NCBI GenBank assembly: GCA_964627245.1 | Contig: CAZVGS010000002.1 | Location: 26,923-90,922 of the forward strand | Direction of reading: 5' to 3' | DNA: 64,000 nt | DNA from: an uncultured Gammaproteobacteria bacterium | GTDB lineage: Bacteria; Patescibacteriota; Microgenomatia; Levybacterales; GWA1-39-11 | Part shown: one piece after another, positions 1 to 64,000 of the stretch | Numbering within the stretch: position 1 is the stretch's first letter | Layout of the letters: each line of letters starts with the position of its first letter | The notes under the pieces: model-generated | The model's input: the letters and a program-made list of their open reading frames with translations, nothing else | What the model was told of the DNA's origin: nothing | The model's database searches: none | Made by a program: the position numbers and the translations under genes

Positions 1-63
1 CTCCGGAGTCAAAAACGCCAATCGGTTGGTTATTCATATAAGTATTACAGACACAAGTGTGAG

Positions 64-138
64 TAGCTGGAGTGGGACTTGAACCCACGACCGCCGCGTT
101 ATGAATGCGGTGCTACGAACCAACCGAGCTCTCCAGCC
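64..138 (-). tRNA. tRNA-Met/Ile2 (anticodon CAU)
   Basis: Reverse complement folds as a cloverleaf: acceptor GGCUGGA/UCCAGCU, T-arm GUGGG-UUCAAGU-CCCAC, anticodon loop UUCAUAA (CAU). CCA not encoded. Confidence 0.7.
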
Positions 139-190
139 AAAAATTTAATGGTGTTAATTGTACCATTTTGAGGTTAGAAAAACAAAATTT

Positions 191-245
191 TGGCGGAGCA
201 TGCGGGTCTGGAACCCCACGTCCTTATAACACCCACCAGCTCCTT
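191..245 (-). other. tRNA-like minihelix (5-bp acceptor + T-arm, encoded GCCA 3' end), function unknown
   Basis: Reverse complement GGAGCUGGUGGGUGUUAUAAGGACGUGGGGUUCCAGACCCGCAUGCUCCGCCA: GGAGC/GCUCC stem, T-arm-like GUGGG..CCCGC, terminal GCCA. No D or anticodon arms. Confidence 0.3.
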
Positions 246-508
246 ACCCACATATTGTATCAATCTCCAGGCTATAAAATCCACCCGAGGCGAAATGAGA
301 CAAATGAGACAGTAGTTAAAAAGGGTGTCTTTTTTGTCACCTACTCCTACCACAAAGTAATCAATGCAGATTTTTTGATCTATTCAAACAATACTGGCTG
401 GTAGTTTTAACTTTTAAGACAAACTTGATAAGAGATAGTATGCTTTTGTTTAAAAATTGCTATACTGATAGTAGGGAATATTTTTGAAATTTGACTCAAT
501 AAACATGT

Positions 509-3500
509 ATGAATATGAAACAAAGAGTGAGTATAAAAAAACCACTCACACAAAAACTTAAAGGATTTTTCAGCGGAATTAGAAAACCTTTACTAGCCCT
601 ATTTTTCTTATTTACTTTCTCCTCTCTTTTTTTGACATCTCAAGTTTTTGCTTCTCAATCATTCTTATCACAAACTGGCTTAGTTAATAGTAACAACACT
701 ATCTTGGAAATTATTTTGTCCGTAGTCTTGGTTTTATCATTAGGATTAAGCTTGGCCTGGATTTTAATTTATTTAAAACATCGCCACAGGGAACATGAAT
801 ACACAGGTGCAGCGGGCAGTCATAAAGCGCATGATAATTTCTCAGATATAAAATACCACCTTTGGCTATTAAAGCATCTTCCCTTCAAACTTCAGCCCAC
901 GAAGGTGAAGAATCACGCCCACCAACCATATACCCTGAAAGATAATTTTCTGTTTCTACTCTTTCACCCATATTTCGGAGCCTTAAGAAAAGCAATTGCG
1001 TTCTGGCTTATCATCTCTATTTCATTTTCAAGTTCTGGAATTTACTTTCTTGCGAATGCTAGTCCGACACAAGCAGCTGGCGATTTTTCTATAAAGACAG
1101 GATATTTTCTTGGATCGGGGGTAACAAGGTCTATTACCGGTCTTGGTTTTCAACCGGAATTAGTAATTATCAAATCAGACACAGCGGCAGGGCAGTTGGT
1201 GTGGAAGTCGTCGGCAATGCCCGCTAATGTAAGCACTTACCTTGGTGTCGCTACCGCAGACAACACGGAGACTGAAATTACGCTTGATGCCGACGGTTTT
1301 ACGGTTTCAGCCGCCCTGGAGGTCAATACCGCCAACGTCAATTACACCTATGTAGCTTTGGCAGGTTCTGATTGCACCTCAGCGGGTGTATTTTGTGTTG
1401 GTTCTTATACCGGAGATGGCGCCAGCACAAAGAGCATTACAACTGGTTTCCAGCCAGATTTAGTGTGGGCCAAGCGTACGACGGCCTTGGCCGGAGTATT
1501 CAGAACCTCATCAATGAGCACTAACCATGCAGGCTATTTTTCCGCAACCGCAAATAATACAACCGGGACCTTTTTTACGACGCTGGACGGTACCGGCTTT
1601 ACCGCAGGACTAACCAATAACACTAACGGGGGCAAGTACTATTATGTAGCTTTCAAAAATATTGCCGGAAAGACAACGGTTGGTCAATTTACGGGCAATG
1701 GAGTGGATAACCGGGATATTTCTGGCGTGGGATTTGAGCCGGACTTTGTTTTCGTAAAGCAAGATAGCGCCGTCACACCGGTTTTTAACACAACAGATAT
1801 GTACGGGGACTACTCTGCCTTTACTACGGCTGCTGCCAATGCCGTTAACAATATCCAATCACTGGATTCTGACGGATTCCAGGTCGGTAACAGTACCAGT
1901 GTCAATGCTGCAGGTATAGTGAGTCACTATTTTGCCATCGGCGGATCGCCGGACCCGTCACCGGCGGGAAGCTTCCTGATGGAACGGGGTAATTACACCG
2001 GCACGGGTGTAAGCCATGTTATAAGTACCTCTTTTGTTCCGAATCTCGTCATAGTCAAGGGCGACACCATCCAGTACGCAGTATGGAGTACCAGCCTGGA
2101 AGGAGACGCAACCGAGTATTTCGCCGCTGCGGGTGCTGCTTTTACTTCCGGAATAAATATAATAACCGACACGAGCGGATTTACCGTCGGCACAAACGCG
2201 ACTGTAAACTCAAATGGTATTACGTATGAATACATCGCGTTTGGTAACGCGACTTCACCCCGGCTGGGAAATGGAGCGGCAGATTTCTATATAGGATCTT
2301 ACACCGGAAACGGCCTTGACGGGAGAAAGATTGATCACCTTGGTATTGGCGCGGATATGGTCGTAATCAAAAGGACTAACGGCACTGCAAACCAGTCCTT
2401 CTGGAAGACGACTAGCCCGGTTATGACCGATAACACAACGGCATATTTTTCTGCAACAACTGATGACACGACGGGAGTATTGGTTAAGACACTTGATTCC
2501 GGCGGTTTTACGCTTGGAAGTAACGCGGGTACGAATGCCGCCGGCGCCACATATAACTGGTTTGCTTTTAAAGAAGGTGCCAATTTTGATATCGGCTCTT
2601 ATGCGGGCGATGGGGTGGCAGATAAAGAAATTACCGGCGTGGGTTTCCAGCCTGATTTTGTCTGGACCAAAAGAAATTCGGCAATTGCCGCAGTTCATAA
2701 ATCAAGCGACAGCGGGATTGCCAGTAATTATTCCCAGCATTTTATGAACCTGGCAAACGACACCAATGACATAAAAACTTTTACATCCGACGGCTTTACG
2801 CTTGGTAACTCTGCTGAAGTAAATACTTCGGGCGGGACCTACAGGTACGCAGCTTGGGATAGTTCAACCTCCAGCAACCCGCCGAGTACGCCAACCAATT
2901 CATCCCCCGCTGGTGGTGCGACAGCGCAAAACTTAAACGCCACACTTACCGGCTCGGCATATTCTGATCCCGATTCCAACGCTCAAACGGATTCGCAGTG
3001 GCAGGTGGATGATGATTCTGACTTTGCGACACCTGTTTGGACCAGAACAGCAGGTGCAAGCGGCGTAACAACATCTGTAACTTCCGCAAATGGGACGTTT
3101 GCCAATGAGCTGAGCGGCAAGACAGAGCTGGATCATGCAACTACCTATTACTGGCGGGTAAGGTACTCAGACGGTACATATTCTTCGTGGTCCACCGGAA
3201 CAAGTTTTACAACAAATACTATTTCTACACCAACACATTCATCTCCGGCAGACCAGGCAACCGTCACCACACTTACACCCACACTAACAACCTCAGCATT
3301 TTCGGATACCCAAAGCGGACATACATCTGCCAATGCCCAATGGCAGATAAGTGCATCCAGTTCTTTTTCAAGTCCTATTTATGACTCGGGAACTGTAAGC
3401 TACGGTGCTTCCTTGGTTGTTCCCTCCGCAACGCTTTCAAATGGGAATGTTTATTATTGGAGAGTCCGATATCAGGATTCAACTAGCCAATGGTCATCAT

Positions 3501-5728
3501 ATTCTACCGCTACGCGTTTTCTTGTCCAGCAATCGACTTCAAGTTCGATAGCAAAGTTGACACCTTTGTTTGGGAGCACAGTCGTAGACCAGGGAGATGC
3601 TGTAAAAATTGACGCGCAATTCTTGTCCTCTGCAGGCGCACCTATAAATGACGCAACTGCGACTATAAATATTTATAACCCAAGCGGAACCCTGGTTGTA
3701 ACTGCGCAGACAATGAGTTATATCGCAAGTTCAAACGGTATATACAGATATTCATATACCATCCCTTCAACCAGCGGAAGTTATCTGTATGATGTGACGG
3801 CAACTTCGGGAAGCACCACAGGATACGGAGCCGAAAACTTTGAGGTAAGGACAATCGTTTCTGATATCAGTTCTGCCAAATCGGCAGCCGAATCCGCTCA
3901 ATCAGCAGCTGTGTCAAATCAATCGACCCTTTCTACCATCAACACAAATCTCAATACTGCCAACACCAATATTAATACTATCAATACGAATGTTTCTGCC
4001 ATAAAAAACGCTACAGTAAGTGTGACAGGAGTAATCTCTGACTCTTCTCCGTCTGATTCATCTTTCAAAACCAATTTGACTGCCGGGAAAGATGATTTTT
4101 ATAAAAATATGGTAATTACTTTTACATCTGGTGACAATTCCGGCCAATCCAGAAGAATATCCAGCTATTCCCAGTCTGACAAGAAAATAAGCGTCGATCC
4201 GTCATTCTCTTATACCCCTGCCGATGGAGATACTTTTGTTATTAATGTAGGCTCTGTCCGAGCAGAGGAACTTTCTGGCTCGGCCAAGTCAACGATCGAA
4301 TCAGTCCAAACAAAACTCAACTCCCTATCGGGGACTCTGCCGTCAAACTTCTCGGGTGTTTATGACCAGCTTGTAACTATAACCAATCAGCTCTCATCAC
4401 TCGGGGCTATCAAAGGCAACGGAGCCGAGGCACTTTATGATCTTTCTCCTGCCAATAAAGACGATATCAAATATTTAAAAAATAAAATTCTTGATCTGCA
4501 AGCAGCTATGGAAATCACCAAGGCCATGCTTTCGGGTGATCAAAATTCTGTATTTTCCACCTGGTATACATTTAATTCCGTGGTATTGAATATGCTGATT
4601 GCCAATCCGACAGATCGTGACGCGACAATTCCCTTTAAAGCCTATCTGCCAAAAGAGGCCAAACCCGAGCACATCATCTCCTCCGGCGGGATGAAGGTGG
4701 AATATGATGAGGGTGCAAATGCGTATTATGTCAGCGGTGAGTTTGATTTAGATGCAGGCGATTCTATTACTAAACAGGTTGAAATCAAGGACATTTGGTT
4801 GATAGATGAAAGCGAATTGAATGGATATAAAACTCAGGCAAATGATTTATACAATGAAGCCAAGTCTACTGCTTACTCGGCTCAAGCGTTGGTTTTGAAA
4901 AATGATACGAATAACCGGATTGATAAAATTCTACGCTCTCAAAAAGAAAATAACGCCGATCCCACCGAACATATCCAAACCTTCCGCAATAATCAGGATG
5001 ATCTGATATCTATAAAGGATAATCTGAAAAAAATGACAGATCTTGTCACTTCTGCTGGAGCAGGAAGAGGGATGTTGGCATCAGTCGGAGGGATACAGAC
5101 TGTCGCCTCGTGGGGAATTATTGTCATGCTTATAGCCGGTTTTGTAATTTTAGGAGTTTTCTCTTACACAATGTGGAAGCACCAGATGATGGTAACAGCT
5201 CTGGCTTCCGGTAAGCTTCAGGATGGCAAAAGAAGATTGTCGCCTGAATTAGTTGGTAGTAATGTCTTGGATGAGATAAAAAAGCCGATGGTAGCATTAA
5301 GTATACCTCGACTGAATCTTCATTTCTTGACGGCAATTTACAAGTTAAAATGGCTGGCGTTGTTGGGTTTGGTAATAATAATTATTTTTGCTTTTTATAA
5401 AGGGTTTGTTTCCAACCCATGGCAAGCATTAATAACCAATCCAACTTCTATTCCAACAGTCTCACCAACATCTATTCCATCTCCAATACCTAGCCCAACG
5501 CCTGTTGAGAAAAAAGTAACAGTGCTGGAAACCGAAACAGGATGGTTAAACGTCAGGGAAGAACCGACTATAAAAAGTGAAGTTCTAGGCAAGGCAGACG
5601 TTGATAAAACGTATACAGAACTTGACAGAGAAGAAAACGATTTACAGGAAGAGTGGATAAAAATCAGATTAAATAATGAGATCGAAGGTTGGGTTTTGGG
5701 AAAGTATGTAGAAAAAGCTTCAAACTAG
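509..5728 (+). CDS. giant membrane-anchored surface protein (repeat modules, Fn3-like modules, C-terminal SH3b-like domain)
   Basis: 1739-aa ORF. N-terminal hydrophobic anchor. Six ~95-aa repeats carry a G(F/I)(Q/E)PD(L/F)V motif. Two modules end in YYWRVRY (Fn3-like). N/T-rich coiled-coil-like segment, two TM helices near aa 1530-1600, PT-rich linker, C-terminal GW..W..V SH3b-like domain. Confidence 0.75.
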   Translation: MNMKQRVSIKKPLTQKLKGFFSGIRKPLLALFFLFTFSSLFLTSQVFASQSFLSQTGLVNSNNTILEIILSVVLVLSLGLSLAWILIYLKHRHREHEYTGAAGSHKAHDNFSDIKYHLWLLKHLPFKLQPTKVKNHAHQPYTLKDNFLFLLFHPYFGALRKAIAFWLIISISFSSSGIYFLANASPTQAAGDFSIKTGYFLGSGVTRSITGLGFQPELVIIKSDTAAGQLVWKSSAMPANVSTYLGVATADNTETEITLDADGFTVSAALEVNTANVNYTYVALAGSDCTSAGVFCVGSYTGDGASTKSITTGFQPDLVWAKRTTALAGVFRTSSMSTNHAGYFSATANNTTGTFFTTLDGTGFTAGLTNNTNGGKYYYVAFKNIAGKTTVGQFTGNGVDNRDISGVGFEPDFVFVKQDSAVTPVFNTTDMYGDYSAFTTAAANAVNNIQSLDSDGFQVGNSTSVNAAGIVSHYFAIGGSPDPSPAGSFLMERGNYTGTGVSHVISTSFVPNLVIVKGDTIQYAVWSTSLEGDATEYFAAAGAAFTSGINIITDTSGFTVGTNATVNSNGITYEYIAFGNATSPRLGNGAADFYIGSYTGNGLDGRKIDHLGIGADMVVIKRTNGTANQSFWKTTSPVMTDNTTAYFSATTDDTTGVLVKTLDSGGFTLGSNAGTNAAGATYNWFAFKEGANFDIGSYAGDGVADKEITGVGFQPDFVWTKRNSAIAAVHKSSDSGIASNYSQHFMNLANDTNDIKTFTSDGFTLGNSAEVNTSGGTYRYAAWDSSTSSNPPSTPTNSSPAGGATAQNLNATLTGSAYSDPDSNAQTDSQWQVDDDSDFATPVWTRTAGASGVTTSVTSANGTFANELSGKTELDHATTYYWRVRYSDGTYSSWSTGTSFTTNTISTPTHSSPADQATVTTLTPTLTTSAFSDTQSGHTSANAQWQISASSSFSSPIYDSGTVSYGASLVVPSATLSNGNVYYWRVRYQDSTSQWSSYSTATRFLVQQSTSSSIAKLTPLFGSTVVDQGDAVKIDAQFLSSAGAPINDATATINIYNPSGTLVVTAQTMSYIASSNGIYRYSYTIPSTSGSYLYDVTATSGSTTGYGAENFEVRTIVSDISSAKSAAESAQSAAVSNQSTLSTINTNLNTANTNINTINTNVSAIKNATVSVTGVISDSSPSDSSFKTNLTAGKDDFYKNMVITFTSGDNSGQSRRISSYSQSDKKISVDPSFSYTPADGDTFVINVGSVRAEELSGSAKSTIESVQTKLNSLSGTLPSNFSGVYDQLVTITNQLSSLGAIKGNGAEALYDLSPANKDDIKYLKNKILDLQAAMEITKAMLSGDQNSVFSTWYTFNSVVLNMLIANPTDRDATIPFKAYLPKEAKPEHIISSGGMKVEYDEGANAYYVSGEFDLDAGDSITKQVEIKDIWLIDESELNGYKTQANDLYNEAKSTAYSAQALVLKNDTNNRIDKILRSQKENNADPTEHIQTFRNNQDDLISIKDNLKKMTDLVTSAGAGRGMLASVGGIQTVASWGIIVMLIAGFVILGVFSYTMWKHQMMVTALASGKLQDGKRRLSPELVGSNVLDEIKKPMVALSIPRLNLHFLTAIYKLKWLALLGLVIIIIFAFYKGFVSNPWQALITNPTSIPTVSPTSIPSPIPSPTPVEKKVTVLETETGWLNVREEPTIKSEVLGKADVDKTYTELDREENDLQEEWIKIRLNNEIEGWVLGKYVEKASN

Positions 5729-5729
5729 T

Positions 5730-6152
5730 ATGAAAATTGTTTTTGCTTTGCTTTTGTCTTTTATTGCTCCGATTATCTTGTTGCCTGTAGAGCAAATATT
5801 GAATTATCCCCATATTATAGAAGAAGCAGTTAAGCTTCTCGCGGTAACACTAATAATCTTTCAATCAAAACAAGGCAAGAAAAATTATTTAATGGTGGCT
5901 GTTTTAGTAGGCGTACTTTTTACCATTTCAGAAAGCGTGCTCTATTTGGTTAATTCTTTCCAAATGGATAATTTTTCACTTATTCCACAAAGAATTATTG
6001 TAACCGGAATTCTTCATAGCGCCACCTGCGTCCTAATCTATATCCTGGGAAGAAAAAGCTGGTGGCTATTGGGTGCTGGATTTGTTCTTGCTGTGCTTAT
6101 TCACTATTACTTTAATATATTCATAACAAGTTACGTCCCCGTCCGCTTTTAA
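5730..6152 (+). CDS. small polytopic membrane protein, PrsW/CPBP-like motifs (EExxK ... HxxxN)
   Basis: 140 aa, 4 predicted TM helices. Contains EEAVK and HYYFN motifs reminiscent of the PrsW protease family. Weak. Confidence 0.4.
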   Translation: MKIVFALLLSFIAPIILLPVEQILNYPHIIEEAVKLLAVTLIIFQSKQGKKNYLMVAVLVGVLFTISESVLYLVNSFQMDNFSLIPQRIIVTGILHSATCVLIYILGRKSWWLLGAGFVLAVLIHYYFNIFITSYVPVRF

Positions 6153-6190
6153 ATATTTTGCAATAATTGTGGGGTTAGTATAATTGCGCT

Positions 6191-6952
6191 ATGGGAAAGC
6201 AAAAATACTTTGAAGAGCGTGAATTAAGGGTCAATCAGAAGCTGAAAATTCTACTTGAAAGAAAAGATTTTCAAACTGATATTGCAGTTTTTCGAAAGAA
6301 GTGGAACATTTCGAAAGGTGGTTTTAAAACGGAAGATGGGTATCGGGAGTGGATGGGATGGCTAGAAACACAGACTGATAAATACATTGATGAAAACTGG
6401 AGTAAATGCCGAGCGGAACTTCAAGAACTGTCAAAACAAGGCAAACTAAGCGAACGAGAGGAGTTAAATAGGAAATTTAATCATCAGTCACCTAGAAACG
6501 CTTTTCATTATGAAATCCACAATTTATTGTTTAAACATAAGATTCCAACTTCCTGGTATAGCGGAATGCGACTTTACTTGTTAAGTAATGATTTAGGTTC
6601 AGCTCGAGTACCGTTAAATAATGTTACGGTACAAATAACTTGGAATGAGCAAACAGGTGAACGCCAACTCTCCCTTCTGCTAACAGCAGATTCAACGATG
6701 GATGATGTTAAAGCTGTTTGGAAACCACTAGTTATGCCCGAGCTTAGAAAACTGCACGATTATTCTGTAGTTAAAGGCAGATACAAACCTAACCTGGAAC
6801 TTGATAAACGAGTGCATGAATTATGGAAAGCTGGTGACAATACCTATGAGCAAATTGCTGAGGTAATTAAAAGCGAATTCCCTATAAGTTCTAATTTTAT
6901 GTATACGGATGTATCTAACGCCCTTAAAAGGTATAAGAAACGCTTCGGTTAA
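6191..6952 (+). CDS. hypothetical protein
   Basis: 253-aa ORF with no recognisable motif. Sits just upstream of the MTase/terminase island. Confidence 0.45.
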   Translation: MGKQKYFEERELRVNQKLKILLERKDFQTDIAVFRKKWNISKGGFKTEDGYREWMGWLETQTDKYIDENWSKCRAELQELSKQGKLSEREELNRKFNHQSPRNAFHYEIHNLLFKHKIPTSWYSGMRLYLLSNDLGSARVPLNNVTVQITWNEQTGERQLSLLLTADSTMDDVKAVWKPLVMPELRKLHDYSVVKGRYKPNLELDKRVHELWKAGDNTYEQIAEVIKSEFPISSNFMYTDVSNALKRYKKRFG

Positions 6953-7081
6953 GAATCACGCTTAATTCGTAACGTATCGCTTCTTTTCCCCCTCCCCTAC
7001 AATTTCCTTAAACTACTGAATTCTGAAAATGTATAAGTTTTCAGTGGTTTATCCATACAATTTGAGTAGAGGTACAAAACT

Positions 7082-8368
7082 ATGATTAAACAGCCACAAC
7101 ACAATCTAAAAATTGAATATGTTGACGTAGAGAAACTGATTCCAGCTGTATATAACCCTCGCACTTGGGATGAAGCGGCAATTAAAAATCTCACATCAAG
7201 TATTAAAGGTTTTGATATTGTCGATCCGTTAATCGTTAATAATGTCAAAGGTCGGGGAAATATTGTCATCGGTGGTCACTTTAGGTTGGAGATAGCCAAA
7301 CGCTTGGGATATAAACAGGTACCTGTCGTTTACGTCACCATTCCTGACATTGATAAAGAAAAAGAATTAAACCTCAGGCTTAACCGCAATACCGGAGCCT
7401 GGGATTTTGAGCTTCTGAAAGAATTTGACGTTAATCTTCTTCTTAATGTTGGCTTTGATGATACGGACCTTTCCCATATCTGGGATGATGCGCTATCAAT
7501 TGAAGATGACAATTTCGATACTGAAAAAGCCATTGAAGAAATCGGTACTCCAAAAACAAAACTTGGGGATTTGATTAAACTCGGCAACAATTTCTTGATT
7601 TGCGGTGCTGCAACTGATCCGACAGCTGTAAAAAGACTAGTTGGAGCAAATAAGATCCATATTTTAAATTACGACCCTCCGTATAACATTTTACTTGATT
7701 ACCATAAAGGGATTGGCACAAATGGTAAATATGGAGGAAAACAGACAAATGACAATAAAACGGATGAAGACTATCGAAGTTTTCTTTTAAAAACACTTCA
7801 GAATGGGCTAATAGTTGCTAACGATGTCTGTCATGTCTTTTGCTGGTGTGATGAAACGTATATCGGATTAGTTCAGGGAATATACCAAGAACTTGATATT
7901 GAAAATAAGCGGGTGTGTTTATGGATCAAGAATAATCAAAACGCCACCCCTCAGATTGCTTTCAATAAAGCCTACGAACCATGCGTGTATGGAATTAAAG
8001 GTAAACCACATCTCGCACCAACGCCTACTAACCTGAACGAGATACTCAATAAAGAGGTCGGAACAGGTAATCGACTCCCAGATGACATTCTTGATCTCTT
8101 TAACATTTGGTTGGCAAAAAGGTTGCCCACAAGCGAGTATGAACACCCGACACAAAAGCCACCAACGGTATATGAGAAGTCATTACGTCGTTGTACGAAA
8201 CCTGGAGATTCAGTTTTGGATGTATTTGGCGGTTCAGGTACCACATTAATAGCCTGTGAGCAATTGAAACGGCGAGCATTCTTGTGCGAGTTAGAGCCGA
8301 TTTTCTGCGATGTAATCATTAAGCGATTCCAGGAATTAACCGGGAAGGAGGCAGAATATGTCATTTAA
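7082..8368 (+). CDS. ParB-like nuclease domain fused to DNA methyltransferase (beta-class N6A/N4C)
   Basis: N-terminal ParB/Srx-like region. DPPY motif (LNYDPPYN) followed by C-terminal FGGSGTT (motif I after motif IV, the beta-class order). Confidence 0.8.
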   Translation: MIKQPQHNLKIEYVDVEKLIPAVYNPRTWDEAAIKNLTSSIKGFDIVDPLIVNNVKGRGNIVIGGHFRLEIAKRLGYKQVPVVYVTIPDIDKEKELNLRLNRNTGAWDFELLKEFDVNLLLNVGFDDTDLSHIWDDALSIEDDNFDTEKAIEEIGTPKTKLGDLIKLGNNFLICGAATDPTAVKRLVGANKIHILNYDPPYNILLDYHKGIGTNGKYGGKQTNDNKTDEDYRSFLLKTLQNGLIVANDVCHVFCWCDETYIGLVQGIYQELDIENKRVCLWIKNNQNATPQIAFNKAYEPCVYGIKGKPHLAPTPTNLNEILNKEVGTGNRLPDDILDLFNIWLAKRLPTSEYEHPTQKPPTVYEKSLRRCTKPGDSVLDVFGGSGTTLIACEQLKRRAFLCELEPIFCDVIIKRFQELTGKEAEYVI

Positions 8369-9119
8369 ATTAGGTGAAATTCGCCAGCTTGGAGAGCATT
8401 ACCTCCTTTGTGGGGATAGTACTGATGAATATACAGTGAAAATGTTTATTAAAGACCTGAAGATAAAATCTGTCATCTTCGACCCACCCTATGGTGTTCA
8501 CTATACCGAAAGCAAAGAATTTCTCCAAACCGGAACTGTCAAACACAGACCAATTATCAATGACTGGATAACTTCAGAACCAGAATATTACAAGTTTTCC
8601 TACTCATGGTTATCTTCAGTTATTCCACATCTAACCAAAAAGAATTCACTGTATATTTTTAGCTCTGACATCATGCTCTTTCCGGTACGGGAAGCGATGG
8701 CTCATGCTGGTATCAGCTTCGGGCAACTTCTTGTGTGGGTAAAAAATCACAACGTTCTTGGGAGACTTGATTACTTGCCCCAGCACGAAATGGTTCTCTA
8801 TGGTTGGTATGGTACCCATGAATTTATGAAATCAAAAGACAAAAGTGTCTTACTCTGTCCAAAACCCAATAAGAGCAAATTGCACCCAACCATGAAGCCA
8901 GTACCGCTTCTGAGACGACTTATATTAAACAGTACTCAAGTTGGAGATATTGTTTTTGATGGATTTGGAGGATCGGGATCGACTTTAATTGCTTGTGAAC
9001 AAACCAAACGGAAGTGTTTGATGATTGAACTGGATCCTGAGTATTGCCAAGTCATTTGTGATCGGTTTGAAATGATGACAAAAATTAAACCTAAAGAGGT
9101 GGAAACATTAAACGTATGA
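8358..9119 (+). CDS. DNA methyltransferase (beta-class N6A/N4C)
   Basis: DPPYG motif and C-terminal DGFGGSGST. Overlaps the upstream MTase stop by 11 nt (operon). Confidence 0.8.
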   Translation: MSFKLGEIRQLGEHYLLCGDSTDEYTVKMFIKDLKIKSVIFDPPYGVHYTESKEFLQTGTVKHRPIINDWITSEPEYYKFSYSWLSSVIPHLTKKNSLYIFSSDIMLFPVREAMAHAGISFGQLLVWVKNHNVLGRLDYLPQHEMVLYGWYGTHEFMKSKDKSVLLCPKPNKSKLHPTMKPVPLLRRLILNSTQVGDIVFDGFGGSGSTLIACEQTKRKCLMIELDPEYCQVICDRFEMMTKIKPKEVETLNV

Positions 9120-9595
9120 CAGATAATACGCCTGAAACCAGTATTCAAAAACGGATGGACATCAACAAAGAGTTGTTGATTGATCAGCTCAAGAAAACGC
9201 CCATTGTTCAAATAGCCTGCGAAAAGACGGGTGTTGGTCGGGCTACCTATTATCGCTGGCGGAAAGAGGACAGTGAATTTGCTGGCTTAGCAGATGAAGC
9301 GATTGCTGAAGGCAACGAACTGGTAAACGACATGGCAGAATCACAATTAATGGCAGCAATTCGGGATGGTAATTTAGGCGGAATCATCTTCTGGCTCAAG
9401 CACCATCACCCTCGATATGCCACCAGAGTTGAGGTAACGGCTAAATTAAAACATGATGATGAAACCTTAACTCCTGACCAGGAAGCGTTGGTTATGAAAG
9501 CACTTAAATTGGCAGCTCTTCTTCCCGATCCTAATATTACAAGTGATGCCACACAAGAAGCGGTTCAACCAAAAACAAAGGAGGGGCAATCATGA
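9116..9595 (+). CDS. phage terminase small subunit (HTH)
   Basis: 159 aa with an N-terminal HTH-like GRATYYRWRKED, immediately upstream of and overlapping the TerL gene. Confidence 0.55.
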   Translation: MTDNTPETSIQKRMDINKELLIDQLKKTPIVQIACEKTGVGRATYYRWRKEDSEFAGLADEAIAEGNELVNDMAESQLMAAIRDGNLGGIIFWLKHHHPRYATRVEVTAKLKHDDETLTPDQEALVMKALKLAALLPDPNITSDATQEAVQPKTKEGQS

Positions 9596-11130
9596 TAATC
9601 CATACATTAACCACTGAAGAGCTTAATGAGTTAAAGAAAAACCGCAAAGTCAGACGCACACTGGCAAAAAAGAGCCACTACTGGTTCTTTGCCATTTACT
9701 TGGGAGACTATATGGATTATTCATTTGCACCATTTCATCACGAAATGTTTTCGGTGAGTGAAGATCCAGGTTTATCGCTTGCCGTGATAGTTGCCTTCAG
9801 GGGATCAGGCAAATCAACGCTGTTCAGTTCGTCATATCCCATCTGGTCGATAATTGGAGCACAACAAAAGAAGTTCGTCTTGATTTTAGGTCAGACACAT
9901 AACCAAGCCCGACAACATTTAACCAATATTAAGCGGGAACTTGAAACAAACGACCTACTCAAAGCGGACATTGGACCATTTCAGGAATACAGTGATGAAT
10001 GGGGAGCAACCTCGATTGTTCTATCAAACTACGATGCCAAAATTGCTATTGCCTCAACTGAGCAAAGTATCCGAGGTATCAGACATGGTAAGTATAGGCC
10101 TGATCTGGTTATTTGTGACGATGTTGAAGACTTAAACAGCGTTAAGACAAAAGAAGGCAGAGACAAGATATTTAACTGGTTGACAGGTGAAGTAATGCCG
10201 ATTGGTGACCGGTACACCAAAACCATTATTATTGGAAACCTCCTTCATGAAGATTGTTTACTCATGAGGTTAAAAAACACTATTGATCAGGAACGGCTTG
10301 CTGGCAAATTTTTCGCCTACCCTCTCTTGACTGAAGATAATCAAATTACGTGGCTGGGGAAATTTCCTGATATGGTATCTATTGAAAAGCAAAAAGCATC
10401 CATTGCTTCGGATACTGCGTGGTACCGAGAATATTTGTTAAAAATTATCTCCGATGAAGATAGGCTGGTTAAACCCGAATGGATCCAGTATTATGACGAG
10501 CTACCTCAAGATTCTTCTAACAAGTTACGCTTTACGGCAACTGGCATTGATTTAGCCATTACTTTAAACGAATGGTCTGATTTTACTGCTATGGTATCAG
10601 CACACGTGTACGGCTACCGGGAGAAGCTTCGTGTATACATTCTTCCTAATCCGGTAAACGCAAAAATGGACTTTCCGATGACAGTGACAAAAGCGAAGGA
10701 TATATCTAAATCGCTGGGAAACGGTACCTATACCAAACTATATATTGAAGAAGTCGGTTATCAAAAAGCTCTTATCGATCAGCTTGTTGCACAAAATGTC
10801 CCAGCTGAACCGTTTAAAACCATGGGGCAAGATAAAAGAGCCAGACTTACTCTTGTTACCCATTTAATTCAGCAAGGAAAAGTATTATTTCCTCGACGTG
10901 GAGCAGAATCGTTAATCATGCAGCTAACGGGTTTTGGGATTGAAAAACAGGATGACCTGGCAGATGCGTTTTCTTTACTTTTATTGAAGATAATTGAGGA
11001 GGACAATAAATCAGGACCCAGTGTTACTATAATTTGTACCGGAAGTATTTATGATCAATACGACCCCATGAGAGGACTTTATCACGATTCCCTGGATAGA
11101 GATCCACTGACACTTAACTCGAGGTTTTAG
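9592..11130 (+). CDS. phage terminase large subunit
   Basis: Walker A FRGSGKST. C-terminal nuclease-like region with acidic DDLADAF. About 510 aa, typical of the Terminase_6 family. Confidence 0.8.
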   Translation: MIIHTLTTEELNELKKNRKVRRTLAKKSHYWFFAIYLGDYMDYSFAPFHHEMFSVSEDPGLSLAVIVAFRGSGKSTLFSSSYPIWSIIGAQQKKFVLILGQTHNQARQHLTNIKRELETNDLLKADIGPFQEYSDEWGATSIVLSNYDAKIAIASTEQSIRGIRHGKYRPDLVICDDVEDLNSVKTKEGRDKIFNWLTGEVMPIGDRYTKTIIIGNLLHEDCLLMRLKNTIDQERLAGKFFAYPLLTEDNQITWLGKFPDMVSIEKQKASIASDTAWYREYLLKIISDEDRLVKPEWIQYYDELPQDSSNKLRFTATGIDLAITLNEWSDFTAMVSAHVYGYREKLRVYILPNPVNAKMDFPMTVTKAKDISKSLGNGTYTKLYIEEVGYQKALIDQLVAQNVPAEPFKTMGQDKRARLTLVTHLIQQGKVLFPRRGAESLIMQLTGFGIEKQDDLADAFSLLLLKIIEEDNKSGPSVTIICTGSIYDQYDPMRGLYHDSLDRDPLTLNSRF

Positions 11131-11156
11131 TCCATCTCCTTGACTTCACAAAGCCT

Positions 11157-12494
11157 TTGCGTCATTCCTTGTGTTGTATGAAAAGGATGACAACCAAAGG
11201 AAAAACGAACGTAATCGAGTACTGCCTGTATGCGAGGAAATCTAGTGAATCAGACGAGCGTCAGGCAATGTCAATCGACTCGCAAATTAAGGAGATGCAG
11301 ATCGTTGCCAAACGGGAAGAACTAGAAGTCAAGGAAATTCGGGAAGAAAGCCACTCAGCTAAACTATCAGGGCAACGGCCGGTATTTAATCAACTTTTGA
11401 TAGACATTGAACAAGGAGAATTTGGAGGCATCTTAACTTGGGCACCAGACAGGCTAAGTAGAAACGCAGGTGATTTAGGAAAACTGGTTGATTTAATGGA
11501 TCAGGAAAAGCTCAAACAGATCAAAACCTACTCACAAACATTTTCCAATAATCCTAATGAGAAGTTTCTACTGATGATTCTCTGCTCTCAAGCTAAGCTG
11601 GAAAATGATAACCGAGGCTTAAATGTAAAGAGAGGGCTTCGAGCAAAATGCGAAATGGGATGGCGACCAGGAGTTGCACCAATCGGTTACAAAAACGTGA
11701 TGGCAAATAATCGAATAAGTGAAATAGTTTTAGATGAAGAACGAGCCTCAATTATTAGGCAGATATTTGAACGAGTTGCCGAAAAAGGACACTCAGGTCG
11801 AACAATCAAACAATGGTTAGATCGAATCGGATTTAGGACAAAAAATGATAAACCGCTGGCATTAAGCAAGATTTACTCTACTCTTAACAATCCCTTTTAC
11901 TGCGGCTCATTTGAATTTAACGGGGTGAAATATAAAGGAAATCATCCGGCAATTGTTACTAAAGCGATATTTGATAAAGCACAACAACAACTAGCCGTAC
12001 CACCCAAGGAATGGCACAAGAAAGTATTTCCTTTCAAAACTTTGTGCACTTGCGGCTCCTGCGGAGGAGGAGTAACAGCTGAAGAGAAATACAAAAAACT
12101 CAAATACGGTGGATTTACCAAACACGTTTATTATCACTGCGGAAGATCGGTTGATTACGAATGTGACGAACCATATATCACTGAGGAGGATTTAATCCAA
12201 CAATTAATCGGCCATATCAACAACATTAAAATCAACGAAAAATTAATCACTACCAGATTAAAATCCGAGATTGAACGCTTCCATGCTTTACGATCCCAAG
12301 TACTTCATCAGGAATACCTTGATGGGAACTTAAACCAATTTGACTACCCAGAAAAAGATCCTATTCCATCAGATACTGCAAAAGCATACCTGCTGCATGT
12401 ACTAAAAGCTGGGACTTCAGAAGAACGGCAATTAATACTCTCCGCAATCAAGACCAAATTCATCCTCACCCATAGGGAATTGAGAATAAAGTAA
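11157..12494 (+). CDS. large serine recombinase (integrase)
   Basis: N-terminal resolvase catalytic region YARKSS..R, recombinase domain, zinc ribbon CxxC..YHCGR, C-terminal coiled coil. About 50 bp from tRNA-Ser. Confidence 0.85.
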   Translation: MRHSLCCMKRMTTKGKTNVIEYCLYARKSSESDERQAMSIDSQIKEMQIVAKREELEVKEIREESHSAKLSGQRPVFNQLLIDIEQGEFGGILTWAPDRLSRNAGDLGKLVDLMDQEKLKQIKTYSQTFSNNPNEKFLLMILCSQAKLENDNRGLNVKRGLRAKCEMGWRPGVAPIGYKNVMANNRISEIVLDEERASIIRQIFERVAEKGHSGRTIKQWLDRIGFRTKNDKPLALSKIYSTLNNPFYCGSFEFNGVKYKGNHPAIVTKAIFDKAQQQLAVPPKEWHKKVFPFKTLCTCGSCGGGVTAEEKYKKLKYGGFTKHVYYHCGRSVDYECDEPYITEEDLIQQLIGHINNIKINEKLITTRLKSEIERFHALRSQVLHQEYLDGNLNQFDYPEKDPIPSDTAKAYLLHVLKAGTSEERQLILSAIKTKFILTHRELRIK

Positions 12495-12714
12495 TCCTCT
12501 TAACACTTCTTACAGGATATATAAAATAAAACTGGTTCAAGGTAGTTTTTAGTGGTTTTAGAAGAAAAACAGGAGCAAATCGAGGTTTTGCAGGTTTAAC
12601 AGTTTTTCTCTTCTCCAGGCTGCAAAACTGAAAAATGTCCAAAACGAGCTAAATTAGCAAGCCCCATTGGGCAATTCTCGCATAGCCTATGGGTCTACTA
12701 GAACTATAGGAATT

Positions 12715-12806
12715 TGGCGGAGGAGGGGGGATTCGAACCCCCGATACCCTTACGGGCATACACACTTTCCAAGCGTGCGCACTAGACCAACTATGCGACC
12801 CCTCCA
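12715..12806 (-). tRNA. tRNA-Ser (anticodon GGA), CCA encoded
   Basis: Reverse complement GGAGGGG... anticodon loop UUGGAAA, long variable arm, T-arm GGGGG-UUCGAAU-CCCCC, terminal GCCA. Confidence 0.8.
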
Positions 12807-12810
12807 TTCA

Positions 12811-12843
12811 TTAGCCATTAGACATTAGCCATTAGACATTAGC
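12811..12843. repeat. tandem 14-bp repeat (ttagccattagaca x2.4)
   Basis: Direct tandem copies read in the sequence, between tRNA-Ser and the 3' end of the NUDIX gene. Confidence 0.6.
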
Positions 12844-13262
12844 TTCATAATTATCGGTAAGGCTTTCTCGTAAACTTTTTTATCGGCATTGAAAGTGAGT
12901 CTTTCAATGACCTTATCTTTCTTAACCCACTCGACATTCTCCATTTCAAAATCGTGTTTCGTAATATCCCCGCCTATAAATTTCATTAAGTAATAATACA
13001 CTGTTTTTTTAACCTTTTCTCCTTCAAAAACGTACCAATAAGTAACGGGCTCTAGTTCTTCCAATATTTTTCCTCTCGCGCCCGTTTCTTCCTCAACCTC
13101 TCTTAAGGCTGTCTCTTCCTTTGTTTCTTTTTCCTTCTTGTCTCCTATAAGACCTTTAGGAAATCCCCAGCCATGGTGCTGGGAATGCTGGCACAACAGA
13201 ATATCAATTCCGTTACTTGTTTTATTAAAAACAACCCCGCCTGCTGAAAATTCAAATCTCAT
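12825..13262 (-). CDS. NUDIX hydrolase
   Basis: Nudix box GX5EX7REVEEETG present. Start trimmed to the internal Met (MRFEF), because the upstream part of the ORF overlaps two tRNA genes. Confidence 0.75.
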   Translation of the reverse strand: MRFEFSAGGVVFNKTSNGIDILLCQHSQHHGWGFPKGLIGDKKEKETKEETALREVEEETGARGKILEELEPVTYWYVFEGEKVKKTVYYYLMKFIGGDITKHDFEMENVEWVKKDKVIERLTFNADKKVYEKALPIIMKLMSNG

Positions 13263-13283
13263 AATTTTTACACTCTTACCCTG

Positions 13284-13368
13284 CGGAGGGTACAGGATTT
13301 GAACCTGTGAATCCGCGAACGGATCGAGTTTTCGAAACTCGTGCAATTGGCCACTATGCGAACCCTCC
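13284..13368 (-). tRNA. tRNA-Ser (anticodon CGA)
   Basis: Acceptor GGAGGGU/ACCCUCC, anticodon stem-loop CGAGU-UUCGAAA-ACUCG, long variable arm, T-arm GGUUCAAAUCC. Confidence 0.8.
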
Positions 13369-13381
13369 AATATACTTTTTG

Positions 13382-13454
13382 CGCACCCGAATGGGGTCGA
13401 ACCATCAACCTCTGGATCCGCAATCCAGTGCTCTATCCATTGAGCTACGGGTGC
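13382..13454 (-). tRNA. tRNA-Arg (anticodon GCG)
   Basis: Acceptor GCACCCG/CGGGUGC, D-arm AGCUCAAUGGAUAGAGC, anticodon stem CUGGA/UCCAG with loop UUGCGGA, T-arm GGUUCGACC. Confidence 0.7.
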
Positions 13455-13517
13455 AAACACGCAAGCTATGCTATTGAAGCCTAGGGTAGTATTATATCAG
13501 TTTTTGAGGCAAAAAAA

Positions 13518-14045
13518 TTATCTCTCCAGAGGAAAAGTCTTTGCTAGCCAATCACTGCTTTTTTCCATAAAGGTTGGCTTCATAACTTCACGGTATGGTA
13601 TATATCCTGCCATTACTCTTCTAACATGGTCTGATGGTACATCTCCAAGCGTAATTTTGAGCTCACCCGGAATAATACTTTTCGTTCTTATAATAAGAAC
13701 TTCCATTCCGTCCATCTTCTTGAAATAAAAGTCATAAAGTTCTTTCCAAATAAAAAAATGGTCCTCTATTTTTACTCCCTGATTGCTTATTCTATAGTGA
13801 AAATTTTGAGGAGGGGTTGAGCCTAGCGCAACTGAAAAAAAATAAAGCGCCAAAACAACAAACATTAAAAGATATTCAGAAAATACAAACAAGATTATAT
13901 CTATTAAAAAAACCAACATAAGACCTGTTACATAAAACTCTCTGCTTTTTTTCCTGTAGGGTCTGCCCGGCGCTGACCAGGAAATTAGTGTTTTTATATC
14001 TGAATAATGGTGTTTATATGATTGATTGTCGTTGGAATGTTCCAT
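13518..14045 (-). CDS. hypothetical membrane protein
   Basis: 175 aa with two central TM helices and no recognisable motif. Confidence 0.5.
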   Translation of the reverse strand: MEHSNDNQSYKHHYSDIKTLISWSAPGRPYRKKSREFYVTGLMLVFLIDIILFVFSEYLLMFVVLALYFFSVALGSTPPQNFHYRISNQGVKIEDHFFIWKELYDFYFKKMDGMEVLIIRTKSIIPGELKITLGDVPSDHVRRVMAGYIPYREVMKPTFMEKSSDWLAKTFPLER

Positions 14046-14086
14046 AGTTACACTATGGCAAAATTGAGGCGGAAAATCAACTCAAA

Positions 14087-14953
14087 TTAAAGCTCTTGAA
14101 GAGATGTGCCTTCACCAGACTTGTAGTCCCGGACATACTGAAGATAGCGCTCTGTTGAAGATAATCTTTTGTGTCCCAATACTTTCGAAAGAAAAACCAA
14201 AGAAATTCCATTTTTGAGGTGGTGCGCTACAAAAGTATGTCTTAGGTCATTGATCTTAACTTTTTCTATTCCTGCCTTTTTGAAATATCTCTCAACAGCA
14301 TCTCTTATGTTCCTGACTAAAAATGGCCTTCCCGTCTTGGTCACAAACACGTGTTGGTCTTCAGAATTAACTCTGCTTTCCATATATCTTTTTAATGCTT
14401 CCTTTGCGCGTCTATTAAGAGGCACTTCGCGTGCTTCATGGCCCTCATACGGCCTTATGTGAAGTGTGTTGTCGTTGATATCATCAACCCGAAGATTTGC
14501 AAGCTCACCAATTCTAATTCCTGTTTGAAGCAAAACTTCAATTATGGCGTAAATTCTAGGATCAACTGAAGCCGCATCTCTTAATGCTCTGTATTCTAGA
14601 GGCGACAACATCCTTGGTGGATTCAATTCATACTTGGGATGCTCTACTAAAAGTGATGGATCATCAGTGATTAATTCATTTACCTTAAGATATCTGTAAA
14701 AAGTTCTTGTTGAGTTGAGCTTTCTTGAGAGGGATTTAGGCGTATAACCTTCATCTTTGAGTTTGGTTAAAAAAGCCTGAATATCATCTCCACCGATTTC
14801 ATGAACATGGTTTTTCTCCAGCGACTCGAGGAATTCAATCAATTGCTGAATATCTTTACCATATGCTAATATGGTCGCAGATGCCCTATTCTTTGATTTT
14901 AGAAAGTCCTGGAACTTTCCGTGCGCATCTCGTAGCTTTAATTCTGTTGCCAT
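14087..14953 (-). CDS. tyrosine recombinase XerC/XerD family
   Basis: Catalytic residues R..K..HxxR..H..Y (GIRIGEL, LRHTF, LGH, ERYLQY). 288 aa, typical Xer size. Confidence 0.8.
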   Translation of the reverse strand: MATELKLRDAHGKFQDFLKSKNRASATILAYGKDIQQLIEFLESLEKNHVHEIGGDDIQAFLTKLKDEGYTPKSLSRKLNSTRTFYRYLKVNELITDDPSLLVEHPKYELNPPRMLSPLEYRALRDAASVDPRIYAIIEVLLQTGIRIGELANLRVDDINDNTLHIRPYEGHEAREVPLNRRAKEALKRYMESRVNSEDQHVFVTKTGRPFLVRNIRDAVERYFKKAGIEKVKINDLRHTFVAHHLKNGISLVFLSKVLGHKRLSSTERYLQYVRDYKSGEGTSLQEL

Positions 14954-15048
14954 AAAAAGTTTATAATAAGCTATAACAAAACAATAAATCTATAATTTGG
15001 AAGTTTTAGCTTATCTTAAATTAATTTGAGCCTATAATATCAGTAAAA

Positions 15049-15408
15049 ATGCGCTTTGTCAACACAAAAACATTTATTCTTCTGGGAATTATAATAATAC
15101 TTCTCCTCCTTATCAAGAATATTGTGAGTTCAATCCTCTCTTTGAGGCAAAACAGTCATATAGTAACAACTCTGCGTCAACAGGAAGTAGCGGAAAAGCA
15201 AAAAAGGGAATTCTTAAAACAACAGTTATATTTTTCTAATACACCCGAATTTATTGAAAATCAGGCAAGGGAAAAATTGGGAATGGTAAAACCGGGTGAA
15301 TACGTTGTACTTGCCCCTCCTCCAAAGATTGAGGAAAAAAAGAAAGTTGCACTTGCCTCTCCTCCAAATTGGAAAAAATGGTGGAACCTCTTTTTCCAAG
15401 ACAAATAA
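15049..15408 (+). CDS. septum formation initiator FtsB/DivIC-like
   Basis: N-terminal TM, coiled coil, then the conserved AREKLGMVKPGEYV motif. Confidence 0.55.
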   Translation: MRFVNTKTFILLGIIIILLLLIKNIVSSILSLRQNSHIVTTLRQQEVAEKQKREFLKQQLYFSNTPEFIENQAREKLGMVKPGEYVVLAPPPKIEEKKKVALASPPNWKKWWNLFFQDK

Positions 15409-15471
15409 GCTTTTTCAAATCCTTGCTGAGAGGTAAACGAAACTTGCCCCCCACACTAAGCCTAAACGTGT

Positions 15472-15539
15472 TGCGGGGTAAGGAGTTGAACCTTATCTGC
15501 AAGATTATGAGCCTCGCGTGCAGCCGTACACTACCCCGC
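15472..15539 (-). tRNA. tRNA (anticodon CAU; Met/Ile2), atypically short D-arm
   Basis: Acceptor GCGGGGU/ACCCCGC, T-arm UAAGG-UUCAACU-CCUUA, anticodon loop CUCAUAA. Only 68 nt, with a 4-nt D-loop and two GU pairs in the anticodon stem. Confidence 0.55.
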
Positions 15540-15631
15540 GGTGTGTAAGGTATTTATTATAACTTTTTCCAGCCTCAATTACAAGCTGCGCTGCTTGTTT
15601 TCTACGTCTCTTTCTAGTAAAATATCTTGTT

Positions 15632-16351
15632 ATGAAAAGAGAGTCACTAAAAGTTGAGAAAAGAGAAGTTGTCGGAAAAAAAGTTAAACATTTGAGGCGG
15701 AATGGCATTCTTCCTGCAAATATGTTTGGTAAGGGGGTTAAATCACAGTCTCTGCAACTTGCCCTAAAAGATTTTGAAGAAATCTACAAAAAAGTTCACG
15801 AAACAGGTCTTGTTGATCTATCTATAGGAAGTGAAGTGCATCCTATTTTGATACAAAATGTACAAATTCACCCGATTACCCATACTCCAATTCATGCCGA
15901 CTTTTTTAAGGTAAATCTAAAAGAAAAGGTGAGGGCATCCATTCCGATAATTGCTGTTGGGGAACCCAAGGCTGTTAGTGAGAAAATCGGAGTTCTTCTT
16001 CAACCCCTTTCTGAAGTAGAGGTTGAAGCTCTACCTGCCGACTTGCCTGAGAATTTGGAAATCAATGTAGAAAAGCTTGTAGCAATTGATGACAACCTTA
16101 CAATTGCCGACCTCAAGGCACCTAACGGCGTTGAAATATTGGCAGAACCTCACGAAATGATCTTTAGAATCGATGAACTCGTATCTGAAGCGGCGGAAGA
16201 GCTTGCAGCCGAAGAAGAAGCGGAAGCTCAAGCAGCATCAGAGGAAAGTGAGAGTGAAGGAAAAGAGGGCGCGTCAAATGAGTCCAGCGGAGAAGGTGGA
16301 GAAAAAGGAGAAAGCAACACTTCGGAAGACAAAGATAAAGCTTCCGAATAA
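15632..16351 (+). CDS. rplY: 50S ribosomal protein L25 / general stress protein Ctc
   Basis: N-terminal L25 region (VGKKVKHLRRNGILPANMFG...), beta-barrel region, and an acidic E/A/S-rich C-terminal tail. Confidence 0.85.
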   Translation: MKRESLKVEKREVVGKKVKHLRRNGILPANMFGKGVKSQSLQLALKDFEEIYKKVHETGLVDLSIGSEVHPILIQNVQIHPITHTPIHADFFKVNLKEKVRASIPIIAVGEPKAVSEKIGVLLQPLSEVEVEALPADLPENLEINVEKLVAIDDNLTIADLKAPNGVEILAEPHEMIFRIDELVSEAAEELAAEEEAEAQAASEESESEGKEGASNESSGEGGEKGESNTSEDKDKASE

Positions 16352-16741
16352 TCAACCCTTAAGCATTTCATTCTTTAATTTAACGGCATCTTCAAATAAT
16401 GGATCTATTCTTAAAGCTTTTTCAACGTAATCCAGTGCTTCCAATTTATATCCGGCGTTAAATGCACTCAATGATGTATTGTATAAGATGTCAGGGACAT
16501 TGGGGAATTGACTGATGACACTTTTCCAGTACTCATACTTCTTAGCTTTGTTTTCATGAATTGCTAGCGCATTACCGTATCCATTTGTCAGAATGACTAA
16601 TAATTGAAGCTGAAAAAGCGCAAAAAGTATCAAAACAGCTAGTAAAAAATTCCTCAAGTGATAGGCAAGAGACGAGGCCTTTATATATTTTTTATATTTC
16701 TTCGGAAATATCGCGGTAATAATTCGGGAATTAATTTTCAT
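16352..16741 (-). CDS. TPR-like membrane protein (hypothetical)
   Basis: N-terminal TM helix and a C-terminal TPR-like helical repeat (YVEKALRIDPLFEDA). Confidence 0.4.
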   Translation of the reverse strand: MKINSRIITAIFPKKYKKYIKASSLAYHLRNFLLAVLILFALFQLQLLVILTNGYGNALAIHENKAKKYEYWKSVISQFPNVPDILYNTSLSAFNAGYKLEALDYVEKALRIDPLFEDAVKLKNEMLKG

Positions 16742-17003
16742 ACTAAATTTTATGGCTTTACCCGCTAAAGTTCAAGTCCTCATTACTTAGAAGAAGAAAA
16801 GAAGAATTGTTGAAACAAACAGAAAGGCGACTGAAAGAAGCATTTGAAGCGACATTGCAAGATTTACGCTTCCAGGAAAACTTATACTTAACTTTCTTTC
16901 CATTTTTCTCGCCTCTTTAGTATGAAAATAATTGACTGCAACAATTGCGCAAGCCCCGATTAGCACTATTGCCTTAAATGAGGTTGTTATCATCGGTATT
17001 ATG

Positions 17004-17663
17004 TTAGTTGGCAGTATATCCATAGCCTACATCTCCTAAAAATTTGTATTTGTTAGGCTTTAGTTCTTTTTCTTTTAACCAAAGCTGTTGTGAGTATTTC
17101 TGCACTGTCTGCGGGCTCTGATGAATTTGCGCTGAAAGAAGATTTGCAATTTTTCTTGGAGATCTTATGTCTTTAATTATAAATTCTTCCTTGTGTGTTG
17201 GTCTATCAAAGGTCAACTCAACATTGCCTATCCCTATTAGCTCAGGGATTAATCCATACATCTCAACGTCAATTTCAGTGCATCTTATCTGATCCAGTAA
17301 CACGGAATTAATTGCTTCTGAGACCAACGGGCTGTAATGCACCTCAATAATCTGCTTGTTTGTTGCAATATATAGATGGAAACTCCAATGGATTAAATCC
17401 CTAAGCGAAGCTATGCTTCCAATTAAAACAACGAGAAAAAAAGTGCTAAATGCGAGACTAATGCTGTTAAGTGCCAGTAGGAGTGCCGAAGAAATAATTA
17501 CCGCAATAAGAAGTGAGACGAAAGTTTTTTGAATGAGCCGCACAACAAGAGGCAGCCAATGTTCGCGGGTTGCAAATATCAACTCTTCATCTTCGAAAAG
17601 CTTGAACTTTTCAATTTGCGAGTCGTTAAGTCTGTCTCTTAGAAAAAATTCCTTAAATTTCAT
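17004..17663 (-). CDS. membrane protein with bacterial PH-like domain (YdbS/YdbT-like)
   Basis: Two adjacent TM helices followed by a soluble domain. Architecture resembles membrane-flanked bPH proteins. Weak. Confidence 0.35.
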   Translation of the reverse strand: MKFKEFFLRDRLNDSQIEKFKLFEDEELIFATREHWLPLVVRLIQKTFVSLLIAVIISSALLLALNSISLAFSTFFLVVLIGSIASLRDLIHWSFHLYIATNKQIIEVHYSPLVSEAINSVLLDQIRCTEIDVEMYGLIPELIGIGNVELTFDRPTHKEEFIIKDIRSPRKIANLLSAQIHQSPQTVQKYSQQLWLKEKELKPNKYKFLGDVGYGYTAN

Positions 17664-17722
17664 GTTAGCTTATACTAGCTGTATATGATTGTTGGTTCAG
17701 TAAGTATTCTTACAGCAAAACT

Positions 17723-18421
17723 GTGAGCTTGCTAACACTTTTTACAACTGCTATACTCCTTTCAAGGAGAATGGAGCAATTCCCAAGCCAAAAACTCAAA
17801 AGGTTTTTTGCTACCTCAAGACCAATTTTTTATAAAAAGGGTCAAATTGTGCTCAGAATCGGTGAAACGGGATCTGCTTTTTACGTAAAAAACGGCTATA
17901 TTAAAGACTCAAGCGTATCATCAGATGGCAGGGAGTTTACTCTTTTTATTTTCAAGCCCGGTGATCTTTTTTCATACAACTGGATTTATAACAAAATTCC
18001 GAATGTACATTCTTTTAAGGCAATGACCGATTGCGTAGTATACGAAAAAACACGAGAAAACCTGCTTCTTTTTCTTGAAGAAAATCCCGATGTTCAATTT
18101 ATGATTTCTCAAAATATTGTCATAAGACTAAGGGGTCTAATGCAAAGAATAGAACACATGGCATTCGGTACCGCTTCTCAAAAAGTTAGTTCAATTTTTG
18201 CAATACTTGCTGAAAGATTTGGAAAAATTGGCCCAAAAGGAATAAGCATTTCACTAACCCTAACCCAACAGGATATTTCTGAATTGATAGGCATAAGCCG
18301 CGAAACAACAAGCATTGAGATAAAAAAACTCATGAATGAAGGGCTTGTCAAAAGAGCATCAAGAAACTATATTGTTAAAAGCATTGAAAAGCTTCAGGAC
18401 AGAGCTAATTTAATGTCTTAA
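17723..18421 (+). CDS. Crp/Fnr family transcriptional regulator
   Basis: cNMP-binding beta-roll region and a C-terminal HTH (ISELIGISRETTSIEIKKL). Confidence 0.75.
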   Translation: MSLLTLFTTAILLSRRMEQFPSQKLKRFFATSRPIFYKKGQIVLRIGETGSAFYVKNGYIKDSSVSSDGREFTLFIFKPGDLFSYNWIYNKIPNVHSFKAMTDCVVYEKTRENLLLFLEENPDVQFMISQNIVIRLRGLMQRIEHMAFGTASQKVSSIFAILAERFGKIGPKGISISLTLTQQDISELIGISRETTSIEIKKLMNEGLVKRASRNYIVKSIEKLQDRANLMS

Positions 18422-18423
18422 TT

Positions 18424-20184
18424 ATGTGCGGAATATTCGGATTCGTATCAAGAATACCAAAAAATACCTCAACAATACTTGATGGACTTAAGGAACTCGA
18501 ATACCGCGGATATGACTCCTGGGGCGTTAGCGTAAAAGTTGGAACAAAAATTGAAGTGAATAAGCATACTGGCAAAATAGGAGATGCCAAGGTCAAACTC
18601 CCAAAAAGTAATTTAGGGATAGGACACACCAGATGGGCCACACATGGCGGTGTTACAACAAAAAATTCCCATCCTCATTTAGACTGTACAAAATCTATAT
18701 CCGTAGTTCATAATGGTATTGTTGAGAATTATCAAGATTTAAAGAAAAAACTCATAAAAAAAGGCCACAAATTTATTTCCGAAACTGACACAGAAGTTAT
18801 AGCTCATCTAATTGAGGACTATCTAAAAATTAATGGATTTGCGACTTCTGTTAAAAAAGCTTTTAACAGTCTCCGAGGTCTTAATGCAATTGTTGTTCTG
18901 AACGCAGTGTCTAAAGAAATAGTCGCTGCCAAGAATGGCTCTCCTCTTATAGTCGGAATCGAAAAGAATGGATATGTGGTAGCTTCAGATCTGTCACCCA
19001 TCCTTCAAACAACACAAAAAATTGTAATTTTAAAAGATTATGAAATGGCAATAATCGGAGATTCACTAAAACTTTTCACTCTGCCGTCAGGTAAAAGTAT
19101 TAAACCGGCAGTAGAAACAATTGATTGGAATATCGAAACAAGCACAAAAGGAAAGTTTGACCATTTCATGCTCAAAGAAATAAATGAACAATCAGCGGTT
19201 ATAAAAAACATTACCAACAACTGTTCCGAACAAATAGTTCAACTCTCAGGTCTTATCAAAAACGCGCGGGGTACTTTTTTTATTGCAGCAGGTACTGCAT
19301 ATAATGCAACATTGGGTGGTGTTTACCTTTTCTCAAGGGTAGCACGTAGGCATGTAAATACTGCTCTAGCTTCAGAGTTTAATTACCTTCTTGATTTTTT
19401 GACTCCCCAAAGTCTTATTATAGCCCTTTCTCAAAGCGGAGAAACAATTGATGTTATAGAACCTCTTAATGCGGCTAGGGGAAAAAGTGTATTTATTGCA
19501 AGCATTATCAATACTCTTGGTTCAACTCTATATAGAATGTCAGATTTCAAACTTCTGCTTGGCGCAGGACCCGAAAAAGCAGTTGCATCAACGAAAGCTT
19601 ATACTGCAAAGCTTACCGTATTGTTATTAACTGCATACAAACTCACAAATAAGCTTTCAGTTATTGAACCTTTAATTCTTAATGCTACAGACGAAATGAA
19701 AAAAATGACCGAAAAGAAATTTACTGAAAAGATAAAAAAAATTGCCAATACACTTTCAAAAAAAAGTCACATCTATACTCTTGGGAGAGGTGCCTCCTAC
19801 CCCACCGCTCTTGAAGCAGCGCTTAAGATTAAGGAAGTCAGCTATATCCCAACCGAGGGATTAGCGGGCGGGGAGCTTAAACACGGTACCATTGCGCTTA
19901 TCGAAAAAGAGGTACCGGTTATCATTTTTGCACCAAATGATGAAACATATGAAGCTATGATTTCAAATGCAACCGAAATAAAAGCAAGAGGCGGGATGAT
20001 AATAGGAGTAAGTTTTAAGAACTCTGAAATTTTTGATGAATATATTGAGGTAAAAGACTATGGTGATGCAACATTGCTTTTGCAAATAGTTCCAATGCAG
20101 CTTCTTGCTTATTTTTTAGCGATCAAATTAAAACTGGACCCTGATAAACCGAGGAATTTGGCAAAATCAGTCACTGTAAAGTAA
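18424..20184 (+). CDS. glmS: glutamine--fructose-6-phosphate aminotransferase
   Basis: N-terminal MCGIFG (Cys2 nucleophile), GATase-2 domain, two SIS domains, 586 aa. Confidence 0.9.
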   Translation: MCGIFGFVSRIPKNTSTILDGLKELEYRGYDSWGVSVKVGTKIEVNKHTGKIGDAKVKLPKSNLGIGHTRWATHGGVTTKNSHPHLDCTKSISVVHNGIVENYQDLKKKLIKKGHKFISETDTEVIAHLIEDYLKINGFATSVKKAFNSLRGLNAIVVLNAVSKEIVAAKNGSPLIVGIEKNGYVVASDLSPILQTTQKIVILKDYEMAIIGDSLKLFTLPSGKSIKPAVETIDWNIETSTKGKFDHFMLKEINEQSAVIKNITNNCSEQIVQLSGLIKNARGTFFIAAGTAYNATLGGVYLFSRVARRHVNTALASEFNYLLDFLTPQSLIIALSQSGETIDVIEPLNAARGKSVFIASIINTLGSTLYRMSDFKLLLGAGPEKAVASTKAYTAKLTVLLLTAYKLTNKLSVIEPLILNATDEMKKMTEKKFTEKIKKIANTLSKKSHIYTLGRGASYPTALEAALKIKEVSYIPTEGLAGGELKHGTIALIEKEVPVIIFAPNDETYEAMISNATEIKARGGMIIGVSFKNSEIFDEYIEVKDYGDATLLLQIVPMQLLAYFLAIKLKLDPDKPRNLAKSVTVK

Positions 20185-20190
20185 TTATTG

Positions 20191-20478
20191 CTAGACAAGA
20201 AAAGGATTTGTACCTGATGTCAACCTATCCTGACTTTTCCTTTCAAGAATAAGAACTTGCTGGCCTGTTTGAGGAGCTATTTCATGCCATATCTGCATTG
20301 CTTCATCAAATGTTTCGCCTTCGTACATAACAATTAAGTGTGAAGCGTAACGCTCGTTAATATCCCAAGCCGTAACCAAACCTATACTAAATCCGTTATT
20401 TTTACAACTCATTATATCCTGGACGGTCCTGGTTTGGGGTAGTTCGTCTTGGTGCTCCAATCTTACTTCTACCGACAT
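20191..20478 (-). CDS. hypothetical protein
   Basis: 95-aa ORF downstream of valS on the same strand. No motif recognised. Confidence 0.35.
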   Translation of the reverse strand: MSVEVRLEHQDELPQTRTVQDIMSCKNNGFSIGLVTAWDINERYASHLIVMYEGETFDEAMQIWHEIAPQTGQQVLILERKSQDRLTSGTNPFLV

Positions 20479-20514
20479 GAATTCCTAACTCTATTATAAA
20501 CCCTGCACGCAACC

Positions 20515-22644
20515 TTAGGATTTTCTCTGCAACGGCCAAGGAGCAATCATCAAGCTATCGTTAGAATCGGTAAGCTTTTTATAAATCTCATCAGTAACAT
20601 ATGGCATTATTGGATGCAGTAAGGAATCTAGAATTAAGAATAATGAATTAAGAACTACGAAACTGTTTTCATCAATTCTTCCTTTTACATCCTCAATATA
20701 TTTATCGGCAAACTCGTGCCAAACAAAATCATACAACCTTTCTGATGCTAAATTGAATTGATAATTATCCAAATGCTTTGATACCTCTGAGACCAACTCT
20801 GAGACCTTCTCAACCCACTCCCTATCGGTTTTATTTTTTGCAAAACTCTCCAATTCTTTGATTCCCAAACTTTTTTCTTTTTGCTCTTTAATTTTTTCTT
20901 TTTGTAGTTCTATAAATCTTGCCATATTCCATAATTTATTTGTAAATCTCCTTGCGGCTTCCAATTTTGTATAAGAAAGGCTCTGATCGTTTCCCGTAGA
21001 ATTACCATAAACCAATGCAAAGCGCACTGCATCAGCACCATACTGCTCGACCAACTCCAATGGATTTACAACATTTCCTTTTGACTTACTCATCTTTTTT
21101 CCAAGCGGATCATTTACAAGACCATGTAACACGACATTTTCGAATGGAACCCTGCCGGTTGCGTAAATACCCATCATCACCATTCTGGCAACCCACCATC
21201 TTAAAATGTCATATCCTGTTTCCATAACAGATGTCGGATAGAATGATTCAAAATCTGCTTCATTTGTTGTTTTAAGAGTTGCAAAAGGCCATTGACTTGA
21301 GGAGAACCACGTATCAAATGTGTCAGGGTCTTGAACCAACTCTTTTGAATCACAATTCGAACATTTTTCAGGACTTAAACCCGTAGTTACCGTCCAGTTC
21401 GAGCATTTTTCACAACTAAATGCAGGTATGCGAATTCCCCATACAACCTGTCTTGAGATATTCCAGTCACGGATATTTTCTAAAAACTGGAAATACACTT
21501 TTTCAAAGCTACTTGGAAAAATCTTGATATCTCCATTCTTAACCGCATAAATTGCTGGCTTTGCAAGCGGTTCCATTTTCAGAAACCACTGCTCTTTAGG
21601 AAGCGGTTCTAAAATATTTTTACATTTATAACAAAGAGAAACTCTATTCTGGTACTCCTCGTCAATTTTCTCAAGGAGCCCTTTTTCCTGCATCCGCTCA
21701 ACTATTGCGCGTCTTGCCTGCTTCACATAAAGTCCAGCAAACTCCCCAGCATGCTCATTCATTTTTCCGTCAAATCCGATAACTTGCTTTAGGGGAAGCC
21801 CGTGTCTTTTTGCAACCTCGAAATCATTGAAATCATGAGCAGGTGTTATTTTTACAACTCCGGTTCCAAATTCCATATCAACCATTTCATCAGCAACAAC
21901 TTTTATCGTTGCTTTTCCAAGTACTGTTTCAATTTCTAAATCTTTTCCAATGTATTCTTTGTATCGGTGATCATTCGGGTTAACAGCAACTGCAGTGTCT
22001 CCGAATTTTGTCTCAGGACGTGTCGTTGCCAAAACCAACGTCCCGTATTTTATATAATACAAAGGACTTTTTCTTTCTTCATGTATAACCTCCAAATCTG
22101 AAAAGGAGGTTCCGTCAAATGTACAATAGTTAACCAATCTCTCTGCTCTGTAAGCCAATCCATCATCGAAAAGTCTCTTGAAATTAGCATGAACAATTTC
22201 AACAATTTCAGGATCTATGGTCATTTTCTTCCGAGACCAGTCAAGAGAAAATCCCATTTTTCGCAACTGCCCCTCCATAATCGGCCTATTGCCCTTCACA
22301 AACTCCAGAATCATCTCATACAGCTCATCGCGCTTAAAATCAAACCTGGTCTTTCCTTCCGCTGCTAGCTTTTTCTCAAAAACAAATTGGGTTTCAAAAC
22401 CAGCATGATCCGCTCCTGGTAGCCAAAGAGTCCTATCTCCTTTCATGCGGTGGTAGCGGGCCAGAATGTCTTCAACCACATACATTGCATGCCCAAAATG
22501 AAGAGGCGCATTTGCATTCGGAGGAGGCAAAATAATTGAAAATGGCTTACCGTTTGGATTTACTTCAGGCTTGAAATACCCCTTCTCTTCCCACTCTTTA
22601 TAGAGATCCTCTTCTACATTTTTATGTTCATAGACTTTGTCCAT
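20515..22644 (-). CDS. valS: valyl-tRNA synthetase (short form)
   Basis: Class I aaRS. PPPNANAPLHFGHA (HIGH region in a ValRS-type context) and KMSKS. 709 aa. Confidence 0.7.
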   Translation of the reverse strand: MDKVYEHKNVEEDLYKEWEEKGYFKPEVNPNGKPFSIILPPPNANAPLHFGHAMYVVEDILARYHRMKGDRTLWLPGADHAGFETQFVFEKKLAAEGKTRFDFKRDELYEMILEFVKGNRPIMEGQLRKMGFSLDWSRKKMTIDPEIVEIVHANFKRLFDDGLAYRAERLVNYCTFDGTSFSDLEVIHEERKSPLYYIKYGTLVLATTRPETKFGDTAVAVNPNDHRYKEYIGKDLEIETVLGKATIKVVADEMVDMEFGTGVVKITPAHDFNDFEVAKRHGLPLKQVIGFDGKMNEHAGEFAGLYVKQARRAIVERMQEKGLLEKIDEEYQNRVSLCYKCKNILEPLPKEQWFLKMEPLAKPAIYAVKNGDIKIFPSSFEKVYFQFLENIRDWNISRQVVWGIRIPAFSCEKCSNWTVTTGLSPEKCSNCDSKELVQDPDTFDTWFSSSQWPFATLKTTNEADFESFYPTSVMETGYDILRWWVARMVMMGIYATGRVPFENVVLHGLVNDPLGKKMSKSKGNVVNPLELVEQYGADAVRFALVYGNSTGNDQSLSYTKLEAARRFTNKLWNMARFIELQKEKIKEQKEKSLGIKELESFAKNKTDREWVEKVSELVSEVSKHLDNYQFNLASERLYDFVWHEFADKYIEDVKGRIDENSFVVLNSLFLILDSLLHPIMPYVTDEIYKKLTDSNDSLMIAPWPLQRKS

Positions 22645-22755
22645 TGAGCATTGATTGTATCATGAGCCTCATTTGAGTTCAATTATATTGAACTATTATG
22701 ACACGTTGCACCGCTTTCTCAATTTTGTTACATTAAATAAAGAAGTTATTTTTAG

Positions 22756-23409
22756 ATGTCACAAGCTGAACTACCCTCATCAGTTTTGTTAGAATATAAG
22801 CCTTCTTCTCATGGAATAGGAACTCTCAAAATGTCGGCTGGAAATAAACCTGAAGTTATTGAATTGAAAACAAATAAAAGCAGGGCAGATACTAAAACTA
22901 CCAGAGTGCTTCACGTTAGAAAAAAACAAAATAACGAAAATCCTATAACAACAATAGCAATCACACCAGGAGAACGCCATGATCAATTTGTTATAAAGGA
23001 CAATGGAACTAACATTGCGCGCGTTGCACAAATTAACAATACTCATCTTTTATTTGGATTTGCTAACTTGGGAAATCGCGGTGGAAAAATATCGGGAAAG
23101 TTTGGATTTAATGGAGAAAGAATAGAAACCGAATCAAACCACTCGCAATTGCCTCTTGGTTTTTATGAAGACATCGCACCAGAACCCTGCCCAATAACAC
23201 CGCTTACCCCAGAACAAGCAGTCTGGCTTCCCGAACTGCCCGTATCACTTTCAACAGCCGACATAAATCAACTTAAAAAAACTATCGAACTGGCAAGTCA
23301 ATCAAAACCAATTCCGTATGAAGAAGCATTACGGCTGGCCCAGGTTTTTCACACTCTCTCACCAGCTACTGAATGTTTTGTGCAGGAGAGTTTGATCTTA
23401 GCCATTTAA
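22756..23409 (+). CDS. hypothetical protein
   Basis: 217-aa ORF with no motif recognised. Confidence 0.45.
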   Translation: MSQAELPSSVLLEYKPSSHGIGTLKMSAGNKPEVIELKTNKSRADTKTTRVLHVRKKQNNENPITTIAITPGERHDQFVIKDNGTNIARVAQINNTHLLFGFANLGNRGGKISGKFGFNGERIETESNHSQLPLGFYEDIAPEPCPITPLTPEQAVWLPELPVSLSTADINQLKKTIELASQSKPIPYEEALRLAQVFHTLSPATECFVQESLILAI

Positions 23410-23452
23410 GGCTTTTCTTGTAGAATTTCTTTTTCAACTATATACTTTCCTT

Positions 23453-24715
23453 ATGCAGCGTTTTTCAGGGCTTGAGCTTCGAAAAATTTCCATAAATACC
23501 CTAATGCAATTTATTGTAAGACTTGTCGGGAGCATTTCTACTCTGCTTACTACTCTTTTGATAACCTACTTTTTAGGCCTTGATGCGGTTGGAAGTTTTA
23601 CGAAGGTAATTGCGTTTGTTAGCATATTTTATCTCCTAATAGATTTTGGCCTGAATTCAATAGTAATAAAACACTTTTACAAAACAGTTGAGGAGCAGCT
23701 CGGCAATCTTATTGTGCTGCGTCTTTTGATTACCGCTATCCTTCTACCGGTAATACTCGTCTTTTCCTTTTTGCTACCGCATAATGAGATCGCCGGCACC
23801 GGCTTTTCAGACGTTGAAAAAGGTGCAATATTGATCTATTCATTAACCCTGATTGCCCTTGCAATAAACAACACTCTTCAAGCGTTTTTGCAAAGAAAAT
23901 TAAATTATTCTCTGCTTGTTCTCCCAAGCTTGGCATCAAATGCAATTTTAATCGCTGTTGTTTTGTATGCCGTTTTTGTTGGTAACTTTTATCTTCTTGT
24001 GAGTGCTTATATTTTTTCCGGTACCCTAATGGCAATACTCTCCTATTTTCAAATTAAGAGTAAATTCAAAACCAAGTTAAAGCTCTCTAAATTTAGTTCA
24101 TTCTCAAAGCTTATACTTCTTTCTTCGTGGCCTCTTGGAGTAATGCTATTTATCAACTTACTCTATTCCCGAGCGGATATATTTATCCTGACATTTTTGA
24201 AATCCTCTTCTGATGTCGGCACTTATGGAATTTCTTACAGATTTTTTGAAATAGCACTTGCACTTCCAGCCTTTCTTGCAAACAGCACGTATCCGCTTTT
24301 GTTAAGAGCCTCCGAAAATAAAAAAGAATATTTGTCACTTTTTTTGAAATACCTGAAACTTTATATTTTACTTTCGATAGCTACTATGCTTTTAGTTTTG
24401 ATCTTTTCTCCACTTATAAAAACCTTAGGCATTCAATTCATTCACTCTATTCTGCCGTTACAGATTTTGGCAATCTCATTACCCTTCTTTTTTGGGACAA
24501 GTCTTTTGCAGTGGCACTTTTTGATAAAAGGCAAACTGACTTTTTTGCTTCCCCTTTATGCGTTTGCATTCTTAGTAAGCATTTTGCTTAATATTAAATT
24601 TATTCCAGATTTCTCATACATCGCCTCCGCATCTATTACTGTCTTCTCAGAAGCCCTGGTTTTTATTTTGATGCTGTGGTATTTTTATAAAAGTAAAAAA
24701 ACGCTAAGTAGTTAG
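23453..24715 (+). CDS. polysaccharide/lipid-linked oligosaccharide flippase (Wzx/MurJ-like MOP family)
   Basis: About 12 to 14 predicted TM helices. Size and composition typical of MOP flippases. Confidence 0.5.
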   Translation: MQRFSGLELRKISINTLMQFIVRLVGSISTLLTTLLITYFLGLDAVGSFTKVIAFVSIFYLLIDFGLNSIVIKHFYKTVEEQLGNLIVLRLLITAILLPVILVFSFLLPHNEIAGTGFSDVEKGAILIYSLTLIALAINNTLQAFLQRKLNYSLLVLPSLASNAILIAVVLYAVFVGNFYLLVSAYIFSGTLMAILSYFQIKSKFKTKLKLSKFSSFSKLILLSSWPLGVMLFINLLYSRADIFILTFLKSSSDVGTYGISYRFFEIALALPAFLANSTYPLLLRASENKKEYLSLFLKYLKLYILLSIATMLLVLIFSPLIKTLGIQFIHSILPLQILAISLPFFFGTSLLQWHFLIKGKLTFLLPLYAFAFLVSILLNIKFIPDFSYIASASITVFSEALVFILMLWYFYKSKKTLSS

Positions 24716-24804
24716 TTGAATTATCACAAGGGTTTTGAAAGTTAAACTGGCTTGAATTGACAATGTTTACTACTACAAGCATCGAAAAAAACTACAATCA
24801 TTAA

Positions 24805-25227
24805 ATGAAAAAGACTCTAAAATTGACTGTTCATGGAGATGGCGGATCGAGGGGAAACCCGGGCGAAGCAGCTTATGGCTTTGCTATCTTCGATGAAGAT
24901 AAAAACCTTGTTTACAAGGAAGGCAAGAGGCTTGGAATAGCAACAAATAATGTTGCTGAATACTCTGCTGTTGTGGAGTCCCTTAAATGGATTGCAAGAA
25001 ATGCCGGGGAAGTGAATACCATTGAGTTTTACCTTGACTCGATGCTTGTAGCTAGCCAAATGTCTGGCGAGTTCAAGGTTAAACACCCATCCATGAGAAA
25101 GCTTTATCTTGAAGCCAAGGGCATTGAAAAAAACATAGGTGCAAAAGTAGAATATTTCCAGGTTCCCAGAGCACAAAACAAAATTGCCGACAAGCTGGTT
25201 AATGAAGCTTTAGACTATCTCATCTAA
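24805..25227 (+). CDS. rnhA: ribonuclease HI
   Basis: DEDD pattern (HGDGGSRGNPG, AEY, LDSML, NKIADKLVNEA), 140 aa. Confidence 0.7.
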   Translation: MKKTLKLTVHGDGGSRGNPGEAAYGFAIFDEDKNLVYKEGKRLGIATNNVAEYSAVVESLKWIARNAGEVNTIEFYLDSMLVASQMSGEFKVKHPSMRKLYLEAKGIEKNIGAKVEYFQVPRAQNKIADKLVNEALDYLI

Positions 25228-25285
25228 ATTCTTCAGCCTCAAACGATCTCGACAAATCATCCTCATTTCTACTACAATTAAGGGA

Positions 25286-27961
25286 ATGCCAAATATTTTA
25301 AGTATTGAAAAAGGAGAGAAACTGCTTCCTGTAATGTTGATCTTCGGATATGCACCTAACTTACGTGAAGAATTAGTGAAGCTAAATTCTAATAAATTTC
25401 GAATAATAATAGTCGGCACTAGAAAGCCCGGCTTTCTCGAAGAATACCCCGAGGTTTACTTTTTAACCTACAAAAATGCCAGAGTTCTATCAAAGCTTGA
25501 AGAAAAAGTGGACTACGCAATACTTTTTCTTTCCGACACCGATAGTGTAAAAAACATTGCACTTTTTACTGAAAAAGTAAGTAAGGATGGGTCTCAAACC
25601 TTGGCCGTTTTAGAACCAGCCTCCCTCTCTCAGGACCTTGACAACCTACAACTTGTGAAAAGTGTTTCGAATTTACGAGTGTGCGCTATTGGTGAAATAT
25701 TAACACCAAAAAGAAGACGTGAGTCTGATCTTTCGAAAATTATTGAGAATGCGATTTTAAACCAGGAAATAAAACTTTCTGAGAATACAAGTGATGAGGT
25801 TTTTTGTATAACTTTGGATGATGCCGCGACGGCGATCCAAAGACTTTTGTTTGGAAATTTTAGAAAGGATGTTTTTTACTACCTTTTCTACAGACATCCC
25901 GAAACTATTTTGGAAGCAACTCATCTGATTGCAAAAGCGGAGCCGGAAACTAAAATACTTTTTTCAGACGGAATTTCGGCAAAAGAAAAAAATGGAAGAG
26001 AAAACTTCCAAAAAATTATTCAGGAAAAAATCGGTATGGATGTTTCATACATTGACTCACTCGCCGGCTTTGAAAAAGAGATTGAACGTTTTTTTTCAGA
26101 GAAGAATAATTTTGAAGAAGCGGTAATCCAAAGAGGCAAAAGAAAAAAGAAAAGAGGAACAAACAACCCCGCTTATAAAGCTGTTAGACTTTCAGTAATA
26201 ATTTTTACTGCCGGTGCTTTTCTTTTTGTCTTTCTTAATTTTCTTTTCTTGGGACTTGGAATGCTTTATCTGAAACAATCAATTTCAAGTATCCAAAACG
26301 GAAAATTTGCCGAAGCAGCAGTAAGCGCTAAAAGATCAAACTTTTTCTTAACTGCTATTAAGCCAACTATCGAACTTACCTTTGACGCCATCTCATCAAT
26401 TGATAAGCAGGGTCAGACACAACAGACATACCGTCTGCTGAGAAAAGCAGGTGAACTCTCAGAGATAGGAGGAAGTACAATTTCAAACATCTTAAAATCA
26501 ACTTCAATTTCAGAATCACAATTATTATCTTCCATTGCAAACTTTACTTTTATCTACCAGGAAGGGGAGAGGATAAACTCAAAAACTCAAAATGCCTCTT
26601 TGTCTAAGGAACTTAAGATGACATATTCAAATTTCCTAAGTCTTTCGCAAGTTTTGCCTTTTGCCTTGGGCTTTGAAGGTGACAAAAATTACCTGATCCT
26701 TTTTCAAAACAATGAAGAATTAAGACCGACGGGAGGCTTCATCGGCTCGGTGGGGGATCTTACCATCAAGGAAGGTAAGGTCATGGAGTTTAAGATATTT
26801 GATGTTTATGATCTTGACGGTCAGCTCAAGAATCACGTTGAGCCCCCTTTTGCAGTAAGAAGATATCTTCAGCCTCATTTATATTTAAGAGACAGCAACT
26901 TTGGCCTAGACTTTCAGGAAACTGCGAGCAAATCGGCATTCATCTACAATCTTGAGACAGGCAAGGAACCTGTCGCTGTTATTGCAGTTAATCTCAATGT
27001 TCTAAAAGAAATTCTTAAAATTTCGGGCCCAATAAATATTCCGTCATATAACGTCACTGTAGACAATAATACAGTTTCCCAGTTTTTACAAAGTACTATT
27101 AAAGAGAACTTCTTTCCGGGATCGACTCAGAAGAAGGATGTCCTAAACAGCGTTTTTTCAAAACTTCTAGAAAAAGTCGAGCAGGACCCAAAATTTAACG
27201 TTTCACTCGCAAAGATTTTGCCCGAACTCTTGGAGAAGAAAGATATACTTGTCGCTTTTAGCGATAATTCCATTCAAAAAGTTTTTTCTGCTAACGGATA
27301 TGCGGGCTCCTACAATGACACAAGAATAATAAATAACAAGCAGATAAACGATTATTTGTATATAAATGAAGCAAATATCGGAGTTAATAAAGTTAATTCC
27401 TTAGTCTCAAGAACTATTCTTTACAGAGCTACAGTCGGGCAGGATAGCTTAGTAAGTGAAGCGACCTTGGTATTAACGAATGCCTCAAAGGCGGATGACT
27501 ATGTTTCATATCTGACATTTGTTTTGCCCGGGGGAAGTACTGTTAAAAAGATATTCATTGATGGAGCAGAGCAACCGTTATCAGCTGCCGTAACAGACCC
27601 TCAGATTTTTGACCTGGATAATTTTGTAGCACCTACTGGATTTGAAGTAGAGCAGTACTCAAAAGACGGACTTACTCATGTTTCATTTAAAGCAACAGCA
27701 GTAAAAAATAAAAAAACAGAAATAAAAATCCAGTACGAAAATGGCGCTGAAAAAAATCTTTCTAATATTTCAAAATACTCACTGCTTCTAATGAAGCAGC
27801 CGGGAATTGAACCCTTTAGTTTTCTGACTTCATTTGAGTATCCTGAAGGTTATTCACCGGTAGGGATTAGTGCGGACTCGTACGGAACCAACTTCCTGGA
27901 AAAGGGCTATACTATCAGTGATGACCTCCTTGAAGAATTTGAACTTCAAAAAAAACTATAA
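25286..27961 (+). CDS. DUF4012-like large membrane-anchored protein
   Basis: 891 aa with a TM near aa 300 and the conserved RPTGGFIGS segment, recalled as characteristic of DUF4012 proteins in cell-envelope gene clusters. Confidence 0.5.
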   Translation: MPNILSIEKGEKLLPVMLIFGYAPNLREELVKLNSNKFRIIIVGTRKPGFLEEYPEVYFLTYKNARVLSKLEEKVDYAILFLSDTDSVKNIALFTEKVSKDGSQTLAVLEPASLSQDLDNLQLVKSVSNLRVCAIGEILTPKRRRESDLSKIIENAILNQEIKLSENTSDEVFCITLDDAATAIQRLLFGNFRKDVFYYLFYRHPETILEATHLIAKAEPETKILFSDGISAKEKNGRENFQKIIQEKIGMDVSYIDSLAGFEKEIERFFSEKNNFEEAVIQRGKRKKKRGTNNPAYKAVRLSVIIFTAGAFLFVFLNFLFLGLGMLYLKQSISSIQNGKFAEAAVSAKRSNFFLTAIKPTIELTFDAISSIDKQGQTQQTYRLLRKAGELSEIGGSTISNILKSTSISESQLLSSIANFTFIYQEGERINSKTQNASLSKELKMTYSNFLSLSQVLPFALGFEGDKNYLILFQNNEELRPTGGFIGSVGDLTIKEGKVMEFKIFDVYDLDGQLKNHVEPPFAVRRYLQPHLYLRDSNFGLDFQETASKSAFIYNLETGKEPVAVIAVNLNVLKEILKISGPINIPSYNVTVDNNTVSQFLQSTIKENFFPGSTQKKDVLNSVFSKLLEKVEQDPKFNVSLAKILPELLEKKDILVAFSDNSIQKVFSANGYAGSYNDTRIINNKQINDYLYINEANIGVNKVNSLVSRTILYRATVGQDSLVSEATLVLTNASKADDYVSYLTFVLPGGSTVKKIFIDGAEQPLSAAVTDPQIFDLDNFVAPTGFEVEQYSKDGLTHVSFKATAVKNKKTEIKIQYENGAEKNLSNISKYSLLLMKQPGIEPFSFLTSFEYPEGYSPVGISADSYGTNFLEKGYTISDDLLEEFELQKKL

Positions 27962-27979
27962 GAAAAGTATAATACAATA

Positions 27980-30220
27980 ATGTTCACAAAAAAGAAGTAC
28001 TCAAAAGCTCAGCGTCAAGCTCATAAAATCCTTTATCCATTCAGGATGTTTGGTAAAGTAGTAAAGCATCCTTCAATTTTGTTTAGAAGTAAATTACTGC
28101 TTTTGAGCTATTTTATTCTCGCAGTCCCCGTTATTTTAATTGCATCAGCAATTATTCTTGTTTTGAAAGATATTCCAAAGGCAACTGTTATCGGAAGCAA
28201 TAATTTCCCGCAATCAAGCAAGATATACGCAAAAGACGGAACATTGCTTTACACAATCTATGCCGGGAGAAACCAATCCTTCGTGCCACTTTCTAAGATA
28301 CCTAAAGACTTGCAGGAAGCAACCATTGCTATTGAAGATAAAAATTTCTATAAGCATGGGGCAATTGACCTAAGAGGAATTGCAAGAGCAGCTTATGTTA
28401 CGCTCTCGGGTGAGTCATTGCAGGGTGGGTCGACCATAACCCAACAGCTTGTTAGAAACTCTCTTCTTACCCTTGAAAGGACTATCATAAGAAAAGTGAA
28501 AGAGGTGATTTTGTCATTCGTAGTTGAATTCATTTACTCAAAAGATAGAATTCTTGAGATGTATCTTAATCAGGTCTCTTATGGGGGAACAGCTTGGGGA
28601 GTAGAAGCGGCAAGCCAGATATATTTCGGAAAAGACGTTTCGGAGCTGACACTTTCAGAAAGCTCATTTTTAGCGGGTCTTCCGCAGGCGCCAAGCGTAT
28701 ATTCACCATTTGGATCTCATCCTGAGGAAGGAAAGAAAAGACAGCTAAGGGTACTTGCGGCGATGCAGGAGTCGGGGTATATAACTTCAGAAGAAAGAGA
28801 AAAAACCGCAAAAGAGAACTTGAAATTTAACCAAATTCAAACAAATATAATATCCCCTCATTTTGTCTTTTATGTCAAGGATCTTTTAGTACAGGAGTAC
28901 GGAGAAAAGATGGTAGAGCAGGGGGGATTATCGGTAATCACTTCTCTTGATCTTGACGTACAAAAAATTGCAGAAGACGCCATCGCATCAGAAGAGGCTA
29001 CAATCCGCGGTGATAACTGGTACAACGCAGCGGCAATGGTAACAAAACCCGGGACTGGAGAGATATTGGCGATGGTCGGAAGTAGAAATTATTTCGATAG
29101 TGAAAGGGATGGAAATGTAAATGTAACAATTGCCAACAGGCAGCCCGGTTCATCAATAAAGCCAATAAATTATGCAACAGGGCTTATAAAAGGGTATACT
29201 GCTGCAACTCCTTTCGTAGATGAGAAGAAGTGCTTTCCTAACCCTTCAGGAGCACCATATTGCCCTCAAAATTATGACCGGACCTACCACGGCGTACAGC
29301 AAATGAGGTATGCTTTGGCAAACTCATTTAATATTCCAGCTGTCAAAATGCTAAAGCTCAATGGTCTTGAGGCAATGATTGCAACGGCATCGGCAATGGG
29401 AATTACTTCATTCACTGATCCTGACAGATACGGTCTCTCTCTGACCCTTGGCGGTGGGGAAGTAACGATGGTTGAGATGGTGCAAGCTTACGGTGTTTTT
29501 GCAAATTCAGGGTATAAAATAAACCTACACCCCATACTTAAGGTTTCTGATGCCAAAGGTAAAGTATTGAGCCAATACAAACCGGTAGAAAGCCCGCTTT
29601 TGGGAGAAAAGGTTTTACCCGAAGGAGTTGCCTATATCATCTCAAATATTCTGTCTGATAACGGGGCCAGAACACCGTCATTTGGCAGTAATTCTCCGCT
29701 TTTCATAAGAGGATACAATGTGGCGGTCAAGACAGGAACTACAAATGATTACCGTGATAATTGGACAATAGGATATACTCCATCTTACGTTGTTGCCACT
29801 TGGGTTGGGAACAATGACAACACTCCCCTCCAAGGGGTAGTTTCAGGTGTAACAGGTGCGGCTCCAATTTGGAATCAGGTAATGGAAAAGCTTATCACAG
29901 ATAAGCCTGCTGAGAGCTTTTCAAGACCTGATAGTGTTGTCGGAGCAAATGTATGTGCCACTTCCGGACTCTTACCTCAACCGGCAGGATCACCCTATGT
30001 TTGTCCGACAAGGTATGAATACTTTATAAAAGGGACAGTCCCTAACAAGGTAGACCCGCCTACCAGAAAAATATTTATTGATAAAGCGACAGGACAAATA
30101 GCCCCTGAAGGGAAAACAGACAATGTTGAAGAGCGGGACGTGGCTATAACAACCGACCCATTGGGTGATTCTTACTGCACAACATGCCCGAGACAAGAAA
30201 CACCCACCCCTACGCCTTAA
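27980..30220 (+). CDS. class A penicillin-binding protein (transglycosylase/transpeptidase)
   Basis: GT51 motifs EDKNFYKHGAID and GGSTITQQL. Transpeptidase motifs SIKP (SxxK), SFN and KTGT. Confidence 0.85.
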   Translation: MFTKKKYSKAQRQAHKILYPFRMFGKVVKHPSILFRSKLLLLSYFILAVPVILIASAIILVLKDIPKATVIGSNNFPQSSKIYAKDGTLLYTIYAGRNQSFVPLSKIPKDLQEATIAIEDKNFYKHGAIDLRGIARAAYVTLSGESLQGGSTITQQLVRNSLLTLERTIIRKVKEVILSFVVEFIYSKDRILEMYLNQVSYGGTAWGVEAASQIYFGKDVSELTLSESSFLAGLPQAPSVYSPFGSHPEEGKKRQLRVLAAMQESGYITSEEREKTAKENLKFNQIQTNIISPHFVFYVKDLLVQEYGEKMVEQGGLSVITSLDLDVQKIAEDAIASEEATIRGDNWYNAAAMVTKPGTGEILAMVGSRNYFDSERDGNVNVTIANRQPGSSIKPINYATGLIKGYTAATPFVDEKKCFPNPSGAPYCPQNYDRTYHGVQQMRYALANSFNIPAVKMLKLNGLEAMIATASAMGITSFTDPDRYGLSLTLGGGEVTMVEMVQAYGVFANSGYKINLHPILKVSDAKGKVLSQYKPVESPLLGEKVLPEGVAYIISNILSDNGARTPSFGSNSPLFIRGYNVAVKTGTTNDYRDNWTIGYTPSYVVATWVGNNDNTPLQGVVSGVTGAAPIWNQVMEKLITDKPAESFSRPDSVVGANVCATSGLLPQPAGSPYVCPTRYEYFIKGTVPNKVDPPTRKIFIDKATGQIAPEGKTDNVEERDVAITTDPLGDSYCTTCPRQETPTPTP

Positions 30221-31445
30221 AGCTCGCTATCTTCGAATAGCAAAGACCCAACACTATTCCAAGCAATAACTGACCCTGCTGAAGGGTCAGCAGGTAATGA
30301 TCAAAAACTCCAACTGTAAATACACTCAAGAAAAAAACTAAGAGAAGTAAATTGTGTCTTACTTCAACAATAATGTTTTTTATAAACGCCAGTGCGATAA
30401 TAAAACCGGCAATTCCAAGTTGAACTAATACCAGTAGATAAATGTTATGAACAGGCTGAAGAAGGGTGGGGGAAACATTTTTTTGAAATTCTATTTCGTA
30501 ATAGAAGAAGTTATTCAAACCAACGCCAATGATGGGATTTATTAGAAATATTTCCCAAGATATTTTTATAAGATCCATCCTCAGCAAAAGATCAGTTACG
30601 TAACCTGGTCCAAATCTAATAAGCGAAAAAAATATAAATACAATAATAATGATTAACCAAGCAAAGGCTCTTTTCATACTTAATCCAAAATTTTTAATAA
30701 CATAATTTGACCAAATAAAAATAGTAAGAATAAGAAGAATAGAAACAACTCTTGAAAAGGTTATTAATACTCCCAAGAAAAGAATTGCAAGAATACAAAA
30801 TCTAAAATACAACTGATAGTGCTTCTTAAAATCTAAGGAGAAAAGAATGACACTAAATCCGAATAAGAGATAAAAAGATGCTACGTTAGGGTGGGGAAAA
30901 GTGCCATAAGGTCTTAAAAGTAAAGTTTCGTTGAAAGGAAAAAGTGCAATTCCGGGAGTAGATACACTAAAAGTCCGCTCTCCCAAATAATAAAAAGGCC
31001 CGCCAAGGGATGCTTGCGATAGGAATTGAAATAGTAAGATAACGCTTTCGCATATTCCTCCCAGCGTTAGCGCGACAATTAAAAAATACTTATCATCCTT
31101 TATATTTTGGGCAACGTAAAACGCAAAGTAGATTATTTTTAGAAAAGTCAGTATCCCATAAAACGCTGCAATCGGAGACATGGCTTGTATGGCAGAGACA
31201 ATAGATACTAGAAGAAGAATAATAGTAATTCGTTTTTTTAGTACCTGAAATAGCTTTTTATACAACCTTTTCAAGGAAATAATCAAAAGCAAAAACAGAA
31301 ATATATCACTTAAGTAGAGGGTTGGAGAAAGATAATCTACCCTTATACCTTGTACATATGCAAAATTCGGCCAGAAGTGCTTGCCTAATTGTATTGGAAT
31401 TGCTGTGAGCAGGAGGAAAAAAATTATCCGCTCTAGTTGTCTCAC
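30210..31445 (-). CDS. O-antigen ligase/polymerase family membrane protein
   Basis: Polytopic membrane protein with a Wzy_C-like segment PVHNIYLLVLVQLGIAG. Confidence 0.55.
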   Translation of the reverse strand: MRQLERIIFFLLLTAIPIQLGKHFWPNFAYVQGIRVDYLSPTLYLSDIFLFLLLIISLKRLYKKLFQVLKKRITIILLLVSIVSAIQAMSPIAAFYGILTFLKIIYFAFYVAQNIKDDKYFLIVALTLGGICESVILLFQFLSQASLGGPFYYLGERTFSVSTPGIALFPFNETLLLRPYGTFPHPNVASFYLLFGFSVILFSLDFKKHYQLYFRFCILAILFLGVLITFSRVVSILLILTIFIWSNYVIKNFGLSMKRAFAWLIIIIVFIFFSLIRFGPGYVTDLLLRMDLIKISWEIFLINPIIGVGLNNFFYYEIEFQKNVSPTLLQPVHNIYLLVLVQLGIAGFIIALAFIKNIIVEVRHNLLLLVFFLSVFTVGVFDHYLLTLQQGQLLLGIVLGLCYSKIASFKA

Positions 31446-31936
31446 TTACGCTTAATTATAAGAGTCCTGTCGCGATCTTCGCCTATCGATTCTGTCGTAA
31501 CCATGTCATCCTTTTCAAGATACAAATGGACATAGCGTCGTTCCCATGGCTTTAACCCTCTTACCTGCTTTTCATATCCGGCCGTTACAACCTCTTCTTT
31601 TAATTTATCGGCTAAATTTTCAAGATATTTTTCACGTTCTGCTCTATAACTTCCCACTTCAACAGTTACTCTTCTAAATTCACCCAATTTATTCGAAATG
31701 ATTAGGGTTAAAATCAACTCAAATGAAGAAAGCGTATTTCCGTGTTTTCCTATAAGAAGAGCGTTATCTTCCCCTGCATCAAAAGTCGCTGTAAACCCCT
31801 CGTCGGTTGTATCAACATTGACATCCGCTTTTATCCCTATTTTTAGAAGTAGTGCTTCTGCTTCTTCTTTTATTACCTTACTTTCTTTTTCCATAGTTTT
31901 TTTCATAATAGGCTTGCCATTGCTTAAGTCCTCCAA
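31442..31936 (-). CDS. jag: Jag/KhpB RNA-binding protein (KH + R3H)
   Basis: KH-like region and a C-terminal R3H-like LKPWERRYVHLYL. Located downstream of yidC, as is typical. Confidence 0.7.
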   Translation of the reverse strand: MEDLSNGKPIMKKTMEKESKVIKEEAEALLLKIGIKADVNVDTTDEGFTATFDAGEDNALLIGKHGNTLSSFELILTLIISNKLGEFRRVTVEVGSYRAEREKYLENLADKLKEEVVTAGYEKQVRGLKPWERRYVHLYLEKDDMVTTESIGEDRDRTLIIKRK

Positions 31937-32693
31937 GACCTACTAAAAAGTACTGCTGAAGTATACCAAATACTGTGAATGCATTCCAGTACAAAGACAG
32001 TCCAAAAGGAAGCTGGAAGGAAAAGACTCCAATCATAACGGGGAAAATAAATAATGACTGCTTAGCAAAGGTCGCCTGGAAATCGTCTTGTTTTGCCTTA
32101 TGTGCCCTTTCAGGAGCCATCATCTTGGAAAAAATTAGCTGTAGAACGCCTGTCAAAACAGGAACAAGTATTATCAAAGGATTTTGCTGCATAAGGGATG
32201 CAGGAGATTGAGCAAGCGGAATGCCAAAAAATGTAGTTTCCCAAAGCCTGTTGAGTTTTAGTCCTTCAAAATAAATAAGATGGTTTATTTCCTTAAGCTT
32301 CTCTAGGGAATTGGCCGAGACTGCGGTGCTCAAAACGTGATATAATCCCCATATTATCGGAATTTGAGCGATCACGGGGAGACATCCTGCAGCAGGATTT
32401 ACACCAAACTTAGCATACAGCTTCATCATTTCTTCCTGTTGTTTTTTCTTATCATCCTTGTGCTTTTCCTTAAGATTTGAGATGTGAGGAGCCATGTCCA
32501 GCATTTTTTTACTCATCTTAATTTGTGAAGCGGTTAATGGGAAAAGAATAACTCTTATTGCAAATGTCAGAATAATAATTGAAAAACCCAATGCATAAGG
32601 GATATGCAATAAACTCAACAACTGATAAAAACCTACCAAAAGGTTTGTTATTGGCTGATTGATAATAAGGTTGAATATGTCAAAAATGTTCAT
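31878..32693 (-). CDS. yidC: membrane protein insertase YidC (short form)
   Basis: Polytopic 271-aa protein at the conserved position after rnpA. 60 kDa_IMP core. Confidence 0.8.
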   Translation of the reverse strand: MNIFDIFNLIINQPITNLLVGFYQLLSLLHIPYALGFSIIILTFAIRVILFPLTASQIKMSKKMLDMAPHISNLKEKHKDDKKKQQEEMMKLYAKFGVNPAAGCLPVIAQIPIIWGLYHVLSTAVSANSLEKLKEINHLIYFEGLKLNRLWETTFFGIPLAQSPASLMQQNPLIILVPVLTGVLQLIFSKMMAPERAHKAKQDDFQATFAKQSLFIFPVMIGVFSFQLPFGLSLYWNAFTVFGILQQYFLVGLGGLKQWQAYYEKNYGKRK

Positions 32694-33013
32694 TATTTTA
32701 TATTTAGCTTGTCAAATACCTGCTGCAAATCCTTATATACTGATTCAGACTCTTCGGTCTTGACTTGTTTTTTTGCGTAAATAACTAACCTAAAATTCGC
32801 GTCGGTTGAAACAGACTTTTTTACAAAAGCTACAATTTTTCTTTTTATCTTGTTTCTAAGGGTTGCCCTTTTATCTACTTTCTTGCCGACGACTACTGCA
32901 ACCTCCAATCCGTTTTCCGCATTATTATCGTATCTAATAGCAAAAAATGGCGTCTGGAAATATTTTTTTGGAACGCCTTTTCTAAAAGAGAATCTATTTT
33001 GTCTTCCAAACAT
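32693..33013 (-). CDS. rnpA: ribonuclease P protein component
   Basis: 106-aa basic protein (FSFRKG, KRATLRNKIKR) immediately downstream of rpmH. Confidence 0.8.
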   Translation of the reverse strand: MFGRQNRFSFRKGVPKKYFQTPFFAIRYDNNAENGLEVAVVVGKKVDKRATLRNKIKRKIVAFVKKSVSTDANFRLVIYAKKQVKTEESESVYKDLQQVFDKLNIK

Positions 33014-33144
33014 TAAACCGACTTTCTTCCCTTTTTAACTCTTCGCTTTATAACTTTTTTACCAGACGCGGTTTTTAGTCTACCCAAAAAACCGTGCTTT
33101 TTAGCCCCCTTCTTTTTATTGTTTTTGGTAAGCAATTCTGTCAT
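33013..33144 (-). CDS. rpmH: 50S ribosomal protein L34
   Basis: Translates to MTELLTKNNKKKGAKKHGFLGRLKTASGKKVIKRRVKKGRKSV, matching the L34 consensus pattern. The stop overlaps the rnpA start (TAATG). Absent from the ORF track because it is under 60 aa. Confidence 0.75.
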   Translation of the reverse strand: MTELLTKNNKKKGAKKHGFLGRLKTASGKKVIKRRVKKGRKSV

Positions 33145-33156
33145 AAGGTCTAATTA

Positions 33157-33201
33157 TAGCTGATAAGCTTCAAAAAGGAAACACTCAAAGCTTATCAGCT
33201 A
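33157..33201. promoter_or_regulatory. 14-bp perfect inverted repeat in the rpmH/gap divergent intergenic region
   Basis: tagctgataagctt-N17-aagcttatcagcta read directly from the sequence. Upstream of both divergent genes, so operator-like rather than a terminator. Confidence 0.45.
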
Positions 33202-33280
33202 AATGTGTATTTTTAGCAAAATATAGTTGCGCGGCTATTTGTGTATTGAATTCCCTCTGATTTTCTTCTACGATTAGTAC

Positions 33281-34366
33281 ATGGTGCGTGTTGCAATTAA
33301 TGGGTATGGCAGAATCGGCCGTATTGCTCATAGGATAATTATTGAAAAATTTTCAGATCAAATCGAGGTAGTTGCTGTCAATGCTGGCTCTTCAACCGAC
33401 ATGGAAGGATGGAAACTTCTTCTACAATACGATACGAATTACGGACCGCTCAAGCATCACTCACTATTCGTTCAAAAACCTGAGGAAGCAGAGAATGATA
33501 CGGCACTTGCAACAATTGGAAGCCTTATAATTGATGATAAAGTAATTCCATTTTATTCTGAAAAGGATCCTACAAAACTTCCCTGGGGAGAATTGAACGT
33601 TGATGTTGTTATAGAGTCCACAGGGGCTTTCACAACACAGGAAAAAATTCAGCCTCACTTGGACAGCGGAGCAAAATCAGTTATTTTATCTGCACCCTTC
33701 AAGGATGAGAATAGCAGTTCGACTTATGTTCTTGGAGTCAATCTTAATGAAGATGAGGGAGATAAACTTGAAAATATAATCAGTAACGCCTCATGTACAA
33801 CAAATTGCATAGCGCCGGTTGCAGCAATTTTACAAAATACATTCGGTATAGAAAAAGCTATGATGACAACGATACATTCATACACTTCAGACCAAAGCAT
33901 TCAGGATGGCGGCCACAAAGATTATAGAAGGGCTCGCGCAGCCGCTCAAAACATCATTCCCACATCCTCAGGAGCCACTATTGCTGCTGCAAAGGCTATC
34001 CCCGAGCTTCAAGGTATATTTAATGGACTTGCTATACGTGTTCCAACAGCAGTCGGATCTCTATCGGATTTTACATTTTTACTTAAGAGAGAGACTACCG
34101 TTGAAGAAGTAAATAATGTTCTAAAACAGGCATCGGAAGACGTAAGGTGGAAGGGAATTTTTACCGTTACAAATGACCCTATTGTCTCATCAGACATAAT
34201 AGGCGACCCTCATTCCTCTATAGCCGATCTCTCTCTTACCCAAGTTGTTGGAGGAAATATGGTAAAAGTGATTGCATGGTATGATAATGAGTACGGCTAT
34301 TCCAATAGACTGATTGAAGAAACTCTCATTCTTGGAAGAAAAGCTCAATCTGCTCCACAACAATAA
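33281..34366 (+). CDS. gap: glyceraldehyde-3-phosphate dehydrogenase
   Basis: INGYGRIGR NAD-binding motif and active site SNASCTTNCIAP. Confidence 0.9.
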   Translation: MVRVAINGYGRIGRIAHRIIIEKFSDQIEVVAVNAGSSTDMEGWKLLLQYDTNYGPLKHHSLFVQKPEEAENDTALATIGSLIIDDKVIPFYSEKDPTKLPWGELNVDVVIESTGAFTTQEKIQPHLDSGAKSVILSAPFKDENSSSTYVLGVNLNEDEGDKLENIISNASCTTNCIAPVAAILQNTFGIEKAMMTTIHSYTSDQSIQDGGHKDYRRARAAAQNIIPTSSGATIAAAKAIPELQGIFNGLAIRVPTAVGSLSDFTFLLKRETTVEEVNNVLKQASEDVRWKGIFTVTNDPIVSSDIIGDPHSSIADLSLTQVVGGNMVKVIAWYDNEYGYSNRLIEETLILGRKAQSAPQQ

Positions 34367-34368
34367 AA

Positions 34369-34938
34369 ATGGATCCCAGAGACCTAGGCAATATTCGCAA
34401 TATTACCGTTTCAGGAAGAATAGGAAGCGGTGCAACTACATTGGCGCAAAACCTGGCTGATTTTTTGTACTGGGACGTTTTAGATGGAGGCAAAATATTT
34501 AGACAATTGACAAACGACCATGGATTTGCCGGAAATAGGGATGACAAATTTGATCTTGAATATGAGGAAAAGGTTAAAAAAATTCTAAGAGAAGAGTCTC
34601 ACCATGTAATCCAGAGCCATCTGGCAGGATTTGATGCACAAGAAATTAGTGGAATTTTTAAGATATTTGTTGTGTGTGAAGATAAGAATGGGAAAGACAA
34701 GGCTGATGTCAGAATCGATAGGCTGGTCAACAGGGATGAAGTGACTGTTGATCAAGCAAAACACGAGCTAAAAGAGCGGGATAGGCAAAATCTTGACAAA
34801 TGGAGGAGGCTATACGCTAATAATGATCCCAATTGGGTTTATTGGGATAAGAAATACTACGACCTTATTATTAACACTTTTCAACTCAACAAGATTGACG
34901 CATTTGAAGCAGTACTAAAGAAACTCGGCCTAAAATGA
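34369..34938 (+). CDS. P-loop NMP kinase, cytidylate kinase-like
   Basis: P-loop GRIGSGATTLAQNLA and LDGGKIFR, resembling the Cmk LDSGAxYR motif. Confidence 0.5.
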   Translation: MDPRDLGNIRNITVSGRIGSGATTLAQNLADFLYWDVLDGGKIFRQLTNDHGFAGNRDDKFDLEYEEKVKKILREESHHVIQSHLAGFDAQEISGIFKIFVVCEDKNGKDKADVRIDRLVNRDEVTVDQAKHELKERDRQNLDKWRRLYANNDPNWVYWDKKYYDLIINTFQLNKIDAFEAVLKKLGLK

Positions 34939-35295
34939 ACTGACATTTTCTATTTGTTCGATAGAAATAATTTCATCCCCCTTAACCATTATCCCAATAG
35001 CGTCAATTCTAAGGTCGTCAGGAAGCTCGGGATGCAATATATACTTATAATACTTTGCGCCTGCTAACAGTTTTTTTAACTTCCTGGAAGAAATTGCTTC
35101 AAATGGAGTACCAAATCTTTCGGATGACCTAGTCTTTACCTCGACAAAAACCAGAGTGTTTTCTTGGATTGCAACAATATCTATTTCTCCATAACCCTTC
35201 CTGAAATTACGCTCTATAATCTCGTATCCTTTCTTTTCAAGATATCTGCATGCTGCATTTTCTCCCAAAACAGCCGTTGGATTTACTATCCTCAT
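34930..35295 (-). CDS. yraN: YraN family (UPF0102) endonuclease
   Basis: GE(I/V)D..VFVEVK.R motif typical of the UPF0102 family, 121 aa. Confidence 0.75.
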   Translation of the reverse strand: MRIVNPTAVLGENAACRYLEKKGYEIIERNFRKGYGEIDIVAIQENTLVFVEVKTRSSERFGTPFEAISSRKLKKLLAGAKYYKYILHPELPDDLRIDAIGIMVKGDEIISIEQIENVSSF

Positions 35296-35337
35296 ATTTA
35301 ATTCTACAAACTAAAAGCTAAAAACCTCAAGCTTAAT

Positions 35338-37662
35338 TTATTGTTGTTGAAATGTAGGGGTCGGAATTCTGTATCGGCAAAATTCTTTAGTCTCAGTACC
35401 GGATATAAAAAATGCAGTGTACCCGTAACAAGGCTTTGAAACTATATTCAAAGGAACGTATTCTTCAGCAGGTTCTGTCGTTGCAATAAGGTTGTTCATA
35501 ATTCTGCTCCACACAGGAGCTGCCCCTGTTATTCCGGAAGATAAGGCTTGTGAGAGGGGAGTATTGTCATTATTACCAACCCACGTCGCAACTAGTAAAT
35601 TTGGGGTGTATCCGATCGTCCAGTTGTCTCTTTTGTTATCCGTCGTTCCTGTCTTAACAGAGACTTTGCGCTCAGGAATTGACAATGGCGAATTTGGTCC
35701 GAAGCTTAGACTTCTAGCCTTATTATCTGCCAGAATATCAGAGACTATATAAGCAACACCTTCATCCAAAACTTCTTCTTCCTTTGGGTTTTTTTCATAA
35801 AGTATTTTACCCTCAGAATCTGTAACCTTGAGAATAGGATCTATCTCAACTCTTACTCCTCTGTTGGCAACCGTTCCATAAACCGTTGCCAGGTCGGTCA
35901 TACTAACCTCTGCTGCACCCAATGTGATTGAAACTCCATATCTTTCAGTTTCATTCCATGATGTTATTCCCATCTTCTTTCCAAAATCTACAATTTGCTC
36001 AACACCGAATTTCTGCGCCACACGCACTGCTGGCACATTATATGAATTAGCAAATGCAATTCTTAATGGAACTTTCCCATGATACTTCCCGTCATAATTA
36101 ACAGGTGAGTACGAAGGCGCTCCAGGATTTCTAATTGTTAACGGCGTATCATCAAGCATGGTTGCTTCAGTCATGCCGCTTGAGAGAGCCAGTGAGTAGG
36201 TAATAATTTTTATTGTTGACCCTGGCTGCCTAAGACTGGTTACAACGTTAACGTTCCCGTCGTGTTCCAGATCAAAGTAATCACGGCTTCCAACCATTGC
36301 TAAAATGTCACCATTTTGAGGATTTGTGACAAGAGCAGCACCATTCCCGACACCAAGATTTCCAGCTTTATCCACCTCATCAGAAACTATCTCTTCAGAA
36401 ATCTTCTGTGTATTTGCATCAAGGCTTGTTGTAACCTGCAGACCACCCCTTTCAACCTCTAAAAGACCGTACTTTTTTATCAAGAGATCTTTTATATACA
36501 TTACAAAATGAGGTGCTTGAATCGGAACCTGAGGAGAATCAAACTTAAGCTCTTCAAGATATGCCTGATTTGCTACATTTTGAGATATAAAACCTTGGGT
36601 AACCATAGCATTCAAAACATCTCTTTGCCTTGCTTTGCCTTTATCTCCACCATTCATGAAAGGCGAGTATCTTGAGGGTGCTTGCGGAAGGCCGGCAAGG
36701 TATGCACTTTCGGAAAGACTTAGTTCTGAAACGCTTTTTCCAAAATATATTTGACTCGCGGCTTCAATTCCCCAGGCTGTTCCACCATAAGGAACGTAAT
36801 TAAAGTAAAGCTCAAGTATTTCATTTTTTGTGTATTTTTGCTCTGCCCAAAATGCCAGAACAATTTCCTTTGCCTTCCTTGAAATTGTAGGCTCAGGCGT
36901 TAAAAGAGCTGATTTTACTAGCTGCTGGGTAATCGTTGATCCTCCCTGAAAGTCTTTTCCAGTAACATCAACATAAATTGCTCTTGCAATACCTTTTATA
37001 TCAAATCCGCTATGTCTATAAAAATCTTTATCTTCAATTGCAATCGTTGCCTCTACAAGATATCTTGGGATTTTATCAAGAGCAACAATCGTTCTGTTTT
37101 GATTGGCATATATCTCAAATAGTAAGGTTCCGTTTCTATCAAAAATTTTTGTAGTTTTAGCAATATAATTCAACGAGAGGCTCGATAGCTTCGGCAGGTC
37201 TGAAATAAAAATTAGGAGCGTCGCAGGTATAAAAAAGAAAACAAGAGCAAAAATCATTCCGATAAAGATATACTTAACTTTGTAAAAAATTGTGGTGTTT
37301 ACTGGTTTCTCCTCCTTTTTCTTTTTCTTATTTTTATTATTTCGGAAAATTGATAGAAAAAATGCAACTGGGGAAAATATAACTAGGGTAATTTTCAATA
37401 TTATCCTGCTTGTGTGTCTAACAATACCTAAGATAATACTGCCTAACTTTATCGTTATGTTCGAAAATAAATCGAAGAAACTTAAGTTATTTCGTCTTAT
37501 AGTTTTTGCGCTACTTTTGCTTTTTTCCTTTTTTAGATTTGCCCAAGTTCTACTCAACAACTGCAATAAAAAGGGCGGGAATATCAAAACGCGGTACGCA
37601 ACATCGCCTAATTTGATGAGGGCAAATATAAATAGATAGAATAAAAAGATCAGAAAAGACAT
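35338..37662 (-). CDS. class A penicillin-binding protein (second copy)
   Basis: N-terminal TM. GT51 motifs EDKDFYRHSGFD and GGSTITQQL. Transpeptidase motifs STIK and KTGT. Confidence 0.85.
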   Translation of the reverse strand: MSFLIFLFYLFIFALIKLGDVAYRVLIFPPFLLQLLSRTWANLKKEKSKSSAKTIRRNNLSFFDLFSNITIKLGSIILGIVRHTSRIILKITLVIFSPVAFFLSIFRNNKNKKKKKEEKPVNTTIFYKVKYIFIGMIFALVFFFIPATLLIFISDLPKLSSLSLNYIAKTTKIFDRNGTLLFEIYANQNRTIVALDKIPRYLVEATIAIEDKDFYRHSGFDIKGIARAIYVDVTGKDFQGGSTITQQLVKSALLTPEPTISRKAKEIVLAFWAEQKYTKNEILELYFNYVPYGGTAWGIEAASQIYFGKSVSELSLSESAYLAGLPQAPSRYSPFMNGGDKGKARQRDVLNAMVTQGFISQNVANQAYLEELKFDSPQVPIQAPHFVMYIKDLLIKKYGLLEVERGGLQVTTSLDANTQKISEEIVSDEVDKAGNLGVGNGAALVTNPQNGDILAMVGSRDYFDLEHDGNVNVVTSLRQPGSTIKIITYSLALSSGMTEATMLDDTPLTIRNPGAPSYSPVNYDGKYHGKVPLRIAFANSYNVPAVRVAQKFGVEQIVDFGKKMGITSWNETERYGVSITLGAAEVSMTDLATVYGTVANRGVRVEIDPILKVTDSEGKILYEKNPKEEEVLDEGVAYIVSDILADNKARSLSFGPNSPLSIPERKVSVKTGTTDNKRDNWTIGYTPNLLVATWVGNNDNTPLSQALSSGITGAAPVWSRIMNNLIATTEPAEEYVPLNIVSKPCYGYTAFFISGTETKEFCRYRIPTPTFQQQ

Positions 37663-37796
37663 AGAGCCTCCTAGATTTTGTGATAAATTCTAACAGAGGG
37701 CAGTAAAATCTGTTTGTCTAATAGTAGTATAGTAATTTAGTCCCCAGTTATCAACAGGTAATTTGCTTTAGTCTTAATATGTAATACAATGATTTT

Positions 37797-38774
37797 ATGC
37801 ACGCTTTAGTGGTTGGATCTTCTCTTTTTGACGCTATTATCTCGCTTGAAAATAATCCCCACTTAAAAATAGAGAATAATACCGCAAGCTTTTCTCTTGG
37901 AGATAAAATTCCGGTCGATATCAAATCTTTTTCAATAGGCGGCAACGGCGCTAATGTCGTGTCTGCCCTCAAAAGGCTTGAGATACCAAGTGCATTTTAT
38001 ACATACATTGGACAGGATGCCTTGTCCCAATTCATAGCGAAAAAACTAGCTGATGAGGGCATAACCGTTTATCAAGAAGCCGTAGACTCGAAAGACGGTC
38101 CTTTGTCGTTAATATTTGATTTTGAACAAGACAGAACTATTTTTTCCCATCACCCTGAATTTGATCACGTTTTTGATGAAACAAAAGTATCTCAACAACC
38201 CGACATGATCTTCTTAACTTCTATAGGCAAACGGTGGGAAGGTGCTTACGAACAACTGCTTGGATATGCATCAACTAACTCGATTCCAGTTGCTTTTTCA
38301 CCAGGTTCTGCTCAGATGAAAGATATAAATGAAACATTTATAAAAGCGGTCCACCAGTCAAAGATGCTTTTTTGCAACATGGAAGAGGCAAGAATTATCG
38401 GAGAAAAGCTTTCAGGAGAAGAGATTGAAGATGTAAAAGACTTTTTATTAAACCTCAAGACTTATGGATTTGACCTTCTCTCAATAACAGACGGCGCAAA
38501 CGGCTCGTATGCAGTCGACAAAGAAGACAAGGTTTATAAAATTGGCACCCTTACACCAGACGGTCATGAAAAAACAGGTGCAGGAGACGCATATGCAGGA
38601 GCTTTTTTTGCATCCATAATGCAAGGCTATGATGTATATGAGTGCATGAAAAGAGGAGTATTAAATTCCGTTGGGGTAATGTCTCGCGTTGGAGCCCATA
38701 CCGGACAACTAACGCTTGAGGAGATGGAGAGAAAATCAGCCGAAACAGAGCTTCGCGCAGAAATTATTGAATGA
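37797..38774 (+). CDS. PfkB family carbohydrate kinase
   Basis: C-terminal TGAGDAYAGAF motif and ribokinase-like fold signatures. Confidence 0.7.
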   Translation: MHALVVGSSLFDAIISLENNPHLKIENNTASFSLGDKIPVDIKSFSIGGNGANVVSALKRLEIPSAFYTYIGQDALSQFIAKKLADEGITVYQEAVDSKDGPLSLIFDFEQDRTIFSHHPEFDHVFDETKVSQQPDMIFLTSIGKRWEGAYEQLLGYASTNSIPVAFSPGSAQMKDINETFIKAVHQSKMLFCNMEEARIIGEKLSGEEIEDVKDFLLNLKTYGFDLLSITDGANGSYAVDKEDKVYKIGTLTPDGHEKTGAGDAYAGAFFASIMQGYDVYECMKRGVLNSVGVMSRVGAHTGQLTLEEMERKSAETELRAEIIE

Positions 38775-39217
38775 AAATATTTATTGCAACAGATCACGCA
38801 GCTTACGAATTAAAAGAGTACATTAAAAAACGCCTGCAAGAAGGCGGGTATGAAGTTGAGGATTGCGGAGCACATGCATTTGACCCTAATGATGATTACC
38901 CTGATTTTATAAAAATTGCGGCTAAAAAAACCGTTGAGACTTCAGAATCAGTTGGCGTTGTCCTTGGAAAATCAGGTGCGGGTGAGGCAATTGTTGCAAA
39001 TAAAATTAAGGGAGTAAGAGCTGTTCTTGCTGTAAATGAGGAGAATGTAAGACTTTCACGTCAGCATAATAACGCGAATGTATTATCAATTGGCTCGATA
39101 CTCATGTCTAATGAAGAGGCGGTTTCATTAATAAGACTTTTTATAAATACTCCCTTTTCAAATGAAGAAAGGCACCAGAGAAGGATTGACAAGATCTCTC
39201 AAATAGAAAATGAATGA
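38771..39217 (+). CDS. rpiB: ribose-5-phosphate isomerase B
   Basis: MKIFIATDHAAYELK start and RpiB/LacAB family pattern, 148 aa. Confidence 0.8.
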   Translation: MKIFIATDHAAYELKEYIKKRLQEGGYEVEDCGAHAFDPNDDYPDFIKIAAKKTVETSESVGVVLGKSGAGEAIVANKIKGVRAVLAVNEENVRLSRQHNNANVLSIGSILMSNEEAVSLIRLFINTPFSNEERHQRRIDKISQIENE

Positions 39218-39845
39218 GATTATCCCCGGAATCAATGAAACAGAGTGGAGCGAAATCGAAAAAAAAATAGAGATTGTAATTCCTTTTGCAAAAACTATTC
39301 ATATAGATTTTATGGATGGAGTCTTTGTTGAAAGACAGACATTCTCAGACCCACAACCCTTCGTGAAATACACGGATAAAGCTCTTTTTGAACTTCATAT
39401 GATGGTAGAAAACCCCATCCAATACCTAAAACCTTTTGCCGAAGCAGGTTTTGAGCGGTTTTTAGGCCACGTTGAGAAAATGCCTGATCCGGTTGAATTT
39501 ATTGCGCAAGCCCAACTCCTAGGGTCTGCCGGGCTTGCAATTGATGGACCGACCGAACTTGAAAGAATAAAAGATTTGAACTTGAACAATCTAGACGCAT
39601 TACTTATCATGACGATACAAGCAGGAGAGTCGGGGAGACCATTTCAGCCGGAATTGTTGGAAAAACTAAAAAAAATTAAAGAAAATTATTCTTTTTTACC
39701 TATTGAAGTTGATGGAGGAATAAACAGAGAGACTATTTTGCTGGCTAAAGAAGCCGGGGCAAGTAGATTTGTAACAACCAGCCATCTGTTTGGTTGTCAA
39801 GATATTGAAGAAGAATTTGCTAGACTAACCTCATCAGTAATGTGA
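39210..39845 (+). CDS. rpe: ribulose-phosphate 3-epimerase
   Basis: HIDFMDG motif and typical Rpe length. Confidence 0.85.
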   Translation: MNEIIPGINETEWSEIEKKIEIVIPFAKTIHIDFMDGVFVERQTFSDPQPFVKYTDKALFELHMMVENPIQYLKPFAEAGFERFLGHVEKMPDPVEFIAQAQLLGSAGLAIDGPTELERIKDLNLNNLDALLIMTIQAGESGRPFQPELLEKLKKIKENYSFLPIEVDGGINRETILLAKEAGASRFVTTSHLFGCQDIEEEFARLTSSVM

Positions 39846-39890
39846 TGGGGCCGGGGGAACAAGTCCCCCGGCGCCGGTTGCGAGAACCTC

Positions 39891-40817
39891 CTACTTGAAA
39901 GGTACAGAGTCCAGGTGTGGTCCGGATCCATCGACATAAACAAAGTTTATGTCGAGGTTGATGAGGGACGTGTCCGGAACATTTGGCGCACCCTGAGAAC
40001 ACCCTAGCTGGCACGGAGCAGATGCCCTTGCCACAAAACTGTACGTCCAGGTGTCGCCTTCCAAGACCATCTCGTCCTCAAACTCCCCAGGCATCAGAGT
40101 CTTATCCATCAGGATTTGGATACCAACAGACGTTGACTGGCTTGGGGGCTTATACCAAACCTTTACAAGAACCCCGGGACAAATTGTCCTGTGGTTAACC
40201 AGTGCGACAAAGTTGTTGGGCGGGCTTTCATACCCGTATGATCCTTGCGCATCAGGTGTACAGGAAACCTGGGTCGGAGTGGGTGATACCGGTGTGTTGG
40301 TAGCCGTTGGACTTGGGGTTACGGGCGTATTCGTCGCCGTAAGCCCGGGTGTGGCCGTTTTTGTCGGTGTTGGCGATGGTGAAACGGTACCCGTCGGAGT
40401 GCTTGTTGCAGTCTGCAACGGCGTTACCGATGGTGTGGCCGTTTTTGTCGGTGTTGGCGATGGTGAAACGGTACCCGTCGGAGTGCTTGTTGCAGTCTGC
40501 AACGGCATTACCGATGGTGTGGCCGTTTTTGTCGGTGTTGGCGATGGTGTAGGTGTTCCTGCCAGTGGGCAGTAATACGTAATTCCACCAACAGACTTTG
40601 TTATCCCAACGCTCTGTTGGGGTTGGGGCTGAGACATAGTCCCACCCCCATTTGTCACGTCAATTGCAATACTTTTATAAGGCAAAGCAATGCAACCAAC
40701 TGTCGAGTCGGCAGTAGCTTCAACACTGCCGTCATCTGTCATGATGCTGGCCGTTACAACCATCATCACAACAAAAACCAATGCCGCAGGTGCGGCAACC
40801 CTCAGCAAAGACCTCAC
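39891..40817 (-). CDS. secreted protein with PT-rich tandem repeats (GC-rich gene)
   Basis: Signal-peptide-like N-terminus. 28-aa repeats ([28 protein letters not shown]) followed by a Cys-containing C-terminal domain. Local GC is far above the window background. Confidence 0.6.
40351..40548. repeat. 84-bp tandem direct repeat x2.4, near-perfect
   Basis: Copies start at 40351, 40435 and 40519 and differ by one nt. In-frame coding repeat of the PT-rich protein. Confidence 0.85.
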
Positions 40818-40941
40818 CTCAAACTCCTGTTAGTGTTATAGGTGCTCTCGCAATTTCAAGGAGCGTTCCCACCCCTGGAAAGCTTTTATCCATTGCGGGA
40901 ACACAACTTACTGAGGGTATTATATATGTTTTGCTTGGAAT

Positions 40942-41838
40942 TTACTTGATGCCGCGGTTTTTGTAGATAATTTCAGCTATTTTTGAAATTGTATCCTTTG
41001 CAGACTTTTCATCAACTACATTACTCGACAAAACTACTAGCGTAAATGGAGCAGTTCCTCCGGTGATTATTCCGCCATCGTGAATAAAATTTACTTCATC
41101 CCCTGTTTTGTGATAAATATGAAGCTTTTCAGGCAATAAAACGGGAATCCTATCTTCAAATTCCGTATCTTCCATATGATCCAGTAACTCAAGAGTTAAT
41201 GGCTTTGAGGTGATTTTATTTTGATAAAGCATCTGAAAGAATTTACCAATATCTCTTGCCGTTGTTTCGTTGTCAACCATGCTCGTAGAACCCATTCCTA
41301 TTTGGTAGACATATGCCTGTATATTCTCCTCACCGAGTCTAACCGTCAAAACATGTGCTGCCGTATTGTCGGATTCTTTCAACGAAAGCCTTGCTAAAGA
41401 CTGAAGCGTATACTGTCCGCCGGGCTCTTCATATCTCAAGCTCCCCGTCCCATAATCCTGAATATCTGAGGCTTGAATAATGACAGACTCCTGAAGGTCG
41501 ATTTCATCAATCGATGCTAAATAATATAAATATGCAACAATTGGAAGCTTGTTTATCGAGGCCGCAGTGACAACCGCATTAGAATTAATACTAAAATTCT
41601 CCTCAGTACTCAAATCTTCATAGTAAATACTAAAGTCACCTTTTCTGTCTTTCAAAAAATTTATTATCTCGTCTCTTATTTCTTGAGGCTCTTTTATTTC
41701 CTGCTTACCGCTTATTTTGATTGTTGGTATAAAAAGCAGATTTCTACCTAATATAAGCAGAAAGAAAGAATAAAAAAGAAGAATGAAAAATTTACGCATA
41801 TTACTCAATTGTTCTTGGCCTATACTGCAACGCTTCAA
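40942..41838 (-). CDS. class A beta-lactamase-like serine hydrolase
   Basis: N-terminal TM/signal, then SxxK-like, SDN (KESDNTA) and KTG (HKTGDE) motifs. Confidence 0.5.
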   Translation of the reverse strand: MKRCSIGQEQLSNMRKFFILLFYSFFLLILGRNLLFIPTIKISGKQEIKEPQEIRDEIINFLKDRKGDFSIYYEDLSTEENFSINSNAVVTAASINKLPIVAYLYYLASIDEIDLQESVIIQASDIQDYGTGSLRYEEPGGQYTLQSLARLSLKESDNTAAHVLTVRLGEENIQAYVYQIGMGSTSMVDNETTARDIGKFFQMLYQNKITSKPLTLELLDHMEDTEFEDRIPVLLPEKLHIYHKTGDEVNFIHDGGIITGGTAPFTLVVLSSNVVDEKSAKDTISKIAEIIYKNRGIK

Positions 41839-43330
41839 GTATATGACTTTCCTTTACACGTGTGCTTGCATTAAGATCCGCTATTGTTCTTGCAACTTTC
41901 AGTACTTTGTTAAATGACCTTGCGGATAAAGAGAGTGTTTTCATTGCCCCTTTCATTATATCCCGTGCTTTTTCATCAATTAACAGTAATTCTTTCAGAT
42001 CTCTTGTCGACATCTCACTATTCATTATGATTTTCTTGCCTAAAAATCTTTTCTTCTGCAAAGATAGCGCCTTAACGACTCTTTTTCTGATTTCTGACGA
42101 ATTTTCAGATTCTTCATTGTCATCAACCAGTTTTTCCACTTTTACCGCAGGGACATCTATATGAATGTCTATTCTATCAAGCAATGGGCCCGATAGCTTT
42201 TTTTGGTATTTCAAAACTTGCCCCGCCGAGCATGTACACACTTTTGTAGTATCTCCAAAGTATCCACATGGGCATGGATTTGCAGCCGCAACCAACATAA
42301 AACGGGAGGGGAAGTTGACCCTTTCGCGTGCCCTTGAAATACTTACTATCCCGTCTTCAAGGGGTTGGCGCAAAGCCTCAAGAACGTATCTTGAAAATTC
42401 AGGAAGCTCATCTAAAAATAAAACTCCTCTGTGTGCGAGTGATATTTCTCCCGGTTTTGGATTGGCGCTCCCGCCTACAAGACCAACGTGTGAGGTTGTG
42501 TGGTGGGGATTTCTAAATGGACGCCTTCTTAAAATTGATTTTCCCTGTAAAAGTCCCGAGATACTATATATTTTTGTAACCTCCAATGCTTCTTCAAAAG
42601 AGAGTGGAGGCAGAATAGATGGAATCGTTTTTGCAATCAATGTTTTTCCAGCCCCCGGTGGTCCTTTCAAGAGAATGTTGTGTCCTCCCGCAACGGCCAC
42701 CTCAATGGCTCTTTTAACAAAGGCTTGTCCCTTAACGTCCCTCATATCAAAATCGTATCCCTCTGCTTCTTCTTCTGCTTTCTCAAGCTCAAATTCAACC
42801 GGCTTTACCATATCAATTTTTTTCGTTCCGCTTAGATGATTGAATATTTCCTTGAGACTTTCCGGGGCGTAAATATCTACCCCATGAACAATTTCGGCTT
42901 CTTTTTGGTTGGCTTTTGGTATAAAAATGCTTTCAATTCCTCTGTCTCTTGCTTCAAGAACCATGGGCAAAACCCCTTTTGAAAGTCTGATTCTGCCATT
43001 TAAGGACAGCTCTCCAATAAATAATGCCTTATCACTATCAAATGACAACTGGCCTGATGATAATAATATTGAAATTGCTATTGGGAGATCGAATGTAGGA
43101 CCTTCTTTCGGAAGATCTCCCGGAGCAAGATTGACTGTTATTTTTTTTGCAGGAAATTCCACTCCGCTGTTTTTAATTGCTGAACGAACTCTTTCTTTTG
43201 ATTCTTCAACCGCCTTATCAGGAAGACCGACTATGGTAAAAGAGGGAAGACCATTAAGTATATCTGTCTCAACTTCTATCAAAACTCCATCAAGACCAAC
43301 CACGGTTGATGAGAGAACTTTTGACACCAT
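41801..43330 (-). CDS. comM: YifB/ComM family Mg-chelatase-like ATPase
   Basis: N-terminal Lon-like ChlI N domain, AAA+ Walker A GPPGAGKT, C-terminal Mg_chelatase_C region. Confidence 0.85.
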   Translation of the reverse strand: MVSKVLSSTVVGLDGVLIEVETDILNGLPSFTIVGLPDKAVEESKERVRSAIKNSGVEFPAKKITVNLAPGDLPKEGPTFDLPIAISILLSSGQLSFDSDKALFIGELSLNGRIRLSKGVLPMVLEARDRGIESIFIPKANQKEAEIVHGVDIYAPESLKEIFNHLSGTKKIDMVKPVEFELEKAEEEAEGYDFDMRDVKGQAFVKRAIEVAVAGGHNILLKGPPGAGKTLIAKTIPSILPPLSFEEALEVTKIYSISGLLQGKSILRRRPFRNPHHTTSHVGLVGGSANPKPGEISLAHRGVLFLDELPEFSRYVLEALRQPLEDGIVSISRARERVNFPSRFMLVAAANPCPCGYFGDTTKVCTCSAGQVLKYQKKLSGPLLDRIDIHIDVPAVKVEKLVDDNEESENSSEIRKRVVKALSLQKKRFLGKKIIMNSEMSTRDLKELLLIDEKARDIMKGAMKTLSLSARSFNKVLKVARTIADLNASTRVKESHILEALQYRPRTIE

Positions 43331-43475
43331 AAAAATAGTATATGGTATATAGTATTTGGTATCTAGTAAGCAGTGTCTTGCAAGCTTGAATTAAAAACTA
43401 TATGTTTCACGTTGTATAATACATCAAACGTGTTATCCATCAATACATATCACAGGATCCTGACTTCAAATTATT

Positions 43476-45230
43476 ATGGATGATGTTGATTTGATAAAAC
43501 AAAAAGTAGATGTTGCTGATCTAATCGGAAGCTACATTCCCATAAAAAAGGCCGGTAGAAATTTCAAGGCAAATTGTCCTTTCCATAATGAAAAATCCCC
43601 TTCATTTGTCATTTCTCCTGAAAGACAAATATGGCATTGCTTTGGATGTGCAAAGGGTGGAGATATTTTTACTTTTGTTGAGGAATATGAGAGGGTCGGT
43701 TTTACGGAAAGCCTAAAAATTCTAGCCGATAGGGCGAATGTAAAACTTAAAAATAATGTTTTCAGGACAAAGCAGGATGAAAAAAAGAACAGAATTTATG
43801 AGATCAATCATCTTTCTTCGCAATTTTATCATTATCTTCTAACAGAGCATAGATCGGGAAAAAAAGCGTTGGATTATGTTATGGGAAGAGGGCTTACAAA
43901 AGCCATTATTTCCACGTACGTTCTTGGTTATGCCCCTGCGGGAAACTCCCTAGTCAACTACCTTATTAAGAAAAAGGGCTATATGAGGGATGAACTGCTT
44001 GAGGCGGGAGTAGCAACTCTTAGAGGAGGAGGGATGATTGATTTTTTTCAAAACAGACTGATTTTCCCTATTCAGGATTCTAGAGGAAATTTTATTGCAT
44101 TTTCAGGAAGGGCTCTTGCCGATGAGACCATGCCTAAATACATTAACACCAAAGAAACTCCTGTTTATATCAAGGGGGACACCGTCTTTGGCCTTTTCCA
44201 GGCAAAAGAGTCCATCAAAAAAGAAGGCAGAGTCCTTGTTATGGAAGGGGAGTTTGACGCTATAACCTCCTTCAAAGAAGGCATTACCAATGCCATCGCA
44301 GTCAAAGGAACGGCCTTAACAGAAAATCAGATTCATCTCTTAAAGAGATTTGCTAAAAAATTAGTTTTCAGTTTTGATACTGACCCCGCAGGAACCGAAG
44401 CACAAAGGCGGTCAATTGCTCTTATTTCAAAAGAGGGTATTGATGCAGGCGTTGTTATTCCGCCTCAAGGGAAAGATCCCGATGAATTATTGAGAGAGAA
44501 TCCGCTTCTTTTTAAGAAAGCTTTAAAAAATGAAGTCAATATTTACGATTTCATATTAGAAAGTTCCGTCCAAAATGAAAATCCTGAAACTGTTGATGGT
44601 AAAAAACATATACTCTCCCGTACTTTAACTTTCTTGAACGATATTGAAAACGAAATAGTCAAAGAGCATTATTTCAAAAAACTTGCAAAACTACTGGATA
44701 CTTCATACGAATCGGTAGTCAGAGAAGCGGAAAAAATAAAATTGCCCGAGAAAAAAATTGAATCCAAAACCGCTGCAAAGCTCACAAAAAACAGACAAGA
44801 ATTATTGGAAGATCATCTTCTAACACTTATATTGCAGTCGTCAAAGCCGAAAAATGCGATGGCAGCAGCCGTTAGCGTCCTTGATACAGTCGATCTTGTA
44901 ACCCCAAATGCCAAAAGCATCTTTGATACATTAAGGGAATACTTCATGACCTCAGATGATTTATCGGTCACCGAAGTCAACAAGCTTTTGCATGAAAGCG
45001 TTATACCGACTTTTGATATGTATTTTTTAAATCCAATTCATCAGTTTGAAACCGGTGAGCTACACCTTCTAGAAGTAGAAAAAACTGCCCGCGCAGTCAA
45101 GCAGTCAGCCGTTAAAGAAAAGCTCAGAGAGCTTTCAGACAAAATAAAAAAGGCGGAGCAGAAAGAAGATGAAAATGAGCTTGAAAAGTTAAGAAAAGAG
45201 TTTAATTCACTAGCCCTTCATTTTAAGTAG
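43476..45230 (+). CDS. dnaG: DNA primase
   Basis: Zinc finger CPFHNEKSPSF..WHCFGC and a Toprim domain (EGEFDA). Confidence 0.85.
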   Translation: MDDVDLIKQKVDVADLIGSYIPIKKAGRNFKANCPFHNEKSPSFVISPERQIWHCFGCAKGGDIFTFVEEYERVGFTESLKILADRANVKLKNNVFRTKQDEKKNRIYEINHLSSQFYHYLLTEHRSGKKALDYVMGRGLTKAIISTYVLGYAPAGNSLVNYLIKKKGYMRDELLEAGVATLRGGGMIDFFQNRLIFPIQDSRGNFIAFSGRALADETMPKYINTKETPVYIKGDTVFGLFQAKESIKKEGRVLVMEGEFDAITSFKEGITNAIAVKGTALTENQIHLLKRFAKKLVFSFDTDPAGTEAQRRSIALISKEGIDAGVVIPPQGKDPDELLRENPLLFKKALKNEVNIYDFILESSVQNENPETVDGKKHILSRTLTFLNDIENEIVKEHYFKKLAKLLDTSYESVVREAEKIKLPEKKIESKTAAKLTKNRQELLEDHLLTLILQSSKPKNAMAAAVSVLDTVDLVTPNAKSIFDTLREYFMTSDDLSVTEVNKLLHESVIPTFDMYFLNPIHQFETGELHLLEVEKTARAVKQSAVKEKLRELSDKIKKAEQKEDENELEKLRKEFNSLALHFK

Positions 45231-45308
45231 TCTTACTTGAAAAAAGCCCAAATTTAGGTTATAATATCCGTTAATCTTAAGACGCGGGGAAATCCTGCTG
45301 TTGAGTAC

Positions 45309-46403
45309 TTGACTATGCGTGTAGGTGCTGTAAAAAACGAACATATTGACGAACTCCTGGCAACTGCCAAGAAAAAGGGCTACATAACCCAAGAAGAAAT
45401 TCTCCAAAAATTCCCAAAACCAGAACATTTTCTAGTAGAACTTGATTATCTCTATGATCAGCTTATCAAAAAAGAGGTAGATATTTTTGAGACTGTCGAG
45501 CAGGAAAAAGAAAACCACAAATCAATTGAAGACTTGGAAAAAGAGCTTGAAGCGCTCAACCTTATTCAGGGAGGAACCGTCTCAGATCCTGTCAGGATGT
45601 ATTTGAAAGAAATAGGAAGAATTCCGCTTCTTACTTTTGATCAGGAGGTAGATCTTGCAAAAAGACTTGAGGCTGGAGACGAGTCGGCAAGGAAAAAATT
45701 GGTCGAATCTAACCTTCGGCTTGTGGTTAGTATCGCCAAAAAATACGTTGGACGCGGAATGACTCTTCTCGATCTTATTCAAGAAGGCAACCAAGGACTT
45801 ATCCGTGCCGTTGAGAAATACGATTGGAAAAAGGGCTTTAAGTTCTCAACGTATGCCACATGGTGGATAAGACAAGCAATAACAAGAGCAATCGCAGACC
45901 AAGCAAGAACAATTCGCATCCCAGTCCACATGGTTGAAAACATCAACCGTACCATGCGTGTTCAAAGAAGGCTCATGCAGGAAATTGGTAGACAGCCAAC
46001 CCCTGAGGAAATCGCAAAAGAACTGGAAACCGACCCTGAAAAGGTCAGAGAAATTCTTAAAATTTCTCAACAGCCGGCATCGCTTGATACTCCTGTTGGA
46101 GATGAGGAAGATTCATATCTAGGGGACTTTATCTATGACACTACGGCTCCAACTCTTTTTGACACCGCATCTCGAGGGCTTTTGAAAGAACAGCTAAACT
46201 CGGTGTTGGGAACCTTATCCGATAGAGAAAGAAGGGTGCTCGAAGAACGCTTCGGACTTAAAGACGGAAAGCCAAAGACACTTGAAGAAGTGGGACGCAT
46301 GTTTGCTGTTACTCGTGAGCGTATAAGACAAATTGAAGCAAAGGCGTTAAGAAAACTCCGCCACCCATCCAGAGGCAACAAGCTCCGGGATTATTTAGAA
46401 TAA
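45309..46403 (+). CDS. rpoD: RNA polymerase sigma factor RpoD
   Basis: Regions 1.2 to 4 present: [53 protein letters not shown]. Confidence 0.9.
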
Positions 46404-46408
46404 TCTTA

Positions 46409-47053
46409 TTGAATATTATGAGTGCTGAAATGCGTCGTTTTTCTCATGATCCGATTGTTGATAAGGCTCTCCTTGAAGAGGTGCCTTCTTCTCATGTCTA
46501 TCCCGTTGATATTATGAATTGGGCTTTTATGAGATATCTTGAAACTGGTAATGAAAACTATGCTCACTGGACATATTTAGGATCTCGTTCTGTATATTTC
46601 TTTGAAAAAGACGGTGAATACAGATTACCCAGAGACAAGGAAGAGGATCATATCAAAAACTGCGCCAAAAGAATCTTGGAAATTGAACCTAAAAGTTTTG
46701 GACACGCAATAAAACTTATTCAAGAAGGGGCGATGCTTGTTAATCCGCTCAGCCTTAATAAACCTAATGGAGAAGACGGGCAAACTCTTGAAGGAACAAT
46801 AGGAATTGTTACTGAAGAAGTAGAAGGGGGAATAATTCGAGAAAATGACCGGGAAGAAGCATTAAGGCTGCTTGCAAGATTGGGCGAAAGAAAACGAAAT
46901 GTTTTGGAAAAAAGATTTGGCATTGGGTATGAAAGGTCTTACACCCTTGATGAAATTGGACAAGAAATTGGAGTAACAAGAGAGCGTATAAGGCAAATCG
47001 AAGCCGAGGCACTAAAAGATTTACGCAATTTTCTCACAACAGAAAAATCTTAG
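46409..47053 (+). CDS. sigma-70 region 4-only protein with an unknown N-terminal domain
   Basis: C-terminal [47 protein letters not shown] is near-identical in pattern to rpoD region 4. No region 2 or 3 is present. Confidence 0.6.
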   Translation: MNIMSAEMRRFSHDPIVDKALLEEVPSSHVYPVDIMNWAFMRYLETGNENYAHWTYLGSRSVYFFEKDGEYRLPRDKEEDHIKNCAKRILEIEPKSFGHAIKLIQEGAMLVNPLSLNKPNGEDGQTLEGTIGIVTEEVEGGIIRENDREEALRLLARLGERKRNVLEKRFGIGYERSYTLDEIGQEIGVTRERIRQIEAEALKDLRNFLTTEKS

Positions 47054-47159
47054 TAACAACCAGCATTTCAACTAAGTTAAAGTTAAGAAGTCCAACAAGT
47101 CCCCAGTTAAGACCTCCAGCCCAGACTAAAATAATTGCAACTTTGTGTAACATTTTCAT
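47034..47159 (-). CDS. DUF378-like small membrane protein
   Basis: 41-aa ORF MKMLHKVAIILVWAGGLNWGLVGLLNF.. with a strong SD (GGAGGTG) 8 nt upstream. GGLNWGLVG is the DUF378 hallmark. Confidence 0.45.
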   Translation of the reverse strand: MKMLHKVAIILVWAGGLNWGLVGLLNFNLVEMLVVTKIFLL

Positions 47160-47325
47160 ATAAATTCACCTCCCTTCATCTCTTCTTAGTAAGACACGGG
47201 CAATATTTATTTACAAGATGTACAAATGATGCAAAAAGGGACTAAGCAGAACAGAGGCTTTGCAAGCTCAAAATAATTTTGTATAATTGGATACTTTCAA
47301 TATCTATTGAAAGTTTGAAAATTGA

Positions 47326-47613
47326 TCCGCGATAGCTCAATGGTAGAGCAGGAAGCTGTAAAAAATGCAGCCCTTGAGGGAAACTTCAAGGTGAATAATC
47401 GGGCTAATTCGGGGAAACCCTAAGCATGTCGAGGGGTAATCCCGAGCTAAATTCCTAAGCCAAACTAAGGACTTGTCCTGAGCGAAGCAGAAGGATAAAT
47501 GTGTAGAGACTATATACCCGACACCTCAAATGGTGATGAGATAGTCCAAGCCTTCTAGAAATAGAGGGGTTCTTGTAACTTCAAGGTTCTAGGTTCGAAT
47601 CCTAGTCGCGGAG
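47326..47613 (+). tRNA. tRNA-Asn (GUU) interrupted by a group I intron. Exons 47326-47359 and 47576-47613.
   Basis: Exons join to a 72-nt cloverleaf: U1-A72 and G73 (Asn identity), D-arm GCUCAAUGGUAGAGC, anticodon loop CUGUUAA, T-arm CUAGG-UUCGAAU-CCUAG. Confidence 0.7.
47360..47575 (+). ncRNA. group I self-splicing intron within the tRNA-Asn anticodon loop (between positions 35 and 36)
   Basis: P1 helix: exon GCUGU (U-1 wobble) pairs with IGS GCAGC across loop AAAAAAU. R- and S-like core elements GAGACUAUAUAC / GAGAUAGUCC form P7 (GACUA/UAGUC). P9 hairpin CCUUCUA-GAAA-UAGAGGG. Terminal G at 47575. Confidence 0.65.
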
Positions 47614-49182
47614 CAAAATGGGACGATGACGATACAATAAGTCACTTTCCGCTGTTATATCAATCTTTTTCTCTTGTTCGAAAATTTTAGCTGTTAAAAC
47701 TGCTTGTTTTTTAACTTTCGAACTTTTGACTTCAACTGCTAGTTCTGACAGAAGACTGAAAGGAGCTGTGAAATTAAAGACTAACTTACCTTCATCAAGT
47801 GCTAAGTTTTCAAATACTAAGGTTATTAGCTTTCTTCTTTCATCTCTATTTCCCTTCAAATATAGTTCTTGCGCTTTTTGAGACAACTCATATAAATTAG
47901 AGCCTAATTCTTGATATTTTGTGCTTGATTGTGAGTGCTGTTTAATCGATGTTACAAGTTGATTCTTTTCTTCTGAAAACTCAGTAAATAAAGTATCGTA
48001 TTTAGCTTTCGATATAACTTCATCTAGTCTGTCTTTGTATAAATTGTCCATTCTCTTTTGTATGCGCTCTAAATTTCTATTAAGCTCTGTAATCGCTGTA
48101 TTGTTGTAATTAATCTCTTCCTTGTGAGCTTCTTTTAATGATTTTCTTATCCAGTCGATTAGCCTCACATTTTTAATTTGGAGTCCATCTAGAGCATCAA
48201 CAATCTGTTCTTCAACTTCTTTTTCTTTAGCCCATGCTTGCTGTTTGCAATCTCTATAATGATTACAGTGCCCATAGACAATTCCTTTCTGAATTTCCCA
48301 AGTGATTCGACCCTCACAGCCTACACATTTGACTATTCCTTGAAATAGAAAGTGGTGTTTTCGATATTTAGGAGTAGTTTTGCTCTTAAGAACACTATTA
48401 ACCTTAGTAAAGACCTCTTCGCTGAGAAGTGCTTCATGTTGTCCCTGATGTACATTCTTGTTCCATCTGATTTTACCAATATAGAAAGGGTCTGAAAGTA
48501 GTTGATGAATTCGACTCTTAACTAACTTATTGCCCGTATATCCACGAAGTCCTTCTTGTGACATCATCTCTGTTAGCTTGCTAAGTGAAATCTCGCCTGT
48601 TGCATAGAGTTCAAACATTCGTCTTACGAGAGGAGCTTTCTTCTCGTCTATTACATGTATCTTTCTCCCTTTTTCTCCTACACTGATGTATCCAGGAGGT
48701 GCTTTTGTTGGCATCCAACCTTGAGCTATTTTCTCTTTCTGTCCTTTCTTTACATTTTCTGATAAAAGCTTAACGTAATATTCAGCTGTAGCACATTTAA
48801 CTCTCCACATAAACCATTCGTGAGACCTTGAATCCCTGTGTAAAACACAGCCTTCTTTTGCAAGTCTTATTTGATGGTTTGAATCTTCATGAATCCATTT
48901 ATCAATAATTGGCACGTCAACAAAATTTCTTGTCAATCTATCAGTAGTCTCGACAATAACTCCAAAAATGTCTTTCTTCTTGATGTATGTAATCATTTCA
49001 TTGAATACTTTTCTTTGCATAACTCCAGAAGCTGATTCTGAAACAGCAAAGACCTTAACAACTTCAAGACCTTCTTTTTCAGCGTATTCTCGAAGATACT
49101 TCTCTTGTGCAGGAAGAGAGTAACCTGCTTCTTCCTGTTCTTTACTTGATACTCTACAAAAGATAACTGTTCTCATATACAC
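47602..49182 (-). CDS. large serine recombinase (integrase)
   Basis: N-terminal CRVSSKEQ catalytic Ser region, recombinase domain, zinc ribbon CVGCEGR..HCNHY, coiled coil. The 3' end overlaps the tRNA-Asn 3' end. Confidence 0.85.
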   Translation of the reverse strand: MYMRTVIFCRVSSKEQEEAGYSLPAQEKYLREYAEKEGLEVVKVFAVSESASGVMQRKVFNEMITYIKKKDIFGVIVETTDRLTRNFVDVPIIDKWIHEDSNHQIRLAKEGCVLHRDSRSHEWFMWRVKCATAEYYVKLLSENVKKGQKEKIAQGWMPTKAPPGYISVGEKGRKIHVIDEKKAPLVRRMFELYATGEISLSKLTEMMSQEGLRGYTGNKLVKSRIHQLLSDPFYIGKIRWNKNVHQGQHEALLSEEVFTKVNSVLKSKTTPKYRKHHFLFQGIVKCVGCEGRITWEIQKGIVYGHCNHYRDCKQQAWAKEKEVEEQIVDALDGLQIKNVRLIDWIRKSLKEAHKEEINYNNTAITELNRNLERIQKRMDNLYKDRLDEVISKAKYDTLFTEFSEEKNQLVTSIKQHSQSSTKYQELGSNLYELSQKAQELYLKGNRDERRKLITLVFENLALDEGKLVFNFTAPFSLLSELAVEVKSSKVKKQAVLTAKIFEQEKKIDITAESDLLYRHRPILLRD

Positions 49183-49369
49183 ATATCATTAAGGAGCCTA
49201 GAGTAAATGTCAACCCTCCTCATTGTTTATATTCTTAAACTTTCTTTCAATCATCTTAACCTTACTAAATCATTACTAAACTGTACTTATACTAAGACTG
49301 TACTTAAACCTAACTTCACATTACCTTACTAGAAGATTACTATGTAATATTACTAGTACTATATAGTAA

Positions 49370-49660
49370 CTATATATTTGTGAATTCCTTAGCTTTTTCA
49401 ATTATTTTCTTCTCTAGTTTTTCCCATAACGCAGAATCCTTAATTCTTGCAACCCAAAAATATGCTTTGTTTCTTCCTTTAACAGATGGCGGAGACACAA
49501 ACCATACAGGCGATACAGGTGAATATTTCGTTGTTCCATATCTAACTACAAATCCGCGTATTTCAACTACTTCTTTAATTAATATGTTTGCTATTACAAC
49601 ATTATCCTTTTTGTCTCTAGATTTTATCTCGACTTCTATTTCATCAATTGTTATTTTCAT
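49370..49660 (-). CDS. SpoVG-like small protein
   Basis: 96 aa. The hydrophobic pattern aligns by eye to SpoVG (ITxD.I.V...A.I.I..E.V.IRGF.V..G...W...P). Unverified. Confidence 0.4.
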   Translation of the reverse strand: MKITIDEIEVEIKSRDKKDNVVIANILIKEVVEIRGFVVRYGTTKYSPVSPVWFVSPPSVKGRNKAYFWVARIKDSALWEKLEKKIIEKAKEFTNI

Positions 49661-49797
49661 TTAACCTCCTTTCTTCAATTTTTCTTAGACTTTCAAAAAA
49701 GGTTACGAGTGAATTGCCAGCTATTTCTGCTTCTTCTTCAGAAAGGTGCGCACCATATTCTTCTAGAAAGATGGTTTTTAGCTCTTGGATAGCCTCA

Positions 49798-50109
49798 TTA
49801 CTCATCTTTTTGCCCTCCCTTGTTTGAACCTGTATCAGATTGCGAAAATAAGCGGGTTTTTAGCCATCTTTGTGCATTAAGTAGTATTATGGGCTCAATT
49901 AGCTCTTGCCTCGCCCAAAACGCATTTACCAAGCGCTCAGCCTCATTTGTGTGTTCGAAGATAAAGATTTTTCTATTTGAGTTTATAGAGTCTTTGATTT
50001 CAAGAAGGTGAACGTCTTTTGCCAGAAGGAAAGATGCGAGATAAAAATCAGCAGTCTCTATAGTTTTACGATTCATATTCATACGATTTATTCGTATGAA
50101 GTATCTCAA
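49798..50109 (-). CDS. hypothetical protein
   Basis: 103-aa ORF in the island with no motif recognised. Confidence 0.4.
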   Translation of the reverse strand: MRYFIRINRMNMNRKTIETADFYLASFLLAKDVHLLEIKDSINSNRKIFIFEHTNEAERLVNAFWARQELIEPIILLNAQRWLKTRLFSQSDTGSNKGGQKDE

Positions 50110-50145
50110 AAGAGGGTGCTCGTGAAAGTTGTCAGTTGTAAATCT

Positions 50146-50877
50146 CTAACTGGCAATTTCGTTGAGAAGTTTTAAATACTGAGGCAATTCTCGCATCGTA
50201 GGGATATCATACCTCTCACAAACTCGATAATACGCTTCTTTATGTTGTTTTTTGAGTTCATTCAGCTTCTTATCATCTTCTAAATTCTTTTTTACTAGTA
50301 TTTCCTCGAGCGCTCTATCAACCATTGATGCTCCATCCTCTTCTGCATATAGTATGTCGTTGGGCTTGCCTTTCTTCCAATATTTAAGAAGCTTTTTTTC
50401 TATTTCGAAGTAAAGATTGAGCCCTAGCTTAATATCATCACTCCCTAGCTGGTATCTTTCTTTCTTCTTTTTGAAATCTTTTGGATTAGCATTTTTGAAT
50501 AGCTTCATTTTCTCTACTAAAAGTGACGCTTCATCATACAGCTCTAACCATTGTTCTCTTGTAATAAATGGGTTGTATCGGACATAAACGCCTTCCTCCT
50601 CAACTTTTACAGGGTGGCCACTGACAACAACCTTATCGTTTTTATACTTATATAACTTTTTCCCTCCTAGATATGCTAACTGGTAGAAAAGGCTAGTAAT
50701 GAGCTGTAATTTTTCAAGCTTCTCAATGTCTTTTGCTGTCTGTTTTTTAAGTTTTAGTTTATTGGTTTTCTTTTTTAACTCTCCCCAAAGTACTTTTATT
50801 ACGAAATTGTTTCCAAGCATGTCTTGTTTAATTTCCTTGAAAAGAGCTTTATTTTCGTCTTCATTTTTCATTTTCAT
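50146..50877 (-). CDS. hypothetical lysine-rich protein
   Basis: ORF trimmed to an internal Met to avoid overlap with the divergent downstream gene. K/E-rich with no motif recognised. Confidence 0.4.
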   Translation of the reverse strand: MKMKNEDENKALFKEIKQDMLGNNFVIKVLWGELKKKTNKLKLKKQTAKDIEKLEKLQLITSLFYQLAYLGGKKLYKYKNDKVVVSGHPVKVEEEGVYVRYNPFITREQWLELYDEASLLVEKMKLFKNANPKDFKKKKERYQLGSDDIKLGLNLYFEIEKKLLKYWKKGKPNDILYAEEDGASMVDRALEEILVKKNLEDDKKLNELKKQHKEAYYRVCERYDIPTMRELPQYLKLLNEIAS

Positions 50878-50937
50878 AATTGTGTGTAATTTTATCATGA
50901 CTGCTGTATCTTGTGATAGAATAGCCCTGCAAATCAA

Positions 50938-52264
50938 TATGTATCACACACAACAAAATAAACTTACCATTTTAATAGACCCACTATATATTCACACAGA
51001 AGCATCGCAACAGCTAATCCACAACCAGGTAGCTATTCATACCGTCTTACACTACTTGAAGGGCATTGTTAACAACAAAGTATCAGTGGAGGTAGTTTTC
51101 CCTAAATTCCTTTGGAGTGGCGATTGGAAAGAAAGATATCAAGCATATGTTCCAGCTGATAATCCATTCTACGGAGATGAATTCTTTAAAGTACTTGAAA
51201 ATAAAGAACCTCTACCAGAGTGGGCAAAACAACGGGTGGAACAAACTAAAAGCTATCTTGAAACGAAAAAAGAACCCTACCTTAAGTTTGAAAAATTTCA
51301 ATCTACACCTGAAGGACTAAAGAAACTTTTAGATAGCATGAAAGATGGAACTCTCTTTATGTATCGAGATGCTGATTACCTTTACCATAAGGGGTTTATG
51401 GAACTTATTGATATATATTTTGCTTATGAATGCGACTTACTGCTAACCGCCAATAGAGTGTTGCATGCGGAGAAAAAGAAGCTAAACAGCGACTACCGAT
51501 TATTTCCCGTAAATTACCCAGAGATTTTTGAAGAAATCGAAACTTTTTTAAAGGGTCATCATATCTACATATCTCATGCAAACCCAATATACGGACTCCA
51601 AATGGCAGTTTTCTATCCTATGACTGATACAAAACTAATGGAATATCAAATTTCTATGAATAAAATTCTAGGACTTAAGAAAGATGCACAAGTATACCAG
51701 TATTTTAGAAGCATGTTTTATCACCGCTATTCATTTATTAGGTATGCGATTGACCAGATAAAATTTAACATGTTTCAAGCTGAAAGGCTCGAGGACAATG
51801 GGCTTAGGGCAAGCCATTATTTCCTTGCAAGCTATCACTTGAATAGTTTCTATCTTAATCTATGGGGTTTTATAGATAATCTTGCTTGGGTAATAAATCA
51901 TCTCTACGACTTAGGATTTAATATAGAAAAAACAGCAACAAAAGTAAGTTTTATTAGCAAAGACTATTTAAAGAAATTGAAAGAAAAAAAGCTAGATATT
52001 TATAACTTACTGAAAGAAAAAGAGAACAAAGATTGGCTTGCAAATCTTGCAGACAAACGGCATCCTGCGGCTCATAGAGAACCTTTGTTTATGTCTCCTG
52101 TGTATGACAAGAATGATATGAGCCTAATTGCAGAAGGCTTGATTGTAGTGAATACAAAAAAAGGACAAGAAATGTTTAAGGCAATCAATCACATGAATTA
52201 TGATTTTGAACAACTATTAAAATTTACTGATAATATATTAAAACTTCTTGAATCTAAAGCTTAG
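50938..52264 (+). CDS. hypothetical protein with C-terminal Rx4H (HEPN-like) motif; candidate abortive-infection/defense protein
   Basis: Start set at MYHTQQ (the upstream part of the track ORF overlaps the divergent gene). C-terminal LADKRHPAAHREPL fits the HEPN Rx4-6H signature. About 442 aa. Confidence 0.4.
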
Positions 52265-52304
52265 ATTTAATCTCCCAATTTCCATGAATGAAATAAAGGG
52301 ATTT

Positions 52305-53438
52305 TTATCCAGCTTGATAGAGGGCTTGAATGTTCTTCTTATTCTTGAATAAATCAGGTTGTTTTTTATTTAACCTTTTCAATGAAGTTTTAATCGCAAA
52401 TTCTGAATTATCAATACCTATCCAGTGTCGTTGAAGTGAATCTGCCGCAACAAGTGTGCCACCTGACCCACTGAAGCAATCAAAAACAATATCTCCTTCG
52501 TTAGAAGAGGTTGATATTATCGTTTTTAGTAATTCAAGATTTTTTTCTGTAGGGTAGACTGGTCTAGTTGGGTCCTTAAATTCCCAAATGTCTTGCAACT
52601 TCTTAAATGGCATTTCGTCAGCGTAAACTTTCTTTCTTGGATTACCTGTGCTTGACCACTCGATTAAACCCTTTGCCTCCAACTCATCTAATACCGTTGG
52701 GTCATATCTCCAATGTCTTCCTTTGGGAGGAAGCATTCCTTTCCATGGCTTACCAGTATTTCCATTGCTTGTTTCACCTGGAGCATGAAGCGGATTGGTA
52801 GTATAGTAGCGTCCATTTACATCTATTTTGTTAAATAACCTACTTATCTCGCCTTCTGACCTTTTATGTTTAGGCTCATTCCAAATATATTTGTCAGTTT
52901 TAGTATAAAAAAGTATTAGGTCTTTAATGTTTCCGTAAGCTTTTCTACTAAAATTTTTAGGATTACACTTTATTCTTGTTATGTCATTTCTAAAATTTTT
53001 TTGTCCAAAGACTTCATCCATTATGACTTTTATATAGTGCCCAATTTTATAATCAATATGCAGATAAATAGAGGCTTCATCTGACATTAATTCACGGATA
53101 AAAATGAGTCTTTCACGGATAAATTCCAGAAAGTCTGCCCCAACTAGAGTATCGCTATAAGCAATGCTGTCCTTAAGACTACTGCTTACATGCGATGTTC
53201 TTTCCTCGCTACCTCTAAAAACAGTGTTTGTTGAAAATGGAGGGTCAATATAGACCAAACTGATTTTGCTCTTCAAATTAAAGTCATTAAGAAGTGTTTT
53301 CATTACTCCTAAATTATCTCCTTTAATCAACATGTCTTTTCCATCTTTATAGGAAATGTTCTCGGCATCTAGCTTTACCTGCTTAGTGTTTGAAAGTATA
53401 GATTGTTTAGTTTTCTTACCTTTATAAGTTAATTCCAT
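52305..53438 (-). CDS. DNA methyltransferase (beta-class N6A/N4C) of an R-M system
   Basis: VYIDPPFS motif (IV) followed by C-terminal FDCFSGSGGT (I). Confidence 0.8.
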   Translation of the reverse strand: MELTYKGKKTKQSILSNTKQVKLDAENISYKDGKDMLIKGDNLGVMKTLLNDFNLKSKISLVYIDPPFSTNTVFRGSEERTSHVSSSLKDSIAYSDTLVGADFLEFIRERLIFIRELMSDEASIYLHIDYKIGHYIKVIMDEVFGQKNFRNDITRIKCNPKNFSRKAYGNIKDLILFYTKTDKYIWNEPKHKRSEGEISRLFNKIDVNGRYYTTNPLHAPGETSNGNTGKPWKGMLPPKGRHWRYDPTVLDELEAKGLIEWSSTGNPRKKVYADEMPFKKLQDIWEFKDPTRPVYPTEKNLELLKTIISTSSNEGDIVFDCFSGSGGTLVAADSLQRHWIGIDNSEFAIKTSLKRLNKKQPDLFKNKKNIQALYQAG

Positions 53439-53445
53439 AGTTTTC

Positions 53446-54228
53446 TTATAATGAGTGCAAAAAATCTCTCAGAAGCAAACTGCTCAAAATGTTGTATTCT
53501 TCCTCATGCGAAGTCAAAAAACGATGAAAATTACTTCTTCCTCTCAAATAAAGTACACCATCATATATTGCTACTTTGACCGCATTAACGTTATTATTTT
53601 TCAATAAAGTTAATCCATCAGCGAACTGCCTATCTTGATGTCCTCCAAAATCAGTTAAGAATTTGGCTTCACCAATTACATATTTACCATGCATACGAGC
53701 TATAAAATCCAACCCTTTTTGCTCTTCATAGCCTAAATTATTTTTGGCAAACTGTTTAAGCTGAGCATCGCCTCCATCTAAAATCGCATCTCTTTCTGTT
53801 GCTATAAACTCAAGTTCTGGTAATACCTCTAATCCTAAAGTTTTTTGATTAAGCCACCTTCTAAAAAGAGGACCTATTTGCCTATTCGTTTCCTTTGGCT
53901 CTGAAGTGCGAGCATATATTTTCTCCAGTCCCATTTCATATAATCTGCCACAAATTCGCTTAACTGTTTCTGGATTTCTGTCTATTGCAGATTTATCTCT
54001 TCTCAAGAAAGGAATATATGAGTCCTTAATCGGAAACAATTCTAAACTAAGCAAACTCTTCATAAGCTCTGAATCGTCTCTACTCTTAAATGCTACCTCT
54101 ACATTGCCCCAAGCGGTTTCATTTACTTCTCTTATCGTATCGGGTGCCAATGGATAAACAGTAAAAAGCTCATCAAGATAATTTTTTTGATTTGCAAATT
54201 GGATACTTAAGTCTGTCCAATAATTCAT
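53446..54228 (-). CDS. type II restriction endonuclease (PD-(D/E)xK) candidate
   Basis: Sits between the C-protein and the MTase on the same strand. Putative catalytic D..IGEAK motif. Confidence 0.5.
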   Translation of the reverse strand: MNYWTDLSIQFANQKNYLDELFTVYPLAPDTIREVNETAWGNVEVAFKSRDDSELMKSLLSLELFPIKDSYIPFLRRDKSAIDRNPETVKRICGRLYEMGLEKIYARTSEPKETNRQIGPLFRRWLNQKTLGLEVLPELEFIATERDAILDGGDAQLKQFAKNNLGYEEQKGLDFIARMHGKYVIGEAKFLTDFGGHQDRQFADGLTLLKNNNVNAVKVAIYDGVLYLRGRSNFHRFLTSHEEEYNILSSLLLRDFLHSL

Positions 54229-54388
54229 TTTAGTTATTAGTAAGCTATCTAAATCCTATTTTTCATTCTGTATTGTTTCTTTGCTGTCATAACTTATTTA
54301 ACATTATTTAACATTCTAATATTGTAGTCAACTGACTGAAGTTTGATTAGTATAGCAGAGTAGGCCAGAAAGAAGTCGATAGAAAATG

Positions 54389-54595
54389 TTATTTTAATAA
54401 ATCTGAAACTGGAATTTTTAAAGCTAGAGCAATAAGATTTATTGTTCTTAAAGTAGTATTCCTTTTGCCCGCTTCTATAGCAATTATTGTCCTAGGGTCG
54501 CATTTTGTCATTTCTGCAAGTTCTTCTTGAGTAAGTTTTCTTTGTCTTCGAAACCTTTTTACATTCTCTCCAAACTTTTGATAAATAGAAGCCAT
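54389..54595 (-). CDS. HTH XRE-family controller (C) protein of an R-M system
   Basis: 68-aa HTH_XRE (LTQEELAEMTKCDPRTIIAIEAGKR) immediately upstream of the R gene: classic C-R-M layout. Confidence 0.6.
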   Translation of the reverse strand: MASIYQKFGENVKRFRRQRKLTQEELAEMTKCDPRTIIAIEAGKRNTTLRTINLIALALKIPVSDLLK

Positions 54596-54681
54596 AGTAT
54601 ACCCTTGCTAATCTGACATATATGTCATATAAATAACAGGAAATATATTTCATATTTAGCCTGAAAGTTGAGCTTGAAAGC

Positions 54682-54912
54682 ATGATGAAGTTTTTGATTT
54701 ATTTATTCTTTTGGCCAATAATATTATTGTGGAAATCTCTTATGTGGGGTCTGGGAATAAAACGTACAACGAAATGCTTGAGATGTGGAAGTAAAAAGCT
54801 CAATAAGGATAAACCTAATTGGATACAGCATGCGAGTAGCGTATTGATTGGCTACAGGTCTAGACCTCTTAATGTTTGCAGAGATTGTGGATTTTCTTGG
54901 GAGGATAGATAA
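54682..54912 (+). CDS. small membrane protein with C-terminal zinc-ribbon
   Basis: N-terminal TM helix, CLRCGS ... CRDCG pairs. Divergent from the C-protein gene. Confidence 0.35.
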   Translation: MMKFLIYLFFWPIILLWKSLMWGLGIKRTTKCLRCGSKKLNKDKPNWIQHASSVLIGYRSRPLNVCRDCGFSWEDR

Positions 54913-55289
54913 ATACAAATATAAGTAACTATGCTTCACGACTTTTGTATTTTTATTCCGTAGGGCGAAGCGAGGAACGTTGTATCCAAAAGAGTTCAAA
55001 AATAGATTTTTCAACCTGGGGGTATTAAGTACGAGGAGTTTTAGAACTTAATGTACGCACAATGAAGAAGATAGTTGTTTCACTCTTAAACACATTCAGC
55101 TAAAGTCTTAAAACATCTTATAAACTCTATTCTTAGTATATATTTTATATACAGAAATAATTGATATACTTTTTCATGAGATTTAGTGATGCATTGCATC
55201 ATGAAGTGAGGATTTCACTTGATATCTTGTACATTAGTTCTGGAGACTGTACTTGATTTACCCACTGCATAGTTCGAAAATCGTCTAGC

Positions 55290-56594
55290 TTAGTGAGCAT
55301 TGACGTGCTGTGTTTTTTCCCAATGAGATTGACCTATGAGTAAACGCGTTAATGCTCTGAGGGAGCTAAAACCAATAAGCAATTGAAAGGGGTAAAAAGT
55401 ATATAAGATTTTCAGTGGCGACCACAAAGGATACTTCAGCTTGTAACTTTTCGTAAATTCGTAGAGCCCTACATTGTAGATGATTAACTGGAGAGTCATC
55501 AAAAGTAGTGGGAGAAATGCAAAAAGAGCTATGCCTACTGGTAACTTTAGGGTAAGCACAGTAATAATTGACAAAGGAATAAGCAAAAATAGCAACGCTT
55601 GGAGTTCAGGAAGTACCAAAATGTAGAATGCAAGAAGTTTCTGTGTAAGGCGTGGAAGTTTGAGCCAATCTCCCTTCGAAAGTACCTGCATAAAACCTTG
55701 ATTCCATCTTGTCCGTTGGCGAATGAAGCTCTTTACATCTGTTGGTGTTTCCTCTTGGGTGACATGTTGCTCGCTATATACAACTCTGACTTTTGCTCCA
55801 AGTGCACTAAGTCGAATACCAATATCTGCATCTTCCGTTAAGCAATTTTCATCCCAGCCTCCAGCCTGTTCAAGACGAGTTTTTTTGAAAAATACAGTGT
55901 TACCACCAAGTGGAATAATTCCTATTTTTGCAAAGAAATGAAGCGTAGATTTAAACCAAAAGAAATACTCCAATACATTCAAAGATGAGAACCAAGAAGA
56001 GCGAAAATTCATTAATTGTACTCCTGCTTGCACAACGTCTGCTTTTTCTCGTTCCAAGATTGTGTTGACAATATTATAGATATCTTTATGTGGTTGGTCT
56101 TCAGCATCGAAGATAACAACAATGTCTTTTGTTGCGTGTTTTAGTCCAATATTGAGACTATGTGGTTTGTTAATCGGAGTGTCATCAAATACGACAAGAC
56201 GTATGTTCTTTTTCCCGAGCAATTCAATAATCTCTTTGGCTTTCGAAATAGTAAGCACGTCATCATACCTACACACAATAATTATCTCTTTAAGTTCTTC
56301 AGGATAATTGATATTTGATACTGCCTTTATTGTATCCCCAACAACTTTTTCTTCGTGTCTTGCAGGGATAATTGCACTAAACGATTGTTTTGGTACTGCA
56401 TAATTTTTTGGGGGCGCATCTTTCTCCATTCGTTCCGCATCTTCCCATGCATACAACATCCAATAAATACTAAAAATACTTTGAAATGATAATAGTGTAG
56501 AAAGAAAAGCAACAGCAAATATAATTAATGTTTGCCCTGTAAAGACTCCAGCACTGAGCAAAGTATAAATTGCGATACCAACTCCTCCAAGCAA
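55290..56594 (-). CDS. family 2 glycosyltransferase, processive type (QxxRW)
   Basis: DxD (FDAEDQ) and QRTRWNQG motifs, with multiple TM helices flanking a GT-A domain. Confidence 0.8.
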   Translation of the reverse strand: MLGGVGIAIYTLLSAGVFTGQTLIIFAVAFLSTLLSFQSIFSIYWMLYAWEDAERMEKDAPPKNYAVPKQSFSAIIPARHEEKVVGDTIKAVSNINYPEELKEIIIVCRYDDVLTISKAKEIIELLGKKNIRLVVFDDTPINKPHSLNIGLKHATKDIVVIFDAEDQPHKDIYNIVNTILEREKADVVQAGVQLMNFRSSWFSSLNVLEYFFWFKSTLHFFAKIGIIPLGGNTVFFKKTRLEQAGGWDENCLTEDADIGIRLSALGAKVRVVYSEQHVTQEETPTDVKSFIRQRTRWNQGFMQVLSKGDWLKLPRLTQKLLAFYILVLPELQALLFLLIPLSIITVLTLKLPVGIALFAFLPLLLMTLQLIIYNVGLYEFTKSYKLKYPLWSPLKILYTFYPFQLLIGFSSLRALTRLLIGQSHWEKTQHVNAH

Positions 56595-57061
56595 AAGGCC
56601 GAGGAAAAACTATCCAATTATGGTATTCCCCAAGATACTATTTATACGTTCACGCTAACGGACAAGGCAGGTAATCCTGTTTATGGAAGCAATGAACCAG
56701 GCACTTCTGAATCGGCAACAGGAGCAAATGATTCCAGTAACTCTATTGCTAACGCAGTGGGAGATAAAGTAGACAATAACAGAACAATAGACGGACTTAT
56801 TGGCTTTATCGAGAAGGCGGTCATTGGTGGGATACTAGTTGTCGTGGTAATTGTTGCCGCTATTCTATTCTTCAGGAAGAAAAAGACTACCAAATAAACT
56901 CAGTAATTGCCGTTTGCACCTTTTCAATACCCTAACGAGTGAGTCGGATTCCCCACCACACGGACGGCGCGTGGTGATCATTAAGGCCTGCTGAAGAAAT
57001 GAACATTAGTTGCCCTGAGGTGGATAATCAAAAGTTGGCGTGTGAAGTCAGAACAGAGAGA

Positions 57062-57721
57062 TTAACATCCGAGAGCTTGGAGACACTGTTGGCGAGGTAT
57101 GCCTTCAGGTGCTTGGTTGCATACTTCTTTGTTACATTCTTGTTTCTTGACTGTCTCCAGATCTTTTATGGTGAGTCCGCTATCAGTATTTCCCGTCTGG
57201 ACATTGAACTCCATAAACTCAATATTTCCGGGGCGAGAGAAAACGCTTCCGTCAACTATCCATGGCTTACAATCAAACTTGGTGTCTTCGGCGATATCTC
57301 CATCTTTGGTCGAAAACAATTTGCCCTGCTCTTCCGGCGTAACAGCGGATTTCATGCCCTGAGGGAACATTGATCCCCAGAGGTAATTGTACCCACCATC
57401 ACGAATTACGTGCGCCTCCATGGGTACTGCGCCCTTCTGTTGTATAGTAAAATCTCCGCGGATTTGCTTGGCGCCATTGGCAAGGTACACTGTGCCTGAC
57501 GAAACATTTGTACCGTCATTATGTTCAAATGTGCATTCGAGATTCTGCCCGCGTGAAATAAAAGAAGCAAATGTGCCGCTCGTACTTTCTTCTGTCTTCA
57601 GGTTTTCTTCCATTGCCACATCCCCGTCAGGGTTCTGAGTACCAATATTGGTGTATGCAAAATATCCGCCACCGACGAGTACGACCGCTCCTATTACTGC
57701 AATTAAAATTGTCTTGTTCAT
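57062..57721 (-). CDS. hypothetical secreted/anchored protein
   Basis: N-terminal TM/signal and a Cys-containing soluble domain. No motif recognised. Confidence 0.45.
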   Translation of the reverse strand: MNKTILIAVIGAVVLVGGGYFAYTNIGTQNPDGDVAMEENLKTEESTSGTFASFISRGQNLECTFEHNDGTNVSSGTVYLANGAKQIRGDFTIQQKGAVPMEAHVIRDGGYNYLWGSMFPQGMKSAVTPEEQGKLFSTKDGDIAEDTKFDCKPWIVDGSVFSRPGNIEFMEFNVQTGNTDSGLTIKDLETVKKQECNKEVCNQAPEGIPRQQCLQALGC

Positions 57722-57792
57722 ATTCGAGTTAATTTTACTATAATTCTACTCATTTTATCAAGGCGCAAGTTAAGAGTTTAGCGAATTTACGA

Positions 57793-58326
57793 TTATTTTC
57801 TGTTGCTAAAAAGTTCATACGAGACCATTTCGACAAGCGGTCTGCGGTCTGACTCCTGATGAATTTTTTGCGTTTCTGCCTGGTACCCAAGTGCAAGACT
57901 ACCAAGAAGAATGTGATCGTCTGGGATGTTGAGCATTTTTTTTGTAGTTTTATCATCCAGCGTTACCCAACACCCACCAAGTCCCAAATCCCACGCAGCC
58001 AACCACATATTTTCGATGGCACAAGCTCCGCTAAGCACATGTTGTTCATGTTCGGATAACCACTCGTCAACTTTAGCATTTTTATCAACAGTCACAACAA
58101 TCACTATGTTTGCCTTTGTAAGAAAAGAGCCATGATGAGCATGTGGCATGAGTCTATCTATTGTTTCCTTATTTTTAATGACAATAAATGTCCACGGGTG
58201 GGAATTGAGAGGGCTTGGCGCCCATCGGCCACAGTCCAAGATCTGCTGAAGAATATCATCAGGAATATCTTGGGTAGTCCAGTTACGAGTTGCCCTTCTT
58301 GTTTTTATGGCATCAAGTGTATTCAT
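57793..58326 (-). CDS. nitroreductase family protein
   Basis: IKTRRATRNWT and PSPLNSHPW, typical of NAD(P)H nitroreductases. Confidence 0.75.
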   Translation of the reverse strand: MNTLDAIKTRRATRNWTTQDIPDDILQQILDCGRWAPSPLNSHPWTFIVIKNKETIDRLMPHAHHGSFLTKANIVIVVTVDKNAKVDEWLSEHEQHVLSGACAIENMWLAAWDLGLGGCWVTLDDKTTKKMLNIPDDHILLGSLALGYQAETQKIHQESDRRPLVEMVSYELFSNRK

Positions 58327-58570
58327 GGTTTGATAATATCATGCGACTTGGTCCTATTTCCAGAAGCTCAGAAACCTCCCCACTTCCTTCACGGTCCACT
58401 CCGGATATTCCAGCTCGCTGATCCAATCAATTCGTCCGAATTCATACCATTTCTCGAGCAAAATAAGCTAAAAATTACTTACCACTGCGCCAACTCTCTC
58501 TTTTTTCGTTTTTTTCCCTGAAAGAAAATTGTCACTTCTTTTGTATTAATAGTAGAAAGGAGGTGAAAAT

Positions 58571-58948
58571 ATGAAAAAATCAATATTAGCAATATCCGTA
58601 CTGGCATTAGGAGCGGGAGTATTGTTTGCTACGATACCAAGCGCCGATGCTTTCAGGGGTGATCCGAATACTACCGGCCCCAACTATACACACGAAAGGC
58701 ACGAGGCAATGGAAAAATCATTCGAGAACAAAGACTACAATGCTTGGAAAAAACTCGTGCAGGGAAAAGGTAGAGTTACCCAAGTAGTCAATGAAAAAAA
58801 CTTTAGCCGTTTTGCCGAAATGCACGAGCTTAGAGAGGAAGGCAAAATTGATGAAGCCAATAAAATAAGAGCCGAACTGGGGCTTGGGCTCCACAAAGGC
58901 AAAGGTGCCGGTCAAAAAATGGGAATGGGTCAATACCAAAATAAATAA
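58571..58948 (+). CDS. small secreted protein (YckD/DUF2680-like)
   Basis: Signal peptide, then ERHEAMEKSFENKDYNAWKK, resembling the YckD family. Confidence 0.4.
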   Translation: MKKSILAISVLALGAGVLFATIPSADAFRGDPNTTGPNYTHERHEAMEKSFENKDYNAWKKLVQGKGRVTQVVNEKNFSRFAEMHELREEGKIDEANKIRAELGLGLHKGKGAGQKMGMGQYQNK

Positions 58949-58960
58949 TTACCCTCTCCA

Positions 58961-58998
58961 TATACCAAGACCCCGACTTAAGATCGGGGTTTTGGTAT
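58961..58998 (+). terminator. rho-independent terminator hairpin
   Basis: tataccaa-ga-ccccga cttaaga tcgggg-tt-ttggtata followed by a T-run, directly after the 58571-58948 gene. Confidence 0.6.
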
Positions 58999-59033
58999 AT
59001 AAAAACTCTGTTAAAAGAAAATATGAGATTTAA

Positions 59034-59588
59034 TTGTATTACAATTGCGGTATGATGAATTCAAATCTTACAGATGAAAAATTGGTTGAACTGATTCGTA
59101 GCAAAGATAAAGAGCGGTATGCTGAAATTATCAATAGATATCAGGATAAGCTTATGAGATACACACGATATTTGATAAACGACAAAAATAAATCAGATGA
59201 TGTAGTCCAAAATACCTTCATCAAAGCCTACATTAATCTTTATGGGTTTGATACAAAAAAAAAGTTTTCAAGCTGGATTTATCGCATTGCCCATAATGAA
59301 GCCATTAATGAAGCGAAAAAGCATCACAAAGAACTACCTATGGATCACGACTTTGATGCGCCATCAAAAGAATCAATTGAAGAGGAGTTCGACAGAAAAG
59401 AAATTAATAAACAAGCACACAGCTGCTTGAGGCAGATGCCAACCATGTATTCCGAGCCGTTAGCTCTTTACTATTTGGATGAGAAGTCATATGAGGAAAT
59501 CAGTGATATTCTAAGAATACCAATGGGAACAGTCGCAACAAGAATTAATAGGGCAAAAATTTTAATGAAGAAAATATGTCAAAAATAA
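59034..59588 (+). CDS. ECF-type RNA polymerase sigma-70 factor
   Basis: Region 2 (DVVQNTFIKAYINLYGFD..SWIYRIAHNEAIN) and region 4 (YEEISDILRIPMGTVATRINRAK). Confidence 0.75.
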   Translation: MYYNCGMMNSNLTDEKLVELIRSKDKERYAEIINRYQDKLMRYTRYLINDKNKSDDVVQNTFIKAYINLYGFDTKKKFSSWIYRIAHNEAINEAKKHHKELPMDHDFDAPSKESIEEEFDRKEINKQAHSCLRQMPTMYSEPLALYYLDEKSYEEISDILRIPMGTVATRINRAKILMKKICQK

Positions 59589-60139
59589 ACTTAAAACTTA
59601 AAAATCAACAACTCAATAAGGGTCACTCCAAAATTAATTTGGAAGAAATTGTAATGAACAAAATAAAATCAGGTCAGGCGAAAATGAAACCCAAATGGTA
59701 TTTTGCAGCTGGTTCTCTGTTAATGATTATGGGTTTGGTCAGCTTAACGCTTTCTGCAATATTTTTATTTAACTTAACAGTATTTTTAGTAAGAAAGCAT
59801 GGACCGGGATATGGAAGACTAGAAATAATGCTCAACACCTTTCCTTATTGGATACCAATATTAGCTGTTTTGGGGGCGGTCTTGGGAATTTTGCTTCTAA
59901 AAAAGTATGATTTTTCCTATAATAAGAACTTTCCTCTTATATTAATGGTCTTTTTATCTTCAATAATCATTGCGGCACTTTCAATCGACTATCTAGGTCT
60001 TAATGACGTTTGGTCAAGACGCGGTCCGATGAAAAGATTTTATCAACACTTTGAAAATCAAAAACACCATTTTTTTGAAAGACGCAACAATATACAATAC
60101 AACCGCACGGAGACTATATTTCCGCAAATACGATTCTGA
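59576..60139 (+). CDS. membrane protein, putative anti-sigma factor partner of the ECF sigma
   Basis: Overlaps the end of the sigma gene and has 3 to 4 TM helices. Assigned by position only. Confidence 0.35.
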   Translation: MSKINLKLKNQQLNKGHSKINLEEIVMNKIKSGQAKMKPKWYFAAGSLLMIMGLVSLTLSAIFLFNLTVFLVRKHGPGYGRLEIMLNTFPYWIPILAVLGAVLGILLLKKYDFSYNKNFPLILMVFLSSIIIAALSIDYLGLNDVWSRRGPMKRFYQHFENQKHHFFERRNNIQYNRTETIFPQIRF

Positions 60140-60208
60140 ATAGTAAAAAGCTAATAAATTTGGCCAATTAATATTTGTGCGCATTTTTTTAGTTTGCTAA
60201 AATAACTT

Positions 60209-60373
60209 TATGCCAAGCACATTTATCTTATTAATGCTTTGTACATTGTCTATCGTGATAATTACAATAGGATTTTATAAAAAGATACTTTTGCTCAAAG
60301 TTGTGGGAACTTTCTTGTTTTTTCTTGCGCTTGTAACAACATTTTTGCTTATTGTCTCTTTGAGAAATACATA
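60209..60373 (+). CDS. small hydrophobic protein (54 aa), hypothetical
   Basis: Clean ATG..TAG ORF encoding two TM-like helices. Not in the track because it is under 60 aa. Alternative to the minus-strand ORFs at 60231-60549. Confidence 0.3.
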
Positions 60374-60702
60374 GTATTGAAGCTCTTAGTATCAACAGCA
60401 GAAGTGTAAAAATAAATCCAGTTGAAAAAGAAGGATATTCCGAGATCGAAGGGAAGTGTTCCAAAAAAGATTCCAACCAAACAACTACAAAACGTGCTTG
60501 TTATTATGAATGGTAGATTTAAAAAAATCATGCAATATGGGAAATGCACTTAGAAGGAACCCGCTTTCAACCTCTCAAATTCGTGAGATAACAAAAATAT
60601 AAATAATTAGTGCCAACACGCAGCACCTCTTTATTGTGTAATTGGCATATGCAAATACTTAATTCTCCTTGTCTCAAATATCAAAAAGTGTTATAAAAAA
60701 CT

Positions 60703-61194
60703 ATGCCTAACAAAGAAAAAAAGGAAAACATTTCTATCTTCACAAAACTGCGTTACAACAAGAAATTCCGCTTGTGGTTAATTGGAATACTTCTTATCAT
60801 AGTTGCGATTTTATTTATTTTCTTCGAAAAGTTGAGAATCTTCTTTGCGATTGCATTAATTGCACTCCTAACAGCTTTTGGGCTTGAAATCTTCGAAAAT
60901 GACTGGGATATCCAAAAATTGTGGGAAACCAAATCATTTGAAGAATCAAAGGTTGGAAGAGATGAAAAAGGAAATATCATGCTTGATGAAACAGGAAAAA
61001 TACTCTTTGATAAGTTGGGAAACGTAACCACTGACAAAACAGAGGGGAGAGGAGCAAATGAATATAATTGCGACGACTTTTCTACTAAACTTGAGGCACA
61101 AACATTTTTTGAAAAAGTCGGAGGAACTGGAAACGATGTTAACAGGCTTGATGGAGATAAAGACGGAGAGGCATGCGAGAGCCTCCCAAAATAA
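60703..61194 (+). CDS. membrane protein with C-terminal Excalibur calcium-binding domain
   Basis: Two N-terminal TM helices and a C-terminal NCDDF..DxDxDGxxCE (Excalibur) motif. Confidence 0.6.
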   Translation: MPNKEKKENISIFTKLRYNKKFRLWLIGILLIIVAILFIFFEKLRIFFAIALIALLTAFGLEIFENDWDIQKLWETKSFEESKVGRDEKGNIMLDETGKILFDKLGNVTTDKTEGRGANEYNCDDFSTKLEAQTFFEKVGGTGNDVNRLDGDKDGEACESLPK

Positions 61195-61269
61195 AACCCT
61201 GCGCTCTCCCTGAGTTTTCCAAAACACCAAATCCTTGCAATTCTTCTTTTTTGAGGTAAAATTGTATTT

Positions 61270-61416
61270 ATGGCAAAAAGAGATACGGGAGTCGGCAAAA
61301 GAAAAAAGGTCAGATCCCCCAAAACAGCAAAAAGACTTACTGCAAAAGCAGAGATGCTTGATGCTTTGGCAAAAAAGAGAGGCTACAAGGGTAAAAGAAA
61401 ACCTAAGGACCAATAA
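61270..61416 (+). CDS. small highly basic protein (48 aa), hypothetical
   Basis: MAKRDTGVGKRKKVRSPKTAKRLTAKAEMLDALAKKRGYKGKRKPKDQ. Nucleic-acid-binding-like composition. A different frame from the 61235-61459 track ORF. Confidence 0.3.
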   Translation: MAKRDTGVGKRKKVRSPKTAKRLTAKAEMLDALAKKRGYKGKRKPKDQ

Positions 61417-61738
61417 AGCACTCACAATTTTTAAGCTTCAATATTTCCCTTTGTTCTGAAATCGTATTCACAAATTTATCCTGTGATTTTCTTCCGATAG
61501 CAAGCTTCTTATCAAGAGGGGAGGCGTGATTGTACCCCCTCCTTTTCATTTCCTTAACCTCAGCCTCGTGCCTTTCGTGTAACGCCCCAAGATGCCCCAC
61601 CCATCTTTTTGTCTCGGGATGATTAATATATCCTTTCTTATTTTGAGTTAGTATCGTCCAGATAGCATGAAGCTCGCGGTGTTCTCCTAGAAGATGCACT
61701 CTACAAAGCTTGTTTGGCGATATATCCCAAACTCTCAT
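61403..61738 (-). CDS. pyrimidine dimer DNA glycosylase (T4 endonuclease V-like)
   Basis: CRVHLLGEHRELHAIW and GHLGALHERHEAE motifs. Start trimmed to the internal Met; the longer ORF N-terminus is low-complexity hydrophobic. Confidence 0.6.
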   Translation of the reverse strand: MRVWDISPNKLCRVHLLGEHRELHAIWTILTQNKKGYINHPETKRWVGHLGALHERHEAEVKEMKRRGYNHASPLDKKLAIGRKSQDKFVNTISEQREILKLKNCECFIGP

Positions 61739-62099
61739 GCTTGTATTATAGCCGGTATTTAAGGAGAAGCGTAGATACATGAGACACATAAAGATACTTA
61801 CCCCCGATGAAATAAACAATAAAGAAAACGCGGAGCCTCCTAAACCCATAAAGTAATATTGTTCATGGATGGTTTCAGGTAGCAAGAGGAAAAAGCATAG
61901 CCCCTGATCTTGAAGAGGGTATCTTTGCATGAAAGAATCTAAAGAAAATTGTGTTTTCCCTTAAGAAATCCGCGGTGATAGTGATAGGCGAAAAATAAAT
62001 CCATTTCGGTCAACCATGAGTAGGCTAAATTTTTACATAAACCGTGCAATAAAGATACTTAATCCCAAGCAAAAAAATTCTCGAAAAGGTAAAAACGAG

Positions 62100-62465
62100 T
62101 TAAGAATCGTTTTTGGAAAAGCGAAAAGTTATTTTTTTTGATGAAAGGATTAGTAGAATCCCCGCAATAAAAGGCGGTAAAAATAAGAACAACTCAACCA
62201 AAAGGACTGTTGCAACCTGAAACTTTGCGTCAAGTGCATAAAGCATACCCATTACAATGCTTGCCATTACCATCACAAGTCCTCCAATAAAAGGCTTTTT
62301 CCAAGCAACAAATGCCAAAACAAGAACTGGCAAAATTTGGATAAAATGTGAAATCCCGCTCAAATCTCCCGCGAATACTTCACCAAATAAAAATAGAGAC
62401 AAAAAACCTATGGGCAATAAAAGAATTGCCATTCCTAATTTTTTCATGAGTATTTTTGACATCAA
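62100..62465 (-). CDS. hypothetical membrane protein
   Basis: 121 aa with 4 TM helices. Confidence 0.4.
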   Translation of the reverse strand: MMSKILMKKLGMAILLLPIGFLSLFLFGEVFAGDLSGISHFIQILPVLVLAFVAWKKPFIGGLVMVMASIVMGMLYALDAKFQVATVLLVELFLFLPPFIAGILLILSSKKITFRFSKNDS

Positions 62466-63108
62466 TTATATAATACCACCAAAGCCTAATAGTGGTGCAT
62501 TGCATTATTTGCATTTTTTTGAGCTGCTGATACAAACCATTCGCAGTAGCGTTGCATTAGTTCCTAGAATACCGTCTTATTCAAACTCCTACATATTTCG
62601 TGTATAATATATCCACAAGGTGAAATCTTAAGAGCTAATACCCTTGAACCACTTCACCAAACACCGCACGGGCGGATTTTTTTTGGGTTTATGAACGACA
62701 AACAACTATTAATGTGGGTTGCTATTTCCATGCTTATGATGGCATTTATGGTGATGCTTTTTGTTGCCGCGATTATAGCTCTTCGCGCCTTCTAATTTTG
62801 ACCTTAGTCTCATTTTAATATAATGTTTTTATGGTTAAGAAAACGTAAACTTTTCAGATAAACAGAGAATAGCTTTTAAGAAAAGTACAAGAAGTTATTC
62901 ACGAAGGAAATTTAAAACAAAAAATAATTTAAGACAAAAAAAGGCAATAACCCTGTCAAATTTCTTCTGAAAATTTGCGCTATGAGAAGAGGAGTGGTGG
63001 TGCACATATCCTGATAGCATCTGGGAGCAATTGCGGCGCTTGTTACCGAATGCACTATAACCGTAGAACGCGAAGCTTGACCCAAGGCCTACTTGTTATA
63101 ATAAATCC

Positions 63109-63414
63109 ATGACAAAAAACCCCATTCTTAACGCGCTTGCGGCTTTTGCTTATATATTTAGCGTTTCATCATTCATTTTCTTTGGACAAAGAATTGAAGA
63201 TGACAATATCGGCATTCTTGCACCAGTGATGGCACTTTCACTATTTACATTGTCAGCAGCTGCCATGGGATACATTTTTCTTTCCCAACCTCTTCAGATG
63301 ATCACTGAAGGCAAGAAAAAGCAGGGTGTAAATTTATTCCTAACAACCCTTGGAATATTTGGGGGCATAACTATAGTAATTTTGCTCATCTTTTCTTTCC
63401 AAATTCATGGCTAA
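63109..63414 (+). CDS. hypothetical membrane protein
   Basis: 101 aa with 3 TM helices. Confidence 0.4.
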   Translation: MTKNPILNALAAFAYIFSVSSFIFFGQRIEDDNIGILAPVMALSLFTLSAAAMGYIFLSQPLQMITEGKKKQGVNLFLTTLGIFGGITIVILLIFSFQIHG

Positions 63415-63431
63415 CCCATTTGATCTAACTC

Positions 63432-63785
63432 ATGAAGATAGAAAAGTTTGACAATGTTGATGACTATATAAATTCTTTTTCGCAAGATAAGAAAAAAGTT
63501 CTTTTGGGGTTTCGCAAAAAGATAAGAAAGCTTGTCCCAGGTGCAAATGAGTCAATGAGCTACGGCATGCCCGGTTACAAACTGAACGGAAAACCCTTGG
63601 TCTATTTTGCGGCCTTCAAAAATCATATTGGTTTTTTCCCAACACCTTCAGAGATAGATGTTCTCGAAAAGGAAGAGGAGAGATACAAAACAGGCAAAGG
63701 CACGATGCGATTTGCGCTAGACAAACCCATCCCTTGGGATTTAATTGAAAAAATAGTAAAGTCTAGAATTAAAGAAGTAAGCTAG
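63432..63785 (+). CDS. DUF1801 (YdhG/YdeI-like) protein
   Basis: MKIEKFDNVDDYI ... MPGYKLNGKPLVYFAAFKNHIGFFP pattern typical of DUF1801. Confidence 0.6.
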   Translation: MKIEKFDNVDDYINSFSQDKKKVLLGFRKKIRKLVPGANESMSYGMPGYKLNGKPLVYFAAFKNHIGFFPTPSEIDVLEKEEERYKTGKGTMRFALDKPIPWDLIEKIVKSRIKEVS

Positions 63786-64000
63786 CCTTTTACACCAACG
63801 CTCACAAGCCTCTTGCTTGCAGTAATTAACATTGACCCAACAACACCCAAAAAAACCAAACCAATTATGCATGATGAAACTAAATGCGCAGGACTGAGAA
63901 TAACCAGATATCCGCCTGTTAAAAATGTTGTAATTATTAAACTATATGAAAAATAGAGTTTTGTTTTTGTTGGTTTTATTAACGTAATACCGGAAAAACC

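Follow-up and report, generated by a model that had tools for sequence, protein, structure and literature searches.

Positions 191 to 12722 of the window, the whole 64,000-nt stretch of DNA analysed here, form a single, intact 12.5-kb mobile element of the integrative island type that encodes both terminase subunits and two DNA methyltransferases (MTases) and lacks virion genes; most likely it represents a type of phage satellite that is new. The island is bounded at both ends by the 8-bp core TGGCGGAG, and its features and immediate surroundings are as follows.

63-138, minus strand: tRNA-Met(CAT) (ARAGORN and Rfam)
191-198, no strand: attL core TGGCGGAG, an 8-mer identical to 12715-12722
199-508, plus strand: left non-coding arm upstream of the giant gene, conserved in the copies L001 and L002
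509-5728, plus strand: 1739-aa membrane-anchored surface protein, cargo (Pfam and translated sequence)
5730-6152, plus strand: 140-aa PrsW-like polytopic membrane protein, cargo (Pfam PrsW-protease, 6e-8; translated sequence)
6191-6952, plus strand: 253-aa protein, function unassigned, mostly helical with a basic C-terminus
7082-8368, plus strand: ParB_N domain fused to a beta-class DNA MTase (ParB_N, 4.5e-9; N6_N4_Mtase, 6e-27)
8358-9119, plus strand: second beta-class DNA MTase (N6_N4_Mtase, 3e-29)
9116-9595, plus strand: putative terminase small subunit (TerS), HTH type (PHROG TerS families, 4.5e-10 to 2.5e-4; HTH_Tnp_1_2, PF13022)
9592-11130, plus strand: terminase large subunit (TerL) (PHROG_38, 4e-72; Terminase_6C)
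11178-12494, plus strand: large serine integrase (Pfam Resolvase, Recombinase and Zn_ribbon_recom; PHROG_95 integrase, 1.6e-64)
12495-12714, plus strand: right non-coding arm, ending in CTATAGGAATT
12715-12722, no strand: attR core TGGCGGAG, directly past which the window, L001 and L002 diverge
12715-12805, minus strand: tRNA-Ser(GGA), the integration target (ARAGORN; Rfam tRNA, 51.5 bits)

The core TGGCGGAG is the 3' end of tRNA-Ser(GGA), comprising the last 8 nt of the gene with the CCA included, and this tRNA is intact, its 3' end being supplied by the island junction. On the left, homology between the window and two further copies of the island (L001 and L002) begins at position 193, and the attL core of the L002 copy reads TGCGGAG. 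The core is also the precise point at which assembly contigs from four sequencing runs are interrupted, and contigs from three independent runs end at 12722. The left arm is an attP-derived half-site whose bases 199-219 (CATGCGGGTCTGGAACCCCAC) resemble a tRNA T-arm on inspection of the sequence, matching tRNA-Ser at 13 of 21 bases, and the right arm is the attP-derived left half-site, its sequence up to the core being the same in L001, L002 and L163-L166. These flanking half-sites are only partly similar, and the identical 8-bp core occurs without long direct repeats. Every gene named in the original prediction is present at its given coordinates. That prediction had placed the start of the element at 7082 and the integrase about 50 bp from the tRNA; the true start is at 191, and the genes between 509 and 6952 therefore belong to the island, and the integrase stop codon lies 220 bp from the tRNA 3' end. 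The att repeats that it had proposed to look for between 5730 and 7080 and in the tRNA-Ser flank exist as the 8-bp core at both ends, with the left copy at 191, outside the first of these intervals. Directly left of the island, tRNA-Met(CAT) is host flank outside the element, with housekeeping genes for MurI, MurD, an aminoacyl-tRNA synthetase and FtsH left of the window, and the genes right of the island include NUDIX, tRNAs, DivIC, L25 and GlmS.

The integrase beside tRNA-Ser(GGA) is recognised as a large serine type by its Pfam domains, as had been predicted, and the tRNA is called by ARAGORN. Its reading frame is open from a TTG at 11157, with ATG starts at 11178 and 11187, and the resolvase domain (PF00239, 2.9e-20) displays the catalytic motif YARKSSESDERQ with its serine nucleophile in translation. 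C-terminal to the catalytic domain are PF07508 (5e-17) and a zinc beta-ribbon (PF13408, 8.5e-7), and the 8-bp TGGCGGAG is a short att core of the kind used by large serine recombinases. The best NCBIfam match of this protein is CcrB-like (1.6e-33) and falls far below the family cut-off. This predicted large serine integrase probably inserted the island into the last 8 nt of tRNA-Ser(GGA), though a search for an attP circle or junction and for an empty attB site found neither.

The same island is present in L001 at tRNA-Ser(GGA), with 7 SNPs in 12.5 kb, all of them within the gene for the 1739-aa protein, and with host flanks that are only 66-80% identical. In L002 it differs by 1 SNP and is located at a different tRNA-Ser, next to an unrelated left flank. 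Because the island is almost unchanged (1-7 SNPs) across three genomic contexts with diverged flanks and at another tRNA-Ser, comparison of the three copies indicates recent horizontal transfer between hosts.

The reading frames of the ParB-MTase, the second MTase, TerS and TerL overlap by 11, 4 and 4 nt, respectively, which is compatible with translational coupling of the four-gene block; the original prediction had asserted such coupling outright, and the overlaps suggest it. Its two tandem MTases are present, the first carrying the predicted ParB-like domain, and in both proteins motif IV (DPPY) precedes motif I (FGGSG), the order typical of the beta class (NYDPPY...FGGSGTT in one and FDPPY...FGGSGST in the other; PF01555, 6e-27 and 3e-29). 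No restriction endonuclease was found among the eight island proteins by Pfam, PADLOC or NCBIfam, so the second MTase is an orphan, and the cognate endonuclease that would sit beside the MTase in a type II restriction-modification system does not appear. The TerS annotation is putative, with moderate scores behind it, and the gene is syntenic in 78 loci.

TerL, predicted to be intact at these same coordinates, has ATPase and nuclease motifs that are intact by alignment with 30 homologues. Among these, Walker A (G71/K74/S75/T76), Walker B (D176/D177/E179) and the nuclease residues D320 and E386 are invariant, and D454, D455 and D458 are kept in at least 90%. The protein narrowly passes the Terminase_6C cut-off (22.7 versus 22.6 bits), matches the NCBIfam model termin_lrg_T7 (2.6e-15), and its profile matches the T7 gp19 TerL structures 8dgc and 4bij. 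Comparison of the window copy with L008 gives a pN of 0.14 and a pS of 0.82, the latter saturated, from which TerL is judged to be under purifying selection.

Capsid, portal and tail genes, predicted to be missing, were found neither in the element, nor in the rest of the 64-kb window, nor just to its left, and Pfam and PHROG searches of all eight proteins revealed no such genes or pseudogenes between the att sites. Likewise, tblastn and HMM searches with 15 structural-protein clusters of related phages detected no structural homologues in the islands or the window. The related phages are contigs whose TerL is 38-40% identical to that of the islands and which encode portal, protease, major capsid protein (MCP), adaptor, tail and tape-measure genes, together with a full-length ParB-MTase upstream of TerL that shares 30-33% identity with the island ParB-MTase over its full length. 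In a simple neighbour-joining tree without support values, all island TerLs group together in one clade, whose sister group is these phages with full head and tail modules. The islands appear to derive from the packaging block of a siphophage (ParB-MTase ... TerS-TerL) and to have kept this block along with the integrase.

Some 120 related loci, drawn from IMG/VR and from MAGs of Patescibacteria, with approximately 20 kb examined around each relative, share the order ParB-MTase-(MTase)-TerS-TerL...serine integrase. An MTase lies no more than 2.5 kb upstream of TerL in 115 of 123 island-type loci, and a same-strand serine integrase lies downstream of TerL in 85 of the 123, at a median gap of 1.2 kb. 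Two further islands are delimited by tRNA 3'-end repeats, L020 (17.2 kb; 26-nt repeats, 2 mismatches) and L032 (13.6 kb; 20-nt repeats, 1 mismatch), and a CTCGTGC-like motif approximately 20 nt ahead of the crossover is common to related islands. Many relatives carry a divergent LexA/S24-type repressor, or an XRE and ImmA pair, adjoining the operon; no repressor or other regulator was recognised in the window copy by Pfam, PHROG or NCBIfam. The same databases returned no match to a primase-replicase or replication module in the window copy, and no primase-replicase was seen among those frequent gene clusters of the lineage that have an annotation, several others being unannotated. No replication origin was recognisable in the window island, and no lysis genes were found in the islands. 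Judged from gene order and the TerL tree, this lineage is large, monophyletic and Patescibacteria-associated, and capsid-less terminase islands of this kind have apparently not been described before.

These comparisons bear directly on the suggestion, made in the original prediction as one of two options, that the element is a decayed prophage, taken here as the right end of a formerly complete one that has lost its structural genes. In favour of such a remnant, phage-derived genes adjoin an integrase and a tRNA, and virion genes are absent. However, both ends are defined, the 12.5-kb element is found in its entirety in three contexts at a distance of 1-7 SNPs, every reading frame is intact, and TerL is under purifying selection. 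Furthermore, the gene order is conserved across about 120 loci that lack portal and capsid genes, carry variable cargo and fall into one TerL clade, and independent decay would not converge in this manner; decay of a prophage is for these reasons rejected as very improbable.

The cargo is the host's gain from the island. The 1739-aa protein contains DUF7483 repeats, Ig/MG2-like domains, a coiled coil, N- and C-terminal transmembrane helices and a C-terminal SH3_3 domain, and its 384 homologues, mostly 1000-2900 aa in length, are encoded on long Patescibacteria chromosomal contigs. Assignment of this protein to a phage tail was considered on the basis of PHROG 'tail fiber' matches and rejected, as these are repeat-type matches, and the protein belongs to a chromosomal family of multi-pass membrane or surface proteins that occurs throughout the CPR. 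In relatives, the cargo includes restriction-modification systems, diversity-generating retroelements (DGRs; RT and bAvd), TIR-like and caspase-like genes, CopA/CsoR copper resistance, and similar genes. The 253-aa protein has no Pfam, PHROG, NCBIfam or PADLOC match, though it has 950 representative homologues, and in all 11 of those examined an MTase follows directly, indicating a conserved slot upstream of the ParB-MTase. Its AlphaFold2 model (pLDDT 83) found no match in a PDB fold search and hence adopts neither an HK97 nor a portal fold.

Several island genes are unannotated, namely clusters c6, c7 and c12 and the gene for the 253-aa protein, and this is what could be said for a self-sufficient minimal virus with capsid proteins that have diverged beyond recognition. 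Against this, the non-core genes of the window copy encode two membrane proteins and the helical 253-aa protein that lacks either virion fold, and no unannotated gene is conserved across the lineage, leaving such a virus with the slightest probability of the explanations considered.

The best reading of the data, and on balance a probable one, is that of a satellite-like island with its own terminase that is packaged into helper capsids. Following induction, the island would be excised by Int-mediated recombination at the 8-bp core and recognised by its own TerS, and its own TerL would cut the island DNA and pump it into procapsids of a co-infecting or co-resident helper phage, probably a member of the sister phage clade. 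The two orphan beta-class MTases may methylate island DNA and so guard it against restriction by the next host, where Int would re-insert it at a tRNA-Ser 3' end. Weighing against this model, the window copy has no recognisable replication module, origin or regulator, although concatemers fit for packaging would have to arise from 12.5 kb, and its TerS is annotated on moderate scores. A satellite supplying its own terminase and methylation was the other option of the original prediction and fits all the comparative evidence, with the hijacking of capsids kept here as the conditional part of the model; neither of the observations that the original prediction named as refuting it was made, since no structural genes lie just outside the element and the TerL motifs are unbroken.

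An alternative that accepts the mobility of the island, and is considered rather unlikely, is that the MTase-TerS-TerL block acts inside the cell, either in phage interference, by competing for or cutting concatemers or procapsids as a form of defence or exclusion, or in processing of the island's own DNA, with transfer occurring otherwise, for example by natural transformation. The islands are rich in defence cargo, have no replication module, and have no identified helper phage; methylases beside a nuclease recall self/non-self discrimination, by a resemblance that is suggestive, and the near-identical copies in different hosts require some transfer route and do not specify which. Conversely, the order of TerS, TerL and ParB-MTase matches that found in the sister phages, whose copies function in packaging; TerL has conserved not only its nuclease motifs but also those of the ATPase (translocase), a motor that a pure nuclease would not need; and no PADLOC model matches TerS or TerL.

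A less probable alternative still is a GTA-like or split system, in which head and tail genes are located elsewhere in the same chromosome, as a domesticated cluster or resident prophage, and the host genome itself is the helper. The sequence examined amounts to 64 kb in this genome and to roughly 20 kb at each related locus, and some genomes carry two islands (L026/L028 and L033/L036), both of which would accommodate such an arrangement. Nevertheless, structural homologues are found in neither the 64-kb window nor the approximately 120 loci, and a fixed chromosomal partner is excluded, unless universal, because the island moves between hosts with flanks only 66-80% identical. CPR genomes are, moreover, about 1 Mb in size and contain few prophages (PMC7739484).

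Extending the satellite reading from this island to its lineage, it is tentatively proposed, with slightly less than even confidence, that Patescibacteria host phylum-wide and ancient 'terminase-only' satellites of 12-17 kb that insert at tRNA genes, combine a serine integrase with TerS, TerL and orphan methylases fused to ParB, and obtain all virion parts from helpers. This would signify that satellites are a major vehicle for defence systems, DGRs, metal resistance and giant surface proteins among CPR species, and that many CPR 'proviruses' in viral databases are such satellites.

Several known systems share parts of this organisation. SCCmec elements, mobilised by Ccr recombinases, also carry cargo and use a short att core, and the island integrase matches CcrB below the cut-off. 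SCC elements are not known to encode a terminase or to integrate at tRNA genes. The core set of a PICI comprises an integrase at one end, a regulation module (alpA, merR or stl type), a primase-replicase, TerS and a capsid-morphogenesis gene (PMC10085698), of which the window copy has the terminal integrase, here a serine recombinase, and TerS. Like PICIs and SaPIs, the islands are 12-17 kb long, bear a terminal integrase, have site-specific att sites, encode a TerS of their own, carry accessory or defence genes as cargo, lack structural and lysis genes, and in the relatives share a divergent repressor module. They differ in adding TerL and one or two orphan MTases, in using a large serine recombinase, in their Patescibacteria hosts, and in lacking the primase-replicase and capsid-morphogenesis genes, with the window copy also lacking a recognisable regulator. 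The cfPICIs likewise encode both TerS and TerL but, unlike the island, have as their defining feature a set of capsid, portal, protease and head-tail adaptor/connector genes of their own (PMC10085698). The PLEs of Vibrio cholerae are satellites that also integrate by a large serine recombinase (PMC6002521) and would be expected to depend on their helper ICP1 for packaging, whereas the island has its own terminase; among annotated island proteins, and by annotation only, no PLE marker was found. In the packaging genes there is a likeness to IMG/VR siphophage contigs (e.g., L138, L143-L148 and L153), which have a homologous TerL with a full-length ParB-MTase upstream but follow TerL with portal, protease, MCP, adaptor, tail and tape-measure genes, where the islands place cargo and a serine integrase.

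Copies of the island that are identical or nearly so are present in public assemblies, and their comparison with the window gives the ends of the element. A search for att repeats in the left region and at the tRNA-Ser flank finds the 8-mer TGGCGGAG at 191–198 and 12715–12722. The homology of the copies starts at 193, inside the first of these cores, while the common sequence on the right runs through ...CTATAGGAATT-TGGCGGAG with divergence directly after, and this second core forms the final 8 nt of the tRNA-Ser(GGA) gene, CCA included. The element is accordingly placed at 191–12722, including the giant gene that the original prediction had left outside its extent. The element-side sequence CATGCGGGTCTGGAACCCCAC beside attL has 13 of 21 bases in common with the T-arm of the tRNA, a likeness compatible with an attP half-site that mimics attB.

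Genes and predicted att sites of the island, with the flanking tRNAs (window coordinates; all eight protein-coding genes lie in one orientation)
63–138, tRNA-Met
509–5728, 1739-aa protein
5730–6152, PrsW-like 140-aa membrane protein
6191–6952, 253-aa protein without family match
7082–8368, ParB_N-MTase fusion
8358–9119, second MTase
9116–9595, TerS-like protein
9592–11130, TerL
11157–12494, large serine recombinase (Int)
12715–12805, minus strand, tRNA-Ser(GGA), 3' end toward the integrase
Predicted attP, ...CTATAGGAATT-TGGCGGAG-CATGCGGGTCTGGAACC...
Predicted attB, ...AAAACAAAATTT-TGGCGGAG-GAGGGGGGATTCGAACC...

The eight genes, assigned with Pfam and PHROGs, occupy 509–12494, with overlaps of 11, 4, and 4 nt between the successive frames of the two MTases, TerS and TerL. 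In each MTase the motifs follow the beta-class order (DPPY, then FGGSG), and no restriction enzyme is found among the island genes. The original prediction had named TerS, TerL, two MTases, a serine integrase and tRNA-Ser(GGA) correctly, its sole numerical error being an integrase–tRNA distance of about 50 bp, which measures 220 bp. Promoter and terminator counts in a scan of 1–13000 do not exceed the shuffled expectation. The G+C content is 45–49% in 1001–4000, the DUF7483-repeat part of the giant, putative surface-protein gene, vs. ∼38% elsewhere in the island and in the chromosome.

The copy in the L001 contig, located at the syntenic tRNA-Ser(GGA), differs from the window by 7 substitutions in 12.5 kb, every one in the giant gene, and its adjoining chromosome (tRNA body, NUDIX, tRNA-Ser(CGA), tRNA-Arg) is just 66–80% identical. 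A second copy, in L002, carries 1 substitution, adjoins a different tRNA-Ser and has an unrelated left flank. From these comparisons, the island is judged to be mobile and to have moved recently. The contigs of three further sequencing runs end exactly at 12722 and the L001 contig begins exactly at 193, as expected of a de Bruijn assembler where reads continue in more than one way. Searches for the attP junction and for integrase-bearing contigs found no excised circle: the junction GGAATTTGGCGGAGCATGCGGGTC has no exact match, and the right terminus of the island no match, in JGI metagenome contigs, where the null result on attP says nothing about excision because the island itself is absent from that collection, and the additional integrase-bearing contigs contain no circular junction, though ends exactly at the core were seen among them. 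Look-ups of the neighbouring NUDIX and 175-aa genes for an empty attB gave occupied sites or contigs that stop before the junction.

Several other features accompany these tRNA sites. Directly upstream of the 5' end of tRNA-Ser(GGA), at 12806–12845, lies a CATTAGC/CATTAGA tandem repeat, whose length differs in the L170 contig (an alignment 7 nt longer, 1443 vs. 1436 nt, at 99.5% identity). The window at 13518–14953 (minus strand) encodes a XerC/D-like tyrosine recombinase (288 aa) and the unannotated 175-aa gene, beside tRNA-Ser(CGA), tRNA-Arg and tRNA-Ser(GGA); the recombinase could be an ordinary chromosome-dimer resolvase or the remnant of another tRNA-associated element. About 1.5 kb past its island copy, L001 contains a different element (14087–20938) with tRNA-Ser(TGA), a 520-aa serine recombinase, HTH_36, DUF5659, a Terminase_2-like small subunit, an RrnaAD-type methyltransferase, XRE regulators, and Gp49, which looks like a second serine-integrase element, equipped with a TerS gene and sited at a tRNA-Ser nearby. 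In four loci (L002 13124–13376, L026 19219–19562, L042 13960–15908, L066 18796–19062), ARAGORN predicts a tRNA-Ser whose anticodon, ACT, is unusual and which either adjoins a tRNA-Ser(GCT) of opposite orientation or lies no more than 2 kb from it; the ACT tRNA directly abuts the island end in L002 and L042, and the GCT tRNA faces the island in L066.

No structural genes lie immediately outside the element, where their discovery would have refuted the original prediction. Beyond the left edge of the window, L006 encodes MurI, MurD, an aminoacyl-tRNA synthetase, YidD, and FtsH, and to the right of the island follow NUDIX, two tRNAs, the XerC/D-like recombinase, DivIC, L25, a Crp-like regulator, GlmS, and a class I tRNA synthetase. 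Searches with 15 structural clusters from sister phages (tblastn and HMMs) gave no match in the window or in any island locus except L136, where the 'portal' HMM match of a 159-aa protein covers only a 50-aa zinc-ribbon-like stretch, so that a portal remnant was rejected; by megablast, the island likewise has no match among GenBank phages. Farther along the window, at 47349–47568 (plus strand), a group I catalytic intron (Rfam, 77 bits vs. a gathering score of 50) sits in an apparently intergenic stretch between ORFs 46409–47053 and 47602–49182.

None of the three non-core genes of the island is a cryptic virion gene. The 1739-aa protein matches the PHROGs 'tail fiber' and 'virion structural protein', in multiple stretches over its DUF7483 repeat region, and was rejected as a tail fibre on the repeat-type nature of these matches, the several transmembrane helices predicted at each of its ends, and its 384 homologues, mostly 1000–2900 aa, which lie on long chromosomal contigs of up to 1.19 Mb and come, where a source is named, from Pacebacteria, Colwellbacteria, Dojkabacteria, CPR3, and Paceibacterota. 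We take this protein, which has a C-terminal SH3_3 domain, to be island cargo that functions at the CPR cell surface. The 253-aa protein has 950 representative homologues and lies directly upstream of the ParB-MTase in every locus examined; its confidently predicted fold (pLDDT 83) is mostly helical, has no PDB match, and is neither HK97 nor portal.

TerL itself is intact, and the disrupted motifs that would have refuted the original prediction are not seen. In an alignment of the window TerL with 29 homologues, residues that are invariant or nearly so (≥90% of the sequences) include G71, K74, S75, and T76 of Walker A and D176, D177, and E179 of Walker B and the catalytic glutamate. The acidic residues expected for an RNase H-like nuclease are D320, E386, and D454/D455/D458, the last three being the nearly invariant positions. 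The TerL profile matches the ATPase domain of the T7 gp19 terminase structures 8dgc and 4bij, a match that required a profile search, as the single sequence found none in the PDB, and the NCBIfam T7-type TerL model is matched at 2.6e-15. Comparison with the 79% identical homologue of L008 gives a pN of 0.14 vs. a (saturated) pS of 0.82, which indicates that TerL is under purifying selection.

Related loci are numerous. A scan limited to one genome per species gave 72 loci with TerLs 43–79% identical to that of the window, ∼65 of them from Patescibacteria-type MAGs (Saccharibacteria, Paceibacterota, Taylorbacteria, Nomurabacteria, Peribacteria, and others), and IMG/VR contains at least 375 stretches matching the TerL family, of which the best 80 were fetched. 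Among the complete CPR genomes, BOLA01000001, OY970175, and JALQTW010000001 are examples with an island. Among the 123 island-type loci obtained by our own gene calling and clustering, a ParB-MTase lies within 2.5 kb upstream of TerL in 115, TerS is recognisable in 78, and a same-strand serine integrase follows TerL in 85 within the DNA examined. The median distance from TerL to Int is 1.2 kb, the extremes being an overlap and a gap of 9.6 kb. These gaps and the upstream regions are filled by variable cargo: type I and type III R-M systems; reverse transcriptase with bAvd (DGR cassettes); SMODS-like nucleotidyltransferase, caspase-like, TIR-like, DUF2726, and DUF2779 proteins; thermonuclease; and a CopA-type ATPase with a CsoR-type repressor. 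A LexA/S24-type repressor gene is present in 24 island-type loci, and in the 19 of these that belong to the first 72 it immediately precedes the operon, in most cases divergently oriented; other loci have an XRE and ImmA/IrrE pair. In many loci, Int is followed by a tRNA (Ser, Glu, Gln, His, or Asn) on the minus strand, its 3' end toward the island, and the islands of L020 and L032 (17.2 and 13.6 kb) are delimited by direct repeats of a tRNA 3' end.

Some loci depart from this plan. The DGR-type pair is a recurrent cargo in or beside islands, co-located in 6 loci (L029, L038, L048, L099, L100, L109) and positioned between TerL and Int in L029, L038, and L100. One sub-lineage has two full-length tandem TerL genes (L086 3809–6938, also L087, L088, L089, and L091), both of which match PHROG_38 in L086 (1.7e-80 and 5.6e-71). 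A second serine integrase in the same orientation upstream of the core or MTase (L025, L033, L036, L070) suggests tandem insertion of family islands, and two MAGs contain two separate islands each (L026/L028 and L033/L036).

TerLs 38–40% identical to that of the island occur in IMG/VR contigs (for example L143–L148) where PHROG matches identify virion genes downstream: portal (1.6e-112), protease, major head protein (5.7e-90), head–tail adaptor, minor tail protein, and tape measure protein. These sister phages have a full-length ParB-MTase upstream of the terminase, 30–33% identical to that of the island over ∼420 aa. An hhalign comparison of their putative TerS with the island TerS gives a probability of only 10–57%. 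In a neighbour-joining tree of 151 TerLs, rooted on distant Geobacter-type sequences and without support values, the island TerLs all group in a single clade, and its sister is the clade of the phages.

The original prediction offered two readings, a decayed prophage or a satellite-like element. Decay of a prophage is excluded because the island is a bounded unit that has passed near-unchanged between hosts and shares an intact core with ∼120 loci of one clade. By its gene content, the island has the organisation of a phage satellite: it is small, integrates through Int at att sites, has a packaging specificity of its own, host-useful cargo and, in relatives, repressors, and is without virion or lysis genes. 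The satellite-like reading, with the terminase and methylation supplied by the element, fits the comparisons made here, and packaging in helper capsids is what we infer. The observations concern anatomy, conservation, mobility, and phylogeny only; excision, packaging, and a role for methylation we infer as follows. Int would excise the island, whose DNA would be recognised by its own TerS and then cut and translocated by its own TerL into the procapsids of a helper, most plausibly a sister-clade phage; the orphan MTases would methylate the DNA, protecting it in new hosts, where it would re-integrate at a tRNA-Ser 3' end. What weighs most against this mechanism is the absence of a helper phage, of a replication function, and of evidence from particles or circles. 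In the strongest rival, the terminase module has an intracellular role, such as interference with the packaging of a phage, and the island is transferred by another route.

Little is known of gene exchange among the ultra-small CPR bacteria, most of which are uncultured, and descriptions of their mobile elements are few. Their defence systems and giant surface proteins are considered relevant to the epibiotic lifestyle. If the islands are packaged into helper capsids by their own terminase, they would signify a new satellite architecture, with TerS and TerL and without capsid genes or a replicase, and a concrete, testable route of gene flow across CPR species that includes such systems and proteins. 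TerL-based virus detection, moreover, counts islands as viruses, most of the best 80 of the matching IMG/VR stretches being islands.

The island falls outside the definitions of the known satellite families (PMC10085698). PICIs have primase-replicase, regulator, and capsid-morphogenesis genes, which the island lacks, and are without the TerL that it carries, whereas cfPICIs are defined by capsid and connector genes, of which the island has none. A full-text literature search found no description of the island family, an absence that is not proof of novelty. A TM7 study used viral hallmark genes to define 'prophage groups' (PMC7739484), some of which may belong to this type of island. The island would be a form of phage satellite, or of tRNA-targeting integrative island.

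Follow-up and report, generated by a model that had tools for sequence, protein, structure and literature searches.

A sigma-2-less paralogue of the primary sigma factor encoded directly behind rpoD in Candidatus Levybacteria

Introduction

In a sigma factor it is sigma-2 that holds on to the beta-prime clamp helices of RNA polymerase (RNAP), reads the -10 box and melts the DNA. Region 3.2 threads through the RNAP active-site cleft and the RNA exit channel, and we know of no role for it outside the holoenzyme. Sigma-4 is a helix-turn-helix (HTH) domain of the LuxR/GerE kind. SigO of B. subtilis is a sigma-4 polypeptide without sigma-2 that forms part of the SigO-RsoA system, which is reported to drive a small set of operons, its own included (PMC8103513). 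Going by what MacLellan et al. (2009) reportedly found, a polypeptide of this kind would be expected to attach to the beta flap and recognize the -35 element, and not to melt DNA. Several small phage proteins, among them T4 AsiA, T4 gp33 and Thermus phage gp39, occupy or remodel the sigma-4/beta-flap site and alter promoter use (PMC2988021, PMC6755090, PMC3950348). PhyR carries a sigma-like domain and does not initiate transcription; it titrates the partner of a real sigma factor (PMC8103513).

Here we analyse a gene for a sigma-2-less sigma paralogue that follows rpoD in a 64-kb stretch of DNA, referred to as the window. The source genome belongs to Candidatus Levybacteria (Patescibacteria/CPR), and the RpoD encoded in the window is 76-98% identical to RpoD of 80 species-representative MAGs, almost all of which are labelled Levybacteria or Patescibacteria. 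Our literature search found no description of sigma-2-less sigma paralogues in CPR bacteria.

The paralogue gene shares a locus with dnaG and rpoD

The gene is an uninterrupted ORF at 46418..47053 on the forward strand that encodes 211 amino acids (aa) from an ATG start. An alternative TTG start at 46409 on the same strand, read to the same stop codon (47051-47053), would give a product of 214 aa. The ATG is more probably the start that is used. It was chosen by gene callers on two independent assemblies, whose products differ from that of the window by one I-to-V exchange; the homologue P0024 also begins at this position, and the N-termini of the family described below align to it. Near-identical intact copies of the gene occur in assemblies from two other sequencing runs.

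Upstream lies rpoD (45309..46403, forward strand), the operon partner of the gene, which encodes a complete primary sigma factor with regions 1.1, 1.2, 2, 3 and 4 by Pfam and NCBIfam. The rpoD stop codon (46401-46403) is followed by the ORF after 14 nt if translation begins at the ATG and after 5 nt if it begins at the TTG, in agreement with the first-pass annotation, which had placed the gene directly downstream of rpoD. No Shine-Dalgarno sequence was found in the 14-nt spacer (46404..46417, forward strand), and no terminator-like site was found on the forward strand in the interval from rpoD to the ORF. The dnaG primase gene (43476..45230, forward strand; Pfam) precedes rpoD in the classical dnaG-rpoD arrangement, an order also seen at the related loci L001 and L083, and a promoter-like TTGAAA-17-TATAAT sequence stands ahead of rpoD at 45237-45265. 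The ORF would be expected to be co-transcribed with dnaG-rpoD, and its translation would probably occur by re-initiation, because the gap is 14 nt and holds no Shine-Dalgarno sequence.

The gene order in this part of the window starts with a ComM/Mg-chelatase-like gene (41801-43330, reverse strand). On the other side of the ORF, a convergent gene for a truncated DUF378-like membrane protein (47034..47159, reverse strand; 41 aa) overlaps the ORF 3' end and is followed by a tRNA gene and then by a large serine recombinase (47602-49182, reverse strand). DUF378-like relatives are about 66-70 aa long and are full-length at L011, L013, L077 and L079 (tblastn), whereas the window copy breaks off precisely at the ORF 3' end and retains 41 of about 70 codons. 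This truncation is the mark of a rearrangement junction.

The C-terminal part is that of a primary sigma factor

We compared the 211-aa protein with domain models, with the RpoD encoded next to it and with solved structures. Sigma70_r4 (PF04545) is its only Pfam domain (aa 154-207, E 7.8e-16, 57.8 bits against a cut-off of 24.1). BLASTP aligns it with the window RpoD at 35% identity over 124 aa (E 3e-16), beginning at aa 87, and 29 of the 54 residues of region 4 (about 54%, counted from this alignment) are identical. The two proteins share an identical 11-residue run that includes the -35 recognition helix. This helix contains TRERIRQ, which covers the equivalents of E. coli R584, E585, R586, R588 and Q589, the residues that contact the -35 element.

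The similarity extends well upstream of region 4. NCBIfam RpoD models align with aa ~104-207 (with starts at ~104-113), and hhalign with a profile of the family pairs aa 107-211 with RpoD 253-364 (probability 99.4%, E 4e-21). Positions 82-207 of the family profile align with SigA 233-367 of solved holoenzyme structures (PDB chains 8x6f_E and 7ckq_F), and a Foldseek search of the PDB with the full AlphaFold model matched only primary sigma factors (SigA/RpoD). By these alignments, homology to primary sigma factors covers the C-terminal ~105-125 residues, which comprise the last part of sigma-3, the region 3.2 linker and region 4 in full. The first-pass annotation had likened the last 60 residues to rpoD region 4 and had considered regions 1 to 3 absent. 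Its match to region 4 stands, as does the absence of region 2 (see below), but the homology is longer than it had supposed and takes in region 3.2 as well as the end of sigma-3.

Two predicted helices at aa 73-87 and 94-108 (46634..46741, forward strand; AlphaFold pLDDT 70-83) match the last sigma-3 helices at the end of region 3.1. The profile alignments reach only these last one or two helices, with no counterpart of the region 3.0 helix, and Pfam Sigma70_r3 (PF04539) has no match in the 211-aa protein or in 11 family members at E<=5. The helices are followed by a region 3.2-like linker (NPLSLNKPNGEDGQTLEGTIG...; 46742..46837, forward strand), recognized by hhalign and the NCBIfam RpoD models, in which the motif P.S(L/I)(D/N).P is kept across most of the family. 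Region 4 itself, with 4.1 and the 4.2 HTH, is encoded at 46838..47050 on the forward strand and is delimited by PF04545 and by the alignment to the protein's own RpoD (pLDDT 80-89). In that alignment the positions matching K593 and K597 of the sigma-70 basic patch are acidic (E and D). The far C-terminal helix H5 is shortened in the window member to NFLTTEKS and is kept by other family members. In sigma-70, H5 contributes to binding of the beta-flap tip (PMC2988021).

An N-terminal module stands in the place of sigma-2

The N-terminal module, aa 1-72 (46418..46633, forward strand), was assigned to no fold or family by Pfam, hhalign or Foldseek. The stretch unrelated to sigma factors amounts to ~75-90 aa, which is much shorter than the unrelated 150-aa domain of the first-pass annotation. 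The annotation was right to call the domain novel, since HMMER, Pfam, hhalign and Foldseek detect no relatives outside its own small family. In particular, when the N-part was searched exhaustively with HMMER against 1.84 billion representative proteins, only the same-strain copy P0001 and P0024, a 214-aa homologue with 37% identity, were returned. A 1159-aa repeat protein (P0025, E 5.5e-4 to the N-part) was rejected as a low-complexity artefact. The module carries a family motif around ...VPSSHV..(5)..NWAFM.YL..G.

AlphaFold models were built on an 11-sequence alignment and have pLDDT values of 80-89 in sigma-4 and 50-83 in the N-part. After a one-turn helix at residues 3-6, the N-part is predicted to form helices at 12-21, 29-43 and 46-54, followed by a beta hairpin and then by the pair of sigma-3-like helices. 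Foldseek searches of the PDB and BFVD with the N-only model, which is of low confidence (pLDDT ~65), gave no match.

Sigma-2 is absent from the protein and its relatives in every search that we made. Sigma70_r2 (PF04542) has no match in the 211-aa protein or, in Pfam searches at E<=5, in the 11 family members, and hhalign of the N-part against sigma factors gave a probability of 0.2%. When all six reading frames of the 64-kb window were searched with a sigma HMM built from 14 primary-type (group-1-based) sigmas, region 2 turned up only in rpoD. The stop-to-stop frame of the ORF, which starts at 46337, also holds no sigma-2. A frameshifted fragment of a full-length sigma factor, the artefact against which the first-pass annotation had advised a check, is therefore ruled out, because region 2 does not occur beside the ORF in any frame. 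The window also encodes an ECF sigma factor at 59034-59588, which has a sigma-4 of its own and is identifiable by eye; the group-1-based HMM barely detects it (E 4.4). A cryptic sigma-2 or sigma-3 in the N-part is not supported by Pfam, hhalign or Foldseek, although the negative from the fold searches is weak because the N-models are of low confidence.

The protein could nevertheless be an autonomous alternative sigma factor in which the N-terminal ~90 residues are a sigma-2 that has diverged beyond recognition. Its 211-aa size resembles that of ECF sigmas, it scores 44.0 bits with the sigma70-ECF superfamily model TIGR02937, just over the cut-off of 42.9, and the homologue P0145 carries the NCBI pipeline name 'sigma-70 family RNA polymerase sigma factor'. 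The best hhalign match, which is non-significant (E 0.27) and serves as a lead only, places N..AF(L/M)....G..P of the family motif on GN.GL..AV..FDP of region 2.2, and an aromatic-rich segment (NYAHWTYLGSRSVYFF) loosely recalls region 2.3. Furthermore, full-length sigma paralogues with regions 1.2-4 occupy the same post-rpoD slot in four other species (L012, L017, L023 and L038). However, the TIGR02937 match spans only profile positions 91-164 of 165, which is the sigma-4 half, and the negative searches described above for regions 2 and 3 and for N-only structural matches argue against a hidden sigma-2. In the models, only ~70 residues, a predicted beta hairpin among them, would remain beyond the sigma-3-like helices, so that regions 2.1-2.4 plus 3.0 could not be fitted in. 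Taken together, we consider an autonomous sigma factor unlikely.

Alternatively, the protein could be one of two subunits of a split sigma, the one that reads the -35 element, as SigO is in SigO-RsoA of B. subtilis, with the sigma-2 function supplied by a separate small protein. It shares with SigO the possession of sigma-4 without sigma-2, and its conserved N-module could serve as the docking surface for a partner. Against this, the sigma HMM finds no sigma-2-like ORF in the 64-kb window besides rpoD, in a search of limited sensitivity because RsoA-like partners are only weakly sigma-2-like, and no small gene is conserved beside the family members, whose neighbours differ at every locus. We regard a split sigma as improbable.

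The gene belongs to a sparse family confined to the slot behind rpoD

We assembled the family by inspecting 80 related loci and by a profile search with the N-part. About a dozen sequences belong to it, all 206-245 aa long and all from Levybacteria, and every member combines the N-terminal motif with a 3.2-like segment and sigma-4. The motif is conserved between members that are otherwise only ~20% identical. At all 12 loci with a family member (the window, L001, L002, L008, L014, L020, L021, L022 and L083-L086) the gene lies directly 3' of rpoD, and L021 has two copies in tandem. The gene is therefore not a one-off but a representative of an older, sparse family that is always in the post-rpoD position. 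The spacers between rpoD and the family gene measure 10-14 nt in the window and at L008, L022, L083 and L084, and 62-121 nt at L014, L020, L021 and L086. Among the loci with longer spacers, L014 and L021 have a promoter-like TATAAT of their own 8-9 nt before the ATG. At L083 the family member is followed by a 152-aa protein with regions 3.2 and 4 only and then by a PP2C phosphatase.

The distribution of the family is patchy. It is present in 5 of the 80 related species (L008, L014, L020, L021 and L022). Of the eight species closest by RpoD, seven (L003-L007, L009 and L010) lack it, and in these the slot holds unrelated genes or nothing recognizable. The eighth, L008, has only a distant relative (~20-24% identical). 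The first-pass annotation had taken absence of the locus from close relatives as evidence against its interpretation, and such absence is what we find in most of them, with L008 as the exception. Because the family is found in so few of the species and is missing from nearly all of the closest ones, the gene is dispensable.

The interval between rpoD and the tRNA-Asn gene holds different genes in almost every species. At L016, L020, L029, L030 and L086, the final ~24-40 nt of rpoD recur as leftover copies a few dozen bases beyond the gene. This slot is a rearrangement hotspot.

The family is old, fast-evolving and under purifying selection

RpoD shares 17-38% identity in the 3.2-4 segment with each of the downstream paralogues, whether these are truncated or full-length, and no pair of paralogues exceeds this range except L008/L083 (65%). 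Since the paralogues are about as far from RpoD as from each other, their divergence, as read from this identity matrix, is old and star-like and does not reflect fresh duplication. A recent local duplication of rpoD is ruled out by the 35% protein identity, the lack of nucleotide-level similarity and the star-like identity matrix. The first-pass annotation's suggestion of a partial duplication of the neighbouring rpoD consequently fails if a recent event is meant, the protein being about as distant from RpoD as from every other family member.

The RpoD proteins of the window and L086, and likewise those of L008 and L083, are 100% identical, and the corresponding rpoD DNA is only 79% and 90% identical, respectively. 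RpoD is, on these comparisons, under extreme constraint. An apparent dN of 0.051 for the window/L086 rpoD pair was disregarded, as it is contradicted by the 100% protein identity. The L008 and L083 copies of the family gene share 66% of their protein and 71% of their DNA sequence, and the dnaG regions of these two genomes are 87% identical at the DNA level. By these measures the family evolves much faster than rpoD and also faster than dnaG. We had considered the contrast between 95-100% identity in RpoD protein and 20-36% in the family as proof of cassette replacement, but withdrew it: rpoD DNA is only 79-90% identical, and because RpoD is so constrained its protein identity cannot carry this argument.

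Between family members dN/dS is 0.06-0.5. Because it lies below 1 in all pairs, the estimates identify the family gene as protein-coding and under purifying selection, although far less constrained than its neighbours. This bears on the possibility that the gene is the decaying remnant of a duplicated sigma gene, stranded in a hypervariable slot without a function of its own. The turnover of the slot in almost every species, the patchy presence of the family, the truncated DUF378-like gene at the junction, the rpoD 3'-end leftovers at five loci and the still shorter 3.2-and-4 protein at L083 would all suit such a remnant. The purifying selection does not, nor do the intact ORFs of consistent length at 12 loci and the preservation of the N-terminal motif where little else in the sequence is shared. 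We therefore judge a remnant highly improbable.

Possible action as an accessory half sigma

Tentatively, and with rather less than even confidence, we favour the view that the protein is a primary-type sigma derivative that is restricted to one lineage, evolves fast and may act as an accessory half sigma: it would dock on RNAP and/or -35 elements, would not open promoters alone, and would compete with or modulate RpoD. It has kept the C-terminal half of a sigma factor, namely the sigma-3 end, the 3.2 linker and sigma-4 with the -35-reading helix of RpoD, and has lost sigma-2, with the ~75-90-aa module without assignable fold in its place. It may take the sites on core RNAP that are used by RpoD regions 3.2 and 4, which are the beta flap and the RNA-exit/active-site channel, and/or bind TTGACA-type -35 elements. 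TTGACA-like canonical -35 boxes are present in the source genome, and because the DNA-reading helix is identical to that of RpoD, sigma-4 should recognize the same TTGACA-type element.

We know of no means by which the protein, lacking sigma-2, could bind the clamp helices, read the -10 box or melt DNA, and it would thus form no open complex alone. It would then probably tune or block transcription rather than start it, whether by competing with the C-terminal half of RpoD, by parking or poising RNAP at -35 elements, or by tuning holoenzyme formation. A role as competitor or appropriator, as proposed by the first-pass annotation, is plausible on these grounds. The recognition helices have diverged in several members (L008, L020, L022 and L084), and therefore competition for RpoD's own -35 boxes cannot, from the alignment, be the function of the family as a whole.

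Some observations count against an accessory half sigma, namely the shortened H5, the acidic residues at the K593/K597-equivalent positions and the dispensability of the family. The low confidence of the N-only model also leaves room for a cryptic sigma-2-like fold.

A different use of sigma-4 would be as a plain DNA-binding domain in an HTH transcription factor that is independent of RNAP, for example a repressor on -35-like operators. Six of the 11 members weakly match GerE (best E 7e-4), and in metagenomic proteins sigma-4 is fused to unrelated modules, with an XRE-HTH in P0016 and with PF05066 in P0021. However, such a factor would have retained the 3.2 linker and the sigma-3 end although these are needless for DNA binding, and the strict linkage to rpoD would be left unexplained. 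The retained 3.2 linker therefore favours sigma-like docking on RNAP over free-standing DNA binding, and we find an RNAP-independent factor distinctly unlikely.

There is also a slim chance that the half-sigma family are decoys or guards that copy the C-terminal half of RpoD and soak up region-4-targeting factors or reversibly cap the beta flap. The bait would be a sigma-3.2/sigma-4 surface set beside a variable N-module, and the factors caught would include appropriators of the AsiA kind from phages as well as proteins of the anti-sigma or Rsd type. Fast evolution, patchy presence, slot turnover, the tandem copies at L021 and the PP2C phosphatase link at L083 would fit such decoys.

If an accessory half sigma of this kind does bind RNAP, the protein would represent a sigma fragment that occurs naturally, is encoded by the cell itself in the operon of the housekeeping sigma, and separates -35/flap binding from promoter melting. 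CPR bacteria have tiny genomes and few classical regulators, and the protein could provide them with a simple global control of transcription. It would also be a second natural example, after SigO-RsoA, of sigma functions being split or partly discarded. Our functional statements, which concern RNAP binding, DNA binding and the regulatory outcome, are inferred from about a dozen sequences from uncultivated hosts in one candidate phylum.

Comparison with known systems

In its working, the protein would stand nearest to the C-terminal half of RpoD/SigA, with which it shares the sigma-3 end, region 3.2, region 4 and an identical -35 helix. It differs in having no regions 1.1, 1.2 or 2 and little of region 3, in its unrelated N-module and in its shortened H5. 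It is also dispensable and fast-evolving, whereas RpoD is fully conserved in protein where the rpoD DNA is 79-90% identical.

Conceptually the nearest system is SigO-RsoA, to which we liken the protein by description and not by sequence, SigO likewise being a sigma-4-bearing polypeptide that has no sigma-2. In contrast to SigO, the 211-aa protein keeps the recognition helix of RpoD and sits in the rpoD operon, and no RsoA-like partner is adjacent to it or detectable in the 64-kb window, with limited sensitivity for very divergent partners. The resemblance to AsiA, gp33 and gp39 is conceptual only. These phage factors are not sigma-4 homologues and have no sequence or fold relation to the protein, the N-only model has no viral structural match, and the gene is chromosomal and lies in a cellular operon.

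PhyR offers a precedent, being sigma-like yet degenerate and not itself starting transcription. It is, however, an ECF-type sigma-2 plus sigma-4 fused to a receiver domain, and the 211-aa protein lacks sigma-2 and receiver alike (no receiver domain was found by Pfam in the protein or in 11 family members). ECF (group 4) sigmas are similar in size, and the protein has a weak superfamily-level match to TIGR02937, but they have sigma-2 and no region 3.2, the reverse of what is seen here, and the ECF sigma of the window is only ~10% identical to the protein in the C-terminal part.

Membership of MzaA, the ~726-aa sigma of the MZA anti-phage system, requires a whole-length match, whereas the 211-aa protein reaches 68.4 bits against a cut-off of 800 with model NF041931 and matches only profile positions 647-703, which are sigma-4. 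We rejected a phage or defence origin, as the PHROG matches are to generic sigma-factor families over aa 107-210 only and the MzaA match is to sigma-4 only.

In summary, by its domain content the 211-aa protein does not qualify as a functional sigma factor, given the lack of sigma-2, nor as an ECF sigma, a PhyR-type mimic or MzaA. Classified on the same basis, it is a rare, rpoD-linked, sigma-2-less sigma derivative with an N-terminal module of no assigned family.

Remnants and other occupants of the site after rpoD

We inspected the sequence between rpoD and tRNA-Asn, a site that holds different genes in almost every species, in the window and in the rpoD loci of related genomes (designated by L-numbers). 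A degenerate second copy of the final 24-40 nt of rpoD (...KLKDYLE stop) is present in L016, L020, L029 and L030 (about 6107-6157) and in L086 (about 770-810), 36-60 nt downstream of the true rpoD stop. In L020 and L086 this remnant lies immediately 5' of the family gene, which encodes the sigma-2-less sigma paralogue. The remnants resemble scars that recombination or insertion would leave at the 3' end of rpoD.

Two close relatives, L004 (6127-6846) and L009 (6218-6958), encode at this site a protein of ~240 aa whose N-terminal part contains an HTH-like segment and which also carries a LAGLIDADG-like motif (LYAGEGNK/GEGGK). This protein is possibly a homing endonuclease, and because of this it may represent another mobile occupant of the site. 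Within the window, a gene for a DUF378-like small membrane protein (47034-47159, minus strand) is preceded by a strong Shine-Dalgarno sequence and is truncated to 41 codons, shorter than its relatives in L011, L013, L077 and L079 (~66-70 aa). Its truncation point matches the 3' terminus of the sigma-like ORF.

Promoters of family genes with longer spacers

In L021 (~6100-6138) and L014 (~6180-6215), the longer spacer after rpoD contains a separate TTGAAA-17-TATAAT-like promoter for the family gene. Because the -10 box of this promoter lies just 8-9 nt upstream of the ATG, the arrangement suggests that these two genes would be transcribed as leaderless mRNAs, a reading consistent with the absence of Shine-Dalgarno sequences before family genes.

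An intron-bearing tRNA-Asn gene and a probable mobile element

ARAGORN did not detect the interrupted tRNA-Asn(GUU) gene in the raw window sequence. The gene (47326-47612, plus strand) is interrupted between anticodon positions 35 and 36 by a group I intron of 216 nt (47360-47575; Rfam RF00028, 77 bits, E 9e-20), and the spliced sequence has a normal 73-nt tRNA-Asn fold. The L010 copy of tRNA-Asn has no intron. The L008 gene appears to be intron-bearing too, because window positions 47258-47615, which span promoter, 5' exon and the entire intron, align to L008 at 78% nucleotide identity.

Overlapping tRNA-Asn at its 3' end is a gene for a large serine recombinase (47602-49182, minus strand), and similar recombinases are found at the equivalent place in L004, L005, L010, L012 and L017. 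The stretch beyond the recombinase gene is low in GC (34-35%) and contains a DNA methyltransferase-like ORF (52305-53438, minus strand) next to an ORF of 260 aa (53446-54228, minus strand). A mobile element that carries a restriction-modification system has probably integrated here, spanning 47602 to ~56000.

Comparison with other sigma factors

In L083 (6674-7957), two further genes lie after rpoD and the family gene. The first encodes a 152-aa protein consisting only of a region 3.2-like segment and sigma-4; the second encodes a PP2C-type phosphatase, a fragment of which is retained in L008. From this gene order in L083, one might suspect a regulatory module linked to phosphorylation. Four related species, L012, L017, L023 and L038 (about 6115-8512), have additional full-length sigma factors (330-411 aa, regions 1.2-4) encoded immediately after rpoD, with two in tandem in L038; each shares only ~30-38% identity with RpoD in its C-terminal part. 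In the window, an ECF-type sigma factor gene (184 aa) and an overlapping downstream membrane protein gene, whose product looks like its anti-sigma factor, occupy 59034-60139 (plus strand). The ECF gene has no bearing on the sigma-like ORF, but it is evidence that this genome has a conventional alternative sigma factor.

Follow-up and report, generated by a model that had tools for sequence, protein, structure and literature searches.

Group I introns are known from four classical types of intron-split bacterial tRNA, and this number was raised to 21 by Williams (bioRxiv 2020, 10.1101/2020.01.27.920355), whose set includes, as cited by Nakagawa et al. (mSystems 2026, PMC13011429), a class named 'Asn.4Ug'. 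In the latter study, 22 tRNA genes with group I introns were found in 95 complete Patescibacteria genomes; 15 of these were tRNA-Asn(GUU) and three were tRNA-Asp(GUC), all interrupted between positions 35 and 36 (35/36). A set of 4,934 complete genomes contained 28 introns at 35/36, including 19 in Patescibacteria; 25 of the 28 were classed as IA, and none of the Patescibacteria tRNA introns was classed as IC. HNH endonuclease genes were present in four of the Patescibacteria tRNA-Asn introns, and the intron-bearing gene was the sole tRNA-Asn copy in the Patescibacteria cases tested. Precise GTP-dependent self-splicing was obtained in vitro for one tRNA-Asn intron and one tRNA-Asp intron and the ligated junction was sequenced. 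Mutation of omega-G to C blocked exon ligation, and the tRNA-Asp mutant failed to yield mature tRNA. Such loci were recurrently miscalled by ARAGORN/tFind as tRNA-Thr(UGU) interrupted at 33/34, with a shift of two bases (PMC13011429).

The stretch of DNA analysed here (the window) is 64 kb in length. An initial annotation had placed a group I intron at 35/36 of a tRNA-Asn(GUU) gene in it and had taken an insertion at this site to be undescribed. The intron was upheld by a covariance model, covariation, an intron-less ortholog, and similarity to a self-splicing relative. The supposed novelty was not: the class is 'Asn.4Ug' of Williams (2020) and the main subject of PMC13011429, and has already been both listed and verified by experiment in Patescibacteria. 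Both the insertion site (ARAGORN, intron-less ortholog) and the host phylum place the window intron in the 35/36 tRNA-Asn/Asp class of Patescibacteria. With a probability of about 90%, 47326-47613 is a functional tRNA-Asn(GUU) gene containing a compact, ORF-less, self-splicing group I intron between U35 and U36.

The interrupted gene and its exon junction

The tRNA-Asn(GUU) gene at 47326-47613 of the forward strand is split between U35 and U36 by a group I intron of 216 nt (Table 1). Run in intron mode, ARAGORN recognized tRNA-Asn(gtt) interrupted by 216 nt at gctgt^taact, and it folded the ligated exons of 34 and 38 nt into a 72-nt cloverleaf with U1-A72, G73, the loop CUGUUAA, and the anticodon GUU. 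The coordinates, exon lengths, and insert length that had been annotated agree with the sequence, and the tRNA is canonical, as had been described, with one mismatch in the anticodon stem, G27.A43. This mismatch is a lineage trait and not a sign of decay, because it is also present in the intron-less ortholog described below and in a published Microgenomatia tRNA-Asn. Every tRNA-Asn gene that was recovered likewise has U1-A72 and G73; CCA is not encoded at the end of the 3' exon.

In default mode, ARAGORN reported five other tRNAs in the window and missed this gene, which is another case of a tRNA-Asn gene overlooked by a standard tRNA scan. Missed intron-split tRNAs lower the completeness estimates of candidate-phyla-radiation genomes, a point already made in PMC13011429. 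No second tRNA-Asn was detected within the 64-kb window by ARAGORN, and the interrupted gene is probably the only tRNA-Asn of its genome. A search of the window for an attR, a repeat of the tRNA 3' end, was likewise negative.

Orthologous loci were identified through DnaG, because a homolog search with the 214-aa sigma-region-4 protein encoded just upstream of the tRNA matched only itself. Contigs encoding a DnaG 71-76% identical to that of the window were fetched, and these share the order dnaG-sigA-tRNA-Asn; downstream of tRNA-Asn, synteny with the relatives is essentially absent. The best named DnaG homologs were from Ca. Levybacteria (71% identity) and a 'Patescibacteria group bacterium', which, together with the syntenic NCBI loci, indicates a Levybacteria-like host in Patescibacteria/Microgenomates. 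A Clostridia host, to which the dnaG-sigA context and a 'Cthe_2314' HEPN domain had pointed, was rejected on the strength of these DnaG homologs. The sequence of the locus was found, identical, only in one unannotated Logan metagenome assembly (SRR20718477).

One of the orthologous loci (L132, GCA_030645455.1, Ca. Levybacteria) is intron-less. Its tRNA-Asn reads GCTGTTAAC, which is Asn GUU, and equals the predicted ligated exons of the window at 71 of 72 positions, the remaining position being a change in the T-loop. The 5' exon is identical to the 5' half of this gene, and the 3' exon agrees with it at 37 of 38 positions. Since the intron-less allele reproduces the predicted ligated exons, the junction GCUGU^UAAC was set without the U-1/omega-G rule, and no alternative junction reproduces the L132 tRNA-Asn sequence. 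As had been annotated, the intron so delimited ends in G.

The same letters could be read as a tRNA-Thr(UGU) gene with its intron at 33/34, the boundary being shifted by two bases; ...GCU + UGUAAC... also yields a 7-nt loop, CUUGUAA, and this miscall is recurrent at such loci (PMC13011429). We regard this as extremely improbable, as the intron would then end in U (47573) and not in G, the U.G wobble of P1 would be lost, U1-A72 and G73 fit the other tRNA-Asn genes recovered, and the intron-less gene is Asn GUU. The 33/34 boundary was rejected, being excluded by the L132 allele.

The tRNA-Asn(GUU) gene is preceded by a putative promoter, proposed from its match to the consensus, and by a hairpin in the presumed leader. 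A leader hairpin lies at the same place, with a different sequence, in L132 and in two intron-bearing orthologous loci, L134 and L136; these hairpins were folded singly and were not aligned by MAFFT/RNAalifold.

Table 1. Features of the tRNA-Asn(GUU) locus in window coordinates (intron nt 1 = 47360; A1 and A2 are the alignments described in the text)
Feature	Position	Strand	Basis
dnaG, upstream of tRNA-Asn	43476-45230		
sigA, upstream of tRNA-Asn	45309-46403		
Small sigma-region-4 protein, 214 aa, just upstream of tRNA-Asn	46409-47053		
Promoter-like site TTGCAA-16-TATAAT, ~39 nt upstream of tRNA position 1	47260-47287	+	Consensus scan, 10/12 matches
9-bp hairpin, presumed 5' leader of pre-tRNA	47293-47314	+	Fold -7.3 kcal/mol, z = -2.6
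5' exon, tRNA positions 1-35, ends in U35 (intron U-1)	47326-47359 (34 nt)	+	ARAGORN intron mode
P1, exon G31-U35 (47355-47359, -5 to -1) x intron G8-C12 (47367-47371)	47355-47371	+	Helix map
Group I intron, no ORF	47360-47575 (216 nt)	+	RF00028, covariation in A1 and A2, ORF check
P2, 8-bp hairpin with GAAA tetraloop, intron 13-20 x 25-32	47372-47391	+	Helix map
P3 5' strand, partner 47517-47521, intron 40-44 x 158-162	47399-47403	+	Covariation
P4, 47409-47414 x 47440-47445, intron 50-55 x 81-86, encloses P5	47409-47445	+	Covariation
P5, 47418-47421 x 47433-47436, intron 59-62 x 74-77	Within 47409-47445	+	Helix map
P6, 47446-47447 x 47501-47502, intron 87-88 x 142-143	47446-47502	+	Helix map and A1
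P7 5' strand, G147, bulged A148, G149-U154, within GUGUAGAGACUAUAUACC core	47506-47513	+	A1, A2
P3 3' strand	47517-47521	+	Helix map and A1
P8, 4-bp hairpin CACC/GGUG with 6-nt loop, intron 163-166 x 173-176	47522-47535	+	Covariation
P7 3' strand (AUAGUCC), intron 182-188	47541-47547	+	Helix map, A1, A2
P9.0, 47548-47550 x 47572-47574, intron 189-191 x 213-215, encloses P9	47548-47574	+	A1, A2
P9, 47551-47557 x 47562-47568, GAAA tetraloop, intron 192-198 x 203-209	Within 47548-47574	+	A1
omega-G, final intron nucleotide, G216	47575	+	Sequence; junction from intron-less L132
3' exon, tRNA positions 36-73	47576-47613 (38 nt)	+	ARAGORN intron mode

Fold of the intron and proposed splicing

A covariance-model search and folding of P1 to P9 had been proposed as checks with the initial annotation, and the outcome of both was positive. 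The Rfam model Intron_gpI (RF00028) matched 47349-47568 over model positions 1-253 of 253 with 77.2 bits (E=7.2e-18), the gathering score being 50 bits, and this score is far above chance. The minimum-free-energy fold had z = -4.1 relative to shuffles and recovered P1, P2, P4, P5, P8, and P9 without constraints. In the projected helices P1-P9 and P9.0, all pairs are standard. No ORF of more than 33 aa overlaps 47360-47575, in keeping with the absence of an ORF noted at the outset.

Covariation was assessed in an alignment of 19 family members from several phyla (A1) and in an alignment of the five closest sequences (A2). In A1, 89% of cells were paired, and displacing the partners by 1-3 columns lowered this to 33-46%. 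Both partners had changed in 30 of 51 pairs, and none of 500 shuffles reached the observed values. Strong covariation was found in P3, P2, P4, P8, and P9. In A2, 94% of cells were paired and 18 pairs had changes on both sides. The group I core, consisting of P3-P4-P6 and P7-P3-P8 with a P3/P7 pseudoknot, is supported by covariation in the window intron.

The pairing of exon GCUGU with intron GCAGC that had been proposed for P1 was recovered; it closes the loop AAAAAAU, and U35.G8 is the wobble pair that marks the 5' splice site. Its U.G, G-C, and U-A pairs are unchanged in all 19 members of A1, and the U.G pair also in all five of A2. P2 is 97% paired, with double changes at four pairs in A1 and seven in A2. 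All five pairs of P3 have compensatory changes (94% paired, A1). P4, which together with J3/4 reads AAUUCGGGGAAACC, is 99% paired with four of six pairs covarying in A1 and is unchanged among the five closest relatives (A2); P5 pairs more weakly across the wider family (67% of cells, A1). P6 carries a lineage-specific P6a/P6b extension of ~53 nt that is shorter or absent in L134, L136, and the tRNA-Asp introns considered below.

P7, which the initial annotation had also built from the core elements, is formed by GACUAU x AUAGUC in a pseudoknot with P3. It is 93% paired in A1, where two of seven pairs covary and the rest are invariant, and it is invariant in A2. Its G149-C187 pair is presumed, by homology to Azoarcus, to be the guanosine-binding pair. 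P8 is 99% paired with three of four pairs covarying (A1), and it is minimal (4 bp), without the tetraloop-receptor motif present in many relatives. The P9 hairpin that had been predicted is present, with a GAAA loop and six of seven pairs covarying (A1). For P9.0, 100% of cells are paired in A2; the window has AAG/CUU where other members have ACG/CGU or ACG/UGU. A convincing candidate for P10 was not identified.

Splicing would proceed as follows. The gene would be transcribed, probably from the TTGCAA/TATAAT site, and the intron would fold into its P1-P9 core. The last five exon bases would pair with the guide and set U35.G as the wobble pair of the 5' splice site, where free guanosine docked in P7, likely at G149-C187, would attack after U35. 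G216, placed by the 3-bp P9.0, would next occupy the same pocket, and attack by the 3'-OH of U35 on the 3' side of G216 would ligate U35 with U36, so that the anticodon reads GUU again. Because no convincing P10 was found, it is probably the anticodon stem of the tRNA that keeps the two exons together. Catalysis by the window RNA is expected by analogy with the tRNA-Asp intron of GCA_001029755.1 and the tRNA-Asn intron of GCA_016700035.1, for which guanosine-dependent splicing was shown (PMC13011429).

The very short P8 and the absent P10 would also suit a catalytically dead relic in a tRNA pseudogene, with tRNA-Asn supplied from elsewhere in the genome; the check for a second tRNA-Asn, which found none, covers the 64-kb window. 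We consider this very improbable. The core helices are all intact and covarying, a relative with demonstrated splicing has an identical core, and the exons are undamaged and agree with the intron-less ortholog at 71 of 72 positions. In addition, the intron-bearing gene was the sole tRNA-Asn copy in the published Patescibacteria that were tested (PMC13011429). A gene that splices and is functional is the preferred reading.

Orthologous loci and the wider intron family

Two further orthologous loci carry a homologous intron at the corresponding site of tRNA-Asn, with Rfam scores of 68-69 bits. The intron of L136 (GCA_041906695.1) is 200 nt in length and its exons are identical to those of the window, while that of L134/L135 (GCA_964488225.1) is 185 nt in length and its anticodon stem has a compensated change of G31-C39 to A31-U39. 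These are the nearest relatives of the window intron, with 75-78% identity. The intron is therefore retained in three of the four related genomes examined at the dnaG-sigA-tRNA-Asn locus, and its presence or absence is, from these contigs, polymorphic at a single orthologous site.

Because a close relative has an intron-less allele, the intron is dispensable. This bears on the possibility that the intron splices and serves mainly as a GTP/Mg2+-dependent regulatory gate on tRNA-Asn supply in an organism of reduced genome, and not as a neutral passenger, an idea raised for Patescibacteria by Nakagawa et al. (PMC13011429) and compatible with the explanation preferred here. Retention in three of four genomes is in its favor, but given the intron-less allele in L132 and the lack of any sensor element visible in the sequence, such a main role is very improbable.

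The wider family was scanned in one genome per species with a pattern consisting of the P1 3' strand, P2, and J2/3. Apart from the source genome of the window and GCA_022846035.1, 43 loci were obtained, of which ~33 are anticodon-loop introns and ~10 are fortuitous hits to coding DNA. As the pattern misses L134 and L136, the family must be larger than these counts. Introns at 35/36 of tRNA-Asn(GUU) were found in ~22 Burkholderiaceae, Lautropia, and Zeimonas representatives, and also in several Patescibacteria, a Chloroflexi, an Actinomycetota, an Omnitrophica, and a gammaproteobacterium. The other hosts were tRNA-Tyr(GUA) and tRNA-Asp(GUC) at 35/36 and tRNA-Thr(UGU) at 36/37. The guide GCAG faces exon YUGU in all anticodon-loop cases, and 10 of 18 sampled loci exceed the Rfam threshold. 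For the scan loci, a 3' splice site was accepted only if it left the anticodon in register within the loop, and four Burkholderiaceae loci were set by hand.

A narrower pattern applied to metagenomes gave three loci. When the locus was compared by BLAST with phage records, the sole match was one of 46 nt to the core of the S-PM2 psbA intron; no plasmid record matched. Viral contigs had no match to the family pattern; a broader IC3 core pattern matched 84 viral contigs, and in none of them was the host a tRNA-Asn. The broader IC3 core motif search recovers Leu(UAA) and Met(CAU) introns.

New relative to the published record are a member of the 35/36 intron class from a Levybacteria-like host, a set of orthologous loci with the intron present in three genomes and absent in one, a tRNA-Asn intron that belongs to the compact lineage previously known from Microgenomatia tRNA-Asp genes, and a large number of Burkholderiaceae tRNA-Asn 35/36 introns. 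These are useful data on the evolution of endonuclease-free introns and do not open a new question.

Comparison with described tRNA introns

The mark of subgroup IA in the Michel-Westhof scheme is the presence of extra P7.1/P7.2 helices between P7 and P3. These are absent from the window intron, in which the 29 nt between the P7 strands consist entirely of J7/3, P3', P8, and J8/7. Global pairwise identity was 63-76% to all introns compared and did not discriminate between subgroups, and the P7-to-P7' spacing was therefore used; it is 29 nt in the window, 30-38 nt in the Microgenomatia tRNA-Asp introns and in IC3-labelled introns, and 60-77 nt in IA-labelled or P7.1/P7.2-bearing introns. According to the helix map, the architecture is compact and IC3-like: P2 is present, the P5 and P9 hairpins are simple, and P2.1, P5abc, and P7.1/P7.2 are all lacking.

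The classical IC3 introns of tRNA-Leu(UAA) at 34/35 in Nostoc/Anabaena and of tRNA-Ile(CAU) in Azoarcus resemble the window intron in being small, ORF-less, and located in the anticodon loop, in the GAAA tetraloops of P2 and P9, in the lack of P5abc and P7.1/P7.2, and in the J3/4-P4 AAUUCGGNGAAACC and J6/7-P7 GUAGAGACUA motifs. They differ in host tRNA, insertion position, and guide, and the P8 of the window lacks the 11-nt receptor. The motifs AAUUCGGGGAAACC and GUGUAGAGACUA are common to the window and the IC3-labelled tRNA introns (Nakagawa Table S5). The intron is described here as IC3-like in architecture, and its formal subgroup label is uncertain because no Patescibacteria tRNA intron was classed as IC in PMC13011429.

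An intron labelled IC3 at 35/36 of tRNA-Asn(GUU) is known from Christensenella sp. GCA_022846035.1 (Bacillota_A; 210 nt; Nakagawa Table S5). It shares with the window intron its compactness, the frame of the P1 3' strand and P2 (GCAGCCCU..AGGGAAACUU..AGGUGAA) with compensatory changes, and the GUGUAGAGACU core. The two differ in phylum, in the P9.0 region, and in the 3' tail, and identity is ~60% over aligned columns.

The published Patescibacteria tRNA-Asn introns at 35/36, represented by GCA_016700035.1 (Saccharimonadia, spliced in vitro) and GCA_016700135.1 (Microgenomatia), agree with the window in tRNA, site, U-1, omega-G, and P1 guide. The anticodon arm of GCA_016700135.1 (Table S3) is identical to that of the window, including G27.A43, but its intron is different and longer. 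The published introns have 60-71 nt between the P7 strands (P7.1/P7.2-type, IA in the paper), compared with 29 nt in the window; their J3/4 and J6/7 differ from those of the window, and some contain HNH genes.

A closer match is provided by the Microgenomatia tRNA-Asp(GUC) introns at 35/36 of GCA_001029755.1 (196 nt, spliced in vitro) and GCA_030583725.1 (184 nt; PMC13011429 Tables S3 and S4). Like the window intron, they are compact and ORF-less, are inserted at 35/36 after CUGU with the guide GCAG, and belong to the same phylum and class-level group. P4, P6, P7, J3/4 (GGCUAAUUCGGGGAAAC), and J6/7-P7 are identical, the last being an invariant 23-mer core (UAAAUGUGUAGAGACUAUAUACC). Among the published introns compared, they gave the top pairwise alignment scores, with 67.5% and 71.5% identity to the window over aligned columns. 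They differ in having Asp as host and in the sequences of P2, P5, P8, and P9, with compensatory changes, and the P6 extension of the window is ~50 nt longer.

It is possible, although doubtful, that a single compact lineage free of endonucleases occupies 35/36 of the Microgenomates genes for tRNA-Asp(GUC) and tRNA-Asn(GUU) alike, that a distinct P7.1/P7.2 lineage occupies the same site of an identical tRNA-Asn arm elsewhere in Microgenomatia, and that introns moved between genes or replaced one another, independently of a homing endonuclease, through the shared CUGU target and its GCAG guide, as by reverse splicing. If this were true, the polymorphism at the dnaG-sigA-tRNA-Asn locus would make gain or loss datable. 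By the sequence features compared above, the window intron stands closer to the introns of Microgenomatia tRNA-Asp than to the one published for tRNA-Asn in that group.

Anticodon stem, upstream hairpin and an 11-nt repeat at the tRNA-Asn locus

The anticodon stem of the tRNA-Asn begins at its top with a G27.A43 mismatch (window 47352 and 47583), which is common to the window, two orthologous dnaG-sigA-tRNA-Asn loci (L132, without intron, GCA_030645455.1; and L136, with intron, GCA_041906695.1), and the Microgenomatia tRNA-Asn published for GCA_016700135.1, and is therefore a lineage trait. A third ortholog, the intron-bearing L134 (GCA_964488225.1), carries a compensated G31-C39 to A31-U39 change, by which its fifth P1 pair is weakened.

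The 11-mer AACTTCAAGGT is present twice at this locus. The first copy lies in the P2 3' strand, at intron nt 23-33; the second occupies nt 2-12 of the 3' exon, comprising the 3' strand of the anticodon stem and the variable loop. Mononucleotide shuffling of the intron produced an intron-exon match of at least 11 nt in only 7 of 5000 trials; in the closest relatives (L134 and L136) the two share 6-mers only. Through the repeat, the 5' strand of P2 could have the 3' exon as an alternative partner; or the repeat, noticed post hoc, could be due to chance.

Upstream of the gene lies a promoter-like site close to consensus and, downstream of it, a hairpin of 7-9 bp whose end is 11-17 nt short of tRNA position 1. 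All four orthologous loci have this hairpin, with differing sequences (z = -0.9 to -3.1), and when an alignment-based test was applied across these loci the hairpins did not align. It may terminate transcription of the operon upstream, or be a structure conserved in the leader.

Coordinates of features at the tRNA-Asn loci and of related intron loci
Feature	Locus	Coordinates	Strand
Promoter-like site and upstream hairpin	Window	47260-47325	
Upstream hairpin region	L132	8029-8066	
Upstream hairpin region	L134	9254-9297	
Upstream hairpin region	L136	9200-9243	
AACTTCAAGGT, copy 1	Window	47382-47392	
AACTTCAAGGT, copy 2	Window	47577-47587	
Large serine recombinase ORF, overlapping tRNA 3' end	Window	47602-49182	-
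Minus-strand genes abutting tRNA 3' end	Window	47602-54228	-
Group I intron, contig labelled archaeal	L114 (CAZKFK010000009.1)	4141-4351	-
tRNA-Asn introns, Burkholderiaceae/Lautropia/Zeimonas	L088, L092, L097, L100-L105, L107, L111-L113, L115, L117, L119-L122, L127		

Putative island downstream of tRNA-Asn

The stop codon of the recombinase lies within the T-stem of the tRNA, so that ORF and tRNA overlap by the last 12 nt of the latter. The recombinase is followed by genes for DUF5659, a Cthe_2314-like HEPN protein, an N6/N4 DNA methylase, and a Tsp45I-type restriction enzyme. The GC content of the minus-strand region is 34-35%, versus 38-40% in its flanks. The region looks like a small integrated island with a restriction-modification system beside tRNA-Asn. 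A second copy of the tRNA 3' end was searched for in the window and was not found, and synteny downstream of tRNA-Asn was essentially absent in relatives.

Related introns in other genomes

The IC3-type core pattern AATTCGGNGAAACC-N55-85-GTAGAGACTA matched 84 viral contigs (IMG/VR; L002-L085). ARAGORN assigned 23 of the introns to tRNA genes, namely Met(CAU), Leu(UAA), Gln(CUG/UUG), Tyr(GUA), and Arg(GCG/UCU); the remaining 61 matches lie outside any tRNA that it recognises.

A member of the window intron's family on a contig of a MAG labelled Candidatus Woesearchaeota archaeon (L114) gave the top score in the sample (82.7 bits, Rfam group I model), and a run of N falls exactly at the expected position of its 5' exon. 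This contig is probably mis-binned Patescibacteria, a suspicion that Williams also raised about a comparable Pacearchaeota case (10.1101/2020.01.27.920355).

The one-genome-per-species scan also identified tRNA-Asn(GUU) 35/36 introns of this family in Burkholderiaceae, Lautropia, and Zeimonas, in approximately 22 species-level genomes that are mostly MAGs. At most of these loci the intron begins with UAAC, as does the 3' exon, and ARAGORN misplaced the junction as a result. In the published survey of complete genomes, only one Pseudomonadota intron was counted at 35/36 (Nakagawa et al., PMC13011429).

Follow-up and report, generated by a model that had tools for sequence, protein, structure and literature searches.

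What is the gene block that begins at the 3′ end of a split tRNA-Asn in this 64,000-nucleotide stretch of DNA (the window), and do its uncharacterised genes form a defence module? An earlier note had described a tRNA-Asn-linked integrative island at 47602-55290 and, as its central idea, a novel two-gene module of divergent 263-aa and 442-aa proteins within it. On present evidence, we think it probable that the block is an integrative element mobilised by a large serine recombinase (LSR), with a restriction-modification (R-M) cargo and a single-gene HEPN effector acting alone. The host is a tiny-genome Levybacteria (CPR/Patescibacteria). Coordinates of all features are listed in Table 1.

Table 1. 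Features of the tRNA-Asn island and the evidence for each assignment
Feature	Position	Strand	Evidence
tRNA-Asn(GUU), split	47326..47614	+	exons 47326-47359, 47576-47614; ARAGORN on spliced sequence
Group I self-splicing intron	47360..47575	+	Rfam RF00028, 77.2 bits, E 7e-18, match at 47349-47568
LSR (integrase)	47602..49182	-	Pfam Resolvase, Recombinase, Zn_ribbon_recom; phrog_95 integrase, 252 bits
GAGCA crossover core, left junction (attL)	47611..47615	.	pentamer repeated at 55295-55299; joining restores recombinase ORF in frame
96-aa backbone ORF	49370..49660	-	30% identical to 120-aa ORF of L002 element
53-aa conserved small backbone ORF	49644..49805	-	53% identical to 48-aa ORF, equivalent place in L001
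DUF5659 protein, hallmark backbone gene	49798..50109	-	PF18903, 35.7 bits
243-aa Lys-rich helical protein, backbone gene of element lineage	50146..50877	-	three homologues; L094 neighbours
441-aa two-domain protein, predicted RNase effector	50939..52264	+	N-terminal alpha/beta + C-terminal HEPN
Type II DNA methyltransferase (N6_N4 class; beta-class), M gene	52305..53438	-	PF01555, 138 bits; PADLOC MTase_II, 557 bits
Tsp45I-family Type II restriction endonuclease	53446..54228	-	PF06300, 373.5 bits, full length; PADLOC REase_II, 342 bits
Controller (C) protein, HTH_3 regulator of R-M operon	54389..54595	-	PF01381, 49.8 bits; PADLOC Control_protein models
Putative C-box operators, palindromes TGACATATATGTCA (54614-54627) and GAAATATATTTC (54640-54651)	54614..54651	.	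upstream of C gene; read from sequence
76-aa ORF, N-terminal hydrophobic segment and two CxxC pairs	54682..54912	+	divergent from C; intact, 83% identical in L001
Island right end (attR)	55199..55299	-	detached last ~31 recombinase codons and stop (TKLDDFRTMQWVNQVQSPELMYKISSEILTS*), GAGCA core 55295-55299

The tRNA gene is interrupted between anticodon positions 35 and 36. Removal of 47360-47575 yields a canonical tRNA-Asn(GUU), identical in sequence to the intronless tRNA-Asn of a second locus (L001). Group I introns inside tRNAs are a described class (PMC13011429), and the expected elements could be read from the sequence: the end of the 5′ exon, GCUGU, pairs with intron GCAGC to form P1, a U.G pair sits at the splice site, and the last base of the intron is G. 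The Rfam match and the canonical spliced product confirm the intron-containing tRNA-Asn recognised previously.

The 3′ end of this tRNA is the integration target (attL). It overlaps the LSR gene, as the earlier note had claimed, and the overlap measures 13 nt: the recombinase domains are present, the TAG stop coincides with CTA in the T-stem of the tRNA, and the tRNA also supplies the final four codons (LLRD*). The integrated LSR is C-terminally truncated, with 526 aa from GTG or 524 aa from ATG at 49176. Its last ~31 codons sit at the opposite end of the island, and attP is therefore located inside the int ORF; that is, the attachment site lies within the recombinase's own reading frame. When the island ends are joined, the LSR ORF continues in frame to a length of 555 aa (window) or 552 aa (L001). 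In a set of 1372 LSR homologues (E<=1e-30), contiguous sequences carry RP.LL..W[DN][DE]FRT..W...PEL, and almost half of the closest homologues (57/120) break just past the RP(I/V)(W/L)L anchor, at the same point as the window LSR; 37 of these 57 go on with the T-loop-encoded peptide DSN. Recombination at the GAGCA shared by both ends leaves the tRNA whole and cuts the int gene to 526 aa, and rejoining of the ends, as would happen on excision to a circle, restores the full ORF. The LSR would mobilise the whole ~7.7-kb element. The predicted attP contains CCCATTTTGCTCACTAAGCTAGACG and the predicted attB contains CTAGTCGCGGAGCATTGACGTG. No circular form of the element was observed, and contigs with unsplit int genes were non-circular.

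The derived borders of the island (~47611-55299) are close to those first proposed, and its integrative nature is supported by several observations in addition to the LSR. GC content is 0.341 in the island versus 0.399 and 0.380 in the flanks. Upstream synteny with relatives reaches RpoD and then breaks exactly at the tRNA. L001 contains the same element at its tRNA-Asn, with a second LSR element directly beyond the right end, and homology between window and L001 stops exactly at GAGCA, at position 55299. The right-end DNA (55199-55299) also looks like a tRNA T-arm/acceptor. Of the ~27 Levybacteria loci that were informative, 12 have an LSR element adjoining tRNA-Asn, and these elements are divergent from one another; the same layout was found in L094 and, at tRNA-Met, in Pacebacteria. 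The earlier note had also proposed a search for an empty tRNA-Asn site. In L014, the final 13-14 nt of tRNA-Asn recur downstream of an unoccupied tRNA-Asn; no clean empty attB with matching right-hand flanks was found among relatives, because DNA downstream of tRNA-Asn is non-syntenic in every one of them.

The left part of the element holds its backbone genes. The 96-aa ORF had been called SpoVG-like; it had no match in Pfam, NCBIfam or PDB sequences, and no SpoVG similarity was seen there. L001 has an AAA_25 gene in its place, and the window element, which lacks AAA_25, may therefore no longer be fully autonomous. L094 has a 50-aa ORF at the place equivalent to the 53-aa ORF. The 103-aa protein of the earlier note proved to be a DUF5659 protein, whose gene was also detected in the L001, L002, L011, L013 and L094 elements. 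For the next ORF, the Lys-rich character previously reported was evident (18.5% Lys), whereas the length of 263 aa was not retained: the start is most likely ATG at 50877, giving 243 aa and matching the homologues. This protein could not be placed in any family or fold, and its AF2 model was unusable (pLDDT 42). The backbone, made up of the LSR gene, the small ORFs, the DUF5659 gene and the gene for the 243-aa protein, accompanies two selfish/defensive cargo modules.

The first of these modules is the controller-endonuclease-methyltransferase operon, recognised as complete in the earlier note and now identified by both Pfam and PADLOC for all three genes. The M gene is 93% identical to the L001 copy, and both C-box palindromes are identical in L001 despite diverged flanking non-coding DNA. 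Such a C-protein-controlled system would cut incoming DNA that is unmethylated and penalise loss of the element. Tsp45I recognises GTSAC, and the window endonuclease, as a homologue, may do so too. GTSAC is not avoided in the window (42 sites observed versus 43 +/- 6 expected), and its frequency therefore points independently neither to long residence nor to that exact specificity. This R-M system is ordinary, with nothing notable compared to other Tsp45I-family systems.

The second module is the HEPN gene. Its 441-aa product starts at Met 50939, a start common to most homologues, and consists of an N-terminal alpha/beta domain (~1-215), with conserved acidic residues D14, D166 and E201, and a C-terminal Cthe_2314-family HEPN domain (~250-441; PF18730, 31-33 bits versus a curated gathering cutoff of 27.1). 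R374 and H379 of the R-x4-H motif are conserved in 100% of 113 relatives. The HEPN-like assignment and the intact motif reported earlier for a ~442-aa protein thus stand; however, the motif lies within the C-terminal domain, not at the extreme end of the protein, and the curated Pfam match places the protein in a named family. Most of the 555 cluster representatives of the wider family are ~440 aa overall. The family was named in 2013 in a survey that gives no associations, architectures or operons for it (PMC3710099), and no experimental study of any member was found in the literature searched. PADLOC did not recognise the HEPN protein as a component of any known system.

Homologues of the HEPN protein adjoin R-M or other nuclease genes in four of eight independent contexts: Type II R-M in the window and L001, Type III Mod/Res in L013, an Old/GajA-type nuclease with a PDC-M05A nucleotidyltransferase in L097, and an SNase-type (SNc+LTD) nuclease in L002. 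Lone copies were detected between DnaJ and signal peptidase genes in L007 and between RRM-protein genes in L098. Based on these nuclease and R-M neighbours, together with lone copies among housekeeping genes, we read the HEPN protein as a stand-alone RNase, the gene of which appears to behave like a mobile defence gene rather than as the counterpart of the 243-aa gene. It would act alone when conditionally activated, leading to abortive infection and/or post-segregational killing.

The N-terminal half of the HEPN protein appears PIN-like by structure comparison alone; sequence profiles gave no match to any PIN family or PDB entry. This domain would be a second nuclease, or a regulatory, substrate-binding module. 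A possible, if rather unlikely, alternative is a Rossmann-like sensor with CARF-like logic, in which ligand or RNA binding would activate HEPN allosterically, as in Csm6/Csx1.

It is also unlikely, and somewhat more so, that the HEPN protein serves only the element's own biology (RNA processing, copy control or plasmid-like addiction) and has no anti-phage function. When distant elements are compared, HEPN shows the highest conservation of any gene (61% identity; recombinase 22%, DUF5659 27%), three of its eight contexts are LSR/DUF5659 elements, and no relatives were detected in IMG/VR viral contigs or BFVD, all consistent with such a role. However, the L007 and L098 copies lie outside any recognisable element, the L097 copy adjoins the unrelated defence gene Old/GajA, as portable defence or toxin genes usually do, and the breadth of the family also argues against a function restricted to these elements.

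The two-gene module, a toxin-antitoxin or abortive-infection pair with the 243-aa protein as neutraliser or regulator of the HEPN RNase, we regard as improbable. The two divergent genes are separated by 61 bp with overlapping promoter-like hexamers, and they are about equally conserved between window and L001 (86% and 85%, respectively, versus 53-65% for genes to their left), suggesting joint movement or retention. However, 85-94% conservation runs on through M, R and C, so that it covers the right half of the element in full and is not peculiar to this pair. In addition, the 243-aa protein, with no assignable family or fold, has three homologues only, and the one in L094 adjoins DUF5659 and LSR genes, with no HEPN N-terminus in the 153 nt between it and the contig end (HEPN is 61 nt away in the window). 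No 243-aa homologue was detectable at the equivalent position in elements with the 61%-identical HEPN gene, and lone HEPN copies occur in L007 and L098. The central idea of the earlier note was thus not supported, and we infer a stand-alone abortive-infection or addiction RNase rather than half of a pair.

Vertical inheritance of the block as chromosomal DNA, with the recombinase near the tRNA by coincidence, could draw on the missing clean empty site with a matching right-hand flank but is effectively refuted by the synteny break at the tRNA, divergent LSR elements at the same tRNA in many relatives, recurrence of the element in L001 with a second element just past it, the int ORF restored in frame across the ends, and the lower GC content.

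The closest known counterpart of the HEPN protein is the Cthe_2314-like family itself. As seen here, its members have a conserved N-terminal alpha/beta (PIN-like) domain, and CPR members occur in serine-recombinase elements. The window protein passes the PF18730 gathering score, keeps Rx4-6H and has the typical length of ~440 aa; window and CPR members adjoin R-M, Old or SNase genes, whereas the family survey gives no operons (PMC3710099). AbiD/F, AbiJ, AbiU2, AbiV and the AbiA C-terminal domain are also single-gene HEPN abortive-infection proteins, but they belong to other HEPN families with other N-terminal domains, and PADLOC models of the known single-gene Abi systems do not match the window protein. 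The HEPN proteins of HEPN-MNT type VII toxin-antitoxin systems (SO_3166/SO_3165, PDB 5yep; 7ae2) are exceeded threefold in size by the window protein, which carries one more domain, and neither its gene nor most homologues have an adjacent nucleotidyltransferase gene. Eukaryotic Swt1 has an N-terminal PIN endoRNase fused to HEPN domains (PMC3710099). Both proteins combine a PIN-type fold, N-terminal in each and assigned by fold only in the window protein, with HEPN in one polypeptide; however, Swt1 HEPN is of the Abi2/Swt1 family and has lost the catalytic motif while its PIN is active, whereas the window HEPN motif is invariant. The likeness to Swt1 is an analogy, not homology of architecture.

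As in C-protein-controlled Tsp45I-family Type II R-M systems, the window operon has a full-length endonuclease match, a beta-class methyltransferase, an HTH C-protein and upstream palindromic operators. Like the phiC31, Bxb1, A118, CcrB and XisF types, the LSR combines Resolvase and Recombinase domains with a zinc-ribbon/coiled-coil part, and it uses a short crossover core and no long direct repeats. It differs from them in that window-type LSRs target tRNA gene 3′ ends and in that attP lies inside the integrase ORF, so that integration removes the last ~31 codons. Mycobacteriophages such as BPs, said to have been described by Broussard et al. in 2013, reportedly have attP inside the repressor gene and undergo integration-dependent truncation by a tyrosine integrase. 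In both BPs-type phages and the window element, attP in a coding sequence gives integrated and extrachromosomal states with different C-termini (predicted here); however, the gene split by the BPs tyrosine recombinase is that of the repressor, whereas in the window element the serine integrase gene itself is split.

An integrative element predicted from its sequence to be driven by a large serine recombinase (LSR) is present at the tRNA-Asn gene of this genome. The host is a CPR bacterium of the Levybacteria type, its RpoD being 95-98% identical to proteins of several Levyibacteriota MAGs. Gene order upstream (window ~34.6-46.4 kb) was common to Levyibacteriota relatives and synteny ended at the tRNA; the window's downstream genes were present in none of 80 RpoD-anchored Levybacteria loci. 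tRNA-Asn was located within 10 kb in approximately 34 of these loci, approximately 27 of which contained at least 2 kb beyond the tRNA, and in 12 of the latter a serine recombinase (24-57% identity to the window LSR) directly abutted the tRNA-Asn 3' end. The same layout was observed in L094, a locus with an LSR at tRNA-Asn, and at tRNA-Met in Pacebacteria elements.

Genes of the tRNA-Asn island (window positions; annotation with Pfam, PADLOC, PHROGs and NCBIfam)
Feature	Position	Strand	Properties
Large serine recombinase (int)	47602-49182	-	526 aa; Resolvase, Recombinase, Zn ribbon; phrog_95 integrase
96-aa ORF	49370-49660	-	no match
53-aa ORF	49644-49805	-	no match
DUF5659 protein	49798-50109	-	103 aa
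243-aa protein	50146-50877	-	no family match; 18.5% Lys
HEPN protein	50939-52264	+	441 aa; C-terminal PF18730 'Cthe_2314-like HEPN', above curated cutoff
N6_N4 methyltransferase (M)	52305-53438	-	377 aa
Tsp45I-family endonuclease (R)	53446-54228	-	260 aa; 373 bits, full length
HTH_3 controller protein (C)	54389-54595	-	68 aa
76-aa ORF	54682-54912	+	two CxxC pairs

The closest relative of the island is its sister element in contig L001; its first feature is a tRNA-Asn that lacks the intron and is joined to the recombinase gene as in the window. The two elements shared 85% identity in the HEPN protein, 94% in R, 93% in M, 88% in C, 86% in the 243-aa protein and 62% in the recombinase. DNA homology extended from 49729 to exactly 55299, terminating in …GTTCGAAAATCGTCTAGCTTAGTGAGCA, and in L001 a second serine-recombinase element begins directly after this right end. 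Together with the tRNA junction, this end of homology therefore places the island at ~47611-55299 (~7.7 kb), in close agreement with the span of 47602-55290 in the earlier note, which had also correctly described the recombinase as overlapping the tRNA-Asn 3' end: the int stop codon is inside the tRNA. A related second junction, consisting of a GAGCA core and a T-arm-like arm, is present at 55272-55299, and GC content was 0.341 in the island versus 0.399 and 0.380 in its flanks. No long att repeats were detected by a search for direct and inverted repeats across the island, as expected because the integrase is of the serine type.

Relatives differed in occupancy of the site. tRNA-Asn genes without an LSR were found in L014 and L020, others carrying different LSR elements; the matching right flank was not found. 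No clean empty attB with this flank was recovered among the 80 mapped RpoD-anchored Levybacteria loci, because none of them shares the window's downstream genes, and a degenerate search with the tRNA 3' end in other occupied loci and their 10-kb flanks revealed no equivalent of the window right end. In L014, the intronless tRNA-Asn is accompanied by two further copies of its last 13-14 nt (CTAGTCGCGGAGCA) at 11380-11393 and 12529-12541, at distances of 113 nt and 1.27 kb downstream. These copies are probably scars left by earlier integration or excision events, or remains of a decayed element. In addition, two MAG contigs from relatives end at tRNA-Asn nucleotide 47 (L017 11238-11284 and L018 11895-11941), as would be expected if strain-level variation at an integration hotspot had broken the assemblies.

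The tRNA itself, which ARAGORN did not detect near 47.6 kb in the raw window, is interrupted by a group I intron (RF00028 in Rfam, 47349-47568, 77 bits, E 7e-18). Reading of the sequence placed the 5' exon terminus at …GGAAGCUGU, the intron start at AAAAAAUGCAGCC… and the intron end at …UUCUUG. Splice sites were set by P1 pairing and the terminal G, replacing a brute-force scan that left anticodons ambiguous. In the P1 helix, intron GCAGC pairs with GCUGU, with U.G at the splice site, and excision of 47360-47575 yields a canonical 73-nt tRNA-Asn(GUU) at 47326-47614. The intron is inserted between anticodon positions 35 and 36 and, by its Rfam match, position, U.G pair and terminal G, belongs to the patescibacterial tRNA-Asn 35/36 class. 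Among close relatives, its presence was independent of that of the island: it was absent in L001 (1-58), L014 (11196-11267) and L021, and present in L015, L016, L019 and L020.

The recombinase was assigned as an LSR by PF00239 (71 bits), PF07508 (58.5 bits), PF13408 (19.6 bits, below cutoff), the N-terminal motif FCRVSSKEQ and the phrog_95 match (252 bits). GAGCA occurs at both island ends (47611-47615 and 55295-55299), and when the ends were joined there, the recombinase ORF continued in frame from 526 to 555 aa, reading …YRHRPILL, then TKLDDFRTMQWVNQVQSPELMYKISSEILTS and a stop codon. The last ~31 codons are thus detached from int (window 55199-55299; L001 8433-8533, int at 45-1616), and the same joining in L001 gave 552 aa. 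The second recombinase of L001 reads the tail contiguously, because it is placed directly after the right end of the first element. A database search with the 555-aa form identified 1372 homologues at E<=1e-30, including longer ones with an unbroken tail motif (P0283, …VRPILLALTNTFRTYDW…; P0198, …YRPTLLATWDDFRQTRW…; P0260, …LLAKWDDFRTLRWISSVDCPELM…).

C-termini were tallied for the best 120 of these 1372 homologues. The tail was contiguous in 16; 37 stopped soon after …DSN…, which is the tRNA T-loop on the reverse strand (GGATTCGAACC as GAT-TCG-AAC); five ended in …LRD and a stop, as in the window; 15 terminated at most 6 residues from the RP(I/V)(W/L)L anchor; and 47 had other endings. About half of the 120 were broken at the anchor. 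The Pacebacteria recombinase, only 22% identical, likewise terminates with …PVIPTLLRD inside tRNA-Met. The coding DNA of unsplit int genes (TGCTCGCAGGATGGGACGATTTTCGAAC in L106) resembles the tRNA-Asn 3' end in reverse complement (TGCTCCGCGACTAGGATTCGAACC). The two contigs with unsplit int genes, L106 and L107, are not circular and contain no tRNA, and therefore give no proof of an episomal form; no circular form was observed. A search with a tail HMM also matched L011 and L049. The L049 match was rejected as an attR: it is a relic serine integrase C-terminus of ~60 codons (17443-17631, minus strand) with a contiguous tail motif (…LRPIWLERWEDYRTTDWVNYLEYPEF…), 3.4 kb downstream of tRNA-Asn with no intact recombinase between.

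The simplest reading of these sequences is that attP would lie within the int ORF and resemble attB. GAGCA or the sequence beside it would be the crossover site; the circular junction attP is predicted as …CGTCCCATTTTGCTCACTAAGCTAGACGATTTTCGAAC… (minus strand) and the empty attB as …GGTTCGAATCCTAGTCGCGGAGCATTGACGTGCTGTG…. Once integrated, the element would code for an integrase lacking the tail. The int ORF is very probably split by integration; a regulatory function of the split is a tentative proposal. On a further, speculative reading, members of a large CPR serine integrase clade, with tRNA 3' ends as targets and attP in their own frame, would produce full-length integrase from the episome (555 aa here) and a tail-less isoform from the integrated element. 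Such a switch could stand in for, or supplement, a separate directionality factor.

The first cargo is, as predicted from its genes, a C-regulated Type II restriction-modification (R-M) system. Matches were to PF06300 (373 bits), PF01555 (138 bits) and PF01381 (49.8 bits), and to REase_II, MTase_II and Control_protein of PADLOC. Two palindromes upstream of C, TGACATATATGTCA and GAAATATATTTC (54614-27 and 54640-51), were identical in L001; endonuclease, methyltransferase, HTH C-protein and upstream palindromes are all present, and the C-R-M operon is complete as first described. GTSAC avoidance was not detected in the window. By established family behavior, the system would defend against unmethylated DNA and stabilize the element. 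We have little doubt about the island and R-M parts of the proposed mechanism. The 76-aa ORF, divergent from the C gene and with a hydrophobic N-terminus, is intact and 83% identical in L001.

The second cargo is predicted to be a HEPN protein whose catalytic motif is intact; HEPN RNases commonly function as dimers. The HEPN-like Rx4H motif pointed out in the earlier note corresponds to R374 and H379, within a region matching PF18730 at 31.4-33 bits (cutoff 27.1). A word-indexed search identified 16 full-length homologues, the named ones from CPR (Pacebacteria and Levybacteria), and 13 of the 16 matched PF18730 too; an exhaustive profile search yielded 555 cluster representatives at E<=1e-3, mostly of 400-460 aa. 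An exact-sequence look-up of the window protein returned no record. KRHPAAHREP was essentially invariant in the 16-sequence alignment, and R374 and H379 were invariant in these close homologues and 100% conserved in 113 distant members, in which D313 and D272 were at least 97% acidic. The domain has the all-alpha HEPN fold, and the assignment is solid. In PADLOC-DB v2, the protein had no significant match (only HEC-03A, at a non-significant E of 0.029). Family and PADLOC searches detected no nucleotidyltransferase gene in the island, and the arrangement is not HEPN-MNT; among homologue loci, only L097 has a nucleotidyltransferase, two genes away.

The N-terminal half had no match when sequence profiles were compared with Pfam and PDB. 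The best Foldseek match was PIN-like RNase P HARP (7e8j_B, probability 0.98), and in the N-terminal half, across 113 family members, D166 was conserved in 90%, E201 acidic in 86%, G206 conserved in 93%, T170 in 66% and D14 acidic in ~69%. The fourth PIN acidic position is Asn in the subfamily of the window protein, and the next Foldseek matches were weak ones to the CARF-HEPN proteins Csx1 and Csm6; the main alternative is that the N-terminal domain is a Rossmann-like sensor domain. At the level of fold, it is a candidate PIN-like domain. The N-terminal domain could provide a second metal-dependent nuclease activity or gate the HEPN site, and the HEPN protein, judging from its family, would be a conditionally active RNase that halts an infected or element-cured cell. 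An abortive-infection or addiction role is an evenly balanced possibility.

HEPN homologues occurred in eight independent contexts: (i) in the window and L001, in an LSR element at tRNA-Asn adjoining Type II R-M genes; (ii) in L002-L006, in an LSR element at tRNA-Met, two small ORFs before an SNase-type nuclease that is the PADLOC candidate SNc+LTD; (iii) in L013, immediately behind the Type III genes Mod and Res in an LSR/DUF5659 element; (iv) in L097 (1904-3310), flanked by a Pol-beta nucleotidyltransferase (PDC-M05A) on one side and an Old/GajA-type nuclease on the other; (v) in L007, between DnaJ and signal peptidase with no mobile genes; (vi) in L098, with an RRM-protein gene on either side, close to RpoD and tRNA-Asn and with no recombinase; (vii) in L011, between ComEC-like and metallo-beta-lactamase genes, with tRNA-Ala and a DUF5659 block 1.3 kb away; and (viii) in L009, at a contig edge. 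In L097, the homologue seems to be divided between a 326-aa and a 132-aa ORF, by a frameshift or as a pseudogene. Recognized or candidate defense genes were adjacent in four of the eight contexts and LSR elements were involved in three, and in none was a fixed partner required. No HEPN relatives were found among IMG/VR contigs or BFVD viral structures. Between the window and Pacebacteria elements, HEPN proteins were 61% identical versus 22% for recombinases, which fits gene exchange between elements or strong constraint on HEPN. These contexts are those of a self-contained, horizontally mobile defense or toxin gene.

The divergent pair formed by the 243-aa (originally "263-aa") and HEPN genes had been proposed as a module, a proposal that this comparison does not support. 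Only three homologues of the 243-aa protein were found, including the window's own; it had no match in Pfam, PHROGs, PADLOC or NCBIfam, and its AF2 model was unusable (pLDDT 42). L094 has the order 244 aa, DUF5659, 50 aa, 241 aa, LSR and tRNA-Asn, and no HEPN N-terminus is encoded in the 153 nt between its 244-aa gene and the contig end. PADLOC gave no match for the closest neighbors of HEPN in L002 (208, 164 and 265 aa) and L013 (275 aa), and BLASTP detected no relation of the L002 proteins to the 243-aa protein. Given the few homologues, the L094 order and the L002 comparison, the 243-aa gene is therefore read as a backbone gene confined to one lineage of elements. Regulation linking the 243-aa protein and HEPN in this lineage is conceivable, since the divergent intergenic region is 61 bp and both genes are equally conserved with L001. 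A promoter and terminator scan gave nothing above chance. The 96-aa ORF, previously called SpoVG-like, had no match in Pfam (E<=0.1), NCBIfam (E<=0.01) or PDB sequences (E<=10), and that label has no sequence support. At the position of this ORF, L001 has a 344-aa AAA_25 (RepA/helicase-like) gene (1708-2742); the window element may have lost a replication function.

Several features were observed around the island. A 214-aa sigma-factor-like ORF (46409-47053) is located between RpoD and tRNA-Asn; no orthologue was found at this position in 80 related loci, tblastn matches being to RpoD region 4 only, and in L014 the tRNA follows RpoD by ~107 nt. Genes to the right (55290-60139) have no counterparts near RpoD/tRNA-Asn in any relative, and the region beyond the island is therefore variable too. 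By inspection of translations, their products include a 434-aa membrane protein of GT2 type, a 177-aa protein resembling nitroreductases, and an ECF-type sigma factor accompanied by a putative membrane partner. Local GC peaks of 0.48-0.51 occur at 1001-3000 and 40001-41000, versus 0.386 for the whole window.

In CPR/Patescibacteria, genomes are tiny, recognized defense systems few and mobile elements poorly described. Here serine integrases systematically land in tRNA genes, a habit previously held to be essentially that of tyrosine integrases (PMC7192596). The split int provides a simple sequence signature by which element ends can be located in metagenomes, …RP[IV][WL]L and then residues encoded by the tRNA. 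It also suggests a testable idea of directionality control; the predicted natural attP and tRNA attB sequences are candidate genome-engineering tools. For an orphan HEPN family, 13 years old, the locus offers a proposed architecture of two domains and a context of defense islands and mobile elements, which turn the family into a concrete candidate for a new type of anti-phage or addiction RNase encoded by a single gene. The joint proposal, that an isoform switch in a CPR LSR clade sets recombination direction or frequency and that the PIN-like-HEPN protein is a new single-gene abortive-infection RNase, is speculative and of fairly low probability.

With regard to known systems, the R-M system is routine, and both its island and the tRNA intron belong to known kinds. 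The 35/36 intron class has already been described in Patescibacteria and self-splices in vitro, in a study that does not mention recombinases or integrases (PMC13011429). A 2025 survey of patescibacterial genomic islands reported R-M cargo, with integrases, serine recombinases and tRNA targets unmentioned (PMC12455944). The HEPN protein adds a member to a family that bears a name but is unstudied: a 2013 HEPN survey listed the Cthe_2314 family with a conserved motif and architectures and operons as 'None detected' (PMC3710099), and a full-text literature search found no functional study of it. What is new for this family is the proposed architecture and the defense/mobile-element context. According to Mageeney et al., serine integrases targeting tRNA genes were not known before; they reported 14 of 297 serine integrases as tRNA-targeting versus 44.5% of tyrosine integrases, and called for experimental proof (PMC7192596). 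Because of these figures, a recurrent tRNA-targeting LSR clade seems noteworthy, and one with attP in its own gene is undescribed in the literature searched.
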